Source of the DNA: Chitinophagales bacterium
GTDB lineage: Bacteria > Bacteroidota > Bacteroidia > Chitinophagales > Saprospiraceae
NCBI GenBank assembly: GCA_013299105.1
Contig: JAAFJY010000001.1
Location: 78,978 to 142,977 of the forward strand
Direction of reading: 5' to 3'
DNA: 64,000 nucleotides
This document shows, piece after piece, positions 1-64,000 of the stretch (positions are counted from its first letter, which is position 1; the number at the start of each line of letters is the position of its first letter). The notes under the pieces are model-generated. The model had not been told where the DNA came from and did no database searches. It saw nothing but the letters and a program-made list of their open reading frames with translations. The translations under genes were made by a program, and so were the position numbers.

Positions 1-93
1 CTCATTATGCGCTGCATAACTCCGCTTTTCCTGCCTCGATTAGTCAAAATTTGACTCGTTTTCCAGCTAAATCTCCAATATTTAAACATACTC
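1..93 (-). mobile_element. MITE family 3, partial copy cut by the window edge
   Basis: Reverse complement closely matches 59999-60089. Ends in the terminal repeat tttaaacatactc followed by TTA, which is the stop codon of the panE-like gene. Confidence 0.8.
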
Positions 94-1014
94 TTAAAAA
101 GTTGCTTGCAAGGATTTCACCATCCATGCCATCGCATCATTATAAGGCGTGGGAATGCCCATTTTTTTGCCCATTGATACGATTGCACCGTTGATTACGT
201 CGATTTCGGTTTGTCGGCGGGCTTCTATGTCTTGGTACATGCTCGATTTGCCGCCCACTGCGTTTTTCAACACGGTGGTGATGGCGGTCCAACGTTCGTC
301 AAAGTCAAGTGGAACCCCTTGGGCTTTGGCCACTGCTACCATCTCGTGCAAGAGGGCCGCCATGAGTTTTTCCATCGAATCGTGCTCTACTAACATGTGG
401 GCTTGAAACTGCAAAATGCCGGATGTAGGTAAAGTGCAAACGTTCAAGGCCAATTTGGCGTAGATGTCGCGTACAATATTGTCGGAAACCGTGGTTTGCA
501 GGCCAAAAGCGTTGAAAGCTTTTGCCAATTCATTCAGAATCGGATCAGCAGGTCCATTAGGATTGCCAATGAATGCGATAGGATTCCCAGCTTGCTTCAC
601 CTGCCCCAAGCCCAAAGTAGTGCCGCTGATGTAAGTGACCCCCAAACGCACCCGTTCTGGGCCGAGCAATTCAGAAATCAACGGGCCATTGCCCCAGCCA
701 TTTTGCAGGGACAAAACAATGGTATGGGGACCAATACAAGGCATGGCTTTTTTAACCGCTGCTTCAGTATGGAAACATTTAACAAAAACAATCGCCACGT
801 CCACGATGCCAACGCGCTCAGGTTGCGAAGTGGCTTCAACCTGAATGGTATCGGTATTGCCTTCTTTGTCGGTGATTTGCAGGCCCTTGGTGTTGATTTG
901 AACAATACTTGGCTCGTGGACATCAATGAGGGTGACGGCATGGCCCGTTTGGGCCAGCCTACCGCCAAGGATGCTGCCCATTGCGCCAGTTCCGCCAATA
1001 ATTGCGAATTTCAT
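94..1014 (-). CDS. panE: 2-dehydropantoate 2-reductase (ketopantoate reductase, ApbA/PanE family)
   Basis: N-terminal Rossmann motif IIGGTGAMG, VKC..T, SLQNG, KLALN, C-terminal SSMYQD..RQTEIDVINGAIV..G.PTP. Confidence 0.85.
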   Translation of the reverse strand: MKFAIIGGTGAMGSILGGRLAQTGHAVTLIDVHEPSIVQINTKGLQITDKEGNTDTIQVEATSQPERVGIVDVAIVFVKCFHTEAAVKKAMPCIGPHTIVLSLQNGWGNGPLISELLGPERVRLGVTYISGTTLGLGQVKQAGNPIAFIGNPNGPADPILNELAKAFNAFGLQTTVSDNIVRDIYAKLALNVCTLPTSGILQFQAHMLVEHDSMEKLMAALLHEMVAVAKAQGVPLDFDERWTAITTVLKNAVGGKSSMYQDIEARRQTEIDVINGAIVSMGKKMGIPTPYNDAMAWMVKSLQATF

Positions 1015-1183
1015 GAAAATGTTTTCTGTTTGTTTCGTACGTGGGTAGCCCGGGGCAAATATAATTGGTAAAATTTCAGCCCTCTAATCAGTATTTTTGC
1101 GAGCTATAATACTATTTTTGCAAGAAATTGCTTACTTGTGAAAATCGTATCAGCTTCGAGCAAGATTTGCACCATACCAGGCT

Positions 1184-2050
1184 ATGAAACCTACCTTTCG
1201 TAAACTAGACAGTCCCATCGGTGGTTCTTTTTTGATCAAGACCGATGACATTCCACTGCACAATCCCTGGCATTACCATCCAGAAATTGAGTTGATGTAT
1301 TTTCATCGTGCAGTAGGTTCCCGTTTCATCGGCGACAACATCGGCAAAATCAATGAGGGTGAAATGGTTTTGATTGGTAGCAATTTGCCCCATTGCATCC
1401 AACGCAATTGGCAACACTACAAGCAAGCCATTCACGACAGCCCACAAGTGAAAATCATCCAATTTTTACCCGACTTTTTGGGAAAAGACTTTTGGCGCAG
1501 CCCAGAGATGCAGGGCTTGCAGCGGTTTTTCGATACCGCAGGCGAAGGTTTGCTTTTTTCCCCGCAAGATTTAGGAGAGTTGGGTTCGCGTGTACTTGGC
1601 CTTGTTGACCTCAGCCCAGCGGCGCGCTTGTTGGAGTTGCTGAATGTGTTGCTGTGCTTGTCTCAAACCCCCAGCAAACCACTCGCCAGTACCGCTTTTG
1701 TGGAGACCTACAGCCAATCGCATCACCATAAGTTGAATCGGGTGTACGAATACTCGGTTAACCACTTCATGGACAAAATTCTCATTTCGGACGTAGCCAA
1801 GTTGGCACATTTGACCGAGGCCGCTTTTTGTCGTTTTTTCAAACAACACACAGGAAAAACCTACATCCAGTACCTGGCTGAGTTGCGGATCGCTTTTGCC
1901 TGCAAAATGCTGAGTGAAAACCAGCACACCATCCGCAGCATTGCCGCTGAATGTGGGTATCAAAACCTGTCTTTGTTCAATAGGCAATTCAAGGAGATTA
2001 AAAAGATTACGCCTAGCGTGTTTTTGGAGAAAGCATCAGAAAAGGCTTAG
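1184..2050 (+). CDS. AraC family transcriptional regulator, divergent from panE-like gene
   Basis: WHYHPEIEL cupin N-terminus; C-terminal double HTH (FCRFFKQHTG, RIAFACKML, CGYQNLSLFNRQFK). Confidence 0.92.
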   Translation: MKPTFRKLDSPIGGSFLIKTDDIPLHNPWHYHPEIELMYFHRAVGSRFIGDNIGKINEGEMVLIGSNLPHCIQRNWQHYKQAIHDSPQVKIIQFLPDFLGKDFWRSPEMQGLQRFFDTAGEGLLFSPQDLGELGSRVLGLVDLSPAARLLELLNVLLCLSQTPSKPLASTAFVETYSQSHHHKLNRVYEYSVNHFMDKILISDVAKLAHLTEAAFCRFFKQHTGKTYIQYLAELRIAFACKMLSENQHTIRSIAAECGYQNLSLFNRQFKEIKKITPSVFLEKASEKA

Positions 2051-2088
2051 TGACAAGCCACGAATAAACCTTACCAAATCGCAACTGC

Positions 2089-2455
2089 GTTGCCTCGCTG
2101 CGCGAGGCCATTTTTGGAACACGGATGACACGGATTACGCGGATTTACACGGATTTCCAGCATGACGTTGACCATGATGTTGACAACTAGCAATTAAAAA
2201 AATTGGAAAGGTTTATTTTTGAACCGTTACTTAGGGTCGCGAAGCGGGCCAATTCTGAAAATTCTTTAAAATTCACGTTTGGTCAACGTCATAGGAACAG
2301 GAAAGAAATAAAGTGGACATCTTTGACTTTTGATTAAGCCCTTTGTGTGGCACCGTTATCGCCAAAATCACGGTCAAAATCATGCTGGAAATCAGTGAAA
2401 ATCAGTTTTATCCGTTTCATCCGTGTTCCCAACTAGCCTCGCGCAGCGAGGCAAC
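2089..2455. repeat. Composite inverted-repeat element (REP/MITE-like) with ~90 bp imperfect arms
   Basis: Arm 2089-2181 is the imperfect reverse complement of arm 2364-2455. The interior 2240-2293 resembles 11323-11377. Confidence 0.8.
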
Positions 2456-2502
2456 CAAGATGTCCAATTTATTTAATCTGCGGCCCATACAAGAAATCCC
2501 GT

Positions 2503-2578
2503 AATTCTGGTATTCTGCAAATTCTGGTTTAGACAAAATTCTGGTTTAGACAAAAAATTCTGGTTTAGACAAAAAAAA
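2503..2578 (+). repeat. Tandem repeat aattctggtttagacaa(a)n x3
   Basis: Units start at about 2520, 2537 and 2556; a single unit also occurs at 11417-11437. Confidence 0.85.
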
Positions 2579-2736
2579 CTCGCTTGATTGTTGGGACCGC
2601 CTTGCTCCGAAGTTTTCACTACTCCGGGAACTAAAAAGCGGAATTATGCTTTTATCTGTAAACTTTGTAAATTGTGTCGCTTGCCAGAAAACCCCTGCTA
2701 TTTTGCATCCAAGCCAAAAGTAACCCACGAACCTTT

Positions 2737-4776
2737 ATGAACATCAACAATTTCCCCAGTGATTTGCTGGAAAAAAAGGAAAGACTAGCTTCTGCTGTTG
2801 CCCAGTTGAAAACAGAATTTGTAGCCCTGGATGGCGTGATTGACGAGATCGCCGACTTGATGCTGCCCTGGTGGCTGTTTCCCGACTCCCAATTGCGGCC
2901 TACCATCATCAACTTGTGGGGCATGACGGGCAGTGGCAAAACGGCCCTGATCCGCCGCCTAGCAGAAACCTTGAGCTATGACCATGCCTTGCTGCGATTC
3001 GACATGGGCGAATTTGGTACTTCGGGCACTTTTCTCAAATATATCCTGTCCAATCAACTGTCTCAGTTCAACGAAAAAGCGCCGATTTTGCTTTTCGATG
3101 AATTCCAATTTGCCAAAACCCTGGATGAAGGCGGCCGCGAAGCCAATAACATTGCCTTGAGGGCTATTTGGGACCTGCTGGACAGCGGAATCATCAACGT
3201 AGAATCGAGTTCCAACGTCTATTATATTGGTCGGGCCTACCGGGCAGTCAAGCTCATTGAGCGCTGTATGGCCCAGGGAGTTGTGATCAAAAAAGGCCGC
3301 ATTGTAGAAGGCACCGAGGTCGTGAAATCGATGTTTGGCGACTTTGTGATGGGATATTACGATGGCAGTGTGGACCGTAGTGAGGGCGAGCCCTACAAAG
3401 ATGAAGAGTATTTTCTGACCGACCATTTCTGTACGGGTATCTATGAAGTAAGGCCTGGCCCATACCACACTTACAAGGACATCGTTGACCTAATCGAAGA
3501 AATGAACAGCTTGCAGGAATTGGTCGATTTCATTCGCAAAACAGTACAGGAAGAGGAGAAGCCCAAGATCATGAACCTCTCCCACGCGCTAATTTTTGTG
3601 GTCGGTAACCTCGATGAAGCTTTTTACATGAGCAGCAACATCAACCCCGATATTTCGCCGGACGAGTTTTACCGCAACACCAAAAAAATCAATATCGCCG
3701 ACGTGAAATTTGCCCTCCAAAGGCGCTTTCGCAACGAGCAGATCGCACGCCTGGGCAACAATCACATCATTTACCACGCCTTCCGCTCCAGCGATTATTA
3801 CAAGTACATCGACATGTCCTTGTCTAAGCTGTCTTCAACGGTACAGGAAAAATATGGCTTTGAGTTCAGTTGGGACGACAGCATACGCGAAATCATTTTC
3901 AAAGAAGGCGTTTTCCCCACCCAAGGCGTGCGTCCAATAATGAGTACGATTCGCAACCTGGTGGAAAGTTATGTGAGCAAACTCATTTTGCACCTGGTAG
4001 AAAACAAAATGAGCGCAGTGGACAAAATCCACTGGGGCTACCGCAACAACCGTTACTGGTTTGATTTTGAAGAAGTTAAAAAAGGAATGCATAAGCAGTG
4101 GAGCCTACCTGTAACCTTGAAAATCAACAGCCTACGCCAAAGCAAAAGTGATGACCTGCAAAGCCAAGTGGCAGTACATGAATCGGGTCATGCTATCCTT
4201 TGTATATTTGCCACGGGTTTGTTGCCAGAGTACGTCATTACCCGTACGGTAGACAGCGAGAGCCAGGGTTTTACCTACATTCGTTTCCCCGAAGACATTT
4301 CCTCGTATCGCCTGATGCGGGACCAGATCACCATTTTCTTGGGCGGCTACCTGGCCGAAAAACTGATTTTTGGTGCCGAAAACACCTCAACTGGAGTGTC
4401 CGATGATTTGCGGCGGGTGTCGGAGTTGTCGCAGCAATGCCTGCGAGAGTTTGGCATGGGTGGTGATCCGGTCAAAATCAACAACCATGCCTACGGCGGC
4501 AATCCTTTCCAGTACACGTTCACGGAAGAACTGGAGGCCAAAGCCCTGGAATTGGTCAAAGCCTGCGAAGCTCGTGGCCAGGAAATCCTGGAAGCCCACC
4601 GCGACTTGCTGCTGGACATGAGCATTTACCTGAGCTCGCACAGCCGCCTCGACAAGGCGCAGATGCGGCGCATGGCTTATCGCTATTTTGAACGCAAGGG
4701 CCTGGAGCGGGTGAAATTCATCAACAACACTGAGTATTACGGGTTCAAGAAGCGATTGGGAGAAATACGAAACTGA
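2737..4776 (+). CDS. Soluble AAA+ ATPase (Clp D2-like) fused to a C-terminal peptidase M41 (FtsH-like) domain
   Basis: Walker A GMTGSGKT, Walker B LLFDE, QGVRP; HESGH zinc motif followed by FLGGYLAE and GVSDD; no transmembrane segment seen. Start set at ATG 2737; the open frame begins at 2674. Confidence 0.75.
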   Translation: MNINNFPSDLLEKKERLASAVAQLKTEFVALDGVIDEIADLMLPWWLFPDSQLRPTIINLWGMTGSGKTALIRRLAETLSYDHALLRFDMGEFGTSGTFLKYILSNQLSQFNEKAPILLFDEFQFAKTLDEGGREANNIALRAIWDLLDSGIINVESSSNVYYIGRAYRAVKLIERCMAQGVVIKKGRIVEGTEVVKSMFGDFVMGYYDGSVDRSEGEPYKDEEYFLTDHFCTGIYEVRPGPYHTYKDIVDLIEEMNSLQELVDFIRKTVQEEEKPKIMNLSHALIFVVGNLDEAFYMSSNINPDISPDEFYRNTKKINIADVKFALQRRFRNEQIARLGNNHIIYHAFRSSDYYKYIDMSLSKLSSTVQEKYGFEFSWDDSIREIIFKEGVFPTQGVRPIMSTIRNLVESYVSKLILHLVENKMSAVDKIHWGYRNNRYWFDFEEVKKGMHKQWSLPVTLKINSLRQSKSDDLQSQVAVHESGHAILCIFATGLLPEYVITRTVDSESQGFTYIRFPEDISSYRLMRDQITIFLGGYLAEKLIFGAENTSTGVSDDLRRVSELSQQCLREFGMGGDPVKINNHAYGGNPFQYTFTEELEAKALELVKACEARGQEILEAHRDLLLDMSIYLSSHSRLDKAQMRRMAYRYFERKGLERVKFINNTEYYGFKKRLGEIRN

Positions 4777-4807
4777 CGCTCACAAAATCAAGTTTTGAAC
4801 TCCAAAA

Positions 4808-4877
4808 GCCCTGAAAGGGCGAGATATGTCAGCGATGGGCGCAGTCCATCGGAATGGGCGCAGTCCATCGAAATGGG
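4808..4877 (+). repeat. REP-like element: gccctgaaagggc hairpin plus a 19 bp tandem palindromic unit
   Basis: atgggcgcagtccatcg(g/a)a at 4835 and 4854; the unit is self-complementary (gatggg...tccatc). Confidence 0.65.
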
Positions 4878-4895
4878 ATATATTTTGTACAAGTC

Positions 4896-6392
4896 ATGCA
4901 GAAACAAGATTTCGATATCGCAATCGTAGGCGCAGGCTTTGCAGGCATTGGCATGGCCATGAGGCTCAAAAAGGCTGGCTTTGATTCCTTTGTGCTGTTT
5001 GAGCGAGCAGCACAGGTGGGTGGCACTTGGCGCGACAATACCTATCCGGGCTGTGGCTGCGATGTGCATTCGCACTTGTACAGTTATTCCTTCGAGTTGA
5101 ACCCACAGTGGTCCTTGCAGTTTTCAAAACAGCCGGAGATTTTGGCCTACCTGCTGGATTGTGTGCAAAAGCATGGCTTAGCGCCACATTTGCGCCTGAA
5201 CACGGAGATCGTCAAAGTAGTTTTTTCGGAGCAAGCAGGGCTTTACCACATCAGCGATCAACAGGGGCAAACCCACAAGGTACGCCTGGTGATTTCGGCC
5301 TTGGGGCCACTCAATCGACCACAGGTGCCGGAATTGCAAGGAATGGAAACTTTTGAAGGCCCGGTATTTCATTCGTCCAATTGGCAGCACGATTTGGATT
5401 TGACAGGCAAAAAAGTAGCAGTAATTGGCACTGGAGCCAGCGCGATTCAATTTGTACCTGAATTGGCCAAAATAGTGGCTAAATTGAGTATTTTTCAGCG
5501 TACTCCGCCTTATGTCACGCCCAAACCGGATGCCGTCATTTCGGAAAAAACCAAGGCTTTGTTCCAGCATTTTCCAGGGCTGATGAAATTGCGCAGAGAA
5601 AGCATTTTTTGGTTCAACGAGTTCGTCGGTTTGGGGATCATGGGCAACAAGAGCATTGGTAAATTGGCCAAAAAGGAGGCCTTGGACCACCTCAAAGCCC
5701 AGGTAAAAGACCCCGTGTTGCGCCAAAAATTGACGCCTGATTACAACATCGGCTGCAAGCGCATTTTGGTTTCCAATGACTACTACCCAAGCCTGCAATT
5801 GGAGCAGGTCGATTTGATTTGCGATGGCATCGCCGAAATTCAACCCAAGGGTTTGCTGACCAAAGCTGGGGCTTTTGTCGAAGCAGAGGTGATCATTTTT
5901 GGCACGGGTTTCCACGTTTCAGCCTACCCGGAGCAGTTTGTCAAAAACTTCAAAGTACTTGGCTTGCAAGGGAGAGATTTGTTTAAACAGTGGTCGCAAA
6001 CGGGGTTCGAAGCCTACAAAGGAACCAGTACGTATGGATTTCCCAACCTGCTTTTCCTGCTCGGACCCAATACTGGCTTGGGTCACAACTCGGTTGTCCA
6101 CATCATGGAGTCGCAGATGACTTATATTTTGGACTACTACCAAAAACTACGGGCCATGCCACCAGGTACTTATTTTGATGTAAAAACGGAAGTACAAACG
6201 GCCTACAATCGAGCGCTCCAAACCCAGTTCAAAGATACCGCCTGGGCATCAGGCTGCCAGAGTTATTACCTCAGCGATGGGGGCAAAAACACCACGCTTT
6301 TTCCCCGTACCAATACCAGGTTCAGGCGCTTGCTCAAAAAAATGGATTTGGGGGATTATGAGATAAGCCCAATAGCAATAGAGAAGCGTTGA
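4896..6392 (+). CDS. Flavin-containing monooxygenase (Baeyer-Villiger type)
   Basis: GAGFAG FAD motif, GGTW..NTYPG..CD, fingerprint FEGPVFHSSNW, second Rossmann GTGASA, GCKR, ATG-like GTGF. Confidence 0.92.
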   Translation: MQKQDFDIAIVGAGFAGIGMAMRLKKAGFDSFVLFERAAQVGGTWRDNTYPGCGCDVHSHLYSYSFELNPQWSLQFSKQPEILAYLLDCVQKHGLAPHLRLNTEIVKVVFSEQAGLYHISDQQGQTHKVRLVISALGPLNRPQVPELQGMETFEGPVFHSSNWQHDLDLTGKKVAVIGTGASAIQFVPELAKIVAKLSIFQRTPPYVTPKPDAVISEKTKALFQHFPGLMKLRRESIFWFNEFVGLGIMGNKSIGKLAKKEALDHLKAQVKDPVLRQKLTPDYNIGCKRILVSNDYYPSLQLEQVDLICDGIAEIQPKGLLTKAGAFVEAEVIIFGTGFHVSAYPEQFVKNFKVLGLQGRDLFKQWSQTGFEAYKGTSTYGFPNLLFLLGPNTGLGHNSVVHIMESQMTYILDYYQKLRAMPPGTYFDVKTEVQTAYNRALQTQFKDTAWASGCQSYYLSDGGKNTTLFPRTNTRFRRLLKKMDLGDYEISPIAIEKR

Positions 6393-6473
6393 AAAAAACA
6401 TGAGTTATGAGTGGAGGCTCCTCAGTGAACCCACACTCATAACTCATAATTCATAACTCCTAACCTACTCCTG

Positions 6474-8447
6474 TCAAATCCGCTGCAAATGCGGATCCAC
6501 CATCGTATGCAAAGTGGCCAATGCCAGGCTGCGGGCCTGGGAGGGATTGTTGCCTTTGCCCAGGAAATACTCTTCCATATCAATCAAGCTACGCTGGAAA
6601 ACGATTTTGAAACTTTTCACCAGGTCTTGGTGCATCAGGTCTTGCTGCGCCCAGGTATCGAGGCGGGTGAAGAGGTCCTGGCTCCAGTTTTCCAATTGGG
6701 CTTGCTCGTTGGCGTCGGGCGGAGTGATACCTTGGTAGAGTTTGTTGCGCTGGTTAAACGCTTGGGTCATCAGCGCGGGAGAAGGGTCTTGCACGCCAAT
6801 GTCTTGGGCGATCGTTTTCAGGATTTGAACCGACTCCCATTCTTTGGTTTCTTCACAGGGCTGGCTGGGCAAAGCCATGTTCGACACGTTGTTGAATTGA
6901 GCTTGGGCTTCGGCGCTTTCGTTGGGGTGGCGATCCTGCAACCAACAGGGCAATGGATATTCTGAGCCATAAGCGGCATGCAAGCAGAACAAGTGCAGGA
7001 GTACCTGCCGCAGGTTAGCATAGGCGTAAGTGCTGCGGCCATCCAAGCCAATTTGGTTGGCATTGGGGTTGCTGTTGTACACCTCACGGATGGCACTATT
7101 CATCAGGTTGTTCACCTCAAAACCCGCGCCCTTGCTGCGAAACAACTCGTAAGCCTGGTAAGCTTTGGCCAGGGGGTGCTGGTAGGGTGCCAGGGTAGTA
7201 CTGGCATTTGGAGCCCGATCCAGTCGATTGAGGACATTAGACAGGTTTTCACTACTGCTTCCTCCTTTGTTTTGTTGCGACCATAGGCTGTAGCGCTGCA
7301 TCACCCGGTTGTTGGTCTTGTAATAATCAAAAGCTTGCTCGGTAGCCAGGTTGTAATAGCCATCGGCATTGAAGCGGTAAGCTTGTTCTGCTTGCAAAGC
7401 CAATTGCAGATCTTGTACCGATTGGCGCTGCACATGGGCATAGGCCAAGCTGGCATTTGGTTTATTGTTGTTCGCTTGGGGGTTGGCGTTTGGGTTGGGC
7501 TGCACTCCGCCACGCGCTTGGTAGCTGTACTCACTGGGGACAGGGTTGGTACTGGAAACACTGGGACTTGGGTTATTGGGCACGCCCCTTGGCTGGGTTT
7601 GAGGAGGATAGTTTGCTTGCGGCTGATTACCTTGTGTTTGATCCCAGCGGAAACCACCCTGCGGGGGATAGTTGTTTTGGGGCTGGGGCTGATTGCTGGG
7701 CACGCTGGTGTAGGTACCAGGATTGGGCGTAGAATAAGTGGGTACACCAGGTGTAGTGCTGGCTATCGGCGTTGAATTGTCGAGGGTGTAATCAACTGGG
7801 ATGAAGTTTGGTTCCTTGTGTTGGGGATAAGTGCCCAGGGTGACATTACTGGGTTTGGGACCTATTTTTACAGTCGCGCCAATTTCTTTGACGGGTTCAC
7901 CCAGTTCAAAATTGCTTACTTTATCCAAAAAAGTAGGATGGGCGGTACGCACAAAAGCATCGGTAAAGCCGAGGGCCTGGATTTTTGCCAAGTGCTTTTT
8001 GGCTTCCTCAATGTTGGGATAAATACCCGCCAGGACCTTGGCCCCTTGCTGGTTGGGAATGACAAATAAGTCACCAGCTTGTCTCAGACGTGCCCAGTTG
8101 GTATTGCTGCCATTGCTCAGGATCGCAATTTGAATAGAAGCTACTGAAAGGTTATCCTTGACCTGGTACTGTTGGATTTTAGCGGCTGAAAAGCCCATTT
8201 TTTGTACCTGGTGCAGGGCCAGTGCGGCTTCAAAGGGTGCATCATAGCCCCCCATGTACACATCATACACCCCTTGGGCTGGTTTTTCCTTGGCAAACAG
8301 ATAGCCTACTTTACCCAGTGGTTTGAAATCAGTAGTATTGTTGCTGAAGGTACCCAAATGGATGGTGTAATAGCTGTTGTTGTTGGTTTGGGCACTTAAC
8401 AAAACAGCCCAACAGCAGGCCAATAAGAATGTTAGATTTTTGCGCAT
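6474..8447 (-). CDS. Exported SPOR-like / peptidoglycan-binding protein with long P/Q/N-rich linker
   Basis: Signal peptide MRKNLTF..LSA|Q; SPOR-like segments (YTIHLGTF..A..L..GF..A; VLAGIY..A..L..LGFTDAFV); PG_binding_1-like VQDLQLAL..DGYY..TEQA. Confidence 0.6.
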   Translation of the reverse strand: MRKNLTFLLACCWAVLLSAQTNNNSYYTIHLGTFSNNTTDFKPLGKVGYLFAKEKPAQGVYDVYMGGYDAPFEAALALHQVQKMGFSAAKIQQYQVKDNLSVASIQIAILSNGSNTNWARLRQAGDLFVIPNQQGAKVLAGIYPNIEEAKKHLAKIQALGFTDAFVRTAHPTFLDKVSNFELGEPVKEIGATVKIGPKPSNVTLGTYPQHKEPNFIPVDYTLDNSTPIASTTPGVPTYSTPNPGTYTSVPSNQPQPQNNYPPQGGFRWDQTQGNQPQANYPPQTQPRGVPNNPSPSVSSTNPVPSEYSYQARGGVQPNPNANPQANNNKPNASLAYAHVQRQSVQDLQLALQAEQAYRFNADGYYNLATEQAFDYYKTNNRVMQRYSLWSQQNKGGSSSENLSNVLNRLDRAPNASTTLAPYQHPLAKAYQAYELFRSKGAGFEVNNLMNSAIREVYNSNPNANQIGLDGRSTYAYANLRQVLLHLFCLHAAYGSEYPLPCWLQDRHPNESAEAQAQFNNVSNMALPSQPCEETKEWESVQILKTIAQDIGVQDPSPALMTQAFNQRNKLYQGITPPDANEQAQLENWSQDLFTRLDTWAQQDLMHQDLVKSFKIVFQRSLIDMEEYFLGKGNNPSQARSLALATLHTMVDPHLQRI

Positions 8448-8661
8448 GGCAAAGTTTTTAGCTTTTTGGGACTCGTCCAAAGCCCGATTTGTAGACTTCT
8501 GACGCAGTTCATGGAAAATTGTCATCTTTTGTTTCAGTTCGCTGTCAAATCGACAGTTCAACCAGCTTGGACCGAAAGTTGTTTATACGAATTTGAATGC
8601 ATTTGGTTGGCTGCGAGCAAGCCCTTTTTCAGCAACTGGTGCATTCTCCAAGCAAAAACGT

Positions 8662-9525
8662 ATGAACCAAAGATCTGTTGTTTATTCGGCCAAAAGTGAA
8701 AGAATGATGATGGGTAAAACCGCCATCAAGCAGGCTTTGCCTGATGCAAAGCTCGAGCAAATCAGCCCTTTTTTGCTCTTGCACCACTTTGGCCCCACCA
8801 AAGTAGCCCCAGGAAATGACCCACTAGGGGTTGGCCCGCACCCACACCGGGGCTTTGAACCCATCACATTTTTGTACCAGGGCGGCATTCGACACAAGGA
8901 TAGCCGAGGCAACGAGGGATTCCTGAGCGGAGGAGATGTGCAATGGATGACTGCTGGCCTTGGCATCATTCACAGCGAGTACGCTTCAAAGGAGTTTTTG
9001 CAAGAAGGTGGTACGATGGAAGGCATTCAATTGTGGGTCAACCTGCCAAGTACCGATAAAATGGCTCAACCTGCTTACCAAGACATCAAGCGTGAACGCA
9101 TCCCAAGTTGGACAGAAGACCAGGGCCGGGTTACGCACCGCCTGGTAGCAGGGCAATTCGCTGATAAACAAGGCCCTGCCCGTACTTTCACCCCTTTGAT
9201 GGCCTTGCAAACTGAACTGGAGGCGGGTGGCGAAACTTTTGTCCCGATTCCTTCCACTTTTAATGCATTCCTTTATATTTTGGGGGGCGAAGTGGAAATC
9301 AATGGCGATCAACATTTTTTTGGAGAAATGTTGGTCCAATTTGGTAACTCTGGCGATGGTTTTACGTTAAAAGGAGTGTCCGCGGCGCAAGTCTTGGTTT
9401 TAGCCGGAGAACCCATTCACGAACCCGTAGCCCAATGGGGCCCTTACGTGATGAATACCCAAACGGAATTGCTAGAAGCCATGCGCGATTACCAAATGGG
9501 AAAAATGGGAGTGTACATCGAGTGA
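8662..9525 (+). CDS. Pirin family protein
   Basis: HPHRGFEPIT, H.DSRGN, VQWMTAG.GIIHSE, QLWVNLP, GEPI.EPV..WGP.VMNT. Confidence 0.93.
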   Translation: MNQRSVVYSAKSERMMMGKTAIKQALPDAKLEQISPFLLLHHFGPTKVAPGNDPLGVGPHPHRGFEPITFLYQGGIRHKDSRGNEGFLSGGDVQWMTAGLGIIHSEYASKEFLQEGGTMEGIQLWVNLPSTDKMAQPAYQDIKRERIPSWTEDQGRVTHRLVAGQFADKQGPARTFTPLMALQTELEAGGETFVPIPSTFNAFLYILGGEVEINGDQHFFGEMLVQFGNSGDGFTLKGVSAAQVLVLAGEPIHEPVAQWGPYVMNTQTELLEAMRDYQMGKMGVYIE

Positions 9526-9589
9526 AACAAATCATAAGCAACATGTCTAAAGGGGTAGCATCTTTGGACGCATAACTTGAATAGAACTG

Positions 9590-9886
9590 ATGAAAAGATC
9601 GTACATGGTGGAATTTGAGCTTCCGGAACAACTCACCGAAGATTTCCTGACGCTGATTCCCGAACAACGTTTGATGGTAGACAACCTGATGACCGAAGGC
9701 AAAGTACGCTCCTATTCGTTGGCCATGGATCGTTCTGTTTTATGGATGATTTTGGACGCCAATTCTGAGTTTGAGGCCATGGAAATCATTGCCCAACTCC
9801 CACTGAGCGACTACATGCAGCCTTTCATTTCGGAACTGATGTTCCACACCACTTCCGAAGCTACGCTTCACTTCTCATTGAACTAG
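9590..9886 (+). CDS. Muconolactone delta-isomerase-like small protein
   Basis: 98 aa ferredoxin-like pattern (LIPEQR..V..LM.EG..SY.L..DRS.LW....LPL..YM) that I recognise from Bacteroidota MIase-like proteins. Confidence 0.6.
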   Translation: MKRSYMVEFELPEQLTEDFLTLIPEQRLMVDNLMTEGKVRSYSLAMDRSVLWMILDANSEFEAMEIIAQLPLSDYMQPFISELMFHTTSEATLHFSLN

Positions 9887-10023
9887 GAGAGCGTAAAAAA
9901 AGAAGGTGGACAGATTTGGGTTTAGTGAAAAAAGAAAAGCAACTGGATGAAAGGAAGTTGTGTTCTTTTTTTACTAAACCTTAAAAGCAAATATGGCCAC
10001 ATTATTTTAGCTCAAATACTAAG
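9883..10023 (+). mobile_element. MITE family 2, copy 1 (short subtype)
   Basis: gagcgtaaaaaa...tttgggtttagtgaaaaaa...aactgga...ttattttagctcaaatac; similar to 12101, 34309 and 40750. Starts at the TAG stop of the upstream gene. Confidence 0.8.
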
Positions 10024-10079
10024 GCACCTGCCTGGATGGGCCTTCAATAAAAGGCCCATCCAGGCAAAAATTCATCTCG

Positions 10080-10625
10080 ATGCTGCGAATTGCGCTGGAC
10101 ATGGACGAGGTCGTCGCCGATGTTCTACCCAAGTTTTTAGACCTCTTTGAACAGTACAATGGCAAAAGACCCAGCCCAGAAGAACTGGCTGGTCGAAAAA
10201 TTTACGACCTCCCAGGAGGCAAACAAGTACGACAGCATATTTACGACAAAGGTTTTTTCCTCGATCTACCATTGATTCCGGGGGCCAAAGAAGGCGTTTT
10301 GGAGCTGTCCAAGCATTATGAAATTTTCTTTGTGACCGCAGCACAAGAGTTTCGCAATAGTTTTGAGGACAAATACGATTGGTTGATCCAGCATTTTCCT
10401 TTCATCGACTGGCGTCATTTTGTGTTTTGTGGCGATAAAAGTGTCATTCAAACCGATTACCTCCTGGATGACCACGCCTTCAACCTGCGCACCTTCAGCG
10501 GGAAAGGACTATTGTTTACAGCCTACCACAACCTCAACGAAACTGAATTTACCCGCCTTGACGATTGGAGCGAAGTGTTGGCTTTTTTTGAAAATGAACG
10601 CACTACGAAATCCACTGCCCCTTGA
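10080..10625 (+). CDS. 5'(3')-deoxyribonucleotidase (NT5C, HAD family)
   Basis: IALDMDEVVAD HAD motif I, FFVTAA, K..WL..HFPF, DYLLDD. Confidence 0.9.
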   Translation: MLRIALDMDEVVADVLPKFLDLFEQYNGKRPSPEELAGRKIYDLPGGKQVRQHIYDKGFFLDLPLIPGAKEGVLELSKHYEIFFVTAAQEFRNSFEDKYDWLIQHFPFIDWRHFVFCGDKSVIQTDYLLDDHAFNLRTFSGKGLLFTAYHNLNETEFTRLDDWSEVLAFFENERTTKSTAP

Positions 10626-11035
10626 GTTGGAAGAATAAAATCCAAGCGCTGCTGCGCTTGAAGATCAAATACGCAGCGTCGGCAGTTGTAGCTACTACAG
10701 TCGATTATGGCGTGTTTTTTTACCTTAGCGAGACCCTGAATTTTTCAGTGGCCAAAGCCCAAAGCATCGCCTATCCAGTGGGGGTGTTGGTAAACTTTCT
10801 GCTGCAACGGCGTTTTGTTTTTACCCAAACCCGCTCACTCTGGATGACCTTTGGCTTGGTCGTATTGGTATCTACTGGTGGCTTGCTGCTCAGTCGTTTT
10901 TTGATGAAAGGTTTTACCGATCACATTTCTTTTTTGAATGAATACAGAATTGTTGCTAAAGTGATGACTTCAGGTATCGTATTTTTTTACAATTTCTACT
11001 TAAAACGCTACGTCTTTGAAGGGAAATTACTGTAA
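10622..11035 (+). CDS. GtrA family membrane protein
   Basis: Four hydrophobic helices, ATTVDYG, NFLLQRRFVF, AK..TSGIVFFYNF..KRYVF; overlaps upstream stop. Confidence 0.85.
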   Translation: MSWKNKIQALLRLKIKYAASAVVATTVDYGVFFYLSETLNFSVAKAQSIAYPVGVLVNFLLQRRFVFTQTRSLWMTFGLVVLVSTGGLLLSRFLMKGFTDHISFLNEYRIVAKVMTSGIVFFYNFYLKRYVFEGKLL

Positions 11036-11315
11036 AGCAGCAGGAATTTCTGTAATGAGCATCGCCTACAAATAGCCGGCACAACCGACGAAAATTGTCA
11101 TCTTTTCTGACTAAAACCTACTGATTTATATTTTTTTATGTAAAAATAATTTTATATTTATCAGCCCATAGGACTGCTGTTCAATTATTTAGCCCGTACT
11201 ATTCTGCCCAAGTGTCATATTTTTTTTGACATTCACAAGTAGATATTGTTCTGAAAACTTCGGAGAAGTTTCCGTAGCTGAGAATTTTGTGATTTTCATG
11301 TTGAAAAGGAGGCGT

Positions 11316-11437
11316 TTATGACCGCGAAGCGGGCCAATTCTGCAAACTCTTTCAAATTCTAGTTAGGTCAACGTCATACAAGTAATTTTGTAATTCTTTA
11401 ATTCTGCCATTCTGAGAATTCTGGTTTAGACAAAAAA
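11316..11437 (+). repeat. REP-like element related to the 2240-2578 repeats
   Basis: gcgaagcgggccaattctg..ggtcaacgtcata and aattctggtttagacaaa shared with the 2.2-2.6 kb locus. Confidence 0.7.
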
Positions 11438-11440
11438 TAC

Positions 11441-11605
11441 CTAGTGGTACGAATTACAAATACCCCCTAGGTTGCGGGCAGGCTATTTGGCTTTGTAGCA
11501 AGGCGAGAGGAGGGAAAATAGTGGACTATTTGACCGACGAACAACGCAGCTACGGGGACAAAGAGCCCCTGGAACTTGGGGCAGATTTACAATTTGGACC
11601 ACTAG
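11441..11605 (+). mobile_element. MITE family 1, copy 1 (165 bp, CTAG at both ends)
   Basis: Imperfect 21 bp terminal inverted repeats ctagtggtacgaattacaaat / atttacaatttggaccactag; 5 differences from the copy at 19901. Confidence 0.88.
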
Positions 11606-11801
11606 CTTGACTATTGTGATCGCCGTTCTCCGAATTTTTCAATATTGTTACAAAATAGAAATAAATCACAAACATTTGATATTCAGATAGATAAATCATT
11701 CTACATCTTGTTCGTCTTTGCTTATTTTCCTTTGTAATTTACACAACAACTTGGATGTTCACATAACAACAAGGTAATCTGATGCTGGTTATCAGCAACT
11801 T

Positions 11802-11846
11802 TAGGGTTTACCCTATTTTACTACCTGTCAATATCTTCTAATTTTG
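11802..11846 (+). promoter_or_regulatory. TAGGG-N4-CCCTA box plus Bacteroidota -7 promoter element (unit A)
   Basis: tagggtttacccta 11802-11815, 23 nt spacer, taattttg 11839-11846. Confidence 0.7.
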
Positions 11847-11850
11847 CGAC

Positions 11851-12065
11851 AGTGAAAAAGGGAGGATTTTTCCTCAAGCCAACAGTGAACTGTTTACTTG
11901 ATTTTTCACACCTAAAGCTTCGCCTACTACCCATATCTATGCGAAGCAGCCGTTTCCCGGCTTATTTACAGAACCTGTGCATTTTAGTAAACATACCGTT
12001 TATTTTATATCCGAGAACCATCTGTCAATGGAATGAGAGGCCGCCTAGGGGGCCTTTCTTTTTTT
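11851..12065 (+). ncRNA. Candidate structured small RNA A
   Basis: Between the promoter and the terminator aggcc-gcctaggg-ggcct-ttcttttttt. Hairpins gtgaaaaa/tttttcac, gagga/tcctc, aacag/ctgtt, gcttcgc/gcgaagc, agccg/cggct. No credible ORF contained within it. Confidence 0.6.
12038..12065 (+). terminator. Rho-independent terminator of unit A
   Basis: aggcc/ggcct stem followed by a U tract. Confidence 0.7.
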
Positions 12066-12100
12066 ATGGGATTTTTGCCGAAATGCGAGCCAGGTGATCT

Positions 12101-12238
12101 CTTAGGGAGCGTAAAAAAAAAGGTGGTCAGGTTTGGGTTTAGTGAAAAAAGAAAAGCAACTGGATGAAAGGATTTGTGTTCTTTTTTTGCTAAACCTCAA
12201 AGACAAAGATGTCCATCTTATTTTAGCTCAAATACTTA
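12101..12238 (+). mobile_element. MITE family 2, copy 2 (short subtype, TTA...TTA flanks)
   Basis: Close match to 9883-10023; TTA at both ends. Confidence 0.82.
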
Positions 12239-12458
12239 TATCATTTGTAACGCTCCAACCTTCTTTCGCATCTTTTGCGCTTCAAAAAATTCCTTTTTGC
12301 TTTTTGCACCAACTCTTTTGCAGTTTATTTTTAAAAAAATCATTTAGGGAGCTCACTAGTTATTTTTTAAGAAATTGATTATCAATTATTTATATCAAAA
12401 ATACACCCATCTCTACTCCACCTTTCAGCGCCCGGAAAAACCCAAAACTTTTTTCATT

Positions 12459-12503
12459 TCGGGTTTCCCCTAGGGTTTGCTCTTGTGCATGGGCCTACCT
12501 TTG
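12459..12503 (+). promoter_or_regulatory. TAGGG-N4-CCCTA-like box plus -7 element (unit B)
   Basis: tcgggtttccccta 12459-12472, 23 nt spacer, tacctttg 12496-12503. Confidence 0.68.
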
Positions 12504-12507
12504 TACC

Positions 12508-12748
12508 AGATCAAACGAGATCAGTTGGAGGTTTTTAGGTCGAAATCAGTGTAGTAACAGTTTCTATCGAAGTACTTCCAGCCATCCTCAAGCCTATTTC
12601 CAAAAAACCAAAAATATGCTTCAAGCAGGTTTATCCGCACTTTTATGAGGTCCTGCTGAAGCGCTTTTTTTGAGCAGGTTGATACCAAAAACTATTTTAT
12701 TGGAATGGGGGTCGCTAAGGGCAAGGGCGGCCCCCAGTTTTTTCAAAA
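12508..12748 (+). ncRNA. Candidate structured small RNA B
   Basis: Promoter to terminator tgggggtcgc/gcggccccca-gtttttt; internal hairpin gcttcaagcagg/cctgctgaagc; 3' motif shared with A and C. Confidence 0.6.
12708..12748 (+). terminator. Rho-independent terminator of unit B
   Basis: 10 bp GC-rich stem with one G-U pair, followed by gttttttc. Confidence 0.75.
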
Positions 12749-12790
12749 CATAGGCTTTGTGTACATGATGAGTATCTGAGCGAAAAATAC

Positions 12791-12863
12791 TAGGGAAAAC
12801 CCTAAGTTTTTTTGACACTAGTGAAACCCCTAAGCTGGTAGCTAAATTACAAAGCTACCTTTG
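12791..12863 (+). promoter_or_regulatory. Two TAGGG-N4-CCCTA boxes plus -7 element (unit C)
   Basis: tagggaaaacccta 12791-12804, tagtgaaaccccta 12819-12832, 23 nt spacer, tacctttg 12856-12863. Confidence 0.72.
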
Positions 12864-12867
12864 TTTT

Positions 12868-13080
12868 GTCCCGTAAAAAACTTTTAAATTTTCATCCCAA
12901 AACCCAATACGAGCGAGAGGCAATCTACATATCCCCCTCCCCCTAAAGATAAAAACAATCCGGGCAATGGGGTACTGCTTCCGGGACCTGACTTGAACGA
13001 AAGTCAACCCAGGAATGCTGATACCCAAGAACTATTTGATGGTCAGTAAGGCCGCTCCGAAAATGGGCGGCCTTTCTATT
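12868..13080 (+). ncRNA. Candidate structured small RNA C
   Basis: Promoter to terminator aggccgc(t)cc/gggcggcct-ttctatttt; long hairpin gggta..gcttcc.ggg..tgactt/aagtca..ccc.ggaatgc..taccc. Confidence 0.62.
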
Positions 13081-13083
13081 TTT
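13049..13083 (+). terminator. Rho-independent terminator of unit C
   Basis: aggccgctccgaaaatgggcggcct followed by a U-rich tail. Confidence 0.75.
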
Positions 13084-13130
13084 AGGGCTATTTCAAGCCT
13101 TATTTTTTACGCCCTCCACGACTTTCTTAA

Positions 13131-13138
13131 TACCTTTG
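13131..13138 (+). promoter_or_regulatory. -7 promoter element upstream of prs
   Basis: tacctttg matches TAnnTTTG; no TAGGG-N4-CCCTA box at the matching distance. Confidence 0.55.
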
Positions 13139-13239
13139 TGGTCGAAAAAGTGTTTTGATCAAAAATCGCTCAAAACAGACACGAAAGCAGCCTTGTGCTC
13201 CGTTTCGTAAAAACATTCGTCAAATTGTACACAGAACTC

Positions 13240-14172
13240 ATGGTTGAGGTAAAACTTTTTTCCTGTACGGAATCCCAATACCTGGCTGAAAAAATTGCTG
13301 ACTATTATGGCAGCCCGCTCGGAGAACGCCATATCCATCGCTTCAGCGACGGCGAAATGCAACCTGTAATCCAGGAATCGGTACGTGGAGCCTATGTGTT
13401 TTTTATCCAATCCACTTTTCCGCCTGCTGATAATCTACTGGAACTATTGCTGATGATTGATGCGGCCAAACGCGCTTCAGCAGGCTACATCACTGCGGTT
13501 ATTCCATATTTTGGCTACGCTCGCCAAGACCGCAAAGACCAACCTCGCGTTCCCATTTCGGCCAAACTGATCGCCAATCTCATTCAAGCAGCCGGGGTCA
13601 ATAGGATCATGACCATGGATTTACACGCTGATCAAATCCAGGGCTTCTTTGACATCCCGGTGGACCACCTCAAAAGTGAGGCCATTTATATCCCATACTT
13701 GCAAGAAACTGGCGTGGACAATGTCATTTTTGCCTCGCCCGACGTAGGTGGGGTGAAGCGTACCCGTGCTTATTCCAAGTACTTTTCTACCGACTTGGTG
13801 ATCTGTGACAAGTACCGCGAAAAAGCCAACGAAGTGGCCGGAATGACCGTCATCGGCAACGTAGAAGGCCGCAATGTGATCTTGGTAGATGACATGGTCG
13901 ACACCGCCGGAACCCTGTGTCGAGCCGCAGATATTATCATGAAAAAAGGTGCCAAAAGTGTAAAAGCCCTGTGTACACACCCCATTTTGAGTGGCAATGC
14001 CTACGAGAATATCGAAAATTCGGCGCTTGATGAAATGATCGTTTGTGATACCATTCCACTCAAACAAGAATCGAAAAAAATCAAGGTTTTGTCCACTGCT
14101 AAACTCTTTGCCCGCGCCATCCGCAATACGCACGAGCACCGCTCGATCTCGGCATTGTTTGTGGAGGGATAA
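13240..14172 (+). CDS. prs: Ribose-phosphate pyrophosphokinase
   Basis: RFSDGE, YFGYARQDRK, MDLHADQIQGFFDIPVD, SPDVGG, LVDDMVDTAGT. Confidence 0.97.
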   Translation: MVEVKLFSCTESQYLAEKIADYYGSPLGERHIHRFSDGEMQPVIQESVRGAYVFFIQSTFPPADNLLELLLMIDAAKRASAGYITAVIPYFGYARQDRKDQPRVPISAKLIANLIQAAGVNRIMTMDLHADQIQGFFDIPVDHLKSEAIYIPYLQETGVDNVIFASPDVGGVKRTRAYSKYFSTDLVICDKYREKANEVAGMTVIGNVEGRNVILVDDMVDTAGTLCRAADIIMKKGAKSVKALCTHPILSGNAYENIENSALDEMIVCDTIPLKQESKKIKVLSTAKLFARAIRNTHEHRSISALFVEG

Positions 14173-14179
14173 GTTTATG

Positions 14180-14213
14180 GTTGAGGAGTTGAGAGGTTTA
14201 GAGGTTGAGGAGA
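14180..14213 (+). repeat. 4 x 8-mer GTTGA-core tandem array
   Basis: ggttgaggagttgagaggtttagaggttgaggag just after the prs stop. Confidence 0.6.
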
Positions 14214-14240
14214 GCGGTTTTGGGCGAAGCATAAATACAT

Positions 14241-14296
14241 CCTATCATCAAAAAGGGCAGTGCTGAATCATCAACACTGCCCTTTTTGATGATAGG
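14241..14296. terminator. Bidirectional terminator between prs and terC-like gene
   Basis: Perfect 22 bp inverted repeat cctatcatcaaaaagggcagtg / cactgccctttttgatgatagg. Confidence 0.85.
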
Positions 14297-14301
14297 GTTT
14301 A

Positions 14302-15078
14302 TTACTCTTTTGATTCACTGCCCTTGGGAAACCCAAAGAAGTAGGAAGTCAAAATCGGCACCACAAAAATCAAGACTGTTAGAATGGAAACAATGCCATC
14401 CGCAGTTTCACCATCCAAAAATTTGCTGATGGCCAAGTCTGGTTGAAAATGGGTAAACAAGGAAGCGGTGAGTTTGATCCCCAGAATAGCAATCACGATG
14501 AAGGCAATGCTTTCCAAAAAAGCGAAGCGCTCCATTAACTTCACAAAAGCCTGGGCCACAAAACGCATCGCCAAAATACCGATGAAAACCCCCAAACAGA
14601 TGAGGTAAATGTTATCGGTAAAAGCCACCGCTGCAAAAACGTTGTCGATGGAAAAAGCCAGGTCCATTAATTCTACCAAAGCCACGGTGGCCCAGAAATT
14701 ACCCAGAGAGCCTACAGTTGCCCGATACAGCCAGTTACCTTTTTTATCGAGCAAATCGTCTGATTCATCATCCGGGGTTGATTTGCCTTTGAAAAAACCG
14801 TAGGCCAAATATAGCAGGTACAGGCCCCCTAATGGTTTTAACCACCAAATTTTGATCAACTGGGCTGCAAAAATGAGGCAAAGCCCCCGGAACACATAGG
14901 CACCAATGATGCCATAACGCAGGGCCTTGTCGCGCTGTTCTTTGGGCAGGTCCATGACCATGGTCGCCAATACCGCAGCATTATCGACCGAAAGCAAGCT
15001 TTCAATCAGGATCAAATTGAGTACAATCAGGATGTTTGCACTGGCGTCTTGTCCAAAAAAATCTTGTAAAAATTCCAT
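14302..15078 (-). CDS. TerC family integral membrane protein
   Basis: ESLLSVDNAAV, GIIGAYVFRG, VELMDLAFSIDNVFAA, GILAMRFVA. Confidence 0.92.
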   Translation of the reverse strand: MEFLQDFFGQDASANILIVLNLILIESLLSVDNAAVLATMVMDLPKEQRDKALRYGIIGAYVFRGLCLIFAAQLIKIWWLKPLGGLYLLYLAYGFFKGKSTPDDESDDLLDKKGNWLYRATVGSLGNFWATVALVELMDLAFSIDNVFAAVAFTDNIYLICLGVFIGILAMRFVAQAFVKLMERFAFLESIAFIVIAILGIKLTASLFTHFQPDLAISKFLDGETADGIVSILTVLIFVVPILTSYFFGFPKGSESKE

Positions 15079-15246
15079 TCAAATACTTAGCTAATCAGAT
15101 GAAGCAACAAAAGTAAGATTAATTCGCGTTATCTGAGTAATTGATCCGGCTGATTTCGGATTCGAGGGCTTTTGATAGATAATAGCCTTCCGAATGCTAA
15201 TTGTTGTAAAAGCCTTTTTTACTTTTGGCAAAAATTAGTTCAAACT

Positions 15247-16086
15247 ATGTTCATCAACATTAAAAAGTCGGTTGCGAGCGCCTTCGCTTGCATCATTTTC
15301 CTGGGTTGCGGCCATTTGGCCTTGGCCCAAACAAGTCCTCAACGTTTTTTTCGCCAAGATTTTGGTTTGTATTTGCCCGTGTTCAAAGACCAATTGGGCT
15401 CTTCGCTGGCGTTCAGTGGTTTGGGTATCATGCTAGACATGGGTGGCCTGCGGATCAGCCCCGATTGGCGGATGGAGTCGGGTTTTATGGCAGGTTTTGG
15501 CGTGGGCACGGCCAACGCGACAGGCGATGGCATCGCACAATCGGCCTTGCATTTCAACCTGCGAGCCAGCCAAGCCTACCTGCGCAGGCTAAGTGCTGAA
15601 CAAAATCGACTGCGCATTGACTTGGGCGGAAGGCTGGATGCAGGTTCGCAAATCCAGGTATTTACCAGCAACGACAACAATATTTTCCTGTATCAGTTGG
15701 CTGCTACGCTAGGGCCACAAGTGCAGTTGAGTCTGCCTTTTCAGTTTAAATCCAGGGATTTTGAGGCGCATTGGGGCCTGGGGTTGCCCTTGGCAGCCTA
15801 CTCGGTTCGCCCTACATTCATTGGTGTCGATCCTTCCGTGATCAGTGACGAGACCGGAGTTTTTGACAATGCCCGCTTTGTTTTTCTCAACAAATACCTG
15901 GCATATGATTATGTATTGGGAATAGATCGGGTCTTGAGCAATGGCAACCGCTTTCGCTTTGCTTATCGTGGAGGCTTTCTGAGCGACCGCAGCCAGCCCA
16001 ATGGCACCTTGCAAAGAGCCTATGGAGCCCTCACTTTTGGCTTGTTGTTCAACATTCCTGAACGCGAACGCCGCCGCAATTTCTGA
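15247..16086 (+). CDS. Exported protein, probable outer-membrane beta-barrel, paired with the S41 peptidase
   Basis: Signal peptide ..HLALA|Q; alternating beta-strand pattern; 27 bp from the downstream S41 gene. Confidence 0.6.
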   Translation: MFINIKKSVASAFACIIFLGCGHLALAQTSPQRFFRQDFGLYLPVFKDQLGSSLAFSGLGIMLDMGGLRISPDWRMESGFMAGFGVGTANATGDGIAQSALHFNLRASQAYLRRLSAEQNRLRIDLGGRLDAGSQIQVFTSNDNNIFLYQLAATLGPQVQLSLPFQFKSRDFEAHWGLGLPLAAYSVRPTFIGVDPSVISDETGVFDNARFVFLNKYLAYDYVLGIDRVLSNGNRFRFAYRGGFLSDRSQPNGTLQRAYGALTFGLLFNIPERERRRNF

Positions 16087-16113
16087 TTTTCCCAAACCCA
16101 AAATTTTTCCAAA

Positions 16114-17133
16114 ATGATTTTTCAACGCTTGAAATTATGGGCCTTGGGCTTGCTTTTGGTGGCCACTTTGCCCGCTTGCGAACTGGCCCTGGTCCAGTCC
16201 GACTTTGAAAACTCCCCTACCGAGTGTTTCGAGTTTTTATCGACAACGATCGAAGAAAAATACGCCTTCTTGGAGTTCAAAAGGGTCAATTGGGACTCGA
16301 TCGTGACGGCCAATCGCCCCAAAGTAAATGATGAGATGTCGCAGGAGGAACTGTTCAAAATCCTGTCCAACATGTTGTACCAATTGCACGATGGCCACGT
16401 CAACCTTGCCAGCGATTTTGACCGCTCGCGCAACTGGGATTGGTACCTCAACTACCCCGAAAACTACCGCGAAGACGTGATGGAGCGCAACTACCTGGGC
16501 AAAGACTTCCTGAGTACGGGTTCCTTGCCCAATCAAATTTTGAAAGGCAATGTGGGCTACATCCGTTACAGCAGCTTTGGCAACCCCATCAGCGACGCCG
16601 ATTTTACCTACGTGATGGAGCGTTTCAAAAACACCCGGGGCCTGATCATCGACATTCGCAACAATGGTGGTGGGGCAATCTCCAATGCCAACCTGATGGT
16701 ATCGTACTTCATTGCCCAAAAAACGCCCGTGTTGAAATACTTCGAAAAAGTAGGCCCCGGCCCCGAAGAATTCAATGGCCCTTTTGTGCTGAACATTGAG
16801 CCCGCCGACAAGCAGTATTTTGCCAACAAAACCATCGTGGTGCTGACCAATCGCAGCAGTTACAGCGCGGCGAGTTTTTTCCCAGCCATGATGAGCGCAT
16901 TGCCCAACGTGATCTTGATGGGCGATACCACGGGCGGCGGTGGTGGCTTACCGACCAGTACCCAATTGCCCAATGGCTGGAACCTTCGTTACAGTTCCAC
17001 GATCACGACTACCATGAAAGACTTCAACTACGAGGATGGCATGCCCGTTAACATCCGCGTAGACCTCGACCCGGTGAAAGCCAACCAAGGGATTGATACG
17101 ATGATTGAAAGGGCGCTGGCGGAGATTAAGTGA
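16114..17133 (+). CDS. S41 family peptidase lipoprotein
   Basis: Lipobox LPAC; DGHV, GYIRY, LIIDIRNNGGG, SYSAA, GDTTGG. Confidence 0.9.
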   Translation: MIFQRLKLWALGLLLVATLPACELALVQSDFENSPTECFEFLSTTIEEKYAFLEFKRVNWDSIVTANRPKVNDEMSQEELFKILSNMLYQLHDGHVNLASDFDRSRNWDWYLNYPENYREDVMERNYLGKDFLSTGSLPNQILKGNVGYIRYSSFGNPISDADFTYVMERFKNTRGLIIDIRNNGGGAISNANLMVSYFIAQKTPVLKYFEKVGPGPEEFNGPFVLNIEPADKQYFANKTIVVLTNRSSYSAASFFPAMMSALPNVILMGDTTGGGGGLPTSTQLPNGWNLRYSSTITTTMKDFNYEDGMPVNIRVDLDPVKANQGIDTMIERALAEIK

Positions 17134-17411
17134 GGGGGCGTTTTGATTTGATGCGAGCCAAGGAAACAAGCTGCTGCTTTTTGGTCGGATTTTTTTGAAG
17201 TGCGACTTACGAATGACTACTTACGACTTACGAAGTGGGGGCTCGCGTTTGAGGATTGCCGAGAAGTTTATGTTTCTGTTTGATCCTTGTTTATTCGAAT
17301 CCTACTCTATTTGGTACAATCCGACCTGATTTGGAGCCCTTTTTTAAAGATATTGCCCCAGGTATTCGTTGGAACTTTGCAAGAAGCTCAATGTTAAAAA
17401 AGGGCCTTTCA

Positions 17412-17449
17412 AAAGGCCCACAAGAGAAGCTGTTCTTTTGTGGGCCTTT
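17412..17449. terminator. Terminator-like hairpin between the convergent S41 and DUF1493 genes
   Basis: aaaggcccacaagaga / tcttttgtgggccttt. Confidence 0.6.
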
Positions 17450-17557
17450 GTCAAAGTCCCCGTATCTCGCTTGCGCAAAGAAGAGCTGCTCAAAGCCCTG
17501 CTGGGAGCGGGTTGAGGCGAAAAAGGTTGCGCGAAGGCGAAATAAAAAGTGCTGGCA

Positions 17558-17875
17558 TTAACTACTTGGGCGTAAAATTCCTTCGATAATTCCTTGTTCT
17601 AAATCTTTTACCAATAAAGACTTGCATTGGCAGGTGGACGAGAAGAATCCCTTGAGGCCGGATGGCGAAAAACCTTCATCAAAAAAATAATCCCGAAACT
17701 CAAAGCATGACAAGTCCACTCCAAAATGGGCGCTGTAACTGTCCATCAACTCTTGTGCGTCATCTCCGTCGATGCCCAAATCCTCAGTAATGCGTAAGTC
17801 TTCCGAGATCTGGGCGAGTTTTTTGGAGCAAAAGGTCTCCAAAAATGGCTTCAATTCCTCAGTTGTATTTTTCAT
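17558..17875 (-). CDS. DUF1493 family (acyl-carrier-like) protein, possibly leaderless
   Basis: EDLGIDGDDA.ELM..Y...FGVD.S.F.F..YF.DEG; tacatttg -7 element ends 4 nt before the ATG. Confidence 0.7.
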   Translation of the reverse strand: MKNTTEELKPFLETFCSKKLAQISEDLRITEDLGIDGDDAQELMDSYSAHFGVDLSCFEFRDYFFDEGFSPSGLKGFFSSTCQCKSLLVKDLEQGIIEGILRPSS

Positions 17876-18122
17876 GGTGCAAATGTAGAAACTTCGCGAA
17901 AATGCCAAAATGAATTTTCGCACAATCTTTTTCGTGGTGAATTTCGACGAGGAATAGAGGCTTGAGTAACAAATTTTTACGCGATTTTTTGGAAGTTCTC
18001 AATCCTTTTTCAAGACAATCAAAAAAAGTCAGCTTTGGATGAAGTCGAAAACGATTAATTTGATCCCAACGGCTTTCCTGATCCTTTAAACGGCTGCCCT
18101 AATGCCAATGGCCCTTACCTAT

Positions 18123-18312
18123 CTTGAGGCGAGCAAAAGTTCGGAGAACTTTGACGTTTGTAGCTTCAGCGACGTGGGCTTTTTTGGCACTTCGGATGAA
18201 GTGCGACCTTTAACCATTGCTGTTTTAACATCGCACTTCATCCGAAGTGCACGTATCACCTCGGCACTTCGAGCTACAAACCTCTCACTTCTACGAAGTA
18301 AAGCGCTCACAA
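18123..18312. repeat. Nested palindromic REP/BIME-like element
   Basis: Perfect 19 bp IR cacttcggatgaagtgcga / tcgcacttcatccgaagtg inside outer IR gtttgtagct / agctacaaac. Confidence 0.75.
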
Positions 18313-18350
18313 AAAATACGGATTGAGAACTTACATTTTTTTTCACGCGG

Positions 18351-19427
18351 TCAAATGCCAGTCTCCTCACCAGCGCGCAATTTTTCAGCATTTTCAGCCA
18401 CTTGCAAGGCTTGGATGGTCTCTTCCAGGTCACCTTCCAGCACTTTGTCGAGTGAATACAAGGTCAGGTTGATGCGGTGGTCGGTCATCCGGTTTTGCGG
18501 GAAGTTGTAGGTGCGAATCTTGTCCGAGCGGTCGCCACTGCCTACGAGCGATTTGCGTTGGGCAGCAATTTGCGATTCGTGTGAGTTTTTCTTGGCCTCG
18601 TAAATGCGCTGGTACAAGCGTTGCAGAGCGATTTCGCGGTTTTGGTGCTGCGAACGGCCATCGGTACTTTCCGATACCACGCCCGTAGGAATGTGGGTAA
18701 AACGCACCCCAGACTCGGTCTTGTTGACGTGCTGACCACCTGCGCCGCTGGAGCGGAAAGTATCGACTTTGAGGTCTTCCTTGCGGATTTCCACGTCTTC
18801 CATTTCCAATTTTGGCATGACTACGACGGTAGCCGCCGAAGTATGCACGCGGCCTTGTGACTCGGTTTTGGGTACGCGTTGCACCCGGTGGGCTCCCGAT
18901 TCAAACTTGAGGGTGCCATAAACGTCTTCCCCTTGAATTTCCAAAATGAGTTTGTTGTAGCCACCAACCGTGCCTTCGTTCACTTCCAATGCCTCCACCT
19001 GCCAGCCTTTGCTTTCAAAATAACGGCTGTACATGCGGTAAAGGTCACCCGCAAATAGACTGGCTTCGTCTCCACCAGTACCCGAACGGATTTCAAAGTA
19101 AACGTCACGAGAATCTTCAGGGTCGCGGGGAATGAGCAGGTACTTGATTTTTTCCTCCAACTCCTCGATTTGTGGAGCCAGGGTATCCAGTTCTTCGCGG
19201 GCCATTTCCTGCATTTCGGGGTCCTCTTCTTTGAGCACCAATTGGGCTGACTCCCGGTTGTCGAGCAGGTTTTTGTAATGCAAATACACATCGACAATGG
19301 CCTTTAAATCCTTGTAATCCTTACTTACCTTCTTGTAACGATCCATGTCTGACATGATCTCAGGGTCAGACATTTGTTCTTCCAACTGAAGAAAACGGTT
19401 GTAGATCGCTTCTAATTTATCGAGCAT
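18351..19427 (-). CDS. prfA: Peptide chain release factor 1
   Basis: GGQ motif (SSGAGGQHVNKTES), HRVQRVPKTE.QGRVHTSA, RTYNFPQNRMTDHR. Confidence 0.97.
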   Translation of the reverse strand: MLDKLEAIYNRFLQLEEQMSDPEIMSDMDRYKKVSKDYKDLKAIVDVYLHYKNLLDNRESAQLVLKEEDPEMQEMAREELDTLAPQIEELEEKIKYLLIPRDPEDSRDVYFEIRSGTGGDEASLFAGDLYRMYSRYFESKGWQVEALEVNEGTVGGYNKLILEIQGEDVYGTLKFESGAHRVQRVPKTESQGRVHTSAATVVVMPKLEMEDVEIRKEDLKVDTFRSSGAGGQHVNKTESGVRFTHIPTGVVSESTDGRSQHQNREIALQRLYQRIYEAKKNSHESQIAAQRKSLVGSGDRSDKIRTYNFPQNRMTDHRINLTLYSLDKVLEGDLEETIQALQVAENAEKLRAGEETGI

Positions 19428-19663
19428 GTTTGGCTTTTTTGTGGATTTACCCCGGTGAAGTTGAAGAGTTGAGGGTTGAAATGTTGAAAAGAGGCCAACA
19501 TTATTCCCTTTCTCCGTTCACCATTATACCTAGCGTAAAAACGGCGCAAAATTACGACATTTCCTGAAATTAAGTGCTAAAATGTTCAATGTAAAGTGGT
19601 TTTGAACGAAAGCTTTGTACAAGGAGAACGAAACAATAGGCCATTAATAATTTATGGTTTAAA

Positions 19664-19863
19664 GCATCCCGAATGTCCAGCTTCGCAAGAAGCACAAGAT
19701 TTGTAGCATTGGTCATTCCTTCCCCATTTCCCAACTTCTGGCTTCGTAAGAAGCCTAAGATTTTTGATGCATTAGGCTTCTTGCGAAGCCAGGACCTGCC
19801 CTTGGAATCCAAATTCTACAAAGCTTTTCGCTTCTTGCGAAGCGCGTGCGCTAATGGGATTCC
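19664..19863. repeat. BIME-like palindromic cluster of four GCTTCTTGCGAAGC units
   Basis: Units at 19680 and 19741 in one orientation, 19776 and 19830 in the other; the flanks are also complementary. Confidence 0.78.
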
Positions 19864-19900
19864 AAGGGTAAAATGGATATTTCGTTACACGTTTGAGCAA

Positions 19901-20065
19901 CTAGTGGTACGAATTACAAATACCCCCTAGGTTCCAGGCAGGCTATTTGGCTTTGTAGCAAGGCGAGAGGAGGGAAAATAGTGGACTATTTGACCGACGA
20001 ACAACGAAGCTACGGAGACAAAGAGCCCGTGGAACTTGGGGCAGATTTACAATTTGGACCACTAG
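19901..20065 (+). mobile_element. MITE family 1, copy 2
   Basis: 165 bp, CTAG ends, 5 differences from 11441-11605. Confidence 0.88.
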
Positions 20066-20213
20066 GATGGTTTTAGGCTTCAATCAAAATCAAGCATTCA
20101 TTCACCAAGTATATAGACATTTATTTTGCTCCTGACCTACCAGCAATTGTTAGCCATACTAATCTAGGATTGCTGTACGTTTGCACCGTACAATTCAAAT
20201 CTTTAGCTGCAAG

Positions 20214-21038
20214 ATGAAAAATAGCCAATTTTCCTGGACCAAATTACTCGTCACCACGATCGTGGTGTTGTTTTTTCAAGGTCTTTTCGCCCATGAGTTC
20301 TGGCTGGGCCTGACCCGCTACCGCGTCAACCCTGGGACCGAAGTAAGCCTTACTTTTTTTGTGGGAGAAGACTTTCATGGCGATCCTTGGGCCAAACGCA
20401 AAGAACGCCTCGCCTCGATCAAACAGCACACTGCAGTGGGCATCAATGACCTGACTAAACTGGCAACGGAAGACGATACCCTGCCTGTGGCGCTGAAAGT
20501 AGAGCAAGCTGGTACACACCTGTTTGCGATGGAGTCCAACAACTCTTTCATTGAGTTGGAAGGAGAAAAATTTACGGAATACCTGAAAGAAGACGGCATC
20601 GACAACATCCTGCAATTGCGCCAAAACAAAGGCGAAAGCAACAAAGGTGCCCGCGAACTCTACCGCCGCTGTGCCAAAACCCTGCTGCAAGTAGGCAACA
20701 AACCCGACGATACCCCGCTGAAAGTGTTGGGCCAAGCCTTGGAAATTGTGCCCCTGAAAAATCCTTATGCCCTGAAAAAGAACGAGACCTTGACGGTGCA
20801 AATCCTTTTTGAGGGCAAACCACTGCCGAACGCTGTGGTGCGCACCTGGCAAAAAGCCCCCGATCAGGAAACGGCCAAAGCCCGCTTGCGCAGCGATGCT
20901 GAGGGCAAAGCTAGTTTTGTGCCCGCAGCCGCTGGCGAATGGATGGTGAGCCTGGTGCACATGCTGCCCAATGCCGACAAAAGCAAGGCCGATTACCAAA
21001 GCTATTGGGCAACTTTGGTTTTTGCGGTGGGGAATTAA
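20214..21038 (+). CDS. DUF4198 domain exported protein (possible metal-uptake component)
   Basis: Signal peptide ending AHEFWL; AKTLL, LEIVPL.NPY, QILFEGKPL, W.VSLVHM, SYWATL.F. Confidence 0.8.
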   Translation: MKNSQFSWTKLLVTTIVVLFFQGLFAHEFWLGLTRYRVNPGTEVSLTFFVGEDFHGDPWAKRKERLASIKQHTAVGINDLTKLATEDDTLPVALKVEQAGTHLFAMESNNSFIELEGEKFTEYLKEDGIDNILQLRQNKGESNKGARELYRRCAKTLLQVGNKPDDTPLKVLGQALEIVPLKNPYALKKNETLTVQILFEGKPLPNAVVRTWQKAPDQETAKARLRSDAEGKASFVPAAAGEWMVSLVHMLPNADKSKADYQSYWATLVFAVGN

Positions 21039-21094
21039 CTTTGTAGCTCTTCAGGTGTTGATGAATACACCACCAAATAAAACCAAACCAAGAC

Positions 21095-22333
21095 ATGTGG
21101 CTTCCCATCGATCCACAATCGGATTTTTCGATCCAAAACCTGCCCTATGGCATTTTTAGCATTGGCAGCGGAACCAAGCGCGTAGGCGTAGCGCTGGGTG
21201 ATCAAATCATCGACTTGTACGCCTTGAGCGAAATGGACACTTTCAGCGATCTAGGTATTGATTCCAGCGTGTTTCAAAGTGATTTTCTCAACGATTACAT
21301 CGCCCTGGGCAAAAGTGTACACACTGCGCTGCGCAAAAGGTTAACCGCCATTTTTGAGGACGAGTCCTCCCCTTTTCGCGAAGTGAGCGAGCGTTTTTTG
21401 CACCCTCAAACTGCGGCCCTAATGCACATGCCCATAAAAATTGGCGATTACACCGATTTTTACTCCAGCGAACAGCACGCTTTCAATGTAGGCACCATGT
21501 TTCGCGACCCACAAAATGCGCTTTTACCGAATTGGAAGCACTTACCAGTAGGCTATCACGGGCGCAGCAGCTCGATTTTTGTCAGCGGCACTGATTTCAA
21601 GCGTCCTTTGGGCCAAACACGACCCAAAGACGATGAGCCACCCGTGTTTGGCCCTACCCGCTCACTTGACTTTGAGCTGGAAGTGGCCACCATCATTGGA
21701 GAAAACACCAGCAATGGCCAAAGGGTCAGTGTAGCCGAAGCCGAGGACTATGTATTCGGCTTTGTATTGTTCAACGATTGGTCGGCTCGCGACGTGCAGA
21801 AGTGGGAATATGTGCCCCTGGGGCCGTTTTTGGCCAAAAACTTCTTTTCAGCGATTTCAACTTGGGTGGTGACTACGGAAGCCCTGGCACCGTTTCGCGT
21901 GCCTGCGCCGGAACAAGATCCAGCAGTTTTGCCCTACTTAAAAGGCGGAAAACATCAAAACTTCGATGTGGCCTTGGAAGTAGAATTGGAAACAAGCAGC
22001 GGCCAAAAAATGCTCATTTGCCAGTCCAATTTCAAATACCTGTACTGGACCGTAGCCCAGCAAATTGCGCACCATACCATCAATGGCTGTAACCTCAACG
22101 TCGGCGACCTGATGGCATCAGGTACCATTTCGGGACCAGAACCAGGGAGTTATGGCTCAATGCTGGAACTGACTTGGGGCGGTAAAAACCCTTTGACTTT
22201 GCCCGACGGCAGCCAAAGGCGCTTTTTTGAAGATGGAGATACCGTGAGGATCAGGGGTTTTGCGCAAAAAGATGGCCTGCGGGTCGGTTTTGGGCAAGTG
22301 AGCAGTACCGTTTTACCCGCTGATCCATTTTAG
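21095..22333 (+). CDS. fahA: Fumarylacetoacetase
   Basis: FSIQNLPYG, DYTDFYSSEQHA.NVG, PVGYHGRSSS, LDFELE, NDWSARD.QKWEYVPLGPF.AKNF. Confidence 0.96.
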   Translation: MWLPIDPQSDFSIQNLPYGIFSIGSGTKRVGVALGDQIIDLYALSEMDTFSDLGIDSSVFQSDFLNDYIALGKSVHTALRKRLTAIFEDESSPFREVSERFLHPQTAALMHMPIKIGDYTDFYSSEQHAFNVGTMFRDPQNALLPNWKHLPVGYHGRSSSIFVSGTDFKRPLGQTRPKDDEPPVFGPTRSLDFELEVATIIGENTSNGQRVSVAEAEDYVFGFVLFNDWSARDVQKWEYVPLGPFLAKNFFSAISTWVVTTEALAPFRVPAPEQDPAVLPYLKGGKHQNFDVALEVELETSSGQKMLICQSNFKYLYWTVAQQIAHHTINGCNLNVGDLMASGTISGPEPGSYGSMLELTWGGKNPLTLPDGSQRRFFEDGDTVRIRGFAQKDGLRVGFGQVSSTVLPADPF

Positions 22334-22346
22334 TACACACCAAGAA

Positions 22347-23207
22347 ATGCAGCACTCCGACATGCTCACCATCGACCCACAATCCGTTTCGGTGCCGGTA
22401 ATGCACCATTATTTGCAAGCAGCAGTAGCCCCTCGGCCGATTGCTTTCGCCAGCACCATAGACACCGAAGGCCGGGTGAACCTCAGCCCCTTCAGTTTTT
22501 TCAACGTGTTTGGCACCAAGCCACCCACGCTTATTTTTTCGCCCAATCGGCGGGTGCGCGATGGCAGTACCAAACACACCCTCGAAAACGTGCTCGAACA
22601 CGACGAGGTGGTTATCAACATGGTCGACTACGCAATGGTGGAGCAAATGTCGCTGGCCAGTTGTGAATACGACAAGGGCGTGGACGAGTTTGTCAAAGCT
22701 GGATTCACTGCCCTGCCTGCTAAAAAAGTGAAGCCGCCCAGGGTTGCAGAGTCAAAAGCGGTATTTGAATGCAAGGTCAAACAAGTGATCTCGATGGGTG
22801 AAGAAGGCGGCGCGGCCAACCTGGTGATTTGCGAGGTGATTTTGGCCCATTTTTCGCCCGAAATCCTGAATGAACACGGCCGGATTGACCAGTTGAAAAC
22901 CGATTGGGTGGCCCGCATGGGCGAAAACTGGTACTGCCGAGCCAATGCACCATCCTTGTTTGAAGTGCCCAAGCCTAGCGTACACAAGGGCATTGGGGTG
23001 GATGCGATCCCCGATTTTCTGCGCAAAGATACCCGCTTGAGTGGCAACGAATTGGGGCGTTTGGGCAATATTGAAAGCCTGCCCAGTGCCGAAGAAGTAC
23101 ACAACTATCGGAGTGCTACTGTGGAGCATGACTTCTTTGCAAAAGGAAAAGAATTGCTCTCAACAGGTGATGTCAAAGCGGCCTGGATTGCTTTTTTGGC
23201 ATCTTGA
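22347..23207 (+). CDS. Flavin reductase-like FMN-binding protein
   Basis: VAPRPIAFAST, NLSPFSFFN, K.T..N, PPRVAES.A.FEC, RMG..WY. Confidence 0.88.
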   Translation: MQHSDMLTIDPQSVSVPVMHHYLQAAVAPRPIAFASTIDTEGRVNLSPFSFFNVFGTKPPTLIFSPNRRVRDGSTKHTLENVLEHDEVVINMVDYAMVEQMSLASCEYDKGVDEFVKAGFTALPAKKVKPPRVAESKAVFECKVKQVISMGEEGGAANLVICEVILAHFSPEILNEHGRIDQLKTDWVARMGENWYCRANAPSLFEVPKPSVHKGIGVDAIPDFLRKDTRLSGNELGRLGNIESLPSAEEVHNYRSATVEHDFFAKGKELLSTGDVKAAWIAFLAS

Positions 23208-23290
23208 GCTTTCAGAATGAAAAGTTTAGCATTTCCTTAAGTACTGATTTCCAGATAATCGCTAGTTTTGCAACAAATTTAACGTGTGTG

Positions 23291-24652
23291 ATGAAATCCG
23301 TGAAATATCTGCTGACCATAACGAACTTGTGCTTGTTCGTTCTAATTTCTTCAGCCCAAACCATCAAAGTCAAAGCTGAACTGACCGATTGCCAGGGCTC
23401 CCTGGCCTTATTCAGCTTCAATGGAGTTGCTTTTGAGCAAGTGCAAAGGGTGATGGATGCTGGGAACAATACCTACGAATTCTCCTTGCCCAAAGCTACT
23501 GAGCCCCGCATTTACTCGATGGGTGCTTTCCCCAATAAAAGCCGCCCAATTATTTTGGGTACTGAGCCTAATATTGCCATCAAGGGCTCTTGTGGCAACC
23601 TAGGGGCCATCAGCATCAGCAACTCGCCCTTGAATGCTGATTATGAAAAAATCAAAGTCGCCATCAACCAAAATACCAACCAGGGCGGTACGGCTTTGCG
23701 GGCTTGGGCAACTGCCAAGGATGAAACTGCAAAAAAGGCAGGTCTAGAGCAAATGAAGGACGCCGATAAAAAGAAGTTGACGCTGAAAGACTCTTTGGCC
23801 AAAGCACAGCCTTTTTTTGGACGATTGGCGGCAATCAATACCTACTTGTCGTACCCCAATAACTCAGCAGGTTTTCCTGGAGAATTGGAATATTTTGCCA
23901 ATAACTTCTTCAAGTTTGTCAATTTTGAGGACCCCGGTTACAACCACTTGCCTTGGGTCTATGAGAATTTTCGAGCCTTTGCCCAAACCATGGGTGGCGT
24001 TGGACTGGCCGAAGAAGAACTGAAAATGTACCTGGATTTTGTGCTCAACAAATTCCCTGCGGGCAGCAATGCGCAGCAATTGGCGATGGGAGGAATCATT
24101 ACTGGTCTGGAGGAGCGCCGCAACCCGGTGTATGCCCAATACGCAGAAAAATTCATCCAAACTTTTGACAAAACCGCCCCTTCGGCAGTGAAAGCCCTGC
24201 AAGAAGAACTAGACAAGGCCAAACGCCTTTTGCCTGGTGCAGTTGCACCCGATTTTGCCCAAAATACCACCGACGACAAGGCCCTAAAACTGAGCGACCT
24301 TCGCGGCAAATATGTATTGATCGACTTCTGGGCGAGCTGGTGTGGCCCCTGCCGCCGCGAAAACCCTAATGTGGTGCGCATGTACCAGGAGTACAAAGAC
24401 AAGGGGTTTGAAATCCTGGGCGTGAGCCTGGACCAGGCGAAACCCAACTGGTTGCAAGCCATCCAGGAAGATCAATTGACCTGGAAACATGTAAGTGATC
24501 TGAAAGGCTGGAAAAACGAAGTAGCCGCACTTTATGAAGTGACGGGTATTCCCAAAACCTTCCTGATCGACCCACAAGGAAAAATCATTGCCAGCGACCT
24601 GCGTGGCCCTACGCTGGAAGCCAAATTGAAAGAGATTTTTACCCAGCGTTGA
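23291..24652 (+). CDS. Exported TlpA/AhpC-TSA family thioredoxin-like protein
   Basis: Signal peptide ..SSA|Q; C-terminal LIDFWASWCGPCRREN, GVSLD, IPKTFLID. Confidence 0.9.
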   Translation: MKSVKYLLTITNLCLFVLISSAQTIKVKAELTDCQGSLALFSFNGVAFEQVQRVMDAGNNTYEFSLPKATEPRIYSMGAFPNKSRPIILGTEPNIAIKGSCGNLGAISISNSPLNADYEKIKVAINQNTNQGGTALRAWATAKDETAKKAGLEQMKDADKKKLTLKDSLAKAQPFFGRLAAINTYLSYPNNSAGFPGELEYFANNFFKFVNFEDPGYNHLPWVYENFRAFAQTMGGVGLAEEELKMYLDFVLNKFPAGSNAQQLAMGGIITGLEERRNPVYAQYAEKFIQTFDKTAPSAVKALQEELDKAKRLLPGAVAPDFAQNTTDDKALKLSDLRGKYVLIDFWASWCGPCRRENPNVVRMYQEYKDKGFEILGVSLDQAKPNWLQAIQEDQLTWKHVSDLKGWKNEVAALYEVTGIPKTFLIDPQGKIIASDLRGPTLEAKLKEIFTQR

Positions 24653-24657
24653 CGCTC

Positions 24658-24704
24658 AAAAAGTGAACGAAGCATTGGAGTTTTCATGCTTCGTTCACTT
24701 TTTT
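24658..24704 (+). terminator. Rho-independent terminator
   Basis: aaaaagtgaacgaagcat / atgcttcgttcacttttt. Confidence 0.85.
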
Positions 24705-24907
24705 CGCAAAATGACCACCCCTGATTTTGGCGATTAAGTCTGGTATTAAGCCTTATTTTCTCCCAATACACTGTTTTTGAGCAGTTGATCCATTACTTTT
24801 GTAGAATAAATTGATCTTTACCATTTACTACCTATTCCTGTCCCTCCACTTTTCAAACCTTTCCTTTTTTGCCCGCCCACCTAAGCATCCATATTTCTTA
24901 AAATCTA

Positions 24908-25495
24908 ATGATTATGGCACGTCCAAAGGCCTTTGATCAAGACACGGTTCTGGTCAAAGCGATGCATGTTTTTTGGGCCAGGGGTTACGCGGGAACTTCA
25001 CTGGATGACTTGGTAGCAGCAATGGGGATCAATCGTCAAAGCATTTACAATACTTTTGGCGATAAGCATTCTTTGTTTATGCGTTGCTTGAAAATGTACT
25101 GGCAGTATGAATTGGATCGAGTTTATGAAGGCATCAAAGGCGATAAAGCTGAAGATCGCCTGCGAAGCATGATGCACGAAATTTCCCATTTGGCGACGAG
25201 CAGCGGCGAAATGGGCTGCATGTTACTCAACTCACTGGGTGAATTGGCCCCACAAGACCAGGCTGTCGTAGATTTTTACCTGAAAATTGACCATGAGTCA
25301 ATACAAAGCATGAGCAATCGGATCAGCGCAGGTCAAGAAAATGGAGAATTTGAGTCCCATTTCAATCCTTCTGCTGCGGCTAAATTCTTGATTGCCTTGT
25401 CAATTGGTATCCGCACGCTGGGCAAGGTCATGCCTGGAAACCAGGATTTTTCTGAAATCGCTGACTTTGCCATTGATGTGTTAAAAAAACGGTAA
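24908..25495 (+). CDS. TetR/AcrR family transcriptional regulator
   Basis: MARPKAFD..AMHVFWARGYAGTS..DLV.AMGINRQSIYNTFGDK. Confidence 0.93.
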   Translation: MIMARPKAFDQDTVLVKAMHVFWARGYAGTSLDDLVAAMGINRQSIYNTFGDKHSLFMRCLKMYWQYELDRVYEGIKGDKAEDRLRSMMHEISHLATSSGEMGCMLLNSLGELAPQDQAVVDFYLKIDHESIQSMSNRISAGQENGEFESHFNPSAAAKFLIALSIGIRTLGKVMPGNQDFSEIADFAIDVLKKR

Positions 25496-25558
25496 TTGGC
25501 GGTGCACCGCTTGCTAATAAACTGTATTTTGCCGGGTCTATTTTCCAAAAATAAACCC

Positions 25559-26923
25559 ATGCTCCGTAGAAAATTCCTCAAAAAGACCCTTTCTGGCGTA
25601 CCCGCAGTACTCCTTTCTTCCACTTTATTGGCCGCTTGTGATGAATCTGAAGGCCCGGACAAAGCTCCCAATGGCAAATCCGTGCTGGTCATTGGCGCGG
25701 GCATTGCTGGTTTGGCCGCTGCCGTCCAACTCAAAAAAGAAGGCTTCCAAGTCACCGTCATCGAAGCGCAGGAAAAAGTGGGGGGTCGCCTGCGCACCGA
25801 CCGCAGCCTCGGCGTGCCTTTTGACGAAGGAGCCAGTTGGATTCACGGCCCCAAGGGCAACCCAATTACGGACCTGGCCGAAAAAGCCAAAGCCAAAACC
25901 TTCCTCACCGACGATGACAGCCTGCTGGTGTACGACGGCAAAGGAAAAGCCATCAGCGACAGCGTTCTGGACCGCGAATATGCGGCTTACGAAGATGCCC
26001 TGGAAGCAGTGACCGCCAAAGGGACGCAAAACCAAAGTTTTGAAGCGGTCTTTAATGGCCTTTATCCAGATCGAACCAAAGATGCCTTGTGGAAATACAT
26101 GCTTTCAGCTTACCTTGAATTCGATACTGGATCGGATATTTCTGAGTTGTCTTCCACCGACTTTGACGATGATGAGCTTTTCAAGGGTGAAGACCTAATC
26201 ATCACCAATGGCTACGATACCATTGCCGAGTACCTGGCCAAGGGTTTGACGGTCAAACTAAATGAACGGGTCAATACCATTGACTACAGCGGGGCTAAAG
26301 TGAAAGTAAGCAGTAACAAAGGCAACTACGAAGCTGATTATTGCCTGATTACCGTGCCGCTAGGCGTTTTGAAAAAAGAGGTAATCAACTTCAACCCCAC
26401 TCTGCCGAACAACAAACGCCAGGCCATCGCAGGGACCAAAATGAGTGCGGTAAATAAGTTTTTACTGACTTTTCCCAGCGTTTTCTGGGACAACAACCTG
26501 CAATACGTGGGCTTTACCCCCGAAACCAAAGGCAAGTTCAACTACTTCATGAATTGCAAAAAATTCATGCCGGCCAATGCACTCATGACTTTTGCTTTTG
26601 GCAACTACGGCAAACTAACTGAAACCATGAGCGACGCCGCCGTGATCGCAGAAATCATGGCCCAACTCAAAACCATTTACGGCAACAACATCCCAAATCC
26701 CCAAGCCATGCTGCGCACCAAATGGAGCAGCAACCCAAATGCCTATGGTTCATATTCCTTCCCGACCAATGGCCGCAGGAGCGCTGATTTTGACGTATTG
26801 GCCCAAGCCGTCAACAACAAACTTTTCTTCGCAGGTGAACATACCCAGCGCGAATACCGGGGTACTGTACACGGTGCTTATTTGAGTGGACTCCGTGAAG
26901 CTGATAAAATCGCTGATTTATAA
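25559..26923 (+). CDS. Flavin amine oxidase family lipoprotein with twin-Arg-like signal
   Basis: MLRRKFLK..LLAAC; GAGIAGL.AA, EA..KVGGR, GASWIHG, W..NP...GSYS, FAGEHT..GTVHGAYLSG.REA. Confidence 0.88.
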   Translation: MLRRKFLKKTLSGVPAVLLSSTLLAACDESEGPDKAPNGKSVLVIGAGIAGLAAAVQLKKEGFQVTVIEAQEKVGGRLRTDRSLGVPFDEGASWIHGPKGNPITDLAEKAKAKTFLTDDDSLLVYDGKGKAISDSVLDREYAAYEDALEAVTAKGTQNQSFEAVFNGLYPDRTKDALWKYMLSAYLEFDTGSDISELSSTDFDDDELFKGEDLIITNGYDTIAEYLAKGLTVKLNERVNTIDYSGAKVKVSSNKGNYEADYCLITVPLGVLKKEVINFNPTLPNNKRQAIAGTKMSAVNKFLLTFPSVFWDNNLQYVGFTPETKGKFNYFMNCKKFMPANALMTFAFGNYGKLTETMSDAAVIAEIMAQLKTIYGNNIPNPQAMLRTKWSSNPNAYGSYSFPTNGRRSADFDVLAQAVNNKLFFAGEHTQREYRGTVHGAYLSGLREADKIADL

Positions 26924-27135
26924 GCTTTTGCGCAAAGATTTTTTTGTTTTACTGCACTGAAATAGGTTATTTTTGCGCGATGCGAGCCTGCCTATACCCG
27001 AATCACCCTGTTTGGGGGAAGTTCAGGTGAAAAAATAGGCAGAATATTGCAGGTATTTGCTTCGTTTTTGCGTTAGCCCTTGCAAAGGTAGCTTTGAAAA
27101 AAACGAGGCCTTTCAGAGGTCCTGGTGCCCTCTCT

Positions 27136-27166
27136 TTTCAACACTTCAACTTTTCAACATTTCAAC
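27136..27166 (-). repeat. 4 x 8-mer GTTGA-core tandem array (minus orientation)
   Basis: tttcaacacttcaacttttcaacatttcaac upstream of the M1 peptidase start. Confidence 0.65.
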
Positions 27167-27190
27167 TTCTACAACAGACCCACTTTCAAT

Positions 27191-29845
27191 ATGAAAAAAA
27201 CCATTTGGCTACTCGCCTGTACCTTGGTCCTTTGGACTTGCACAACTACCCAAAAAGCCCCGAAAACCACGGAAGAAATCCCTGAACTCGTGGCCGAAAC
27301 CCTGCTTGATACCCTCGTGGTGGAAGGGGAAGGCATGGGCGAAGATGAAAATGCTGAGGACCTCAGTGAGGACACTAGTCCAAAACCTTACACCCCTAGC
27401 CGCCCACGCATCAATGACCTGCTGCATACCCGGCTCGAATTGAGCTTTGATTGGGCAAAGGAAGAAGTCATGGGCAAAGCCAGCCTGAAATTCAAGCCTT
27501 ATTTCAACCCCAGCAGCGTATTGGAACTCGATGCCAAGGGTTTTGAAATCAAGTCGGTAACGGTAGCGGGCAGCAAAACCCCGCTGAACTACACCTACGC
27601 CGAGGACAAACTGAAAATCCAATTGGGCCGCTCCTACAACCGCAATGAGGAATATGGTGTGGACATCGAATACATTGCCCGACCCAAAGCCAGCGGTGGC
27701 AGCAGTGCCATCACTTCCAATCAGGGTTTGTTTTTCATCAACCCCCGCAAGGAAGACCCCGACAAGCCCCAGCAAATCTGGACCCAAGGCGAAACCGAGT
27801 GGAACTCACGCTGGTTTCCTACCATCGACAGCCCCAACGAGCGCTGCACCCAAGAAATTTATGTGACGGTCGACAAAAAATTTGTGACCCTCTCCAACGG
27901 GGTAATGGTTTCTTCCACCAACAACCCCAACGGCACCCGCACCGACTATTGGAAAATGGACTTGCCGCACGCGCCATATTTGTTTATGCTGGCCATCGGT
28001 GAATTTGCGGTGGTCAAAGACAAATGGCGCAACATTGAAGTAAACTACTACGTGGAGCCCGCCTACGAGGCCGACGCCCGCGATATTTTTGCCCATACCC
28101 CCGAAATGCTGGAGTTTTTCTCCAATCGTTTAGGCGTAAACTACCCTTGGCCCAAGTACTCGCAGGTGATCGTGCGCGATTACGTGTCGGGGGCCATGGA
28201 AAATACCACCGCGACGATTTTTGGCGATTTTGTGCAAAAACACAAATGGGAACTGATCGACGACTACGACAACCAAAAGATCGTAGCCCACGAGCTTTTC
28301 CACCACTGGTTTGGCGACTATGTGACTTGCGAAAGCTGGCCCAACCTGAGCATGAATGAGGGTTTTGCCAACTATTCCGAGTACCTGTGGTTTGAGAAAA
28401 AATATGGCCGCGACCGCGCCGACCACCACCTGATGGACGAGCACGCCGGCTATTTGGGCGGCGGGGGCATTCACCCACTGATCCACTTTGCGGTGAAGGA
28501 CAAGGACGACATGTTCGATGCGCATACCTACAACAAGGGTGGCTCGATCTTGCACATGTTGCGTACTTACCTGGGTGACGAGGTATTTTTCACTGCCTTG
28601 AAAAACTACCTGAGCCAAAACGCTTTCAAATCCGTAGAGGCCCACAACCTGCGCCTGGCGATGGAAGAAGTGAGTGGAGAAGACTTGAACTGGTTCTTCA
28701 ACCAATGGTATTTTGCCGCCGGGCACCCCATTTTGAACATCAACTACAGCTACGATGAAGCCAGCAAAGAAGCCGTAGTAGAAGTGGAACAAACCCAAAC
28801 GACCGATGAAGGTACGCCAAGTGTATTCACCTTGCCTTTGAAGGCGGATGTTTACTTGTACGGTGAGAAAAAGACCTACGACATCTGGATGAAAGAGCGC
28901 AAACAAACCTTCCGTTTCCCCGCTGGCAGCAAGCCAGATTTGGTGAATCTGGACGGCGACCGTGCCCTCTTGTGCGAATCCGAAGACAACAAAACCGAGG
29001 AACAACTGGCCTTTCAGTTCAAAACCAGCGCTCGTTTCCGCGACCGCATTGATGCCTTTAATCGCTTGTTGGAAGGAGAAAGTGAGTTGTTCGGTAAGGT
29101 AGTAGAACAAGCCTTGGATGATCCTTATTGGTTCATCCGCTCGCAAGCCCTCGACAACCTGGATGAGGAAATGCTCAGTGGCAAAGCCACCCGCCTGCGC
29201 GAAATCGCCGAAAAAGACAGCCACTCCGAATGCCGTGCCAAGGCCCTGAGCGCGCTAGCCGCAGCCAATGACCCAGAGATTTTGGGGGTGGCCAAGGCTG
29301 CTTTCCAAAAAGACCAGGCTCTGGCGGTAGCGGCCAGCGCTTTGCAGATCATCAACCAGAAAAACAGTACAGAGGGCCTGGCCCTGGCCGACCAACTGAC
29401 CAGCGGAAAGGACAACCGTGCTGCTGGCCCGCTGCTGGAAGCCATCGCTGAAATATACGGTGCCACTGGCGACCAGAAGTACATGTCTTTCTTTGAGCAA
29501 AACATGTTCAAAGTGGACGGCCCGGCAGCACTCTCCTTCTACGACAACTTCCAGATTCTTTTGTCAAAAGCCGAACCTGCGGCATTGGACAAGGCCATTG
29601 AAAAAATGAACAGCGTTTCGATGTCAGCGACCCACTCTTTGTGGCGTCGTTTTGCCAGCACCCGTGCGCTCAACTCCCTGCGCAACGAGTTCAAGGTATT
29701 GGCAGCCCGCTCAAGGGATACGGCTACCAAAACCAGCCTCACTACTCGCGCCGAAAGCCTGACCAAAATGATCGAGTCCATCAAGGAAAACGAGAAGAAC
29801 GAGGAGTTGATTGGGGTGTACTCGCAATTGCCGGTAGTGCGGTGA
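27191..29845 (+). CDS. M1 family aminopeptidase lipoprotein with C-terminal HEAT-like repeats
   Basis: Lipobox LWTC; GAMEN, HELFHHW (HEXXH), NEGFANY, YNKGG. Confidence 0.93.
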   Translation: MKKTIWLLACTLVLWTCTTTQKAPKTTEEIPELVAETLLDTLVVEGEGMGEDENAEDLSEDTSPKPYTPSRPRINDLLHTRLELSFDWAKEEVMGKASLKFKPYFNPSSVLELDAKGFEIKSVTVAGSKTPLNYTYAEDKLKIQLGRSYNRNEEYGVDIEYIARPKASGGSSAITSNQGLFFINPRKEDPDKPQQIWTQGETEWNSRWFPTIDSPNERCTQEIYVTVDKKFVTLSNGVMVSSTNNPNGTRTDYWKMDLPHAPYLFMLAIGEFAVVKDKWRNIEVNYYVEPAYEADARDIFAHTPEMLEFFSNRLGVNYPWPKYSQVIVRDYVSGAMENTTATIFGDFVQKHKWELIDDYDNQKIVAHELFHHWFGDYVTCESWPNLSMNEGFANYSEYLWFEKKYGRDRADHHLMDEHAGYLGGGGIHPLIHFAVKDKDDMFDAHTYNKGGSILHMLRTYLGDEVFFTALKNYLSQNAFKSVEAHNLRLAMEEVSGEDLNWFFNQWYFAAGHPILNINYSYDEASKEAVVEVEQTQTTDEGTPSVFTLPLKADVYLYGEKKTYDIWMKERKQTFRFPAGSKPDLVNLDGDRALLCESEDNKTEEQLAFQFKTSARFRDRIDAFNRLLEGESELFGKVVEQALDDPYWFIRSQALDNLDEEMLSGKATRLREIAEKDSHSECRAKALSALAAANDPEILGVAKAAFQKDQALAVAASALQIINQKNSTEGLALADQLTSGKDNRAAGPLLEAIAEIYGATGDQKYMSFFEQNMFKVDGPAALSFYDNFQILLSKAEPAALDKAIEKMNSVSMSATHSLWRRFASTRALNSLRNEFKVLAARSRDTATKTSLTTRAESLTKMIESIKENEKNEELIGVYSQLPVVR

Positions 29846-29851
29846 GTTGAA

Positions 29852-29885
29852 TTGAGTTGAAATGTTGAAGGGTTGAAATGTTGAA
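29852..29885 (+). repeat. GTTGA-core 8-mer tandem array
   Basis: gttgaaatgttgaagggttgaaatgttgaag just after the M1 peptidase stop. Confidence 0.65.
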
Positions 29886-30129
29886 GAGAAAGGGCCTTGT
29901 ACAAAAGTTTAGGTTCTTTGGGTTCAGTTTTTCGGCCCTCGAAAGTGATAAACGAGCGATTCAGACTTGGGGACGAGTTTGGGTCGCTCGTTTTGTTTTC
30001 TGGGGAATGTGTAACCATTTTTGCACTGCGTATTAAATCAGCAATGCTCCTATAACAATTCAAGTCCCACTTGGGCACACCACTACGCTTTGGTTATGCA
30101 TCTTTTTGTTAAAACCTAAATCGAAAAAG

Positions 30130-32112
30130 ATGCGTCGCAATTTCATTGTACTGATTCTTACTTGTATCCTTTTTGTTTGCGCACAAGCCCAGCGAAACCC
30201 GCTTTTTCAAATTGTCGAAAAGAACCGCATTGGCTTCATCAATCGCACAGGTGATGTTGTGATCAAACCCATTTTCAGGTGTGTTGGAGCTTTTGTGAAA
30301 GGACTTGCTCCGGCGAGGATTGATGGCTTGTACGGCTACATTGACACCTTGGGCGATTTTGTGATTCCCCCTATTTATGACTATGCCGAGCCTTTTTCTG
30401 AGGATTTGGCAGTGGTGGTGCGGGACGAGCGGCAGATGGTGATTCAGCGGGATGGGAAGCACTGTTTTTCCAGCTCTTTTGCTGAAATGGGTAGTTTTCA
30501 TTTAGGGCGGGCTTTAGTGATCTCTAAAAGTGGAAAAAAGGGGCTAATTGATGTACATGGAAAATTAGTTATCGATACCATTTTTGAAAGCATTTTTCCC
30601 AGTGAGTCTGGTCAATACGTTGTCGAATTGGATGGGAAAGCCCCTGGACGCTATCAGTATGGCATCTTCAATCGCTTGGGGAAGGCCATCGTCCCTTTGG
30701 ATACATTTGATTACATTCGGCCATTTTCGGAAGGGTTTGCAGTAGCCAAATGGAGACTAGGAAAGGATGATTTGGCTAAAAACCTGGTTTTTGACACCAG
30801 TGGACAAATCGTATTTGAACACATCATAAGTGACGACAGTGGCATAATCAAGGGTCCATTTCACGAAGGCCGGGCCAGTTTGCGTTTTTGGCCAGGCATG
30901 TCATCGGGCTATTCCAATTTTTCAAAAAAATATGAAGGTTATATTGACACCAAAGGAAAAATCATGCTAAAAGATACCAGTGTTGATTCCGCCAATGATT
31001 TCCAAAATGGGCTTGCCTTTATTCACTTGAAGAATGGCGATTATCAACTGATCGATACCAATATGCTGAAAGTAGCGCCTCATTTATTCCTTTTTGAAGC
31101 CACATTTGGAAAAAATGGCCAATTCGCAGCGGTGATGCTTGAAGGGGATAGGATTTACTCATTGATTGACCAGAATGGCGAGGTGCGATTGCGTTCTCCA
31201 GTGAGTCGCACTACAGGAGAGCACGTCATTGGTGATCACCACATCGTTTTTGGTGTCGAGCAAAAACTAAAACCAGGCGAAGAATGGCCCAGCACCCGCT
31301 ATGGGGTCTATGATACCACGGGCAAGGTCATTATTAAAGCCTGGTGTTCTCGGATTGCTGAAGAGGGGTTTCAATATGGGGTATTGGCTACCATCATGGA
31401 GGGCCGTTTGACCTATTTCAATGAAAAAGGTGAGATCATTTGGCAACAGTCCGAGCTTAGGGTAGCTGAAGACATCAACATTGACCACATGAATCGGGGC
31501 TATTTTTATGCAGGCTCCAAAGTAGATGAACTAGACCTGGGAGGATTTGGTAGATCGGATAACCAACCCAAAAAGATTAAGCCAAGGATGGGTTTTTCTC
31601 GGAAATCGCTGTCCATTTGGATCGATACCTCAAATTTGGTGCAAACGCCAGGTATGTACAACACATATAAATTGTACGTCGTCAATAAAAGCGGCAAAAA
31701 AGCGAAATTCCCAGCTCAAGACAGTAGGCTTGAGCTCAGCATCCAGGCATTGGATGCGCATGGCCAATGGAGAGACATTGATTTTTTGCCCCGTAGTGAT
31801 TGTGGAAATAGTTACCATACCTTGACCTTGGGACACAATGAGTACTGGGGTTTTAAGGTTTTTCGGTACAATGGCGTTTTTAACACCAAAATTCGAGCAG
31901 CATTAAGCTATTACGAGCTCAAAAGCGTAAAAGGGTCAAAGACGCTTAATCTTGATGAGGTTTTGCCTGGTTACAAAGTGAAAGTGAGAAAAAGAGAGCC
32001 TAAAATGTTGGAAATTTACAGCAATACTTTCCAGGCCAGCATCAATCCAGCCCAGTTTTGGCGTGTAGAAACGTACATCCCACAGGGCATCATGGATCCT
32101 TACAGCTATTGA
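30130..32112 (+). CDS. Exported WG-repeat protein with an uncharacterised C-terminal domain
   Basis: Repeated GFIN..G.VVI.P.F..F..GLA, GYID..G, F..G.A units; C-terminal QDSRL..QALD..G.W..I..LP.S.CGNSY. Confidence 0.8.
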   Translation: MRRNFIVLILTCILFVCAQAQRNPLFQIVEKNRIGFINRTGDVVIKPIFRCVGAFVKGLAPARIDGLYGYIDTLGDFVIPPIYDYAEPFSEDLAVVVRDERQMVIQRDGKHCFSSSFAEMGSFHLGRALVISKSGKKGLIDVHGKLVIDTIFESIFPSESGQYVVELDGKAPGRYQYGIFNRLGKAIVPLDTFDYIRPFSEGFAVAKWRLGKDDLAKNLVFDTSGQIVFEHIISDDSGIIKGPFHEGRASLRFWPGMSSGYSNFSKKYEGYIDTKGKIMLKDTSVDSANDFQNGLAFIHLKNGDYQLIDTNMLKVAPHLFLFEATFGKNGQFAAVMLEGDRIYSLIDQNGEVRLRSPVSRTTGEHVIGDHHIVFGVEQKLKPGEEWPSTRYGVYDTTGKVIIKAWCSRIAEEGFQYGVLATIMEGRLTYFNEKGEIIWQQSELRVAEDINIDHMNRGYFYAGSKVDELDLGGFGRSDNQPKKIKPRMGFSRKSLSIWIDTSNLVQTPGMYNTYKLYVVNKSGKKAKFPAQDSRLELSIQALDAHGQWRDIDFLPRSDCGNSYHTLTLGHNEYWGFKVFRYNGVFNTKIRAALSYYELKSVKGSKTLNLDEVLPGYKVKVRKREPKMLEIYSNTFQASINPAQFWRVETYIPQGIMDPYSY

Positions 32113-32134
32113 TTTAAGGAGGTGAACGCTGACC

Positions 32135-32521
32135 TCAATTCAGCACCACCGGAGCCACCATCTTGAACATCGGAACATCCACCTTAAAAGTCTCGCCGCT
32201 GTGCAAGGCGCGCATGGTGTAGCTGCCGTGCATTTGGCCAATGGGCGTGTAGAGGTGGCAAAAAGAGACGTATTCGTGGGTTTCGCCGGGTTCAAGCACG
32301 GGTTGTTGGCCGATTACACCTTCGCCTTCTACTTCGCGGATACAAGCGTCGGCGTCTTTGATGATCCAATGGCGGCTAATCAACTGTACGGTGCGGGGGC
32401 TCAGGTTTTCGATGCTTACGCGATAGGCATGGATGTACTTGGCATCCGCCGGACTCGAATGTTCGAATTGGTAGCTTACCTCCACCGAAACCTTTATGCC
32501 TTGTGTAATCTGAGTCTCCAT
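32135..32521 (-). CDS. apaG: ApaG / Co2+-Mg2+ efflux associated protein
   Basis: AY...IEN, QL.SRHW.I.D, V.GEGVIGQQP.LEPG, TP.G.M.G.Y. Confidence 0.95.
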   Translation of the reverse strand: METQITQGIKVSVEVSYQFEHSSPADAKYIHAYRVSIENLSPRTVQLISRHWIIKDADACIREVEGEGVIGQQPVLEPGETHEYVSFCHLYTPIGQMHGSYTMRALHSGETFKVDVPMFKMVAPVVLN

Positions 32522-32541
32522 TTTTATCGGAATTGAGCAAG

Positions 32542-33105
32542 CTAAACACTTAGAAATGCGGCAACGACTTCCTCCGCCTCCTTCAAAGCGCGTTCCAGCA
32601 CATCATTAACCAAGATATGGTCGAATTTGTTTTGGTAACTCAGTTCTTCTTCGGCCCTGGCCAATCTTTTCTTTAAACTCTCTTCCGTTTCCGTTTTTCG
32701 TTGACGTAGGCGCTCAAACAGAATCTCTTTGGAAGGTGGCTTGACAAAAATAGCCAGGGAGTTGTCGGGGAAGATTCGTTTTAGGTTCAAAGCACCTTTT
32801 ACGTCGATGTCAAAAATGATGTGTTTGCCCATGCCCCAAAGGCGGTTGATCTCATCCTTGAGGGTACCATAAAATTGGTTGGTATACACCTCCTCCCATT
32901 CTACAAACTCATCTTTGGCGATCAAGTCTCTGAATTTTTCGGGGCTGATGAAGTAATAATCTTTGCCCTCGGTTTCGTGTGGGCGCATGGCACGGGTAGT
33001 CGCCGAAATGGAAAAGGCCAGGTCGTTGCGGGTCTTTAGCAAATGCCGTACTACCGTAGTTTTACCCGCCCCGGAAGGTGCCGTGAGAATCAGCAGCTTG
33101 CTCAT
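32542..33105 (-). CDS. gmk: Guanylate kinase
   Basis: APSGAGKTT, SISATTR..R..E..GKDYYF, FYGT, DIDVKGA. Confidence 0.96.
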   Translation of the reverse strand: MSKLLILTAPSGAGKTTVVRHLLKTRNDLAFSISATTRAMRPHETEGKDYYFISPEKFRDLIAKDEFVEWEEVYTNQFYGTLKDEINRLWGMGKHIIFDIDVKGALNLKRIFPDNSLAIFVKPPSKEILFERLRQRKTETEESLKKRLARAEEELSYQNKFDHILVNDVLERALKEAEEVVAAFLSV

Positions 33106-33108
33106 GGT

Positions 33109-33984
33109 TTACAAACAGTTTGCGACTTGCTCTTTGATTTTTTCCAGTTCGTCCTTCATTTCCACCACCAGGCGTTGGATGTCGGACGAGTAGGCTTTGG
33201 CACCGAGGGTATTGATTTCGCGGCCCATTTCCTGGCTGATGAAGCCCAGTTTGCGGCCTTTCTGGGTGCCAGGCTTTTTCAGCTCCTCCCGAAAATAGGC
33301 ACAGTGCTGGGCCAGGCGTACTTTTTCCTCGGTCACGTCCAATTTTTCGAAATAATGGATCAGTTCTTGTTCAAAGCGGTTGTTGTCGACCCGGTCTTTG
33401 CCGATGTTTTCCTCCAGGTTTTGAAACAAGCGTTGGCGCAAACGCACAACACGGTCTTCTTCCAAGGGGGCAATCTTCTCCAGGTTCTGCTCGATGAGTT
33501 GAACGCGGTGGTTGAGTTCGGTGGCCATTACCCCTCCCTCGGTATTGCGAAAACGCTCAAATTCTTGTATGGTTTCTTCCAAAACCGATTGAACCTCCTG
33601 CCATTCTTTTTCTTCCACTTCATCATTGGCGGTGGCTACCACATTGGGCAGGCGCAAAATGGCTTGAAACAAATCACCAGCGGGCATCTGGAGTTCTTCA
33701 CGAATTTTTACCAGCTCATTTACGTAACGCTTGAACAGGGGCACGTTCAATGCAAAACCATCGTCAGCAAGCTTTGAATTGACTTCCAGGTTGAGTTCAA
33801 TTTTGCCACGTTCTACGCGTTCAGTTACCATCCGGCGGATATCCGATTCTTTTTCGCGATAGTTGAGTGGGGCCTTCATGCGCAAGTCGGTAAACTTGCT
33901 GTTCAGTGACTTCAACTCAATGATGATCACTTTGTCGCCAAAACTCCTGCTCACCCGGCCATAGCCAGTCATCGATAACAACAT
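33109..33984 (-). CDS. yicC: YicC/YloC family endoribonuclease
   Basis: SMTGYGR, ELKSLNSK, DVTEE..RL..H, GRKL.FI.QEMGREINTLGAK, ELEKIKEQV.N. Confidence 0.93.
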   Translation of the reverse strand: MLLSMTGYGRVSRSFGDKVIIIELKSLNSKFTDLRMKAPLNYREKESDIRRMVTERVERGKIELNLEVNSKLADDGFALNVPLFKRYVNELVKIREELQMPAGDLFQAILRLPNVVATANDEVEEKEWQEVQSVLEETIQEFERFRNTEGGVMATELNHRVQLIEQNLEKIAPLEEDRVVRLRQRLFQNLEENIGKDRVDNNRFEQELIHYFEKLDVTEEKVRLAQHCAYFREELKKPGTQKGRKLGFISQEMGREINTLGAKAYSSDIQRLVVEMKDELEKIKEQVANCL

Positions 33985-34308
33985 ATATATAAGGTACAGC
34001 GCCACCGCCCAATGGTGATGGACGATTTTCCTATGACTTAGATTATGACTAGCAGTTACTGATTTTAGTTACAAATCAGACATTTTCGCCTTCGATAACC
34101 TAAAAGAATGGCAAATATAGTTTAAAATGCTTTAAGTGTCGAGTCAAAGCCGTTTTTGAAAAAATGCTTTGTTACAAAAATTTAGCATTCTGGCTTCGAG
34201 TCATCAAAGTGAAAGCTTTTCTTTTATCGAAGTAATTGGGCCGAAAAGAGAACAGCCAAAATAATTGCGTTAAGTCATCATATCGCTACAAGAATGTTGG
34301 GCTGATCA

Positions 34309-34461
34309 CTTAAGTATTTGAGCTAAAATAAGGAGGATATCTTTGCTTTTGAGGTTTAGCAAAAAAAGAACACAAATCCTTTCATCCAGTTACTTAAACT
34401 AGTAGTGACCTTTTTTCACTAAACCCAAACCAGTCCACCTTATTTTTTTTATGCTCCCTAA
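34309..34461 (-). mobile_element. MITE family 2, copy 3 (long subtype, inverted)
   Basis: Reverse complement matches 12101 and 40750; TTA flanks; carries the extra ggtcactantagtttaag segment. Confidence 0.8.
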
Positions 34462-34630
34462 TCTCATAAAAGAGTAGCCAAATCTTTGCAAGAAATTGAA
34501 AGTTAATCAGAAATGAAAAAATAAGCAGTGTGATAGTTGTAAAATACTAAAGAAAATTCCGAGATTTGCGACTCGCTTGTAAAACAAGACGAAATTTATT
34601 CATAACTTACTATAAACCAAGTATATACCG

Positions 34631-34951
34631 ATGAGAAAAGCTGATTTGGTAGCAGCGATATCTGAGAAGACAGGTGTGCCCAAGGTTGACGTGCTGGTGA
34701 CGATGGAAACTTTTTTCAAAGAAGTGAAAGGATCTCTTTCTGAAGGTGAAAATGTTTACATTCGTGGTTTTGGCTCTTTCATCATCAAGAGAAGAGCAAA
34801 GAAAATCGGTCGTCACATCAAGAAAAACGAAGCGATCGAGATTCCTGAACATTTTATCCCTTCCTTCAAGCCTGCAAAGGTCTTTGTGGAGCAGGTAAAA
34901 GCCAATGTAGATTCTCTGCCTGAAGGTTACGACGAAGACGACGAGGATTAA
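34631..34951 (+). CDS. HU/IHF family DNA-binding protein
   Basis: MRKADLV..I...G.V.IRGFGSF..R..K.GR......IEIP....P.FKP. Confidence 0.95.
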   Translation: MRKADLVAAISEKTGVPKVDVLVTMETFFKEVKGSLSEGENVYIRGFGSFIIKRRAKKIGRHIKKNEAIEIPEHFIPSFKPAKVFVEQVKANVDSLPEGYDEDDED

Positions 34952-35008
34952 TTCGCCCGCTTGGCTCCTCGGCCCTGCTGAGTGTGCCATCACCTTCTGC
35001 CTGCACTT

Positions 35009-35785
35009 ATGACCAAGTTGCAATACGCCGTTGTAGCAGCGGCACTCATGCTTTTCCTGGTTCTGCGTTTTGCTTGCGAAACCAAAGCCCCCAACATCAA
35101 AAACCTGGAGAAATCCAGGGCTTTGACTGTAGAAACCACCGATCTGGCTGGTTTGGCACAAAGTACCAAAGATTCGATCAGCAAAGCCGACCAGGCCCTG
35201 ATCGAAACCCTGGAAGCAGAACTGGCCCGTCAGTCTACGGATACAGCCAGGATTCGGGTTGACAAAAAGTTGTCTGCCGCTTGGTTCGACCTGGGAAAAC
35301 CACTTATTGCTGGTCATTACGCCCAGGAAGTAGCTGAAAAAGAAAACTCAGAGCAAGCATGGGCCATCACTGGCACCACGTTTGCCATTGCCTTGCAGCG
35401 CATTGCCGATCAAAAAATGCGAGAATTCGCTGCAAAACGTGCCACCAAGGCTTTTGAAAACGCCGTTTCACTCAATCCGAATGAGTTGGCGCACAAAATC
35501 AACCTGGCTTTGGTGCACACCGATGTCCCTCCAGCAGAGAACCCTATGAAAGGGGTCTTGATGCTCAGGGAACTGAACGAGGCCAACCCGAACAATCCAA
35601 GCATCCTGCTAAACCTGGGACGTTTGGCCATTCGGACCAACCAGTTCGACCGAGCCGTAGAACGCCTCAAACAAGCTTTGGAAGCAGACCCCAGCCTCGT
35701 AGAAGCCAATTGCCTGTTGGCAGATGCTTATACTGGCTTGGGAAAACAAGCCGAAGCTGAGCGTTATGCTCAAAAATGCCAATGA
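35009..35785 (+). CDS. TPR-containing membrane-anchored protein
   Basis: N-terminal hydrophobic segment; TPR-like helices (ENAVSLNP, NLGRLAIRTNQFDRAVERLKQALEADP). Confidence 0.8.
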   Translation: MTKLQYAVVAAALMLFLVLRFACETKAPNIKNLEKSRALTVETTDLAGLAQSTKDSISKADQALIETLEAELARQSTDTARIRVDKKLSAAWFDLGKPLIAGHYAQEVAEKENSEQAWAITGTTFAIALQRIADQKMREFAAKRATKAFENAVSLNPNELAHKINLALVHTDVPPAENPMKGVLMLRELNEANPNNPSILLNLGRLAIRTNQFDRAVERLKQALEADPSLVEANCLLADAYTGLGKQAEAERYAQKCQ

Positions 35786-35956
35786 CCGCGAAAGAGTTGA
35801 GAAGTTAAGTGGTTGAGGAGTTGAGAAGAAGGAACTCGTACCTCAAAATAATGATCAACCAAAACTTTGATGCTTTTGCTGCGTTCTTAAGAATTCTTTG
35901 GTGAAACTTGTTTACAAATTATCACCGTATTTTTTCATCTGTTAAAAGGTTTCGAC

Positions 35957-36052
35957 ATGCCTTGCGGAAAGAAACGTAAAAGACACAAGATTGCTACGCA
36001 CAAGCGTAAAAAACGCCTGCGTAAGAATCGTCATAAGAAGAAGAACAGATAG
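35957..36052 (+). CDS. Small basic ribosomal protein bS22 (mS38/AURKAIP1-COX24 like), missed by the ORF track
   Basis: Manual translation MPCGKKRKRHKIATHKRKKRLRKNRHKKKNR* (31 aa). Confidence 0.85.
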   Translation: MPCGKKRKRHKIATHKRKKRLRKNRHKKKNR

Positions 36053-36875
36053 TACTAAGTAGGTAATTATCCAGCTGCTTCTCAGTTGCATAATTCCTCA
36101 GCGACTATTTCAAGTAGCTGGTTGAACCTTTTGACCTCCCTACTTGTATATTTTGTGGCGTTAGACCAGTGAGCAGAAGTTACTGCTTGTTATCAAGCAA
36201 GTATTTCTTCTTTGAGAGTACAAAATCCAGGTTGCAGGCTGTGTGTCCGCGACCTGGATTCTGTGCTTTGGGCAATGTATAAAATTGGTGCAGCAGCAAT
36301 GCTTTCAACCCCGATATGTCCAGCCATTTGGCCGCTTGAATAAGAGTTTTTGTGCAGTAAGAACGGTGAGTTTGTTGTTGTTTTTCGAGAAACCGAGTAG
36401 TCAATTTTCATGTGATCAGAACCCGCAAACGAATTTAGAGCATGCTAAAACATCCTCTCAGGCTCAGTTTCCACCCCTACACCAATTAAAAAAACTCCTC
36501 TTATTCGATGCCAGTTTCGGTGAATGACCATAGGGCCTACCAATTAGTGATGCGAAAAAATGAACGTTGAAAAGTTGAAATGTTGAAAAGAAGACACAGC
36601 ATTTCAGCTACCACAAAGGCAGATTTAAACTGACTTATTTTTAGTGCGTATTTCAGCTATTTTCTTGCATACGCTGCGAATCCCTTATCCTGTGATTCGC
36701 AATTGCCAGCACTTTTTTACGCCTTGAACCCTGGATTTTAGTTGGGTAGACTAATTTCACCACTGTGAAAGTGGATCATTAAACACCCGACACGACAACT
36801 TGGTGTTGGAAATCAACTTTTATTTTGAATTTTCACGCTACATTGTCTGAGTATCCATTTAAAACTGGCATACCT

Positions 36876-38438
36876 GTGGAAAAAGAATTGATCATCAACT
36901 CCACCCCAACGGATGTTGAGATTGCCTTGCTGGAAAACGGCAAATTGGTAGAATTGCACTACCAAAAAACCAGCAACAACTTCAGTGTAGGAGACATTTT
37001 TCTGGGTAAGGTGCAACGCCTTACGCCTGGACTCAATGCAGGTTTTGTGGACATTGGCCACAAAAAAGGCGCTTTTTTGCACTATTCCGACCTAGGCACC
37101 AAGATTCGTTCGGTGGTAAAGTTCACCCAGCAAGTGACTACGGGGGCCATGAACACCCCCAGCCTCGACAATTTTGAAATCGAGCCAGAAACCCACAAAA
37201 GCGGGAAAATCGACCAGGTTTTACACAAACGCCAGAACCTATTGGTGCAGATTTTCAAGGAAGAAATCTCAACCAAAGGCCCGCGCCTTACCTGCGAAAT
37301 CACCATTCCAGGCCGCTACCTGGTTTTGACCCCCTTCAATGATGTGGTGGCAGTGTCCAAAAAAATTGCCAACAACGAAGAGCGCAAACGCCTCAAAGTT
37401 TTGATCGAAAGCATCAAACCCAAAAACTTTGGCGTGATCGTGCGCACTGCGGCTGAAGGCAAAAAAGTGGCCGACCTGCACGAGGAACTCACTTTGATGC
37501 AAAACAAGTGGGAAGACATGTTTCGCAACATGCACAAAGCAGAAGCCCCCGCCAAGCTCATGAGTGAGCTGGACAAAACCTCAAGCCTGCTGCGCGACCT
37601 GCTTACGGACTCCTTCAACCGGATTGTGATCAATGAGAAGGACCTGTACCAGAGTATTCGAGGCTACCTGAGCTCAATTGCCCCTGAGAGATTGAGCATC
37701 TTGCAACTGCACAAAGGCCCTCGCCCGGTTTTTGACACTCACAACATCACCCGCCAGATCCAGGCTTCTTTTGGCAAAACCGCCACTATGAGCAGCGGTG
37801 CCTACTTGGTGATCGAGTCCACCGAGGCCATGCACGTAATCGACGTGAACAGCGGCCACAAGACCTCCAGTTCTAACGCCGACGAAGCCGCTCTGAAGGT
37901 CAACCTTGAGGCTGCTGAAGAAATCGCCCGCCAGTTGCGCCTACGCGACATCGGAGGCATCATCATCATCGACTTCATCGACCTGCGCAACCAGGACCAC
38001 AAAAAACTCTTGCAGGACACGATGCGAGATGCGATGAAAAAAGACCGCGCCCAGCATACGATCCTGCCCTTAAGCAAATTTGGCCTGATGCAGATCACCC
38101 GCCAGCGTGTGCGCCCCGAAGTCAAAATCGATACCAGCGAGGTATGCCCTACCTGCTCCGGAACGGGCAAAATGAATGCACCTTCACTGATCATCAACGA
38201 CATTGAGCGCGACCTGGAGTACATCCAACGCACCCACGCCAACTCCAAAGTAAAGTTGGTGGTGCACCCCTTCCTGCAAGCCTTCCTCACCCAAGGTGCT
38301 TGGTTCCGCAGCAAGCAATGGAAATGGTACCTGAGCAATTTCAAGTGGGTCGATATCAAAGCCGATAGTTCCTACCACCTCACATCGTATAAGTTTTTTG
38401 AAAACGACGATGAGATTAGACTGGGGCCGACGAGCTAG
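36876..38438 (+). CDS. Ribonuclease E/G family
   Basis: S1 domain (VGDIFLGKV..L.AGFVDIG), KGPRLT, IDVNSG, N.EAA.EIARQLRLRDIGGIIIIDFID, S.FGL..ITRQR, CP.C.G.G; GTG start assumed. Confidence 0.95.
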   Translation: MEKELIINSTPTDVEIALLENGKLVELHYQKTSNNFSVGDIFLGKVQRLTPGLNAGFVDIGHKKGAFLHYSDLGTKIRSVVKFTQQVTTGAMNTPSLDNFEIEPETHKSGKIDQVLHKRQNLLVQIFKEEISTKGPRLTCEITIPGRYLVLTPFNDVVAVSKKIANNEERKRLKVLIESIKPKNFGVIVRTAAEGKKVADLHEELTLMQNKWEDMFRNMHKAEAPAKLMSELDKTSSLLRDLLTDSFNRIVINEKDLYQSIRGYLSSIAPERLSILQLHKGPRPVFDTHNITRQIQASFGKTATMSSGAYLVIESTEAMHVIDVNSGHKTSSSNADEAALKVNLEAAEEIARQLRLRDIGGIIIIDFIDLRNQDHKKLLQDTMRDAMKKDRAQHTILPLSKFGLMQITRQRVRPEVKIDTSEVCPTCSGTGKMNAPSLIINDIERDLEYIQRTHANSKVKLVVHPFLQAFLTQGAWFRSKQWKWYLSNFKWVDIKADSSYHLTSYKFFENDDEIRLGPTS

Positions 38439-38465
38439 CATCGTTTCCCGCCGTGAAGCTGAAGC

Positions 38466-38507
38466 AAAATGCCTCTACATGAAACCTTGATCGTGTAGGG
38501 GCATTTT
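38466..38507. terminator. Bidirectional terminator / GTAG-type REP pair
   Basis: aaaatgcctctacatga / tcgtgtaggggcatttt between convergent genes. Confidence 0.75.
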
Positions 38508-39921
38508 ACAATCCCTTCAAATACTCCAGCACCGCTTTCCGTTGCTCCGCACTGAACTTATCCCCAAAACGGTGCCCCTGGTTGCCATAGCCCTTCAACT
38601 CGGTATTGTAGGTTTGCTTGTCTTTGGCCGTGCTTTCGCGGCTGTATTTCCAGCCTAATTTATCAAAATCGTAATCCTTGTCGGACAAACTGCGCCGCCA
38701 AAACGCAGGCCGATCCACGCTGTTCATCAGATCATCGAGCGTTGGCACTGAGCCATTGTGCAGATACGGCGCACTGGCCCAGATGCCATCCAGCGGAGGG
38801 GCCACATATCCTAGGCTGGGAATGGCCTGTGATTTGGGGCTTGACTGACCGTACCAGCTTTGGTTGTACCAATTTGAGAAAGCAGGATTTTCCACAAAAT
38901 AACGGGCGTAAACCGGGTCGGTGCCTACTTTTTCCAGTTCTACCAGTAGGTTGGGGTAATAGTTGTCGCCATCGTATTTGCCGTGGCAGCTTTCGCAATT
39001 TTCCTGAAAAAGGGTCTTGCCCTGCTGCGCTAAGGCCGCATTGATCGTGCCGGGATATTTTGGCGCTTGCAGGGTTTGCAACCAGGCCATCACGTCCTTG
39101 AAATTGTTGTTGATGCTGCGGGCGGTACTGGTATCTTCCACTGCTACCACCGTTACTTGCATCAAGAGCTTAGTGAAGTCGCCTCTGCCCATGCCATTGT
39201 AGTACAGGGCTCTCTTCTTCTTCACGTTCCAAAGCGGGGGCACATCCGAGCCGATCACTTCCTTGGGGATGGAAAAAACGGTTTGACCGCCGTTCCAATT
39301 CAAGTTGGCCTGCCGATGGGCTACGCTGGCTTGTTCTAGCATGAAGGCCGGGTTGATGCCCACAAAAGGCAAAATGGTGTAAGGCGCAGAGGCTTTTGCT
39401 CCACGGCCGTAAGCTTCATAAGCTTTCCATTCGGGCGAGCTCTCGCCATAACGGCCTCGGATACCGAAGTCGACAAGATTGAGCAGCTGACTATTGTCTT
39501 GCGTAAAATCCATTACGCTATTGCCCAGCCCAGCCACAAACTGACCATTGACCTTGGCCGAATGGCAGCCAAAGCAAGTGATGCCACCCGCAACTTTGAC
39601 CCCAGAAGGCATGGTAAAAACATTGAACCCCGGCGGTAATTTGGCATTGTCTCCACTGCGATTCAAGAGGTTCTCGTTGCTCAAATTACCGGGAAAAGCG
39701 CTGTAAACTTCCCAAGGCACCCCACCGCCGATGAAATTGCCTTCGCGCAAGTAATCCCAACCTTTTTGGGCGGTGCCCGTGATTATTTGTGCATTGGCAG
39801 GCAGGCGACTGGTGCCGCTAGGCGGCTCAGGATCGGTAGGCCCCATTTGTTCATTGGCACAAGTAAAAAGTATGGTGGCAAAAGCCACTGAAAATAAACT
39901 GAAGTACCAGGTATTGCGCAT
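38506..39921 (-). CDS. Di-heme c-type cytochrome lipoprotein (RoxA / cytochrome c peroxidase-like)
   Basis: Lipobox LFTC; CFGCH and CESCH heme motifs; APYLHNGSVPTL; C-terminal GH.FG. Confidence 0.82.
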   Translation of the reverse strand: MRNTWYFSLFSVAFATILFTCANEQMGPTDPEPPSGTSRLPANAQIITGTAQKGWDYLREGNFIGGGVPWEVYSAFPGNLSNENLLNRSGDNAKLPPGFNVFTMPSGVKVAGGITCFGCHSAKVNGQFVAGLGNSVMDFTQDNSQLLNLVDFGIRGRYGESSPEWKAYEAYGRGAKASAPYTILPFVGINPAFMLEQASVAHRQANLNWNGGQTVFSIPKEVIGSDVPPLWNVKKKRALYYNGMGRGDFTKLLMQVTVVAVEDTSTARSINNNFKDVMAWLQTLQAPKYPGTINAALAQQGKTLFQENCESCHGKYDGDNYYPNLLVELEKVGTDPVYARYFVENPAFSNWYNQSWYGQSSPKSQAIPSLGYVAPPLDGIWASAPYLHNGSVPTLDDLMNSVDRPAFWRRSLSDKDYDFDKLGWKYSRESTAKDKQTYNTELKGYGNQGHRFGDKFSAEQRKAVLEYLKGL

Positions 39922-39977
39922 AGTCGGTGATTTACGGGAAATGATGTTCGATTTAAACAGGCCAAGTTAAAACCTGT

Positions 39978-40460
39978 TTAGCGCTCCGACCATTTTTGTA
40001 AAACGATATTTACTTGTTGCTCATCGCGTTGAAATGCAAAAGCAGCTTCAGCAAATTTCGGGCTGCGCCATTTGCTTTTTACATTGTTGGAAAAACCGTA
40101 AGGCTCAGTGGGAATGCCGAGTTTGTTTTTATTGAGCTGGCCATCGCCGTTCAGGTCTTGGTAAACGGCCAAGGCATAGGAACCAAAAGGGAGTTTGGTT
40201 TCCCGATGGATCGTGGATTTGCTTGGTGCTGCGACTTGCAATACTACTCCTTTGACGCTTTTCCCTTCCTGCAAAAAATTCTGCTCATGGTCATAAAGGG
40301 CCAAACGAATAGGAGCGTTGGCGTTCTGAAGGTATTCTACCTTGACCTGGAGCGTACCCGTTGAGGGCAAAAAAGAAAGACAGCCCAAAATGCAGAGAAA
40401 ATGCATAGCAGTTTTCCCTCCAGAACGCCAAAAACGCAAGAATGTTGAAACATAGGTCAA
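39978..40460 (-). CDS. DUF2141 domain protein
   Basis: G.YA.AVYQD.NGDGQL.KN.LGIPTEPYGFSNN..P.F..AAF; true start uncertain. Confidence 0.88.
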   Translation of the reverse strand: MTYVSTFLRFWRSGGKTAMHFLCILGCLSFLPSTGTLQVKVEYLQNANAPIRLALYDHEQNFLQEGKSVKGVVLQVAAPSKSTIHRETKLPFGSYALAVYQDLNGDGQLNKNKLGIPTEPYGFSNNVKSKWRSPKFAEAAFAFQRDEQQVNIVLQKWSER

Positions 40461-40461
40461 A

Positions 40462-40719
40462 TTACCCCCGCCCCAAGCCCAATAAGCGGCCTAGCAAAAG
40501 GAGTACAACTGCCCCGATGACCGAAGTGCCAATCAGGTTGACCAAATGGCTACCCAAGTTTAGGTTGATCCCCAATTTGCCGAGTACCCAGCCTCCTACA
40601 AAGGAACCAAGTACGCCCAAGATGATGTTCCAAAGCAAGCCACTGCCCGATCCTTTGAACAACTGACCAGCCAACCAGCCGGATACCGCGCCAATGAGTA
40701 AAACGTAAAGCAAATCCAT
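40462..40719 (-). CDS. GlsB/YeaQ/YmgE family (transglycosylase-associated) membrane protein
   Basis: LIGAVSGWLAG..G..WNIILG.LGSFVGG..IGAVVLL. Confidence 0.9.
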   Translation of the reverse strand: MDLLYVLLIGAVSGWLAGQLFKGSGSGLLWNIILGVLGSFVGGWVLGKLGINLNLGSHLVNLIGTSVIGAVVLLLLGRLLGLGRG

Positions 40720-40749
40720 GATTCAATATTTTAGGTGTGAAAAAAGACT

Positions 40750-40899
40750 TTAGAGCGCGTAAAAAATAAGGTAAACGAGTTGGATTTAGTGAAAAAAGGT
40801 CACTATTAGTTTAAGCAACTGGATTCAAGGAAGTGGTGTTCTTTTTTTGCTACACCTCAAAAGCAAAGTAATTTACCTTATTTTAGCTCGAATACTAAG
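40750..40899 (+). mobile_element. MITE family 2, copy 4 (long subtype, more diverged)
   Basis: cgtaaaaaataaggt..tttagtgaaaaaaggtcactattagtttaagcaactgga..ttattttagctcgaatac. Confidence 0.75.
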
Positions 40900-41112
40900 A
40901 TGTTCTGAACTAAGGTACGCATTTATTGATCCAAACTAGGATCAGGGGCTGATTTTTTTCATTTCAGACCATATTTCAAAATTCGCCTTCTAACATTATC
41001 CCTTCATTTTCAGCTATCTTTTAGCCAAAAAAAGGCCCAAAACTTGATTCTCTCTTACTTTTCCTGCACTTTTGATCTGCCCCGAATATTATTATACACC
41101 AAAACCCTAAAA

Positions 41113-43674
41113 ATGAAGACTTGCCGCCACCTCTTGTGCTGGGGCCTCCTTGCCCTTGGCTTTTTGTCAGCTACACATTTATTTGCCCAAAAAACCTATG
41201 CCTTGGTCATTGGGCTTTCAAAGTACAAGGTACTCACGCCTTTGGAATACGCTGATCGGGATGCTTTGGCCTTGGTCGATTATTTACAAGACCAACAAAT
41301 ACCTGCCGAGCAAATCCGCCTTTTTCTCAATGAAAATGCGACCAGAATCAACATCGTTGACGAATTGTTTAACCTCAGCAAAGTATTAAAAGCCCATGAT
41401 CGCCTGTATTTTTATTTTGGTGGGCATGGCGACTTAGAGGCGCAGCTTAGTCACGACAATGCCCTCCTGTTGCTTTACAATTCCTTCAAAACTGGCTACT
41501 TGCAAGGCAACGATTTCCTAAGCTTGGGTGAGCTAAAAACCTGGTTCGGCAACTTGAGCAGCAAGCAAGTGGAGGTTGTTTTCATCGCCGATGCTTGCCA
41601 CTCAGGAGCCTTGATCGGAGGCCAGGAAGGGTACTCCAAAACCCAAAAGGCCCTGCACGAAAACTGGGGCAAAGTGACCAAAATCCTATCCAGCCAAGCA
41701 GGTGAATACTCGCTGGAAGGCAAACAATGGGGCGGTGGACGTGGCCTTTTTTCCTACCACCTCATCAATGGCCTGGCTGGGCGGGCCGATCAAAATGGCA
41801 ACCAAAAGGTGTCCTTGCGCGAATTGGATGCCTACCTCAAAGCAAATGTAGCACGCCAGGCGGCCCCCAACGTCCAAACTCCCGTAGCCTTGGGCGATCC
41901 CAACCTGATGCTGGCCAAGACCAGCGCCATAAACCTGAAAAAACTAAGCGATGCCGAAAGGCGCAACGTACCACTCATCAGCGAAGTGAACCTCAAAAAC
42001 CGGGCCGCACCACTCGAAGACCTACTGGTAAAAATGGACACCAGCATCGTGGAGGCTTACAAAAGATTTACCCGCTCACTCAAAGAAAAAAGGCTGGCCT
42101 CACACGACGACCCCAATGACTACGCCTTGTTGCATTACAAAATGCTGGAAAAACGAAAAGTACCCGACACCCTACTCAACATCATGAAGCGCAACTTGGC
42201 GGCGGCTTTGCTCCAGCGTGAAGTGGACATCATGCTAGAGCCCCGACAAAATGCTCGGTCCTTTTTCATGGTCAAAGAAGAAGCAGTGGAAAAAGCCATC
42301 CGTAATTTGGACGAAACCGCCCTGCTATTTGGCACCGATCATTACTTTTATAATTTCCTTCAGGCCCGCAAACTGGTGCTCAATACGCTATACACCAAGC
42401 CTAGCAAAAGCTTGGAGACCCCGATTGACGATATCCTGAACGAGTATAAGCGCTCCACCCAACAAAAAATCAGTACTTTGCTCAGGAGTCTGGAACTGGA
42501 ACCCAACATGGTTTCTACTTATTTGCTCCTCTCTAGATTTTATACTACCGACTCAAAGCGGGATTCGGCGGTGTATTACCTGGAAAAGGTCACCGATCTC
42601 TTGCCCAACAACCTCACCCTCAATTGTGACGCTGGTGATATTTACAGCCGCATAGAATACCAGGAAAATGGGAAACGCCTGGCGCATCCAAAGGCGATAT
42701 ACTACCTCGAAAGGGCCATTAAGCTCGACAGTACTTTTTTACGCCCTTACATCCAGTTTTCAGAGATGTACACTGGCCGCCGTAGAAATGATGATTACCA
42801 TGATTTTACAAGGGCCATTCCCTATTTACAAAAATCATTGCGTTTGTTGGAAAAACCACTGGAAGAGATCAAACAAATGGGTTTTGACAAACCCGTAGGG
42901 AAAGCCAATTTCATGCAACCTAGTAGACAACGGGGTGATTTTGGGCTGACGCTGTCACAGTATCTTTGGTTGGAATACAGTTACGCACAAATTGGCGATT
43001 CAATCAACGCCCACAAGTACGAGCAAAAATTGGTCAACACTTGCACAGAGGTAAATGCTGCCAATTTTATGATGCAGGCTGCCATAAATTATTATTTTCT
43101 TTTTGGCGTAGACTCTAGTTTCCTCCACTTGAAAAAAAGCCTGGCTTTTATGCTGGCCGCCCAAAAAAAGATGGAAGCTGACCTGGCCCTGGCCAATATT
43201 GAGGACCAAGCTTTCCAAAACATTCTCTACCGAGAGAACCTCAAGGCCATTGGGGCTACTTATCGGAACCTTCAGCGCTACACCGAAGCAGAACAGTATT
43301 TGCTCAAATCAATTGCTGTTTCCGTAGAGGGTTTTCCCTATCTGGATCGCATGAAAATGATGGGAAGTGGAGTTTACGAAATGAAGGATCGCGAAATTAC
43401 CTTTCCACTGGGGCTCGGAATCGCAGGCCAAAATGTTTACCATTATCGGGTAGAACCTCACCATGAATTATTTTTGCTTAACTTAGAACAAAATAGACCC
43501 GAAGTGGCGCTGCAATGGTTGGAAAAAGCCCTTCAGGTTTCGGTCAAAGAAAATGGCAATGACATTTCTGGCACTCCCTACCGTACTTCAGCATTAAAAA
43601 CCTACAAAAACCTGGATGTTGATGCATTCAATGCGCTTTATGACAAATATTTCCCAAAGACGGACAAGAAATAA
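41113..43674 (+). CDS. Exported caspase-like (peptidase C14) protein with C-terminal TPRs
   Basis: Signal peptide ..HLFA|Q; YALVIG..Y..L.YADRDA, FYFGGHG (His), IADACHSG (Cys), G.G.FSYHL..GL.G.AD, Q.P; then TPR helices. Confidence 0.88.
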   Translation: MKTCRHLLCWGLLALGFLSATHLFAQKTYALVIGLSKYKVLTPLEYADRDALALVDYLQDQQIPAEQIRLFLNENATRINIVDELFNLSKVLKAHDRLYFYFGGHGDLEAQLSHDNALLLLYNSFKTGYLQGNDFLSLGELKTWFGNLSSKQVEVVFIADACHSGALIGGQEGYSKTQKALHENWGKVTKILSSQAGEYSLEGKQWGGGRGLFSYHLINGLAGRADQNGNQKVSLRELDAYLKANVARQAAPNVQTPVALGDPNLMLAKTSAINLKKLSDAERRNVPLISEVNLKNRAAPLEDLLVKMDTSIVEAYKRFTRSLKEKRLASHDDPNDYALLHYKMLEKRKVPDTLLNIMKRNLAAALLQREVDIMLEPRQNARSFFMVKEEAVEKAIRNLDETALLFGTDHYFYNFLQARKLVLNTLYTKPSKSLETPIDDILNEYKRSTQQKISTLLRSLELEPNMVSTYLLLSRFYTTDSKRDSAVYYLEKVTDLLPNNLTLNCDAGDIYSRIEYQENGKRLAHPKAIYYLERAIKLDSTFLRPYIQFSEMYTGRRRNDDYHDFTRAIPYLQKSLRLLEKPLEEIKQMGFDKPVGKANFMQPSRQRGDFGLTLSQYLWLEYSYAQIGDSINAHKYEQKLVNTCTEVNAANFMMQAAINYYFLFGVDSSFLHLKKSLAFMLAAQKKMEADLALANIEDQAFQNILYRENLKAIGATYRNLQRYTEAEQYLLKSIAVSVEGFPYLDRMKMMGSGVYEMKDREITFPLGLGIAGQNVYHYRVEPHHELFLLNLEQNRPEVALQWLEKALQVSVKENGNDISGTPYRTSALKTYKNLDVDAFNALYDKYFPKTDKK

Positions 43675-45073
43675 GGTACTGACAGGGGCGCTTGGCAGGC
43701 TGGGATTGGTATTTTTACTGGGCTGGGCTCCATTTCAAGCCCCAGCTCAAAAGCCCGATACCAACTTCAAACCTGCCAATGCCAACCCTTTTTTAGTGCC
43801 GGAAGACAGCTCTATTTTTCGGGACAAGTACATCATTTCGGAACTCGAAAAAGTGCAGTATGCCAAGTATTCTGAGGACCTGAAAAAAGCTGCCCTGCAA
43901 AAACTGCTCGAAAACCAGAAACTCCAAACCATTGCCCTGGCCCAAAAACTCAAAACCGAACAACTACAAGCCGAAGCTGCCCGCAAGGAATCAGCAGCAA
44001 AACGCAAGGAAGAAACCCAAAAACAAAAAATCAAGCAACTCGAAATCGCCCAGCTCAACCAAAGGCTGACTCTCCAGCAGCGCACCCGCAATTTCTTGTA
44101 CCTGGTGGTGGGCTTGCTGGCTACGCTAGGATTGTCGCTTTTGTGGCTTAACCGTCAATTGTTCAAGAGAAACAAGTCTATCCAGCGCCTATCCATTGAA
44201 AATTTGCAAAAAGAGCAGGAAAAACAGCAAATTTTAGCCAGCCAGAATGAAACCCTGGAGATTCAGGTCAATGAAAGAACGGCTGCGCTCAAAGCCTCCC
44301 AAGCCCAACTCATCCAATCCGAAAAACTGGCCTCACTGGGTGAGCTCACTGCGGGCATCGCCCATGAGATCCAAAACCCCTTGAATTTCGTCAACAATTT
44401 CGCCGAAGTAAGTGCTGAATTGCTGGATGAAATGAATGAAGAATTGGAGAAAGGCGATACCGATGAGGCCAAGGCAATTGCCAATGACCTCAAGTCGAAC
44501 CTGACAAAAATCGCCTCGCACGGCAAGCGCGCCTCCTCCATCGTAAAAGGCATGTTGGAGCACTCGCGCAGCGGCAGCGGCGTAAAGGAGCTTACCGACC
44601 TCAATCAAATGGCGGAGGAATACCTGCGCCTGGCTTATCACGGCCTTCGGGCCAAAGACAGCAGTTTCAGCGTACAGTTTGAAACCGACCTGGATCCTCA
44701 AATACCCAGAATTGAGGTAATTCCTCAAGACCTGAGCAGGGTTTTACTCAACCTGATCAACAATGCTTTTTATGCCAGCAACGAGCGGGCAAAAACCGAT
44801 GCAGCACTAAAGCCAATGGTCAGCATCAGCACGCGTAAATTGAGTGATAAACAGGTAGAAATCCGCGTACAAGACAATGGAAATGGCATCCCTGAAGGCA
44901 TCCGTGACAAGATTTTCCAACCCTTTTTTACTACCAAGCCTACTGGGCAGGGTACTGGATTGGGGTTGAGCTTGGCTTATGACATTGTGGTGAAGGGGCA
45001 TGGGGGGCGTTTGGAAGTGGAGTCGAAAGAGGGAGAAGGGACGGGATTTATTGTGAAATTGCCCTTTTTATGA
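43640..45073 (+). CDS. Histidine kinase 1 with only a short coiled-coil extracytoplasmic region
   Basis: Signal-like ..APA|Q, ~100 aa coiled coil, one TM helix, [25 protein letters not shown]-box, N/G1/F/G2 boxes. Overlaps the caspase gene; start may be 43616-43640. Confidence 0.88.
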   Translation: MTNISQRRTRNKVLTGALGRLGLVFLLGWAPFQAPAQKPDTNFKPANANPFLVPEDSSIFRDKYIISELEKVQYAKYSEDLKKAALQKLLENQKLQTIALAQKLKTEQLQAEAARKESAAKRKEETQKQKIKQLEIAQLNQRLTLQQRTRNFLYLVVGLLATLGLSLLWLNRQLFKRNKSIQRLSIENLQKEQEKQQILASQNETLEIQVNERTAALKASQAQLIQSEKLASLGELTAGIAHEIQNPLNFVNNFAEVSAELLDEMNEELEKGDTDEAKAIANDLKSNLTKIASHGKRASSIVKGMLEHSRSGSGVKELTDLNQMAEEYLRLAYHGLRAKDSSFSVQFETDLDPQIPRIEVIPQDLSRVLLNLINNAFYASNERAKTDAALKPMVSISTRKLSDKQVEIRVQDNGNGIPEGIRDKIFQPFFTTKPTGQGTGLGLSLAYDIVVKGHGGRLEVESKEGEGTGFIVKLPFL

Positions 45074-45126
45074 TGCCGAAAATTTTAAAAATCATGCCTT
45101 TTATGATGCCGAAAATTAATTTTTTG

Positions 45127-45185
45127 GTGAAGGGGCGTGAGGGGAACTTAGAGGTGGAAATCCAAATCAAGAAGGAACCATTTTT
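45127..45185 (+). pseudogene. Degenerate remnant of a histidine-kinase C-terminal tail
   Basis: gtgaaggggcgtgaggggaacttagaggtggaa..gaaggaaccattttt resembles VKGHGGRLEVES..EGT.F with an indel; preceded by a ~22 bp direct repeat spanning the HK1 stop. Confidence 0.5.
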
Positions 45186-45215
45186 CCCCTTAAACTAAAC
45201 AGCTAAAACCGACAA

Positions 45216-48200
45216 ATGCGCAACACCACCACAACCCTATTTTTCTTTTTTTGCAGTCTTTTCACCTTAAACGCACAAGATCAGCTAGCAATTTACAAGC
45301 TGGAAGATCAACGCATTACCCTCAACAAAGGCTGGAAATGGCAAAAAGGCGACCAAGCCGCATTTGCCGAGCCAACTTTTAATGACTCGAGCTGGAAAAA
45401 ATTCGACCCAACCAAAGACATTCACGACTATCCTCAACTATTTGACGGGGAAGTTCGCTGGCTAAGGATTCGTTTTGAAGTCGATCAAAAACCTACTACC
45501 GCATTGGGTTTGTCCTTAACCCAAGCTGGTGCTTCTGAAATTTACCTGAATGGAAAACTGATCCACAAAATCGGACAAATCAATTCAAAAGCAAGCATCG
45601 CCCAAGACCCCCTTGAATACCCTTTTAGCTTACCCATTGATGCTGCGGGCGAGTACGTTTTGGCTGTCCGGTATGCCTTGCAGCCCAATATCCGCTACAC
45701 CACCGTGTATGGTTTGACCTTGAACAAAGTTTTTGATGCTTCTTTGGTCAATTTGGTCCCTACCCAGGATGAGCAGCGCGAGTTTAGGGTCTATTACACC
45801 GGCATGGAGACTTTCAAAATTGGTGTATTTGTGATGCTGTTTATTTTGCACTTCGCATTTTTTTTGTACCAAAAGAACAACAAAATCCAACTCTTTCTAA
45901 GCATCTTTTTTCTAGGGACAGCGTTGCAGTATGTGTTCAAAATTCTAGGACAAAATGAAGTTTCCGTTGAAGCACGCTACTACCTGATCAATATTTCATT
46001 TTGGTCTTCGAATATTGGACAATTATTTGGCCTTGCGGCGATGTACCAACTTACTCGGATTAAGCGAGACTTTTATTTTACCGTAATCCTTGTCGTTAGT
46101 GCCATCATGTTGCTCGTTTCAAGTTTAACATATGGTAGGCTTTGGATCCCTTTTTCCTTGATTCAGGCATTGATCAGTTTTTTGATCACCCTCCGCTTGT
46201 CCCTGCTTGGGGTCAAAAAGCAATTGAGAGGCTTCAAAATATTGACTGTTGCGGTAATGATCAGTTCTTTGGGGTTTGTATTCATTGAGTTGGTCAACCT
46301 TAACGTATCTGTTCCAGGCTTACTGGTGGACATTGTTTTTAATCTATCCATAATAGCCGTGCCCATTGGTTTTTCCTTGTACATGGGCCTTGATGCAAGC
46401 AATCAAAACAAAGCATTAAGCGCAAAATTGGCTGAAAACGAAGTGCTAAAAGACCAGACCATTGCCCAGGAGCAGGAAAAGCAGCAAATTTTGGCCCAAC
46501 AGAACGAGACCTTGGAAAACCAAGTGACCGAACGCACGGCTGAGTTAGCAGCTAAAAATAAGGATTTAGAAATAGAGGCTGCTTTGGATAAAATTCGAAC
46601 TGTTTCCTTGGCCATGAAGCGGTCCGATGAAATCGAAACCGTAGTATCGGTATTGTATGAAAAACTAAAAGAACTGGGTTTGGTATTCGACGGAGGGGCG
46701 GCTATTCACGTTTTTGAAGAGGGCTCAAAAGATGCCGCCATCTGGGTTGTTTCGCCACAACAAGCGCCCACCAAAATAGACCTACCTTATGACAAAGAAG
46801 CATTTGTAGACAACCCCATTATTTTGGATGTATGGAAGGCCAAAGAAACAGGACAGCACATCTTTAACAAAAACTATTCCTTTGAAGAAAAAAACAGGTA
46901 TTTTCAGTATGTATTCAAACACAATGATTATGACAAAATCCCTGAAATAGGCAGGAACTTTATCCTTTCGGTACCTGCTTATACGGCTACGTTTGTAGCA
47001 GAGCACAACTCATTGCTTGGTGCAAATAGCTGGACAGGAGAGTTGTTTACGGCATCAGAATTTGAGCTACTGAAACGAGTCGCCAAGGTTTTTGAGCAGG
47101 CTTATACCCGTTCCCTTGATTTGCAAAAAGCAGAAGCACAGGCGAGAGAAGCACAAATTGAAGTAGCCTTAGAAAGGGTAAGGAGCCGAACAATGGAGAT
47201 GCAAAAAAGTCAAGAACTTCGGGAGGTTGTAGCCACTATCTATGATCAGCTACAAAACTTGGGTTTTACTTATGGCGCTTTAGGCATTGTGATTATGGAC
47301 GAAACATCTGGCGATATGGATTGGTGGATGGCTGGTTTTGGAAAAGAAGCCTACCCAGAAAATTATTACATCCCTTTTTTCGATCACCCCTTTTATTTGG
47401 CACAGCTTAATGCGTGGAAAGAAGGCAAAAAATTTGTGGTGCTGGAAGCATCCGGTGAACAGAAAAAGGCATACGATGAAGTCATTTTTAGCAGAACAGA
47501 TTTTGTCAGAATTCCATTACAAGCACAGCAAATCATGTTGGCGTTTGAAAAAGTAATTTTTTCAAACGCCAACATGAAACATGGAGCCTTGTCATGGGGT
47601 ACCGACCCGATTGATGACAACCGTGCCCAAATCCTACAACGATTTGCAGTGGTATTTGAACAAACCTATACGCGTTTTTTAGACCTACAGAAAAAGGAAG
47701 AGCAAGCTTTCAATCTGGCCGAAGAAAAACAGAAATTAGAACGAACCCTCAGCGAGCTCCGCTCCACCCAAGCCCAACTGATCCAATCCGAGAAACTGGC
47801 CTCACTGGGCGAACTCACTGCAGGCATCGCCCACGAGATCCAAAACCCACTGAACTTCGTCAACAACTTCGCCGAAGTCAGCGCAGAGTTACTGTCCGAA
47901 ATGAACGAAGAACTCGACAAAGGCGACACCGCCGAAGCCAAGGTCATCGCTGCCGACCTGGTGCAAAACCTGCAAAAAATCAACCACCACGGGCAGCGGG
48001 CTTCTTCCATTGTCAAGGGCATGTTGGAGCATTCGCGGGCCAGCACGGGCCAAAAAGAACCCACCGACCTCAATCAGATGGCCGATGAATATTTGCGTTT
48101 GGCCTATCATGGCTTGCGGGCCAAAGACAGTGGCTTCAATTGCCAATTGGAAGCGAATCTTGACCCAAACCTGCCCAAAGTGGCTGTCATTCCGCAAGAT

Positions 48201-48536
48201 ATTGGCCGGGTACTACTCAACCTGATCAACAACGCCCTGCACGCGGTGCAAGAAAAAGCCAAAATGGCCATTGAAGGCTACGAACCAAAGGTCAGCGTCA
48301 GTTCAGCTTTGGTTAACGGACAAGTTGAGCTTAAGGTGCAAGACAATGGCATGGGCATTCCAGAGGGCATTCGGGAGAAGATTTTCCAGCCGTTTTTCAC
48401 TACTAAGCCTACCGGGCAGGGCACGGGTTTGGGGCTGAGTTTGGCTTATGATATTGTGACCAAAGGACATGGGGGCACGATCGAAGTAGAGAGCCAATCT
48501 AATGCGGGCACCCAATTCGTCATTCGTTTAGTGTAA
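45216..48536 (+). CDS. Histidine kinase 2: beta-sandwich plus 7TM-type sensor, two GAF-like repeats, kinase core
   Basis: LNKGWKW..GD..A sugar-binding-like N-terminus, ~7 TM helices, repeated IE.AL..R..S..M..S.E units, H-box and CA domain. Confidence 0.88.
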
Positions 48537-48584
48537 ACTTGTAAACAGCAGCAACATTTTGTAATTTTACCTTCAAATAACTGG

Positions 48585-50297
48585 ATGATGATCAAGATTC
48601 CATACGGTGAAAGCGATTTTAAAAAGTTGATGCTGGAAAACTACTTCTACCAGGATCGTACCCATTTCATTGAGCAGCTCGAAAAATGGAACTCCAACTA
48701 TCCCGTTTTTTTACGCCCTCGTCGATTCGGCAAAAGCCTGTTCATCAGTACACTTCACCATTATTATGGTTTGGAATACAAAGACGATTTTCAAGCCCTT
48801 TTTGGCAATCTATACATTGGCAAGCACCCAAGCGAATCTGCCAATTCTTATCTGGTCCTGCGTTTTGAATTCAGTCGCATTGATACTGCTACCCATGAAA
48901 GTACCTACCATGGCTTTTTAACCAATGTCATTTCTGGAGCGCGTACTTTTTTGGGCGCTTATGGAGAATTTTTCACTTTAGAACAGCAAACCATTATTGA
49001 AAACGGGAAAAGCCCTGAAACAGTGGTTAAGGCAATTTTTGATTTTACAAAAAAGAATAAAATCCCCCACAAAATCTACCTCCTCGTTGACGAATACGAC
49101 CATTTTGCCAATGAATTGTTGTCCTTTGATCTTGATCGTTTTAAATCCAATGTGAGCACCAATGGTTTTGTGCGCAAATTTTATGAAAGTTTCAAAACCG
49201 CTACTGGTGAAGGAATCGTTGATCGGATTTTCATCACGGGCGTTTCCCCCATCACCCTGGATTCTTTGACCAGTGGTTTTAACATTGGTGACAACATTAG
49301 TTTGAACCCCATTTTCCACGACATGATGGGCTTTACCCATCCAGAGGTGGAAGCTATTTTACATCAATCGGCTATTCCAATCGAAAAAATACCCGAAATG
49401 ATGGCTGACTTGGAGGCCTGGTATGACGGCTATCGTTTTACGACCCGAGCCAATCACCAGTTGTTCAATCCAGATATGGTGCTCTATTTCTTGAAAGAGT
49501 ACAGCATAATATCGCAATATCCCGAAGTCATGTTGGATACCAATGTGATTTCAGATTATCGAAAAATTCAGAACACCTTTAAAATAGGCGGCGAAGAAAC
49601 CGAAAAATATGAGCTATTGGAGACTTTGGTGCAAAAAGGCTACATTGATTTTCCGCTGACCCGGCTTTACAATTTAACCCTCGATTTTACCCAGGATGAT
49701 TTTTTGAGCTTGTTGTTTTACATGGGCATGCTCAGTTTTCAAGAAGAGGCCATCATTGGCTGGCGCTGCAAAATCCCCAATTACGTCATCAAAAAACTCT
49801 ACTTTGAGTACTTCAAGGCCATCTTTTTGGCCAAAACCCGTTTTGCAAAAACTACCCGCCCAATTGCACAAACCATTGATGCCCTATTGGGGACTGGCAA
49901 TCCCGAGCCTTTTTTCAAAATAGTCGAACAAGTATTGCTCGAAAACCACTCCAATCGCGACGAATTGGCCTACGGCGAAAAGCATTTGCAAACCTTGATG
50001 GTCGGCTTGTTATTCCCCTACGAATCCTATTACATCCACAGTGAATACGAAACCAAACGGGGCTACCCAGATATTTTTCTCGAAAGAATGCCCAATAAAC
50101 CCCTCCAATTTGACATCGTTTTGGAATTAAAATACGTCAAAAAATCAGCTGAAAAAACCTTGGAAAAAGTCATTCAACAAGCAGAAATCCAATTGGACGA
50201 ATACATGCGCAGTGAACGATTTTCTCGTCCGGATGTACGAGGGTTTTATGCTGTTTTTTTGGGTGGCGAGGTTTACCAGTGGAAAGAATGGGCGTAG
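48585..50297 (+). CDS. AAA-ATPase-like protein fused to a PD-(D/E)XK nuclease (copy 1, intact)
   Basis: KIPYG.SDF, RPRRFGKSL Walker A, LLVDEYD Walker B, FITGVSP; C-terminal HSEYE..GYPDIFL..ELKY. Confidence 0.88.
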   Translation: MMIKIPYGESDFKKLMLENYFYQDRTHFIEQLEKWNSNYPVFLRPRRFGKSLFISTLHHYYGLEYKDDFQALFGNLYIGKHPSESANSYLVLRFEFSRIDTATHESTYHGFLTNVISGARTFLGAYGEFFTLEQQTIIENGKSPETVVKAIFDFTKKNKIPHKIYLLVDEYDHFANELLSFDLDRFKSNVSTNGFVRKFYESFKTATGEGIVDRIFITGVSPITLDSLTSGFNIGDNISLNPIFHDMMGFTHPEVEAILHQSAIPIEKIPEMMADLEAWYDGYRFTTRANHQLFNPDMVLYFLKEYSIISQYPEVMLDTNVISDYRKIQNTFKIGGEETEKYELLETLVQKGYIDFPLTRLYNLTLDFTQDDFLSLLFYMGMLSFQEEAIIGWRCKIPNYVIKKLYFEYFKAIFLAKTRFAKTTRPIAQTIDALLGTGNPEPFFKIVEQVLLENHSNRDELAYGEKHLQTLMVGLLFPYESYYIHSEYETKRGYPDIFLERMPNKPLQFDIVLELKYVKKSAEKTLEKVIQQAEIQLDEYMRSERFSRPDVRGFYAVFLGGEVYQWKEWA

Positions 50298-50309
50298 CGG
50301 TAACCATAT

Positions 50310-50498
50310 GTGGTTGCTCCTATACACAACATCCAAGACAAAATCTTCCAGCCTTTTTTCACCACCAAACCGACCGGGCAAGGCACGGGTTTGGGGCCGA
50401 GTTTGACTTATGATATTGTGACGAAGGGGCATGGGGGCACCATTGACGTAGAGTGCCAATCTAATGCGGGCACCCAATTCGTCATTCGTTTAGTGTAA
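50310..50498 (+). pseudogene. Duplicated 3' fragment of histidine kinase 2 (G2 box tail)
   Basis: [44 protein letters not shown] matches the HK2 end; no H-box. Confidence 0.85.
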
Positions 50499-50545
50499 AC
50501 TTGTAAACAGCAACAACATTTTGTACTTTTACAGGAAATAAATAG

Positions 50546-52263
50546 ATGATGATCAAAATTCCGTACGGTGTAAGTGATTTTAAGTCTTTGATAGAAGAAG
50601 GTTATTTCTATCAAGACCGTACTCATTTTATCGAGGAATTAGAAAAATGGAATTCTAAATATCCCGTTTTTTTGCGTCCGCGTCGGTTCGGAAAAAGTTT
50701 GTTTATTAGCACCTTGCACCATTATTATGGCTTGGAATACCGGGATAATTTTCAAAACTTGTTTGGTCAGTTGTACATTGGCAAAAACCCTACCCCGCTG
50801 GCCAACCAATACCTGGTTTTGCGCTTTGAATTCAGTCGCATTGATACCGCGAACCATGAAAGTACTTATCAGGGGTTTTTGATTAATGTTGTTTCGGGGG
50901 CACGTGCTTTTTTGGGTGCTTACAGAGACTTCTTTAGTGCAGAAGATCAAAGAACCATCTTGGCACAAATCAGTCCGGAAGCGGTTGTCAAAACGATTTT
51001 CAGCATTGCCAAAGCGAATAAAATACCTCACAAAATCTATTTGCTCATTGACGAATACGACCACTTTGCCAATGAACTGCTCTCATTCGACCTAGAGCGT
51101 TTTAAGTCAAACGTGAGTCACAACGGCTTTGTCCGCAAGTTTTACGAAAGCCTCAAAACTGCCGCTGGCGACGGCATCGTAGATCGCATCTTCATCACTG
51201 GCGTATCACCGATTACTTTGGATTCGCTCACCAGTGGCTTCAACATCAGCAGCAACATCACTACGAATCCCATCTTTCACGACATGATGGGCTTTACACA
51301 CGAAGAGGTAGAAGCTATTTTGTACAAATCCAACATCCCACAAAGTGTAGTACCGGGCATGATGTCCGACTTGGCCGAATGGTACAACGGCTATCGTTTT
51401 GCCACCAAGTCCAAACACGCCCTTTTCAACCCCGATATGGTGCTGTATTTTTTGCAGCAATACAGCATCGACGGCAGCTACCCAGAGGTCATGCTGGACA
51501 CCAACGTGGTATCGGACTACCGCAAAATCAGGAACCTTTTCAAGATCGGAGGCGTAGAAAACTCCCGGTACGAATTATTAGAGCAGTTGGTGCAGCACGG
51601 CTCAATTGAGTTCAAACTCACCCAATTGTTCAACTTGGACTATGAGCTCACTCAGGATGACTTCTTAAGCCTCCTGTTTTACATGGGCATGTTGTCATTC
51701 AACGAAAGGGTAGGCATCGGTTGGCGCTGCGATATCCCCAACTATGTCATCAAAAAACTGTATTTTGAGTATTTCACGGCGCTACATTTGGCCAACACCC
51801 GCTTTGCCACGGCTACCCGACCATCGCCCAATCGGTATCCGCCCTGATCGTTCAGGGTAACCCGGAGCCCTTCTTCCAGGTTGTGGAGGAAGTCTTGCTG
51901 GAACACCATTCCAACCGCGACGAGATGGCCTATGTTGAAAAGCACCTCCAGACCCTGATGATCGGCTTGTTGTGCCCTTACGAATCGTACTACATCCACA
52001 GCGAGTATGAGGCTCGAAGGGGCTATCCCGACATTTTCTTGGAAAGGTTGCCCAATGTGCCTCTCGAATTTGACGTGGTATTGGAGTTGAAATATGTCAA
52101 AAAATCGGAGCAAAACAAAATGCAAGAAAAAATTATTGACGCGGAAAAACAGTTGGATAGCTACCTACGCAGCGCCCGTTTTGCTCGGCCCGATGTAAAG
52201 GGTTTTTATGTGGTTTTCCTCGGAGGGGAGGTGCATCAGTGGAGGGAATGGGGGAAGTATTGA
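50546..52263 (+). pseudogene. AAA-ATPase / PD-(D/E)XK nuclease copy 2, split by a 1-nt frameshift near 51821
   Basis: ORFs 50546-51847 and 51883-52263 are collinear with copy 1; adding one base at cgaccatcgccc restores RPIAQSVSALIVQGNPEP. Confidence 0.85.
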
Positions 52264-52418
52264 ACTAGAATTTTCTACCGCCCTGTCCACCTAGTTTTTT
52301 TCGCTCCCGAAGGTTTTTGAAACAGCGAAAAATCAATAAAATTTTTAATTTTGATAATTCAGCACGGTCAGGGCTCTACTTCTCACCTTGGCATATCGCT
52401 TTAAACGAGAGAACAAGT

Positions 52419-54341
52419 ATGAAAAGCATGGCCTTTTTTATTTTGCTTTTGACGATCCCGCTATCGGGTCAGCACTCCTCTATTGACAGCCTGCAATCTG
52501 AACTTGATCGTGCGAAAAGTACCGCTACCAAAATTGCAATTTATGATCAACTATTTAAATTAGAATTCCCCAATCATGCCCAAAAAATCAACATGGGGCT
52601 GGGTGCCTACCGTTTTGCCAAAAACCAAGCCATCAAAAAACAACAAATGGATTGGGGCATTACGACTGCCTTCAACATGGTGGAACAGGATTATTTGAAA
52701 GCATTGACTTTGCTCCTAGAGATTAAACCACTGTGTGAGCGCGAACGGGATACCATTCAACTCGCTCGCTGTCTGGGTTTCATTGGATACGCTTACACCA
52801 AGTTTGATTTGAACAAAGCCTTGGAAAACTACAGGGTTTGCAAAAATTTGATGTTCAAAGCCAACATTCCAGAGCGTATTGTCCCTATTTACACCGCCAT
52901 GGGCTACGTTTTCAAAGAAGGGAACATGCCTGATTCCGCTTTGGCTTACCTTTCTCAAGGCTACCTCAGTTCAAAAAATGGGAATTCTCCCATTGATACG
53001 AGCAATTACAACATCCATTTTGGCGAAGTTTACCTGCAAAAAGGGGATACGGCGGCTGCCACCAAATATTTCAGAAAGGCCCTGCGCAGTAGTGGTGGAA
53101 TGGAAGGACAGGCACGTTACAATTTTGCACTACTCTTTAAAAAATGGGGGCAATTGGATTCAGCCAAATTTCATGCCCATCGATCCCTGGAATGGGAACA
53201 AAAAGTCAATCGAACATTATACATCTTCAAAAGTGCAGATTTGTTGCATCAACTGTATCGCAATGACAACCCAGCCCTTGCTCTGAAATATTTGGAAATC
53301 GCAAATACCAGTAGAGATAGTCTTTTTAGCCAAGATAAAATCAGAAAAATAGAACAACGCATTTTTGAGGAAAAAGAAAAGGAGGCCCAGGCCCAAAGGC
53401 AAATAGAGGCCAGACAACAGCAACTGAAAATATGGGGTATATTATTTGCGCTGTTTGGGGTTTTGATACTGGCTTTCATCCTTTACCAAAACAATCGCCA
53501 AAAACTAAAGGCAAATAAGCTTTTGGAAAAAACCTTGAGTAAGCTAAAATCCACCCAAGCCCAACTCATCCAATCCGAAAAGCTCGCCTCCTTGGGCGAA
53601 CTCACGGCAGGCATTGCCCACGAGATCCAAAACCCGCTCAATTTCGTCAACAACTTCGCCGAGGTCAGTACTGAGTTGTTGGACGAAATGCAAGAAGAAT
53701 TGGACAAAGGAGATACCGCTCAAGCCAAAGCCATCGCTGATGACCTGAAGTCGAATTTGGGGAAAATCGCCTCGCACGGCAAACGTGCTTCCTCCATCGT
53801 CAAAGGCATGTTGGAGCACTCGCGCAGCAGTACAGGCACCAAAGAACCAAGTGACCTCAATCAAATGGTCGATGAGTACCTGCGTTTGGCCTATCATGGG
53901 CTTAGGGCCAAAGACAGCAGTTTCAGCGTACAGTTTGAAACCGACCTGGACCCTCAAATACCTAAAATCCTGGTAATTCCCCAAGACCTAAGTCGAGTTT
54001 TGCTCAACCTGATCAACAATGCTTTTTATGCCAGCAATGAACGGGCAAAAACCGATACTGCACTAAAGCCAATGGTCAAAGTCAGTACACGTAAATTGAG
54101 CGATAAGCAAGTAGAAATCAGCGTGCAAGACAACGGCATGGGGGTTCCCAAAAACATCCAAGACAAAATTTTCCAGCCTTTTTTCACCACCAAACCATCT
54201 GGGTTTGGAACGGGCTTGGGCCTTTCACTCAGCTACGACATTGTGACCAAAGGTCATGGCGGAAGCCTGACCCTGGAATCAAAAGAAGCGGAAGGAGCTA
54301 CTTTCATCATTGCTTTACCCATCGAAAACCCTAAATCATGA
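52419..54341 (+). CDS. Histidine kinase 3 with exported TPR sensor
   Basis: Signal peptide ..LSG|Q, TPR helices, one TM, H-box and CA domain closely matching HK1. Confidence 0.9.
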   Translation: MKSMAFFILLLTIPLSGQHSSIDSLQSELDRAKSTATKIAIYDQLFKLEFPNHAQKINMGLGAYRFAKNQAIKKQQMDWGITTAFNMVEQDYLKALTLLLEIKPLCERERDTIQLARCLGFIGYAYTKFDLNKALENYRVCKNLMFKANIPERIVPIYTAMGYVFKEGNMPDSALAYLSQGYLSSKNGNSPIDTSNYNIHFGEVYLQKGDTAAATKYFRKALRSSGGMEGQARYNFALLFKKWGQLDSAKFHAHRSLEWEQKVNRTLYIFKSADLLHQLYRNDNPALALKYLEIANTSRDSLFSQDKIRKIEQRIFEEKEKEAQAQRQIEARQQQLKIWGILFALFGVLILAFILYQNNRQKLKANKLLEKTLSKLKSTQAQLIQSEKLASLGELTAGIAHEIQNPLNFVNNFAEVSTELLDEMQEELDKGDTAQAKAIADDLKSNLGKIASHGKRASSIVKGMLEHSRSSTGTKEPSDLNQMVDEYLRLAYHGLRAKDSSFSVQFETDLDPQIPKILVIPQDLSRVLLNLINNAFYASNERAKTDTALKPMVKVSTRKLSDKQVEISVQDNGMGVPKNIQDKIFQPFFTTKPSGFGTGLGLSLSYDIVTKGHGGSLTLESKEAEGATFIIALPIENPKS

Positions 54342-54706
54342 ACATCCTAGTAGTAGATGACGAACTGGACATCCGCATCCTTTTTGAGCAAAAATTTAGG
54401 CGCGAGATCAAGGACGGAACCTATATTTTTGAGTTTGCCCACTCGGGCGAAGAAGCTATGCTCAAACTCAAAGACGGTAGCAACAACATTGTGCTCATTT
54501 TATCAGACATCAATATGCCTGGCATGAGTGGGCTGGAGCTTTTGGGGCGGGTACGTAAAATCCATCCTGATGTGCCGCCCAAGATTTTCATGATCACGGC
54601 GTATGGCGATGAAGAAAATCGAACCAAGGCCTCCGAGCTAGGAGCTGACGACTTTTTGACCAAGCCTATTGATTTTAACAACCTCAAAGAAAAACTACAT
54701 GAATAA
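54338..54706 (+). CDS. Single-domain response regulator
   Basis: ILVVDDE, ILSDINMPGMSGLELL, MITAYGD, DFLTKP; overlaps neighbouring genes. Confidence 0.93.
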   Translation: MNILVVDDELDIRILFEQKFRREIKDGTYIFEFAHSGEEAMLKLKDGSNNIVLILSDINMPGMSGLELLGRVRKIHPDVPPKIFMITAYGDEENRTKASELGADDFLTKPIDFNNLKEKLHE

Positions 54707-55742
54707 GGTACTGGTAGTGGATGATGAGGAAGATTTGGAAGTCCTGATTAGTCAAAAACTAAGGAAGCAAATTCGCGAAAGCAAGTATCAACTGATTTTT
54801 GCCAAGGATGGCCTGGAAGCCCTGGACCTCATCAAGGCCGACCCGGAAATCATGACCGTACTCAGCGACATCAACATGCCCAAGTTGGATGGCCTTAGCC
54901 TGCTTTTGCACCTGAAAACTCACAATCCGCTGATCAAAACCATCATCATATCGGCTTATGGCGACATGGACAACATCCGTACGGCCATGAATCGGGGGGC
55001 TTATGATTTTTTGACCAAACCCATCAACTTTGAAGACCTCGAAATCACCATCGACAAAACCTTTGAGTACATCACCCAATTGCAAAATACCCTGCAGGCG
55101 ATCCGCGAAAACAACATCATGAAAATGTATGTCGATCCCTCGGTGTTGGAGTACATGACCCGCAGCGAAATTACCCAAGATTTTAGCGCCAACGAAACGA
55201 TCGAGGCCAGCGTAGCTTTTATCGACATTTGTGGGTTTACGAGCATCGCCGAGCAGGAGCCGCCCGACATCGTAGTGAACTTGCTCAACCAATATTTTGA
55301 CCTGATCGTCAAACACATCATCGCTGCCGATGGCTACGTGGACAAATTCATGGGCGACGCTGTAATGGCAGTATTCAAAGGAGGAAACCATGCCAAAAGA
55401 GCTGTACAGGCCAGTCTGGCCGTGATGCAGGAAATTGCCCAAGCCCAAGACGATTTGCAAAAACAAGTGGGCTACCAACCCCAACTGTCCATCGGGGTCA
55501 ACAGTGGCGAAATGGTATCGGGTAACATCGGAGCCATCTCGCTCAAAAGATTGGACTACACCGTAATCGGCGACGTGGTGAATACTGCCCAACGCATCCA
55601 GGTTCATGCCAGCCCAGGGGAAATTTTGTTGGGCGAAAACACCCATCAGTACATTTCATCACATTTTAATTGCCAACGAAAAGAAGATGCAGTGGTGAAA
55701 AACAAAACCAAGCCGATAGTTGTCTATCAAGTACTGGGTTAA
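54699..55742 (+). CDS. Receiver domain fused to class III adenylate/guanylate cyclase
   Basis: LVVDDE, SDINMP, KP; FIDICGFT, DKFMGDAVM, IGVNSG..G.IG, YTVIGD.VNTAQR. Confidence 0.92.
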   Translation: MNKVLVVDDEEDLEVLISQKLRKQIRESKYQLIFAKDGLEALDLIKADPEIMTVLSDINMPKLDGLSLLLHLKTHNPLIKTIIISAYGDMDNIRTAMNRGAYDFLTKPINFEDLEITIDKTFEYITQLQNTLQAIRENNIMKMYVDPSVLEYMTRSEITQDFSANETIEASVAFIDICGFTSIAEQEPPDIVVNLLNQYFDLIVKHIIAADGYVDKFMGDAVMAVFKGGNHAKRAVQASLAVMQEIAQAQDDLQKQVGYQPQLSIGVNSGEMVSGNIGAISLKRLDYTVIGDVVNTAQRIQVHASPGEILLGENTHQYISSHFNCQRKEDAVVKNKTKPIVVYQVLG

Positions 55743-55747
55743 AGTCT

Positions 55748-55778
55748 CTTCAACCTTTCAACACTTCAACCTTTCAAC
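55748..55778 (-). repeat. 4 x 8-mer GTTGA-core tandem array (minus orientation)
   Basis: ttcaacctttcaacacttcaacctttcaac between the cyclase stop and the DUF2461 start. Confidence 0.65.
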
Positions 55779-55788
55779 TCAAATAGAC

Positions 55789-56457
55789 ATGCTCCAAAAA
55801 AGCACCTTCCAATTCATCAAGGACCTCAAGCACAACAACAGCAAAGAATGGTTTGAAGCCAACCGCAAGGTTTATCAAAGCGCCAAAGAAGATTTTTTGG
55901 AGCTGGTTGCCAACCTGATCCAGGGCATCGAAGCTTTTGACCCGGCCATCGCCATGTCTCACCTGGAGCCCAAAAAATGCATTTTCCGCATCAACCGCGA
56001 CACCCGTTTTTCGAACGATAAATCCCCATACAAAAGCAACATGGGGGCTTGGTTCAGCCCTGGAGCAAAGGGCTTGCAACGCGCAGGCTACTACCTACAC
56101 CTGGAAGAAGGCGGTTGCTTCTTGGCAGGCGGCATGTACCTGCCCGAAGCCGATGCCCTGAAGAAAATTCGGCAGGAAATTGACTACAACCACCAGGATT
56201 TGCTCAATATCATGGCTGGAAAACATTTTCAGGCTTATTTCTCAGGAGGGTTTAGCCAAGAGTCCAAACTCAAAAAAGCCCCGCAAGGCTACACCGAAGA
56301 CAATCCCGCCATCGACTTGCTCAAGCTCAAAAGCTTTACTGTATCCAATAATTTTGGTGACGAAAAAACCCTTGAAAAAGGTTTTGAAGAGTTTATCTTA
56401 GAAGGCTTCAAAGCCATGCAGCCGCTCAATAAGTTCCTAAATCAGTCGTTTGATTGA
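55789..56457 (+). CDS. DUF2461 domain protein (TIGR02453-like)
   Basis: F..DL..NN.KEWF.ANR..Y, FRINRD.RFS.DKSPYK, GYYLH, L..IR.EI, LK..P.G. Confidence 0.9.
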   Translation: MLQKSTFQFIKDLKHNNSKEWFEANRKVYQSAKEDFLELVANLIQGIEAFDPAIAMSHLEPKKCIFRINRDTRFSNDKSPYKSNMGAWFSPGAKGLQRAGYYLHLEEGGCFLAGGMYLPEADALKKIRQEIDYNHQDLLNIMAGKHFQAYFSGGFSQESKLKKAPQGYTEDNPAIDLLKLKSFTVSNNFGDEKTLEKGFEEFILEGFKAMQPLNKFLNQSFD

Positions 56458-56484
56458 GCATGTCAACACCACAAACCCAAATCC

Positions 56485-57261
56485 ATGCTGGCAACTAGCA
56501 TTCCAGAACACGAAAAAGCTTTCTTTGAAACTGGCGAAGACGTCATGGGAAAAGCCTTCGACATCAGCGAACAGAGCCTGGTAGTGCCTGGTGAAAAACG
56601 CAAACTGCCTTTCTTCTTCTGCCCCCGCAGCAATGGCGATACCAGCTATCTTTACGAAGAAGAAACGCCCAAAGACCGCATTGTTTTGCACTTCACCGCA
56701 GGCTATTTGCGCGGCGATGTGGCCACGCTTACCACCCCGGATTTTCACGTTTCAGTGCCCTTTATCATCGCCCGGAGCGGGGCGATCGTCAACCTTTGGT
56801 CTTCCAAGTACTGGAGCTATCACCTCGGCCCCGGAGCCGTAGGCGGAAATACCGAAATGAGCAAGCGCAGCATCGCCATCGAGATTTCCAACATCGGCTA
56901 CCTCAAACCCATTGGCGACAAGCTGGTGACGCTCTACAGCGATCGAGACGTGTACTGCACCCGCCGCGAGCGCCGTTTTTACAACAAACTGGACCAGCCT
57001 TATCGCGGACAAACCCATTTCGCAGCCTTTACCGACGATCAGTACAAAAACCTGGCCCGTTTGCTGCGTTACTTGTGCGCTGCCTATAATATTCCAGCCA
57101 CTTTTTTGCCTGAAAACAAACGCTACGAAACGTTCAGTCCAGCCGAAGCAGAGGCTTTTAGGGGCATCAGCTCGCATGTAAATTACCGCCCCAATGGCAA
57201 ATGGGACATCGGACCAGCTTTTGATTGGGCTCGTTTGATCAAGGCGGTAGGGAAAATTTAA
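56485..57261 (+). CDS. N-acetylmuramoyl-L-alanine amidase (Amidase_2-like)
   Basis: IVLHFTAG, WSYHLG, SIAIEI.N.G, FT.DQY..L..L, SHVN..K.D.GP.FDW. Confidence 0.8.
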   Translation: MLATSIPEHEKAFFETGEDVMGKAFDISEQSLVVPGEKRKLPFFFCPRSNGDTSYLYEEETPKDRIVLHFTAGYLRGDVATLTTPDFHVSVPFIIARSGAIVNLWSSKYWSYHLGPGAVGGNTEMSKRSIAIEISNIGYLKPIGDKLVTLYSDRDVYCTRRERRFYNKLDQPYRGQTHFAAFTDDQYKNLARLLRYLCAAYNIPATFLPENKRYETFSPAEAEAFRGISSHVNYRPNGKWDIGPAFDWARLIKAVGKI

Positions 57262-57722
57262 GCCTTCACCAACTGATAAAGCAAATTAACCTGCCCCTGG
57301 TGATAGGCATCGTGCTCTAGGATACCTTGCAACAAAAAAGCATAACGATAAGGTCTGCCTGGTACTTTTTCCAGTAATTTTTCGGTACTCATTTTTTCGA
57401 TACAGGCCAGCATTTGCGCTTGGTTTTCCTTCAATTCAGACAGGACTTCCTCCCAGCTCGGTGCGCTTTCGTCCGAGGGCCAATCGGCTTCGCTATTGAG
57501 CTCGATGTCGAACCCTTCGTTGTTTTTCAACTTTTCCAGGGCAAAAACCCGCCAGGCCAGCAAGTGCCGGGTCAATCGCATGATGCTGCGGCCTGCAATG
57601 GAGTGCAAAGCTTCTTCCGTGCTGATGCGTTCCAGGCTTTCCAGCAGGCTTTCGCCGTACCAAGTTTTTCCCTCAAAATTTTGGGTAAACTGTTGACAGA
57701 GTTGGGCGGTGGGTGTGCGCAT
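57258..57722 (-). CDS. DinB family protein
   Basis: F.G..W.G.SL, SI..L..H...W, GI.EHD.YH.GQ. Confidence 0.85.
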   Translation of the reverse strand: MRTPTAQLCQQFTQNFEGKTWYGESLLESLERISTEEALHSIAGRSIMRLTRHLLAWRVFALEKLKNNEGFDIELNSEADWPSDESAPSWEEVLSELKENQAQMLACIEKMSTEKLLEKVPGRPYRYAFLLQGILEHDAYHQGQVNLLYQLVKA

Positions 57723-57856
57723 GGTGGAGTGAATTTGATGCAAAGTCGGCTCAAACTTTTAATGCAACAAATAAAAAAAGTTACATTTATTGAAGGTAGA
57801 CCGCCGTATTGTGTGCAGATTCGGACAGGGCGGACAGGTCGTGTTGGACTAACCAT

Positions 57857-58543
57857 TCAGTAAGAAATGCCTACTCGATCGGCAATGGCCCTAGCAAAGG
57901 CTGCGTATTCGCTTTCTTTTTGGCATTGTTGCTCCAAAATGTGACGGGCTTGAAGGTCTCCATCCCTAGCTTTCAATGCGCAGTAGGCTATGGTTCTTAC
58001 CCTATCGCTGCGCTGTTTGACCAGGTCCGGGCGATTCAGACCCAAAACCATTTCTGTAGTTATTCCTCTGGTTCCTTTTGGAATAACATTGGCCGTACCA
58101 GTTTTGGCATCAAAAATGAAGTCAAAAAAATCACCCGGTTCTTCTTCCACAGGATTGACCAGCGGCCCGCCCGTTTGTGCATCTGGAAACTGGTCTCCTT
58201 TGTTTTCTTTGGAATTGCAGCGCCCACAAGCGAGTAAAAGGTTTTCCCACTCAAAGCACAATTCAGAAAAAATGACTTTCGGTCGAAAATGCTCAATGTC
58301 ACCAAAGTCGATGTGCAGGACCTGGCTTTCGCAATAAGCACACTTGCCGTTAAACATTTGCTTGAGGGCAGCTTTGATGTCTTTGTGGTTGTATTTTTTC
58401 TCGGCTTTTTTCTTGTTGTTTTGGGCAGTTTTATTGCGAGGGTTGTTGTTTGATCCAGTAATGGCCTGTTGGTAATTGTTGCGCCAGTTATCTGCTTGAT
58501 CCACTAAAATAGAGGGTTTAGCAATTCTTTCTACCTTAATCAT
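57857..58543 (-). CDS. ptuB: HNH endonuclease, PtuB-like
   Basis: F.GKCAYCE, DIEHFRPK, WENLLLAC..CN, LVNPVEE, T...LGLNR..L; overlaps the ATPase gene by 4 nt. Confidence 0.75.
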   Translation of the reverse strand: MIKVERIAKPSILVDQADNWRNNYQQAITGSNNNPRNKTAQNNKKKAEKKYNHKDIKAALKQMFNGKCAYCESQVLHIDFGDIEHFRPKVIFSELCFEWENLLLACGRCNSKENKGDQFPDAQTGGPLVNPVEEEPGDFFDFIFDAKTGTANVIPKGTRGITTEMVLGLNRPDLVKQRSDRVRTIAYCALKARDGDLQARHILEQQCQKESEYAAFARAIADRVGISY

Positions 58544-59952
58544 TTCCAGTGCTGCTTGATAAACTCGTTCAATTTTTGGTCCGCTTCCGATTGTTCTACA
58601 CCATACCCTAGTGCCATTTCTACAAAAGGCAGGGTTTTTTGCAGCTCTTTTTCTTCGGAGGCATTGAGTTTAGGTTTGCGCTTCAAGGCATAGTATTTGT
58701 CGATTTGCTTTTGGGTTTCTTCTGAAAAAGCAGAAACCAGACCAAATGCTTCGCTTTGTAAAATCTGGTCTACACTCATGGCGTGGAGGTTTTTGATTCG
58801 TTCTATTTCTACTTGTCGGTTTTTGCGATAAAAACGATAAGTGACTGCATCTTTTCCCGCTCCAACTGCTACAATTGGGCTATGGGTGGCTACGACAAAT
58901 TGCAAATTAGGGAACGTTCTTCTCAGCAAGCCCGCGATTTGCCTTTGCCAAGTTGGATGCAAATGAATATCCAACTCGTCGATCAAGACCACACCCTCTT
59001 CATGGAGCGGATTGTCGCTTTTGGGAAAAGCCTCAATGAGTCGCCAAACTAAATCACCAACCAATGCCATGATGCTGCGAAACCCGTCAGATAAGACAGA
59101 GGTACTGACTTTATGTTCTCCTGTTTTGAACCAAATTCGACCTTCCGCATCAATGCTGTCGAAACTATTGCCTGCTGGCAACAATTGATTGATGGCCTGG
59201 ATCCCCCATTGCAACTGCTGCTTGGCAATAAAATCATCGTTTTTCGAAATCCGATAATCCAAATAAACCAACCAAGTATGGAAACCTGCTAATGGTTCAT
59301 CTTCTTTGAATTGGCTATAAAAATTATTGAAACGCAAAGGTTTTTGCAAGGAAGGGACCCTAATGCTATCTTTACGAGTCAAGCGTCGGAATGCGCCATA
59401 CCCAGCTCCAAACCAACCTGCTTGTCCGTCTAGGTAGTCTAGCAACCAGGGAATAATGCGATTTTCATCTACTGATTCAAGGATCATCGGCTCCGAATAA
59501 ACCCGATCATTGATCTTTATTTTTTCGTGCCCGGTGATGAAGAGTGAGTATTCAAAATTACTGAATGCTAAGGGTTTTACTTTTACTTTTCTTTTTGGAT
59601 TATGTTCATTGAATGGGGCAGGTTCTTCTTGTGCAATATTGGTTTCTGTTGCTTTGATTTTGAAAAAACTACTGTCTAAATATTCACCGCCATCTTTTTC
59701 ACCCTGCTGTAAACGAATGTGGATAATCCCTTTTTTCGATTCATTGAGCAGCCAAGCATCAGGTGTCATCAAGTTTTTAGCGCCATCTGGCCCCGCCAGT
59801 AAAAGCGCGATGGCCTGCAAAAAGGTACTTTTTCCCGTGCCGTTTTCACCCAATAAAGTAATCCAGGGGTAGGGTTTGGTCTTCGTACCCAAACGCAGCG
59901 TTTGCTGCTCGAAGCACTTGATGTTTTCCAAGCTTATTTCCTCTACCCACAT
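58540..59952 (-). CDS. ptuA: ABC/AAA_21-type ATPase, PtuA-like
   Basis: LENIKCF, GENGTGKS, LSDGFRS, GVVLIDELDIHLHP.WQR, FP..QF..ATHSP. Confidence 0.75.
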   Translation of the reverse strand: MWVEEISLENIKCFEQQTLRLGTKTKPYPWITLLGENGTGKSTFLQAIALLLAGPDGAKNLMTPDAWLLNESKKGIIHIRLQQGEKDGGEYLDSSFFKIKATETNIAQEEPAPFNEHNPKRKVKVKPLAFSNFEYSLFITGHEKIKINDRVYSEPMILESVDENRIIPWLLDYLDGQAGWFGAGYGAFRRLTRKDSIRVPSLQKPLRFNNFYSQFKEDEPLAGFHTWLVYLDYRISKNDDFIAKQQLQWGIQAINQLLPAGNSFDSIDAEGRIWFKTGEHKVSTSVLSDGFRSIMALVGDLVWRLIEAFPKSDNPLHEEGVVLIDELDIHLHPTWQRQIAGLLRRTFPNLQFVVATHSPIVAVGAGKDAVTYRFYRKNRQVEIERIKNLHAMSVDQILQSEAFGLVSAFSEETQKQIDKYYALKRKPKLNASEEKELQKTLPFVEMALGYGVEQSEADQKLNEFIKQHWK

Positions 59953-59998
59953 ACGAATTGACTTTACTTTTGTTTTGAGCCTGAAAGGCGCTTCGCTA

Positions 59999-60159
59999 GA
60001 GTATGTTTAAATATTGGAGGCTTAGCCGGAAAACGAGGCAAATTTTGCCTAGTCGAGGCGGGAAAAGCGGAGTTATGCAGCGCATAATGAGCATTTTCCT
60101 AACGAAGAATAGGTGAAATTGGGCCGTTTTACGGCAAACAAAAAATTTTAAACATACTC
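59999..60159 (+). mobile_element. MITE family 3, full copy (161 bp)
   Basis: 13 bp TIR gagtatgtttaaa / tttaaacatactc, flanked by CTA and TTA; homologous to 1-93. Confidence 0.85.
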
Positions 60160-60273
60160 TTAGTCGATCAAAGTGCAAGATAGCAAATTCCTTACAACTA
60201 TCCAATTTGATCGGGTCTTGGTTGAAGGGCAGTTTGAGCCGTTATCAGGTGGGCTCAAACTGCCTTAAAATCC

Positions 60274-61125
60274 CTACAAACTCTTCAAATACTCAATGCT
60301 CTTGGGCACGTTCACCATTTCATTGTTGCTTTCATCTTCAATGAAAATGTGTTTGATTCCAATTTTGTTGGCCAGTTTGAGTAAAGCTTTCCAATTGGCT
60401 TGGCCAGTACCCAATACCACATCGTTTTCTGCCGGAGTATGGCCTGTGAAGTCGCCCACTACCCCTTTTTTGAAGTCTTTGGCGTGGATCAACTGCCAGC
60501 GTGAACCGTATTTTTTCATCAGCTTGACCGGGTCAGCTCCGCCATGCAGGGCCCAGAGGATGTCCAATTCGAAGGAGACGTAAGCCGGATTGGTGTTTTG
60601 AATGATGTAGTCCATCAAAGTACCCTCTCCTTTGGGATTAGGCCGGAATTCGTAGCCGTGGTTGTGGTAGCAGAAAGTGATGCCGTTTTCTTTCAACACT
60701 TTTCCTGCTTCGTTGAACAGGGCTACGGCTTTTTGGGCGTCTTCAAACGTAAAGTCATCGCCTTTGTGCGGAATCCAGGCGCACATCACAAAGTTGGCAC
60801 CCGCTATTTTGGCTTGCTTTACCACCTCCATTGGTTTAGAAAGCATTTCATAACCTGCTCCAATCGACGGAATTTTCAGGCCGCGCTCGTCACAGGCTTT
60901 TCTCAAAGCTTCCATGGTCATGCCCGAAGCACCACCCTCCACTTCCGTAAAACCCATCGCTTTAATTTTGTCCAGCGTTTCGATCGGCGCTTTGGGAAAA
61001 TGATCCCGGAAAGTCCAACACTGGACCCCAAAAGCGTGTTTGTACAAGCCTTTCTTTTGCGCAGAAAGAGCATAAGTTGACAGCAACAGCAGGCAACAAG
61101 TCAAAAAAGAAATGTTCGTTTTCAT
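60274..61125 (-). CDS. Exported sugar phosphate isomerase/epimerase (AP endonuclease 2 TIM barrel)
   Basis: Signal peptide ..LSA|Q; GVQCWTFR, YHNHGYEF, FELDILW, H.KD, IFIEDE. Confidence 0.88.
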   Translation of the reverse strand: MKTNISFLTCCLLLLSTYALSAQKKGLYKHAFGVQCWTFRDHFPKAPIETLDKIKAMGFTEVEGGASGMTMEALRKACDERGLKIPSIGAGYEMLSKPMEVVKQAKIAGANFVMCAWIPHKGDDFTFEDAQKAVALFNEAGKVLKENGITFCYHNHGYEFRPNPKGEGTLMDYIIQNTNPAYVSFELDILWALHGGADPVKLMKKYGSRWQLIHAKDFKKGVVGDFTGHTPAENDVVLGTGQANWKALLKLANKIGIKHIFIEDESNNEMVNVPKSIEYLKSL

Positions 61126-61234
61126 GTTTGTTTATGTTGTTGGAAGAATTGTGATCGTGAATCCAGCCGAACCACGGCTGAAAACTGGCTAACAAGGTAC
61201 AATTTTGGCATTAGCCCAGCCAGTTTTATAACCT

Positions 61235-61780
61235 TTACTTTCCCCGCAAAGCCGCGTATAGGATCTTCCCGTCAATGGTGCCTCTTTGTTGCACCAAGTG
61301 TTCGGCAATGACGAGGCCCCTTTCGATGCGCCGATCTGAACTTTTAGCATTGTTAGCGATGTAGAGTAGGGAGCGTTTTTTACCAGGCGTCAGGGCATCG
61401 AAATGTGCTTTGGCTGCTGGATCGCTTTCCAGAATGGCTTCGAATTCTTCGGGCATGGGCAGGCCGAATTCACTGTCGTCTTTGCGCAGGGCCACTTTGA
61501 TGGGCATACCAGGCTTGAGCTTGAATTTGTCGCGGTTTTTCTTGTTGATGCTGATCACAAAATCACCATTGCCATTGGATAAAAGAGCACATTGCCATTC
61601 CAAAGCATCATTGATGCGACATACAATTCGCTTGTCGGGCGCAATATCAACCACAGCCTGTACGATATGTGGAGGCACCATGAGATGTGCGCCCCAGATG
61701 TTGTTGCCGGAATCGCCTACAAACGAATGAAATTCAAAAACTTCATCGGCCGCTGCCATTTTGAATATTTTTGACAGCAA
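61235..61780 (-). CDS. DUF1905 plus YdeI/OmpD-associated domain protein
   Basis: KRIVC.IN, ..INKK.R, FGLPMPEEF..L..D..A..F..LTPGKKRS..R. Confidence 0.8.
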   Translation of the reverse strand: MLSKIFKMAAADEVFEFHSFVGDSGNNIWGAHLMVPPHIVQAVVDIAPDKRIVCRINDALEWQCALLSNGNGDFVISINKKNRDKFKLKPGMPIKVALRKDDSEFGLPMPEEFEAILESDPAAKAHFDALTPGKKRSLLYIANNAKSSDRRIERGLVIAEHLVQQRGTIDGKILYAALRGK

Positions 61781-61798
61781 GTTACGAAAATTTGATAT

Positions 61799-63262
61799 TC
61801 AAAGAGCAGCCAAGTACTCCAATTTCTGCAAAAGCTCCTGCAAATCGGCTTCAGTAGTCATTGGGTTCATCAAGCTTACTCGCAGCCAGTGTCTCCCTCC
61901 CAGCAGGGTCTGTACAACATAATAATGTCCCTCTTGTAAGATTTTTTCACGCAAGCTGCGGTTGAGTTGGTCCAGTTTATCTTCCTCGGCTTGCTCGTAA
62001 CGAAAGCATACGATGTTGCTCTCTGGTTCGCATGCCAGCTCGAATTTGGGATTTTGGCGGATCATCCCAGCAAAACTACGGGCCAAATTATACTGCCGAT
62101 CCACCACCGTTTGAAAAGCACGTTCGCCATAAGTTTGCAGCAAAGTGTAAATCTTGAAGCACATCATATATTTGGTGCATTCAAAAGTGCGCTTGGCTGA
62201 GTTGAACCATTCTTCCACATTGTTTTGCCAAAGGTATTGTGCCTTTTGGTGGAAAGTAGAATAGCTGTTGTGGCCATTCTTGAACAACAAAACCGTCGCT
62301 AAGGCCGGAGTCATCAGCATTTTGTGAAAATCCATCACGAAGGAATCGGCTTTTTCCACCCCGTGCAATAAGTAGCGGTACTGCTTGGAATAAAGTACTG
62401 CCCCACCATGCGCACCATCCACATGAAACCAAAGCCCGTGTTTTTTGGCAAAATCCCCTAAAGCTACTAAATCATCATAGGAGCCACTTGAAGTGCTGCA
62501 AGCGCTGCCCACTACTGCAAAAACCCTGAGCCCTTGCACTTGGGCTGCGGCTAAACGCTCCTCCAATAACCCAGTGCGCAGTTTAAAACAAGGATCGGTT
62601 GGAATTTTAATCACTCCTGCTGAGCCCAGGCCCATGATCCGTGCCGCCCGGTCCACGCAATAATGGGCTTCTTCGCTGACGATGATGGCCAATTTTTGAT
62701 TACTATGTCCATTCTCCCATATGTTTTCAGGAATTTTTACTGCACGGGCCGTCAACAGGGCTGTGAGGTTGGCCAAAGAACCACCTGAGGTAATCAAGCC
62801 GTTGCTGCCTGGGACAAAGCCAATTTTTTGGCAAAGCTCATCGCAAATGACTTTTTCAATGGCATTGGCGGCCATGCCCATTTCGTACACGCCCGCACCT
62901 TGGTTCATGATGTCGGAAACCAACCCAGCCAAAGCCGCCAATGGTGCTACCACTGCCGTTTGATGCCCAATGTATCGAGGATGCTGGGTACGTACTGAAC
63001 GATCTATGAGGTCTTGCGTCAATTCCAATAGTGGTTCTTCCTCTGGTTTCAGTTTCTTTGCTTGCCAAAAAGCCAGGCTTTCTTCCGGGCTTTGATGGGG
63101 AAAAACCAAGGAATCTTTTTGGCTGTGAACAGCTTCTAAATGATTGGCCAATAAATCAATCAAAGCATGGCCTTGCTGACGAAAACTATCCGCAGAGTAG
63201 ATTTTTTGCACCAAGGTTTCAGGATCAACACTTGGAGATTGAGCGCTGAGAAGCTGTGACAT
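61799..63262 (-). CDS. Group II PLP-dependent decarboxylase (diaminobutyrate/aromatic amino acid decarboxylase-like)
   Basis: HPRYIGHQ, SGGSLANLTAL..AR, S..AHY, WFHVDGAHGG, DS...DFHK (PLP lysine), VCFRY. Confidence 0.9.
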   Translation of the reverse strand: MSQLLSAQSPSVDPETLVQKIYSADSFRQQGHALIDLLANHLEAVHSQKDSLVFPHQSPEESLAFWQAKKLKPEEEPLLELTQDLIDRSVRTQHPRYIGHQTAVVAPLAALAGLVSDIMNQGAGVYEMGMAANAIEKVICDELCQKIGFVPGSNGLITSGGSLANLTALLTARAVKIPENIWENGHSNQKLAIIVSEEAHYCVDRAARIMGLGSAGVIKIPTDPCFKLRTGLLEERLAAAQVQGLRVFAVVGSACSTSSGSYDDLVALGDFAKKHGLWFHVDGAHGGAVLYSKQYRYLLHGVEKADSFVMDFHKMLMTPALATVLLFKNGHNSYSTFHQKAQYLWQNNVEEWFNSAKRTFECTKYMMCFKIYTLLQTYGERAFQTVVDRQYNLARSFAGMIRQNPKFELACEPESNIVCFRYEQAEEDKLDQLNRSLREKILQEGHYYVVQTLLGGRHWLRVSLMNPMTTEADLQELLQKLEYLAAL

Positions 63263-63432
63263 AGCGACCGGATTTGCACCAAAAAAACAGGGCAGCGCCG
63301 AAGCCTGCCCTACCACAAATTAGATGCTGAAACAAAAACTATTTTTCAATTCAAATATACGCTTGTTTTCAATGAAAAAAAATACTTAATTTTGATTGAT
63401 TGATTCAAAAAATGAATTGATTTACAGCTTTT

Positions 63433-64000
63433 ATGACCATACCTCAACTTAAAAATTTCCTGGTACTGGCCGAAACCTTGAATTTTCGGCAAGCAGCCGA
63501 GCAAATTCTCATCGCCCAGCCGGCCTTGAGCCGTCAGATTCAACAACTGGAAGAAGAAATCGGTTCCCAGCTCTTTGCCCGCAACAGCAGAAATGTGGAA
63601 TTGACCAAAAGTGGGGCATATTTTCGCAATGAGGTGGATCGCCTGTTGGGCCAATTGGAGTATGCTTGCCAACGTGCCACAGCTATCGAAAAAGGCGTAG
63701 TGGGAACCCTGCGCATCGGCCACGCCAGCTCGACGATGCAGTCGGTACTTCCAGGTTTGATCAAAAACCTGCATGAGTCTCTGCCAGGGGTAAAAATTGT
63801 ACTCTATGAAATCACCAACCGCCAGCAAATGGAGATGTTGCGGCATCGGGAAATCGATTTCGGGTTCATGCCCAATACCTTTGTACCCGAAGACCTGCGC
63901 TCCAGGGTAGTATACCGAGAACCTTTCACTTTGATTTTACCGCAAAATCATCGCCTGAACGCCCAGAACTTCAAAAGCTTGCGGGACTTGAAGGATGAGA
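63433..64000 (+). CDS. LysR family regulator, runs off the window end (absent from the ORF track)
   Basis: Manual translation MTIPQLKNFLVLAETLNFRQAAEQILIAQPALSRQIQQLEEEIGSQLFARNSRNVELT; divergent from the decarboxylase. Confidence 0.93.
   Translation, partial: MTIPQLKNFLVLAETLNFRQAAEQILIAQPALSRQIQQLEEEIGSQLFARNSRNVELTKSGAYFRNEVDRLLGQLEYACQRATAIEKGVVGTLRIGHASSTMQSVLPGLIKNLHESLPGVKIVLYEITNRQQMEMLRHREIDFGFMPNTFVPEDLRSRVVYREPFTLILPQNHRLNAQNFKSLRDLKDE

Follow-up and report, generated by a model that had tools for sequence, protein, structure and literature searches.

Here we describe three tandem non-coding units (A, B and C) on the + strand of a Haliscomenobacter genome, located just upstream of the ribose-phosphate pyrophosphokinase gene (prs), and conclude from comparison of their sequences across related lineages that these are, very probably, genuine genes for regulatory RNAs, from a family that is undescribed and narrowly distributed. 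The trio is a well-supported new and lineage-restricted family of small RNAs (sRNAs) of a kind that is already known: co-regulated sRNAs that occur in tandem or in several copies are familiar, and the trio overturns no principle. RNA regulation in Bacteroidota outside the gut Bacteroides is—to our knowledge—almost unexplored, and we found no sRNA work for Haliscomenobacter or its family in the literature. The trio offers a clean and strongly constrained case, with a common promoter box and 3′ module, in an organism in which neither Hfq nor CsrA was found, and it is a convenient entry point to the transcription factor and RNA-binding partner in this lineage. It also indicates that lineage-restricted sRNA genes can be verified without transcriptomes, by comparison with synonymous-site divergence in metagenome contigs from close relatives.

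The window, the whole stretch of DNA that we analysed, is 64,000 nt in length. The trio occupies a gap between a GtrA-family gene and prs, and its units are built alike: a CCCTA box and, after exactly 23 nt, TAnnTTTG, then around 215–235 nt, a shared 13-nt motif and an intrinsic terminator (Table 1). The original prediction, made from the letters of the window, held that the gap contains no credible protein gene and that two MITEs (Table 1) had inserted outside all three units, and both statements stand. Codon-usage log-odds in the gap are at background (0.3–0.8 in the flanking genes), a Pfam search of the ORFs in the gap gave zero matches and no small ORF common to A, B and C was found. In blastn searches against their own genome, each unit is single-copy, and the adjacent MITEs have 60–320 copies. 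We rejected the classification of the units as a MITE or repeat family, as they have no dispersed genomic copies in the same searches. In congeners, genes for HU and a VOC/glyoxalase protein precede prs, purN follows gtrA and the trio is missing from the orthologous positions; the gap is therefore a clade-specific junction. It is also a MITE-rich synteny breakpoint relative to other congeners.

Table 1 Features of the gap between gtrA and prs, in window coordinates.
Feature	Position	Strand	Description
MITE 1	~11250-11620	.	composite or nested repeat; 60-180 genomic copies, by segment; outside the units
Box A, TTAGGGTTTACCCTA	11801-11815	+	palindrome TAGGGTTTACCCTA at 11802-11815; perfect TAGGG-N4-CCCTA; 23 nt between its end and the -7 element of A
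Unit A -7 element, TAATTTTG	11839-11846	+	TAnnTTTG; TAGTTTTG or TATTTTTG in other lineages, spacing unchanged
Unit A, predicted RNA of ~215 nt	11851-12066	+	5′ hairpin cluster, single strand, two hairpins, 3′ motif, terminator
Unit A 3′ motif, CCGAGAACCAUCU	12011-12023	+	
Unit A terminator	stem 12035-12058, U-tail to 12065	+	from terminator scan
MITE 2	~12100-12256	.	~320 genomic copies; terminal inverted repeat GGAGCGT; between A and B
Unit B upstream regulatory block	12424-12495	+	distal box, T-run, proximal box, -33-like TTTG
Unit B distal box, GGAAAAACCCAAAAC	12434-12448	+	
Unit B proximal box, CGGGTTTCCCCTAG	12460-12473	+	
Unit B -33-like TTTG	12476-12479	+	
Unit B -7 element, TACCTTTG	12496-12503	+	TAnnTTTG; invariant in five lineages
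Unit B, predicted RNA of ~236 nt	12508-12743	+	5′ hairpin, single strand, internal hairpin, 3′ motif, terminator
Unit B single-stranded stretch, AGCCUAUUUCCAAAAAACCAAAAAUAUGC	12591-12619	+	invariant
Unit B internal hairpin	~12617-12671	+	with U-run
Unit B 3′ motif, CCAAAAACUAUUU	12685-12697	+	
Unit B terminator	stem 12706-12736, U-tail to 12743	+	
Unit C upstream regulatory block	12790-12855	+	distal palindrome, T-run, proximal box
Unit C distal palindrome, CTAGGGAAAACCCTAAG	12790-12806	+	perfect palindrome TAGGGAAAACCCTA at 12791-12804
Unit C proximal box, GTGAAACCCCTAAG	12821-12834	+	
Unit C -7 element, TACCTTTG	12856-12863	+	TAnnTTTG; invariant in five lineages
Unit C, predicted RNA of ~216 nt	12868-13083	+	A/C-rich 5′ half, hairpin, 3′ motif, terminator
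Unit C hairpin	~12977-13018	+	conserved
Unit C 3′ motif, CCAAGAACUAUUU	13025-13037	+	
Unit C terminator	stem 13048-13074, U-tail to 13083	+	from terminator scan
prs promoter TACCTTTG (13131-13138) and ~100-nt leader	13131-13239	+	context, outside the trio

There is strong evidence, at the level of sequence, that the whole units and their upstream boxes are under purifying selection across five lineages. We compared the window genome (W), as the reference, with lineages represented by metagenome contigs (L055, L056, L059-62 and L063). A covariance model of the 3′ module (R1) located A, B and C, in the order of W and upstream of prs, in L056, L059-62 and L063; L055 has B and C only, and its contig ends inside the locus. 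The prs protein is 98–100% identical across the four related lineages, and fourfold-degenerate sites of prs, our neutral yardstick, differ from W by 16.4, 28.4, 44.3 and 51.9%. Substitutions in the units amount to 2–25% versus 16–52% at fourfold sites (binomial P of 1e-10 to 1e-45), and the units evolve 2–7 times slower than these sites. Orthologues of unit A in three lineages show 4.2, 8.9 and 19.5% differences (28, 44 and 52% at fourfold sites), those of unit B 2.1–24.8% substitutions (16–52%) and those of unit C 2.8, 3.7, 10.2 and 7.4% (16, 28, 44 and 52%); the 3′ 160 nt of unit C are identical in L055. Between W and L056, nucleotide identity is around 96% in the units, 84.8% in the gtrA coding sequence and 91.5% in the prs coding sequence. 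The inter-unit spacers are scrambled and have different MITE insertions in each lineage, and even in the nearest lineage only 17 of the 46 positions of the B–C spacer (12744–12789) are identical. On the far side from prs, the neighbouring gene varies: W and L056 have gtrA, L059 has a gene for an FAD oxidoreductase and L063 one for a T9SS-tail protein.

The constraint extends to the architecture and, in unit B, to the secondary structure. In W, TAnnTTTG lies 227–249 nt upstream of each terminator end, and the distances in the orthologues match those in W, except for a MITE-bearing copy of B in L059. Orthologues of every unit differ by indels of 1–2 nt, which would break a reading frame, so that no ORF is conserved in the units; together with coding potential at background and the lack of a common ORF, this agrees with the non-coding nature that was originally proposed. 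Four pairs of the internal hairpin of unit B have changed on both sides with pairing retained; the covariation score of this hairpin is 0.161, compared with 0.089 for shuffled sequences (0.161 is reached in 4 of 500), and slid controls give at most one compensatory pair. The sequence of the long 5′ hairpin of unit B turns over with retention of the fold: this hairpin folds in every lineage (z of −2.3 to −4.7) from different sequences and, in L059 and L063, position and fold are the same although the sequence is unrelated. Conservation of units A and C is too high for covariation to show, so, formally, the constraint on these two may lie in the DNA. Because purifying selection and structural covariation are found together in the comparison with four related lineages, functional RNA genes are far more likely than could be judged from the letters of the window.

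It is highly improbable, and strongly disfavoured by these comparative data, that the units have no function, as decayed duplicates, debris of MITEs or remnants of a rearrangement junction, or that they encode small proteins or type I toxins: a MITE-rich breakpoint and a family absent outside a narrow clade would suit such an origin, but the units are single-copy, evolve slowly between scrambled spacers and carry compensatory changes, and the absence of a common ORF, the frame-breaking indels and the background coding potential argue against a protein product. On the same three grounds we rejected a small ORF, a type I toxin and a RiPP precursor as identities for the units.

The upstream regions of the units are conserved as distinct blocks. 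In each unit, exactly 23 nt separate the end of CCCTA from TAnnTTTG, the −7 element of Bacteroidota, as had been noted originally. The combination CCCTA-N23-TAnnTTTG occurs seven times in the genome of 7.67 Mb, with three of the seven occurrences in these units, and a genome-wide regulon search with this pattern and with TAGGG-N4-CCCTA found no enrichment besides the trio. Because the combination is invariant, with exact spacing, in all 14 unit copies across the lineages, the co-regulation claimed at the outset is reasonable, and the trio is probably co-regulated. The claim of a palindromic box in each unit holds fully for A, which has a perfect palindrome, and in part for B and C, the proximal boxes of which are only half-palindromic (CGGGTTTCCCCTA and GTGAAACCCCTA). 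Box A is invariant in W, L056, L059 and L063, and sequence conservation starts at this box. The upstream block of B, including the −7 element (12418–12503), is identical to W at 71–84 of 86 positions in all four other lineages, and the sequence immediately upstream of the regulatory block is scrambled between lineages; for C (12790–12863), 63–70 of 74 positions are identical. In other lineages, the distal palindrome of C reads TAGGGTAAACCCTA, the reverse complement of box A. A second possibility is that the box, with a T-run, acts as an insulator in the form of a small hairpin and does not bind a protein.

Downstream of the promoters, the three bodies differ. Apart from the box, promoter and 3′ module, local alignment of A, B and C found nothing significant; the units are paralogous in modules, and their 5′ halves are as divergent as predicted. 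The minimum-free-energy folds of units A and B each have a z of −2.9. In unit A, an invariant single-stranded stretch (UUCACACCUAAAGCUUCG) follows the 5′ hairpin cluster; in unit B, the 5′ end (AGAUCAAACGAGAUCAG) is invariant; and the 5′ half of unit C is A/C-rich and mostly unstructured, and contains CCCCCUCCCCCU. Each body is conserved in its own right across the lineages but cannot be aligned with those of its paralogues, which argues for distinct roles plus a shared 3′ module and against simple redundancy; the original prediction had proposed redundant RNAs.

The shared 3′ motif (CCRARAACYATYT) precedes the terminator in all three units, as predicted. It has 13 matches in the genome versus around 7 expected, and only the three local matches are followed by a strong terminator; as these three lie on one strand within about 1 kb, their clustering is far beyond chance. 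The motifs of B and C are offset by a 1-nt indel. All five positions that vary between paralogues are transitions, compared with a transition:transversion ratio of about 1:1 (94:101) at fourfold sites (P of around 0.03, by hand arithmetic). This pattern fits recognition that allows purine–purine and pyrimidine–pyrimidine swaps, such as wobble pairing. Like the other predicted elements, the terminators, each with a GC-rich stem of 10–11 bp and a U-tail, were located at or near their predicted positions; the end of unit B is nearer to 12743 than to the 12748 given previously, because the U-tail reaches 12743.

Searches for relatives of the trio delimit a narrow distribution. Rfam 15, with its models for tmRNA, RNase P, SRP, 6S, FopS/GibS, Qrr, CsrB/Rsm, OmrA-B, riboswitches and leaders, gave no match at gathering thresholds across the whole window, and a permissive scan of 11000–13300 gave only matches of at most 21 bits (E of 0.6–8), far under the gathering scores; the original prediction had likewise recognized no familiar RNA family in the units. 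Queried by blastn, 11 congeners (units A, B and C) and 60 relatives (unit C) returned only short chance matches. Model R1 detected only bare terminators or signal-peptide coding sequence in the genus and in 250 genomes of the family, and the best match to a covariance model of whole unit C (R2) in the genus was not credible (24.5 bits). An exact-pattern scan of metagenome contigs returned 18 loci, which we regard as chance matches because none of the 18 has a terminator, and the trio was not matched in the phage and plasmid collections searched. Whether homologous loci keep the 3′ motif had been set in advance as a test of the prediction, and the outcome is split: the motif is kept in the close clade, but is missing from all other representatives of the genus (11 species) and from the 250 family genomes. 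The absence of the family from these genomes and from the metagenome pattern scan implies that its function is dispensable outside the narrow clade.

Each unit has the features that generally mark an sRNA gene: its own promoter and its own intrinsic terminator around a short unit without an ORF, and constraint on sequence or structure beyond the neutral rate. We consider it likely that the units are independently transcribed, structured non-coding sRNA genes of around 215–236 nt, with expression and a function in trans as proposed below. Transcription of each unit would start at a promoter of the Bacteroidota housekeeping type (TAnnTTTG), with one common DNA-binding regulator probably making up for a −33 element that is weak or absent. 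This regulator would recognize the TAGGG/CCCTA box at its fixed distance of 23 nt upstream from the −7 element, B and C having additional distal boxes, and transcription of each unit would stop at the strong intrinsic terminator. The RNAs would most likely be trans-acting and work through their invariant single-stranded segments, one of which is specific to each body, and the differing bodies would give each RNA its specificity. The 13-nt segment common to all three (CCRARRCYAUYU-type) is predicted to be single-stranded, with the last hairpin of the body on one side and the terminator on the other, and may be a seed through which all three RNAs pair or a site at which an RNA-binding protein docks.

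Searches for targets of base pairing were negative. Comparison of the shared motif with around 7,800 translation-start regions using RNAduplex showed no enrichment over internal controls and no stand-out target, prs included, and a search for a common wobble-compatible target (AGAUGGUUUUUGG) likewise found neither enrichment nor a stand-out target. The lack of a convincing mRNA target would suit RNAs that titrate a protein in the manner of CsrB/RsmZ or 6S, with the 3′ module as the protein site and no base pairing with mRNAs, an alternative that we regard as unlikely. None of A, B and C has a 6S-like closed rod fold, the Rfam models of 6S and Csr/Rsm do not match and no multiply repeated motif was noticed within a unit (judged by eye). 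The candidate partners in the genome point both ways: there is no Hfq above the Pfam cut-off and no CsrA/RsmA (no match to PF02599, nothing by tblastn), but there is one RRM_1 protein, encoded at 457665–457874 of genome contig C1, and RRM proteins bind multicopy sRNAs in Bacteroides (PMC11697453). The shared module itself, which is AU-rich, unpaired and adjoins the terminator, is in the usual position of a chaperone-binding module.

The location of the trio, directly upstream of prs and in unchanged orientation in five lineages with a varying gene on the other side, raises the improbable alternative that the units are a stack of cis-acting promoters and terminators (attenuators), through which read-through sets prs transcription, and not trans-acting RNAs. 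The conserved internal hairpin of unit B, with its U-run before the final terminator, would fit such a stack. However, prs has its own promoter and leader (Table 1); this promoter is conserved in all lineages and in the congener G002, which lacks the trio and has an equal promoter-and-leader layout at prs. Between the C terminator and the prs promoter, the sequence is unconserved in L059 (23 of 40 positions identical) and L063 (22 of 47), each unit is closed by a GC-rich terminator stem and U-tail, Rfam has no matching riboswitch or leader model and the whole units have no unusual complementarity to the prs leader. The units do not qualify as a cis-leader or riboswitch of prs, as the prs promoter at 13131 is downstream of them.

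Trans-acting sRNAs remain our preferred reading. A doubtful extension of it, which we offer as speculation, is that the trio would be a self-contained regulatory module tied to prs, in which a dedicated transcription factor that recognizes TAGGG-N4-CCCTA, three RNAs with different specificity domains and a common 3′ module on which a putative RNA chaperone of Hfq-less Bacteroidota (for example, the single RRM protein of this genome) docks would link nucleotide/PRPP metabolism or cell-surface functions of this filamentous sludge bacterium to a signal from the environment.

The original prediction compared the trio with the Qrr and Rsm sets. Qrr1–5 of Vibrio have sigma-54 promoters and use Hfq; RsmX, RsmY and RsmZ of Pseudomonas have many GGA motifs and titrate CsrA/RsmA. 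Like these sets, the trio consists of several paralogous sRNAs with a common (here putative) upstream activator site and a conserved segment; unlike them, its genes are contiguous and not dispersed, and the corresponding Rfam models do not match. We did not assign the units to the Qrr type, as they have TAnnTTTG instead of GG-N10-GC and the genome has no Hfq above the Pfam cut-off, or to the Csr/Rsm type, with no CsrA by PF02599 or tblastn and no Rfam model match.

OmrA and OmrB of enterobacteria are adjacent paralogous sRNAs of around 85 nt, both activated by OmpR, with both ends in common. This pair has been described previously (bioRxiv 10.64898/2026.06.26.734639). The trio and OmrA/OmrB are both made up of tandem same-strand paralogues in one intergenic region, each with its own promoter and intrinsic terminator; in both, conservation is concentrated in modules (the central part of OmrA/OmrB diverges) and a common upstream regulator site, putative here, implies co-regulation. 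The trio differs in having three genes instead of two, with lengths of around 220 nt each versus around 85 nt, and in that only the 3′ module and promoter box are common to its paralogues; there is no relationship by sequence or Rfam, and no Hfq above the Pfam cut-off in this genome.

The FopS/GibS family of Bacteroides thetaiotaomicron includes 14 dispersed copies of FopS, with a conserved 5′ seed, a single-strand-plus-terminator shape and a deposited Rfam model (PMC11697453). Like FopS/GibS, the trio is a paralogous Bacteroidota sRNA family with sigma-A-type TAnnTTTG promoters, a suspected extra regulator, a conserved single-stranded seed (a candidate here) and an intrinsic terminator, in a host in which no Hfq or CsrA was found and RRM-type RNA-binding protein(s) are present. 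Unlike FopS/GibS, it consists of three clustered, longer, multi-hairpin RNAs with a 3′-proximal common segment, has no Rfam match and is confined to a sub-clade of Haliscomenobacter.

The MITEs at the locus vary between lineages. A copy of the MITE 1 family is located between B and C in L056, and MITE 2 is missing from the equivalent site in L055, L056, L059 and L063. In L059, unit B itself is interrupted by a MITE, which separates the 5′ hairpin from the invariant single strand; this suggests that this part of B tolerates disruption or that B is being lost in that lineage.

The window corresponds to positions 78978–142977 of contig C1 in a 7.67-Mb genome (47% G+C), which is placed in the genus Haliscomenobacter on the basis of its prs protein and the database names of that protein. 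A 2.2-kb gap between a GtrA-family gene and prs holds three predicted small RNA (sRNA) genes, units A, B and C. At all three we found the layout described in the original prediction: a box (the TAGGG/CCCTA element), a –7 element (TAnnTTTG) exactly 23 nt from the end of CCCTA, and an intrinsic terminator preceded by a shared motif. Of the seven genomic occurrences of CCCTA-N23-TAnnTTTG, three are these units, and other spacings give 0–6 matches. The shared 3′ motif (CCRARAACYATYT) has 13 genomic matches, compared with around 7 expected (our own arithmetic), and only the three local copies precede a stable hairpin with a T-run. Two details required revision. Although a box is present at each unit, the proximal box is a perfect palindrome at unit A only (the sole other perfect palindrome is a second site upstream of C, at 12791–12804), and unit B does end in a terminator, but at ~12743 rather than 12748. 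The 5′ halves differ, as had been noted; A, B and C have no significant mutual similarity beyond the box, –7 element and 3′ module, and the motifs of B and C differ by a 1-nt indel.

Features of the gap and its borders (window coordinates)
Feature	Position	Strand	Basis
GtrA-family gene	10622–11035		
Repeat elements in gap	~11250–11620 and ~12100–12256		blastn against genome, 60–320 copies
TAnnTTTG, units A, B, C	11839, 12496, 12856	+	sequence scan
Strong intrinsic terminators, units A, B, C	~12065, ~12743, ~13083	+	terminator/fold prediction
TAnnTTTG of prs	13131	+	sequence scan
prs	13240–14172		

The gap was predicted to lack a credible protein gene, and its codon-usage log-odds are indeed at background (0.3–0.8 in the flanking genes), with no Pfam match among its ORFs and no small ORF common to A, B and C. 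Indels of 1–2 nt among the orthologues of all units exclude conserved reading frames.

Orthologous loci were sought with the exact prs protein and then with relatives that are 98–99% identical, leading to JGI metagenome contigs that represent four more lineages (L055, L056, L059 and L063; L057 and L058 represent the same lineage as L056, and L060–L062 the same as L059). The comparison comprises five lineages in total, all within one narrow clade. A covariance model of the 3′ module (R1) detected modules A, B and C in that order upstream of prs in L056, L059–L062 and L063, and B and C in L055, the contig of which ends there. On the far side of the trio, the window and L056 have the GtrA gene, L059 a gene for an FAD oxidoreductase and L063 one for a T9SS-tail protein. 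The units evolve 2–7 times more slowly than fourfold-degenerate prs sites (binomial P of 1e-10 to 1e-45), and between the window and L056 nucleotide identity is ~96% for the units, 91.5% for the prs coding sequence and 84.8% for that of gtrA. The 46-nt spacer from the B terminator to the C upstream block is identical at just 17 of 46 positions in the closest lineage, and the lineages cannot be aligned upstream of box A or of the B upstream block. The paralogue-specific form of the shared motif is kept in every lineage, which indicates that the triplication is older than the lineage split.

Divergence from the window sequence in four close lineages
Sites	L055	L056	L059	L063
Fourfold-degenerate prs sites	16.4%	28.4%	44.3%	51.9%
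Unit A	contig ends	4.2%	8.9%	19.5%
Unit B	2.1%	5.0%	21.9%	24.8%
Unit C	2.8%	3.7%	10.2%	7.4%

The persistent linkage of the trio to prs would fit a cis-regulatory role for that gene, which we consider of low probability given that prs has a conserved promoter and leader of its own and that the segment from C to the prs promoter is unconserved in the two most distant lineages. The leader (~100 nt, 13139–13239) contains a hairpin, ACGAAAGCAGCCTTGTGCTCCGTTTCGT, at ~13181–13208 and has no match to Rfam riboswitch or leader models. In G002, a congener without the trio, the equivalent leader (L003 4890–5000) contains a hairpin and then a T-run, and looks like an attenuator. Directly after the unit C terminator, at 13083–13108, is a second small hairpin and T-run (TAGGGCTATTTCAAGCCTTATTTTTT), conserved in L055 and L056 and not in L059 or L063.

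The original prediction did not recognise the units as a known RNA family, and Rfam 15 offers no counterpart: nothing in the whole window reached a gathering threshold, and permissive thresholds yielded only noise. Phage and plasmid collections contained nothing resembling the units. Blastn found no homologue of any unit in 11 further species representatives of Haliscomenobacter, or of unit C in 60 relatives. The 3′ motif, kept in the four close lineages, was not recovered more widely, with no real match for R1 in the genus and 250 family genomes, or for R2, the model of whole unit C, in the genus (E-values of these short-calibrated models are approximate). Exact-pattern matches in metagenome contigs were rejected as chance, since none has a terminator. 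In congeners, HU and VOC/glyoxalase genes precede prs and purN follows gtrA; these genes lie on other contigs in the genome of the window, so the gap is a clade-specific junction, and the differing synteny partly explains the negative results in congeners. With no homologue in congeners or the family, this first comparative round left junk as a serious alternative, against which the second round, in the four close lineages, was decisive. The trio is a genuine new family, and a well-supported one, of clustered paralogous predicted sRNA genes, restricted to a sub-clade of Haliscomenobacter.

Both repeat elements (MITEs) in the gap lie outside the units, as originally described, and a blastn search of the genome with the gap sequence shows each unit to be single-copy. 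MITE insertions differ in each lineage, even between close relatives, and are located in spacers; the sole exception, in L059, lies within unit B, in the linker that joins its 5′ hairpin to the invariant single strand, with the remainder of B conserved. One MITE family is inserted twice in L059 (3117–3285 and ~2300–2440): one copy is this insertion in B and the other is just upstream of unit A. The genome of the window is heavily colonised by the MITE2 family (~320 copies; also at 9884–10020, 34311–34461 and 40750–40896 in the window) and the MITE1 family (60–180 copies; also at 19901–20065 and 2238–2293).

Conservation of units A and C is too high to reveal covariation. In B, four pairs of the internal hairpin that precedes a U-run are changed on both sides with pairing kept (covariation score of 0.161 versus 0.089 in shuffles, reached by 4 of 500 shuffles; slid controls have at most one double-changed pair). 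The long 5′ hairpin of B is made of unrelated sequence in L059 and L063, yet its start position is constant and it folds well in every lineage (z of –2.3 to –4.7). All five positions that differ between the shared motifs of the paralogues are transitions, compared with 94 transitions to 101 transversions at fourfold sites (P ~0.03, our own arithmetic), a pattern compatible with wobble-tolerant pairing or recognition at the purine/pyrimidine level. An invariant A-rich stretch of B, CCAAAAAACCAAAAAU (12591–12619), is complementary to the internal U-run (12665–12671) and that of the 3′ tail (12738–12743); RNAalifold pairs it with both, which may be relevant to termination or stability.

The onset of conservation is sharp at the boxes, and TTAGGGTTTACCCTA at unit A is invariant. 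At B and C the conserved block extends ~65–70 nt upstream of the –7 element (~75–85 nt including it) and consists of a distal box, a T-run and a proximal box; the distal box of C is the reverse complement of box A in four of the five lineages. CCCTA-N23-TAnnTTTG is exact in all 14 unit copies. What the data show is three non-coding, structured units under constraint; they carry promoter-like and terminator elements, and their upstream boxes are private and conserved.

We propose that the predicted sRNAs are co-activated through the box and would act in trans, both through single-stranded stretches that are invariant, for example AGCCUAUUUCCAAAAAACCAAAAAUAUGC in B and the C-rich stretch in C, and through the shared 3′ segment. 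The expected redundancy of A, B and C is unlikely in its simple form, as each body is conserved separately. The trio is analogous to known tandem or multicopy sRNA sets and not a member of any. Target scans were uninformative. CsrA was not found in the genome, Hfq gave nothing above threshold and one RRM_1 protein is encoded, a combination like that of Bacteroides, in which RRM proteins bind multicopy sRNAs (PMC11697453).

Outside the window, an intergenic palindrome at C8:74432–74445, TAGGGAAAACCCTA, is identical to the unit C distal box and is followed, as at unit C, by AGTGAAAC; it adjoins a gene that resembles glycerate kinase by eye and has no –7 element at 23-nt spacing. It could be a further site of the putative box regulator, or chance. 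Genome-wide, only the sRNA gap is denser in TAGGG/CCCTA than C27:47700–48400, downstream of a large gene, where a G/T-rich tandem array (~290-bp period) carries many TAGGG and GGTTTAG motifs.

Follow-up and report, generated by a model that had tools for sequence, protein, structure and literature searches.

How does a histidine kinase that carries almost nothing outside the membrane receive its signal, and what is an exported caspase-like protease doing directly in front of it? Both questions are raised by a 64,000-nucleotide stretch of a Saprospiraceae genome (the window), in which the gene for a Peptidase_C14 protein with a TPR superhelix (caspase-TPR) runs into the start of a short kinase gene (HK1). 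The common view of sensor kinases is that the majority bind their signal directly or by way of a binding protein. To our knowledge, exported caspase homologues, which are numerous in Bacteroidota, have no known function. The caspase-TPR always stands in front of a sensorless kinase family, which suggests that the protease is the signal input of the kinase, an arrangement so far undescribed among two-component systems.

The caspase-TPR gene occupies 41113..43674 of the forward strand, within an open reading frame (41044-43674) whose likely start is the ATG at 41113, yielding a protein of 853 aa. Pfam detects Peptidase_C14 (PF00656) at residues 28-247 (56.9 bits, cut-off 21.4) and TPR models at residues 710-737. 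Together with an AF2 model (pLDDT 85.9), Foldseek and an alignment of 45 family members, this gives a signal peptide at residues 1-25, a caspase fold at 28-270, a disordered linker at 284-299 and helical repeats at 301-846, such that the protease precedes a TPR-like superhelix of about 550 aa. The signal peptide reads MKTCRHLLCWGLLALGFLSATHLFA/QK (the slash marks cleavage), and all 43 full-length N-termini of the family end their signal peptides in A/Q. By Foldseek, the protease domain matches MALT1 (4i1p), GSU0716 (3bij) and Yca1 (4f6o) with a probability of 1.0, identifying the caspase-hemoglobinase fold, and the repeat part matches the TPR arrays of OGT and SPY. A KYFP motif at the C-terminus is invariant in the family.

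The catalytic residues of the fold are intact. His105 (codon 41425..41427, forward strand) lies in a GGHG motif and is invariant in 45/45 family members, also when 10 remote relatives are added; the catalytic Cys162 lies in DACHSG (codons for Asp160-Ala161-Cys162 at 41590..41598, forward strand) and is invariant across the 45 members, as are Asp160 and Asp50. In GSU0716, the motifs aligned with these two sites are SGHG and DSCHSG. A caspase-like protein with both catalytic residues, a signal peptide and C-terminal TPRs, as the original prediction had it, is thus what the gene encodes. Asp160 sits two residues N-terminal to the cysteine, like in metacaspases and paracaspases, and we take Asp160 and Asp50 to correspond to the acidic S1 pocket of the MALT1 and metacaspase structures. 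The two invariant aspartates predict cleavage after Arg or Lys, and the DxCHSG motif goes with cleavage after basic residues in bacterial orthocaspases (PMC3501461, PMC5756287, PMC6426788). Two other assignments were rejected: membership of the CHAT family (PF12770), as Pfam gives C14 and the protease comes before the TPRs, and the EACC1-associated caspases (NF047832), whose model scores 53.8 bits where 140 are required, with no EACC1 or NTPase neighbours in any locus.

The HK1 gene (43622..45073, forward strand; 483 aa) was annotated by Pfam, a family alignment and an AF2 model. It encodes, in order, a signal peptide, a short ectodomain, one membrane helix, a coiled-coil linker, the DHp and the ATP-binding domain. 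HisKA (PF00512; 241-322, 28.9 bits) and HATPase_c (PF02518; 371-484, 86.5 bits) make it a class I histidine kinase, in whose family GTGLGLS is invariant or nearly so. Signal-peptide cleavage is predicted at A/QKPD, where Q43 is invariant in the family; this is the same A/Q site as in the caspase-TPR, and both fit the Q-rule described for substrates of signal peptidase I in Bacteroidota (PMC5837995). From the conserved mature end QKPD, the ectodomain (43748..44092, forward strand) comprises only about 113 aa, a low-confidence tail followed by two helices, and no Pfam family matched the residues between signal peptide and membrane helix, in agreement with the claim that the extracytoplasmic part of HK1 is short and lacks a sensor.

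Its most conserved element is a motif D-x-x-x-F-x-D-K-[YF]-[IM]-[ILV]-[SA]-E-L-E-K-V-Q-Y-x-x-x-S (43805..43873, forward strand), in which D62, D68, K69, E74-Y80 and S84 are invariant among the 24 aligned sequences. The AF2 model places pLDDT values below 50 over residues 35-84, with helices at 80-105 and from 114 onward, and the motif thus falls where no structure is predicted, consistent with a segment that becomes ordered only when it meets a partner. The single membrane helix, FLYLVVGLLATLGLSLLWL followed by basic residues (44093..44161, forward strand), was located by a hydropathy scan and belongs to a continuous helix (114-275) in the AF2 model. Beyond it, the juxtamembrane linker on the cytoplasmic side belongs to the 7TMR-DISM kinase type, as found in the neighbouring kinase HK2 and missing from the TPR-bearing kinase HK3. 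HK2 (45216..48536, forward strand; 1106 aa) has an exported N-terminal domain, about 6-7 membrane helices and a long cytoplasmic part, and its kinase core is 73% identical to that of HK1.

The 3' end of the caspase-TPR gene and the 5' end of HK1 overlap at 43616..43674 (forward strand): the caspase stop codon is 43672-43674, and the four candidate HK1 start codons (43616, 43622, 43631, 43640) give overlaps of 59, 53, 44 and 35 nt, respectively, the 35-59 nt that had been predicted. Across 16 related loci, the caspase gene stops 76-255 nt ahead of the codon for the mature N-terminal Gln of the kinase, indicating that the coding sequence of the kinase signal peptide abuts or overlaps the caspase stop. 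Between one and three tandem caspase-TPR genes stand directly upstream of the kinase in every context examined (the window, G001, G005, G007, L046-48, L049-L054, L057-L059, L061, L062, L066, L145 and one record without DNA), and second tandem kinase copies, seen in L059 and L061, follow another kinase of the same cluster. In L144, the contig begins shortly before the kinase gene and shows only 39 codons of the open reading frame ahead of it. The neighbourhood check proposed with the original prediction therefore comes out as a strict pairing in these contexts.

The same strictness holds for gene content: a full-length caspase-TPR and the HK1 ectodomain are both present in 4/41 related genomes and both absent from 37/41, and never does one occur without the other. 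The ectodomain is found in 22 protein clusters of a 5.8-billion-protein collection, and an exhaustive profile search of 1.84 billion representatives retrieved 5 proteins only, all of this small family. At 64 loci with remoter caspase-TPRs (≤40% identity), the gene is never followed directly by a kinase. One caspase-TPR, in L063, has no adjoining kinase. In G007 the kinase is intact and the caspase-TPR reads as broken, which would argue that the kinase can dispense with the caspase-TPR unless the breaks are long-read indel errors. The module is rare and patchy across orders (Saprospiraceae and Spirosomataceae): a scan of about 185,000 species representatives finds it in 8, to which the genome of the window, possibly outside that scan, is to be added. 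Its hosts are confined to filamentous freshwater and wastewater Bacteroidota, namely Haliscomenobacter and other Saprospiraceae, and Runella and other Spirosomataceae.

The two partners also share their history. The kinase tree and the tree of the adjacent caspase-TPRs contain the same three clades, with a different position of L053 in the two. The caspase-TPR evolves faster than the kinase, and the middle of its TPR part is its least conserved region. One genome carries three modules with near-identical kinases and diverged caspase-TPRs, consistent with a variable sensor that feeds a constant transducer.

The original prediction explained the missing sensor by a split receptor in which an ancestral TPR kinase lost its TPR part, which the caspase-TPR could supply in trans. 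HK3 (52419..54341, forward strand; 640 aa) gives this idea its appeal, as it has a similar architecture of signal peptide, TPR, coil, one membrane helix and kinase, and its kinase core is 85% identical to that of HK1. However, this identity looks like homogenisation within the genome, because HK1 orthologues are only 56-78% identical in that part. The proposed resemblance of DSSIFRDKYIISELEKVQY in HK1 to DSLFSQDKIRKIEQRIF in HK3 found no support on comparison: BLASTP gave no match, and hhalign of the HK1 stalk family against the HK3 stalk family (KDSLFSQEK..IEKL) gave a probability of 1.8%. The HK1 ectodomain thus has no detectable kinship to the stalk that follows the TPRs in the HK3 family, nor was it found in any protein outside the HK1 family, and the 7TM-kinase type of linker is missing in HK3. 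The TPR parts of the caspase-TPR and HK3 are not specifically related either (best E 0.065), and the 120 relatives listed include no fusion of caspase-TPR and kinase. HK1 is also not a recently truncated pseudogene with TPR-bearing orthologues, since all 22 family clusters lack TPRs and are short (467-519 aa, except for one 287-aa entry, P0012), in a search that admitted proteins of up to 835 aa. With no TPRs, no stalk similarity and no TPR-bearing relative found, HK1 was rejected as a TPR-sensor kinase of the HK3 type, and its derivation from a TPR kinase is highly improbable.

The reading that we prefer is that the caspase-TPR is the periplasmic, signal-perceiving input partner of the short kinase in a dedicated two-gene input module, to which we assign a probability of roughly 0.6. 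It draws on the anatomy of the genes, their export signals, the conserved catalytic residues, the strict co-occurrence and adjacency, the co-inheritance and an ectodomain confined to the pairing; contact between the proteins, cleavage, the identity of the receiver partner and which protein controls the other are inferred. Both proteins would be exported by the Sec and signal peptidase I route, the caspase-TPR as a metacaspase-like protease that is soluble in the periplasm and continues into a long TPR superhelix, and HK1 as a kinase without a ligand-binding domain, whose mature periplasmic part would consist of a flexible N-terminal tail with FxDK..SELEKVQY, a helical stalk and the membrane helix. 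The variable TPR array may recognise a ligand in the periplasm, which is probably a peptide or a protein. The protease domain or the C-terminal part of the caspase-TPR would then engage the conserved tail of the kinase, either by holding it or by cutting after a basic residue, and this engagement would decide how far kinase or phosphatase activity prevails.

The downstream part of the pathway is suggested by the end of the same gene cluster. A stand-alone receiver (54338..54706, forward strand; 122 aa) overlaps the end of the HK3 gene by 4 nt and is followed by a gene for a receiver joined to a class III nucleotide cyclase (54699..55742, forward strand; 347 aa), as originally predicted. Response_reg (PF00072) and Guanylate_cyc (PF00211) score 76.8 and 84.9 bits, the FIDICGFT and KFMGD motifs are readable, and a REC domain is combined with a cyclase catalytic domain that has the metal-binding Asp residues; Lys and Asp at the specificity positions make cAMP the likely product of this cyclase's substrate choice. 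The receiver-cyclase is single-copy in this genome and is kept in 11/12 genomes of the genus. In both L046 and the window, this cluster closes with the receiver and receiver-cyclase pair, and in L052 the pair directly follows an HK1-type short kinase. Most loci lack a nearby receiver gene (L049, L051, L053, G007), and the assignment of the output therefore rests on the identity of the DHp: its helix 1 has one and the same sequence in the 7 kinase paralogues of this genome and in those 7TM kinases that adjoin receiver-cyclases in other species. HK1 thus probably signals to the shared receiver and receiver-cyclase. The phosphoryl group would pass to components common to the kinases with an identical DHp (HK2, HK3 and the 7TM kinases), such that different inputs would converge on cyclic-nucleotide synthesis.

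Two further explanations keep the gene pair and change the role of the protease. The caspase-TPR might be an output or co-regulated cargo, for instance a periplasmic processing or degradative enzyme that is merely co-transcribed and whose level tracks that of the kinase, with the kinase sensing the state of the envelope or membrane through its stalk or membrane helix. Histidine kinases with very small periplasmic parts often respond to membrane or intracellular cues, operon adjacency by itself fits input and cargo equally, and the intact kinase beside a broken caspase-TPR in G007 points the same way. We nevertheless consider this unlikely: an invariant 20-residue ectodomain motif that is found nowhere else is more than a spacer needs, the protease gene precedes that of the kinase, often with an overlap, the module has no DNA-binding regulator, and 1-3 copies per kinase with diverging TPRs are a pattern typical of sensors.

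Alternatively, the module could be a conflict or defence device, in which the exported caspase is an effector or, as proposed for DdvA, a periplasmic sensor of invader proteins, with the kinase relaying an alarm to a cyclic nucleotide. Caspase-like domains are frequent effectors of conflict systems in filamentous or multicellular bacteria (PMC7159879), and the patchy distribution across orders would suit such a system. The caspase domain matches a PADLOC caspase model, a PycTM gene adjoins the module in L145, and the cyclase matches PycC models, although any class III cyclase is expected to do so. Against this, the NCBIfam model for EACC1-type caspases stays far below threshold (53.8 vs 140 bits), the module contains no NTPase, vWA or other conflict-system partner, and its neighbours are housekeeping genes, making a defence role distinctly unlikely.

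As an input partner, the caspase-TPR can be compared with several known systems. DdvA also combines a periplasmic caspase-fold domain with a TPR array as the presumed sensing part of a membrane signalling protein, and its flexible juxtamembrane linker faces the His-Cys site, with cleavage of the linker proposed as the trigger. DdvA, however, is a single polypeptide of the CHAT family with TPR then protease, and controls an ECF sigma factor via intramembrane proteolysis, whereas the caspase-TPR is a separate soluble Peptidase_C14 protein with protease then TPR, its partner is a histidine kinase, and the output is probably phosphotransfer to a receiver-cyclase; the relation is one of analogy and a shared clan, not family membership. 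In the ExoR-ExoS/ChvI system of Rhizobiales, a soluble periplasmic repeat protein (Sel1, TPR-like) likewise partners a sensor kinase, and periplasmic proteolysis gates signalling, but ExoR lacks a protease domain and is instead cut by other proteases, the periplasmic part of ExoS includes a folded sensor domain, and their genes are no overlapping pair (PMC4550343, PMC10659215). No sequence relationship was seen between the caspase-TPR/HK1 and ExoR-ExoS pairs. A precedent for a proteolysis-gated kinase is VgrS of Xanthomonas campestris, the N-terminal periplasmic part of which is cut by Prc, altering autophosphorylation; unlike a dedicated caspase-like partner, Prc is a general PDZ serine protease with many substrates that is encoded elsewhere (PMC6237974). 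The orthocaspases and metacaspase-like Peptidase_C14 proteins have the caspase fold, the His-Cys pair and the DxCHSG motif in common with the caspase-TPR and are likewise often fused to repeat domains, but the characterised members are cytoplasmic cyanobacterial enzymes (PMC3501461, PMC5756287, PMC6426788). A limited literature search found no description of an exported Peptidase_C14 member coupled to a dedicated kinase. By its genomic co-occurrence, adjacency and co-inheritance, HK1 may be likened to the kinases that depend on accessory proteins (ExoR-ExoS, CpxP-CpxA, LuxP-LuxQ type).

A tentative and rather improbable extension of the input-partner reading is that the module is a bacterial protease-activated receptor. 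Ligand on the TPR array would activate the metacaspase-like domain, which would clip the disordered N-terminal tail of the kinase, one candidate site lying after the invariant Lys of F-x-D-K, and thereby irreversibly flip it between kinase and phosphatase states, which would set cyclic-nucleotide synthesis through the receiver-cyclase. Tandem caspase-TPR paralogues would then be interchangeable detectors of different periplasmic proteins or peptides with one kinase readout. A two-component system whose input is a dedicated caspase-fold protease would represent a new input logic, detection by irreversible periplasmic proteolysis, and would provide a definite role for the exported caspase homologues of bacteria. 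The system is compact, with two genes and a receiver-cyclase, and its reach is limited by its rarity. In the window, the cluster is interrupted between HK2 and HK3 by a probable insertion (48585..51847, forward strand) with two AAA-ATPase_like genes, the first of which also has PDDEXK_9, and a duplicated remnant of a kinase tail is found within it at 50331-50492.

The pairing of the caspase-TPR gene (41113-43674, + strand) with the gene for the short-ectodomain histidine kinase HK1 (43622-45073, +) is real, conserved and narrow in distribution. The overlap noted in the original prediction is present, with the caspase-TPR stop codon (43672-43674) falling 35-59 nt past the four possible ATGs of HK1, and the neighbourhood of a C14-TPR gene and a short kinase, whose conservation the original prediction had left to be checked, is strictly kept across the genomes and protein clusters examined. 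Among 41 related genomes, full-length caspase-TPR relatives occur only in G001, G005, G007 and the window's genome; these four and no others also encode the HK1 ectodomain, and in each of them the kinase follows directly after the caspase-TPR, which in G005 is present as three tandem genes. The ectodomain forms 22 clusters in a collection of 5.8 billion proteins, all of 467-519 aa save one of 287 aa (P0012); for the nine clusters whose contexts were looked up, at least one C14-TPR gene (~850-920 aa) lies directly upstream wherever the DNA or gene calls reach, and tblastn placed the upstream genes of L050 and L052, both incomplete, in the caspase-TPR family. A scan of one genome per species yielded 13 full-length caspase-TPR loci in 8 genomes, and the kinase ectodomain comes next in every locus that reaches downstream, L063 excepted. 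A kinase was directly downstream in none of 64 remoter caspase-TPR loci. In the family loci, the caspase stop lies 76-255 nt ahead of the codon for the mature N-terminus of the kinase, so that across the family the two genes touch or overlap. The kinase tree and that of the neighbouring caspase-TPR agree in their three clades, L053 being the one locus placed differently. Saprospiraceae (Haliscomenobacter and others) carry the module of caspase-TPR and HK1-type kinase, as do Spirosomataceae and Runella MAGs, in one case on a 3.1-Mb contig; it follows from this distribution that the module has moved between orders.

Individual loci add some detail. In L046, positions 7490-7612 encode 41 residues left over from a caspase-TPR C-terminus (76% identity to residues 813-853); they separate the second caspase-TPR gene from the kinase and are probably the scar of a tandem duplication. 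The caspase-TPR of a Haliscomenobacter MAG (L022/L064, G007:C24, ~72800-75400) is spread over three to four frames with the kinase behind it intact; it could be a pseudogene or reflect indel errors, the contig names suggesting a long-read assembly. Directly downstream of the module in L053 (8935-11916) are an HTH gene with HipA_C, a pair of toxin-antitoxin type, and a gene with the effector-associated domain EAD11, a hint that variable, island-like regions can harbour the module. In L145 (2459-3860), the pair is immediately preceded by a gene for the Pycsar effector PycTM and a lone receiver gene.

The caspase-TPR protein itself has the features noted for it: Peptidase_C14 is matched well over threshold, the catalytic GGHG and DACHSG motifs are both present, TPR matches lie near the C-terminus, and a typical signal peptide, ending in LFA ahead of QK, forms the N-terminus. 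In an AF2 model built on 52 sequences (mean pLDDT 85.9), residues 28-270 form a caspase fold and residues 284-299 a disordered linker, followed by a helical-repeat superhelix (301-846) interrupted at 747-778 by a small beta insert. By sequence, the caspase domain matches solved structures only marginally (GSU0716, E 0.31; MCA2, E 0.57), so that a fold search was needed; Foldseek matched the caspase part to MALT1, the Geobacter caspase homologue GSU0716 and a yeast metacaspase, and the repeat part to the TPR arrays of OGT, SPINDLY and APC/C. The family profile also matches consensus TPR proteins over residues 444-596. His105, Cys162, Asp50 and Asp160 are invariant in 45/45 family proteins. Conservation across these proteins peaks at residues 201-225, within the caspase domain, and is lowest in the central part of the TPR array; all share a KYFP motif at the C-terminus. 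In 43/43 full-length N-termini there is a signal peptide with A before Q at its end, or a close variant. We take the Asp at -2 from the catalytic Cys and the Asp of the ADRDA segment to be the acidic S1 pocket positions of metacaspases and MALT1. Orthocaspases cut after basic residues (PMC6426788), and this specificity together with the pocket positions makes cleavage after Arg or Lys likely for caspase-TPR by analogy.

HK1 carries HisKA and HATPase_c domains and, as predicted, has a short extracytoplasmic part, of ~113 residues between a signal peptide and a single membrane helix. This ectodomain matched no family in a Pfam search, and an exhaustive profile search returned five matches, all from its own family, and no remote homologues. 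The AF2 model of HK1 is weaker than that of caspase-TPR (pLDDT 69, with residues 35-84 below 50); it places helices at 80-105 and 114-275, the second of which passes through the membrane into the DHp. In 24 kinases of the family, both the mature end (Q, with D at +3) and the ectodomain motif D..F.DK[YF]..[SA]ELEKVQY...S are invariant, and tail and stalk contain several invariant Lys and Arg. A Gln right after the signal peptide follows the Q-rule of Bacteroidota signal peptidase I substrates (PMC5837995); as caspase-TPR and kinase both have it, both are read as exported, the N-terminal tail of the kinase presumably lying free in the periplasm. The invariant motif falls in the segment that AF2 cannot fold alone, as would be expected if a partner binds or cuts this segment.

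The output of HK1 is presumably the receiver (54338-54706, +) and the receiver-cyclase (54699-55742, +), which are single-copy in the window's genome, where seven paralogous kinases share an identical DHp helix 1. The order in L052 is caspase-TPR, HK1, receiver, receiver-cyclase, and the cluster of L046 is the same as the window's. The receiver-cyclase is kept in 11/12 genomes of the genus and lies within ~2.5 kb of a 7TM kinase, by coordinates, in at least six (G004, G005, G006, G007, G009, G011), with or without the caspase module, which in G005 and G007 is on a different contig. This closeness regardless of the module argues for a core pathway of 7TM kinase, receiver and receiver-cyclase, to which the caspase-TPR/HK1 pair is probably an accessory input that landed beside it in the window's genome. 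The cytoplasmic linker of HK1 is common to HK2 and the 7TM kinases and missing from the TPR kinase HK3 (52419-54341, +). Kinases of ~730 aa in relatives, considered as TPR kinases, are in fact 7TM kinases that match the HK1 query in this linker only. The window's receiver-cyclase matches PADLOC PycC models (1e-24), which may reflect merely the shared class III cyclase fold.

A split-receptor origin of the pair, in which HK1 is a TPR kinase that has lost its TPR sensor and keeps a stalk like that of HK3, was part of the original prediction and is now very improbable. BLASTP and hhalign showed no relation between the two stalks. A motif (TKDSLFSQEK.RQIEKL) clearly marks the region after the TPRs in the HK3 family, and profile-profile comparison of 21 HK1-type ectodomains with 85 post-TPR stalks gave a probability of 1.8%. 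The confinement of the ectodomain to its own family and the 7TM-type linker likewise argue against this origin, as do the TPR parts of caspase-TPR and HK3, which showed no specific likeness when compared, and a Rosetta-stone search for a fused caspase-TPR-kinase, in which HATPase_c was present in 0 of 120 caspase-TPR relatives among the matches listed. The kinase cores of HK1 and HK3 (44270-45070 vs 53544-54320) are 85% identical, more than HK1 orthologues are among themselves (56-78%), which looks like homogenisation within the genome. Three modules in one Saprospiraceae MAG (L057, L058, L062) have near-identical kinases and diverged caspase-TPRs. Both patterns suggest that only the kinase part underwent gene conversion or was recently duplicated.

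Of the readings considered, a dedicated partner pair agrees best with the evidence: the motif-bearing ectodomain is found only beside this protease, the protease keeps its catalytic residues and carries a variable repeat array, the number of caspase-TPR copies per kinase varies, and the two proteins share a compartment. The exported caspase-TPR would act as the dedicated input partner of the kinase, binding or cutting its invariant-motif tail; we give the input-partner role a probability of about 0.6, the mechanistic reading overall being a plausible proposal and actual cutting of the tail unlikely. That caspase-TPR is cargo co-regulated with the kinase would sit well with abutting genes, and is unlikely given the invariant ectodomain motif, which is found nowhere else. 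Use of the module as a defence-type alarm, whose mechanism would overlap that of an input partner, is rather improbable, and a PADLOC scan returned only generic caspase and cyclase matches. The nearest precedent for a dedicated pair is DdvA of Myxococcus, whose periplasmic TPR-CHAT domain is proposed to cut the flexible juxtamembrane linker that it faces (PMC11506125). Caspase-TPR differs from it in being a C14 rather than a CHAT protein, in its domain order, in being a separate soluble protein and in having a kinase, not an anti-sigma factor, as partner. Kinases can be controlled by a periplasmic repeat protein, as in ExoR-ExoS (PMC4550343, PMC10659215), and by periplasmic proteolysis, as in Prc-VgrS (PMC6237974), but neither has a dedicated caspase-fold partner. 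No description of a C14-kinase pair was found in a literature search of incomplete coverage.

In the window (C1:78978-142977 of a 7.67-Mb genome), gene calls and domain searches place the pair in a cluster of about eight genes, all on the + strand (41113-55742), flanked by unrelated housekeeping genes (RNase E/G, a cytochrome c protein, DUF2141, DUF2461, an amidase). The DUF2461 gene (55720-56457), which overlaps the receiver-cyclase stop by 23 nt, is possibly co-transcribed with the cyclase gene; in L046 it is not kept beside the cyclase. A sigma-70 promoter and terminator scan did no better than on shuffles, Bacteroidota promoters being of another type. Between HK1 and HK3 lie HK2, a kinase of 1106 aa that is rich in membrane helices (45216-48536, +), and two genes of AAA-ATPase_like type that enclose a duplicated kinase tail (48585-51847, +). 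The kinase 3' end and an AAA-ATPase_like/PDDEXK_9 gene form a tandemly duplicated unit (48370-52263): a 58-bp junction recurs unchanged at 48493-48550 and 50455-50512, and the two ATPase genes are separated by a 54-aa kinase-tail remnant (50331-50492). In similar places, within the cluster or next to it, L046 has an orphan ATPase_2/AAA_16 gene, and L144 and L051 have AAA_14 plus DUF4143; the recurrence of ATPase genes at these sites suggests repeated insertion.
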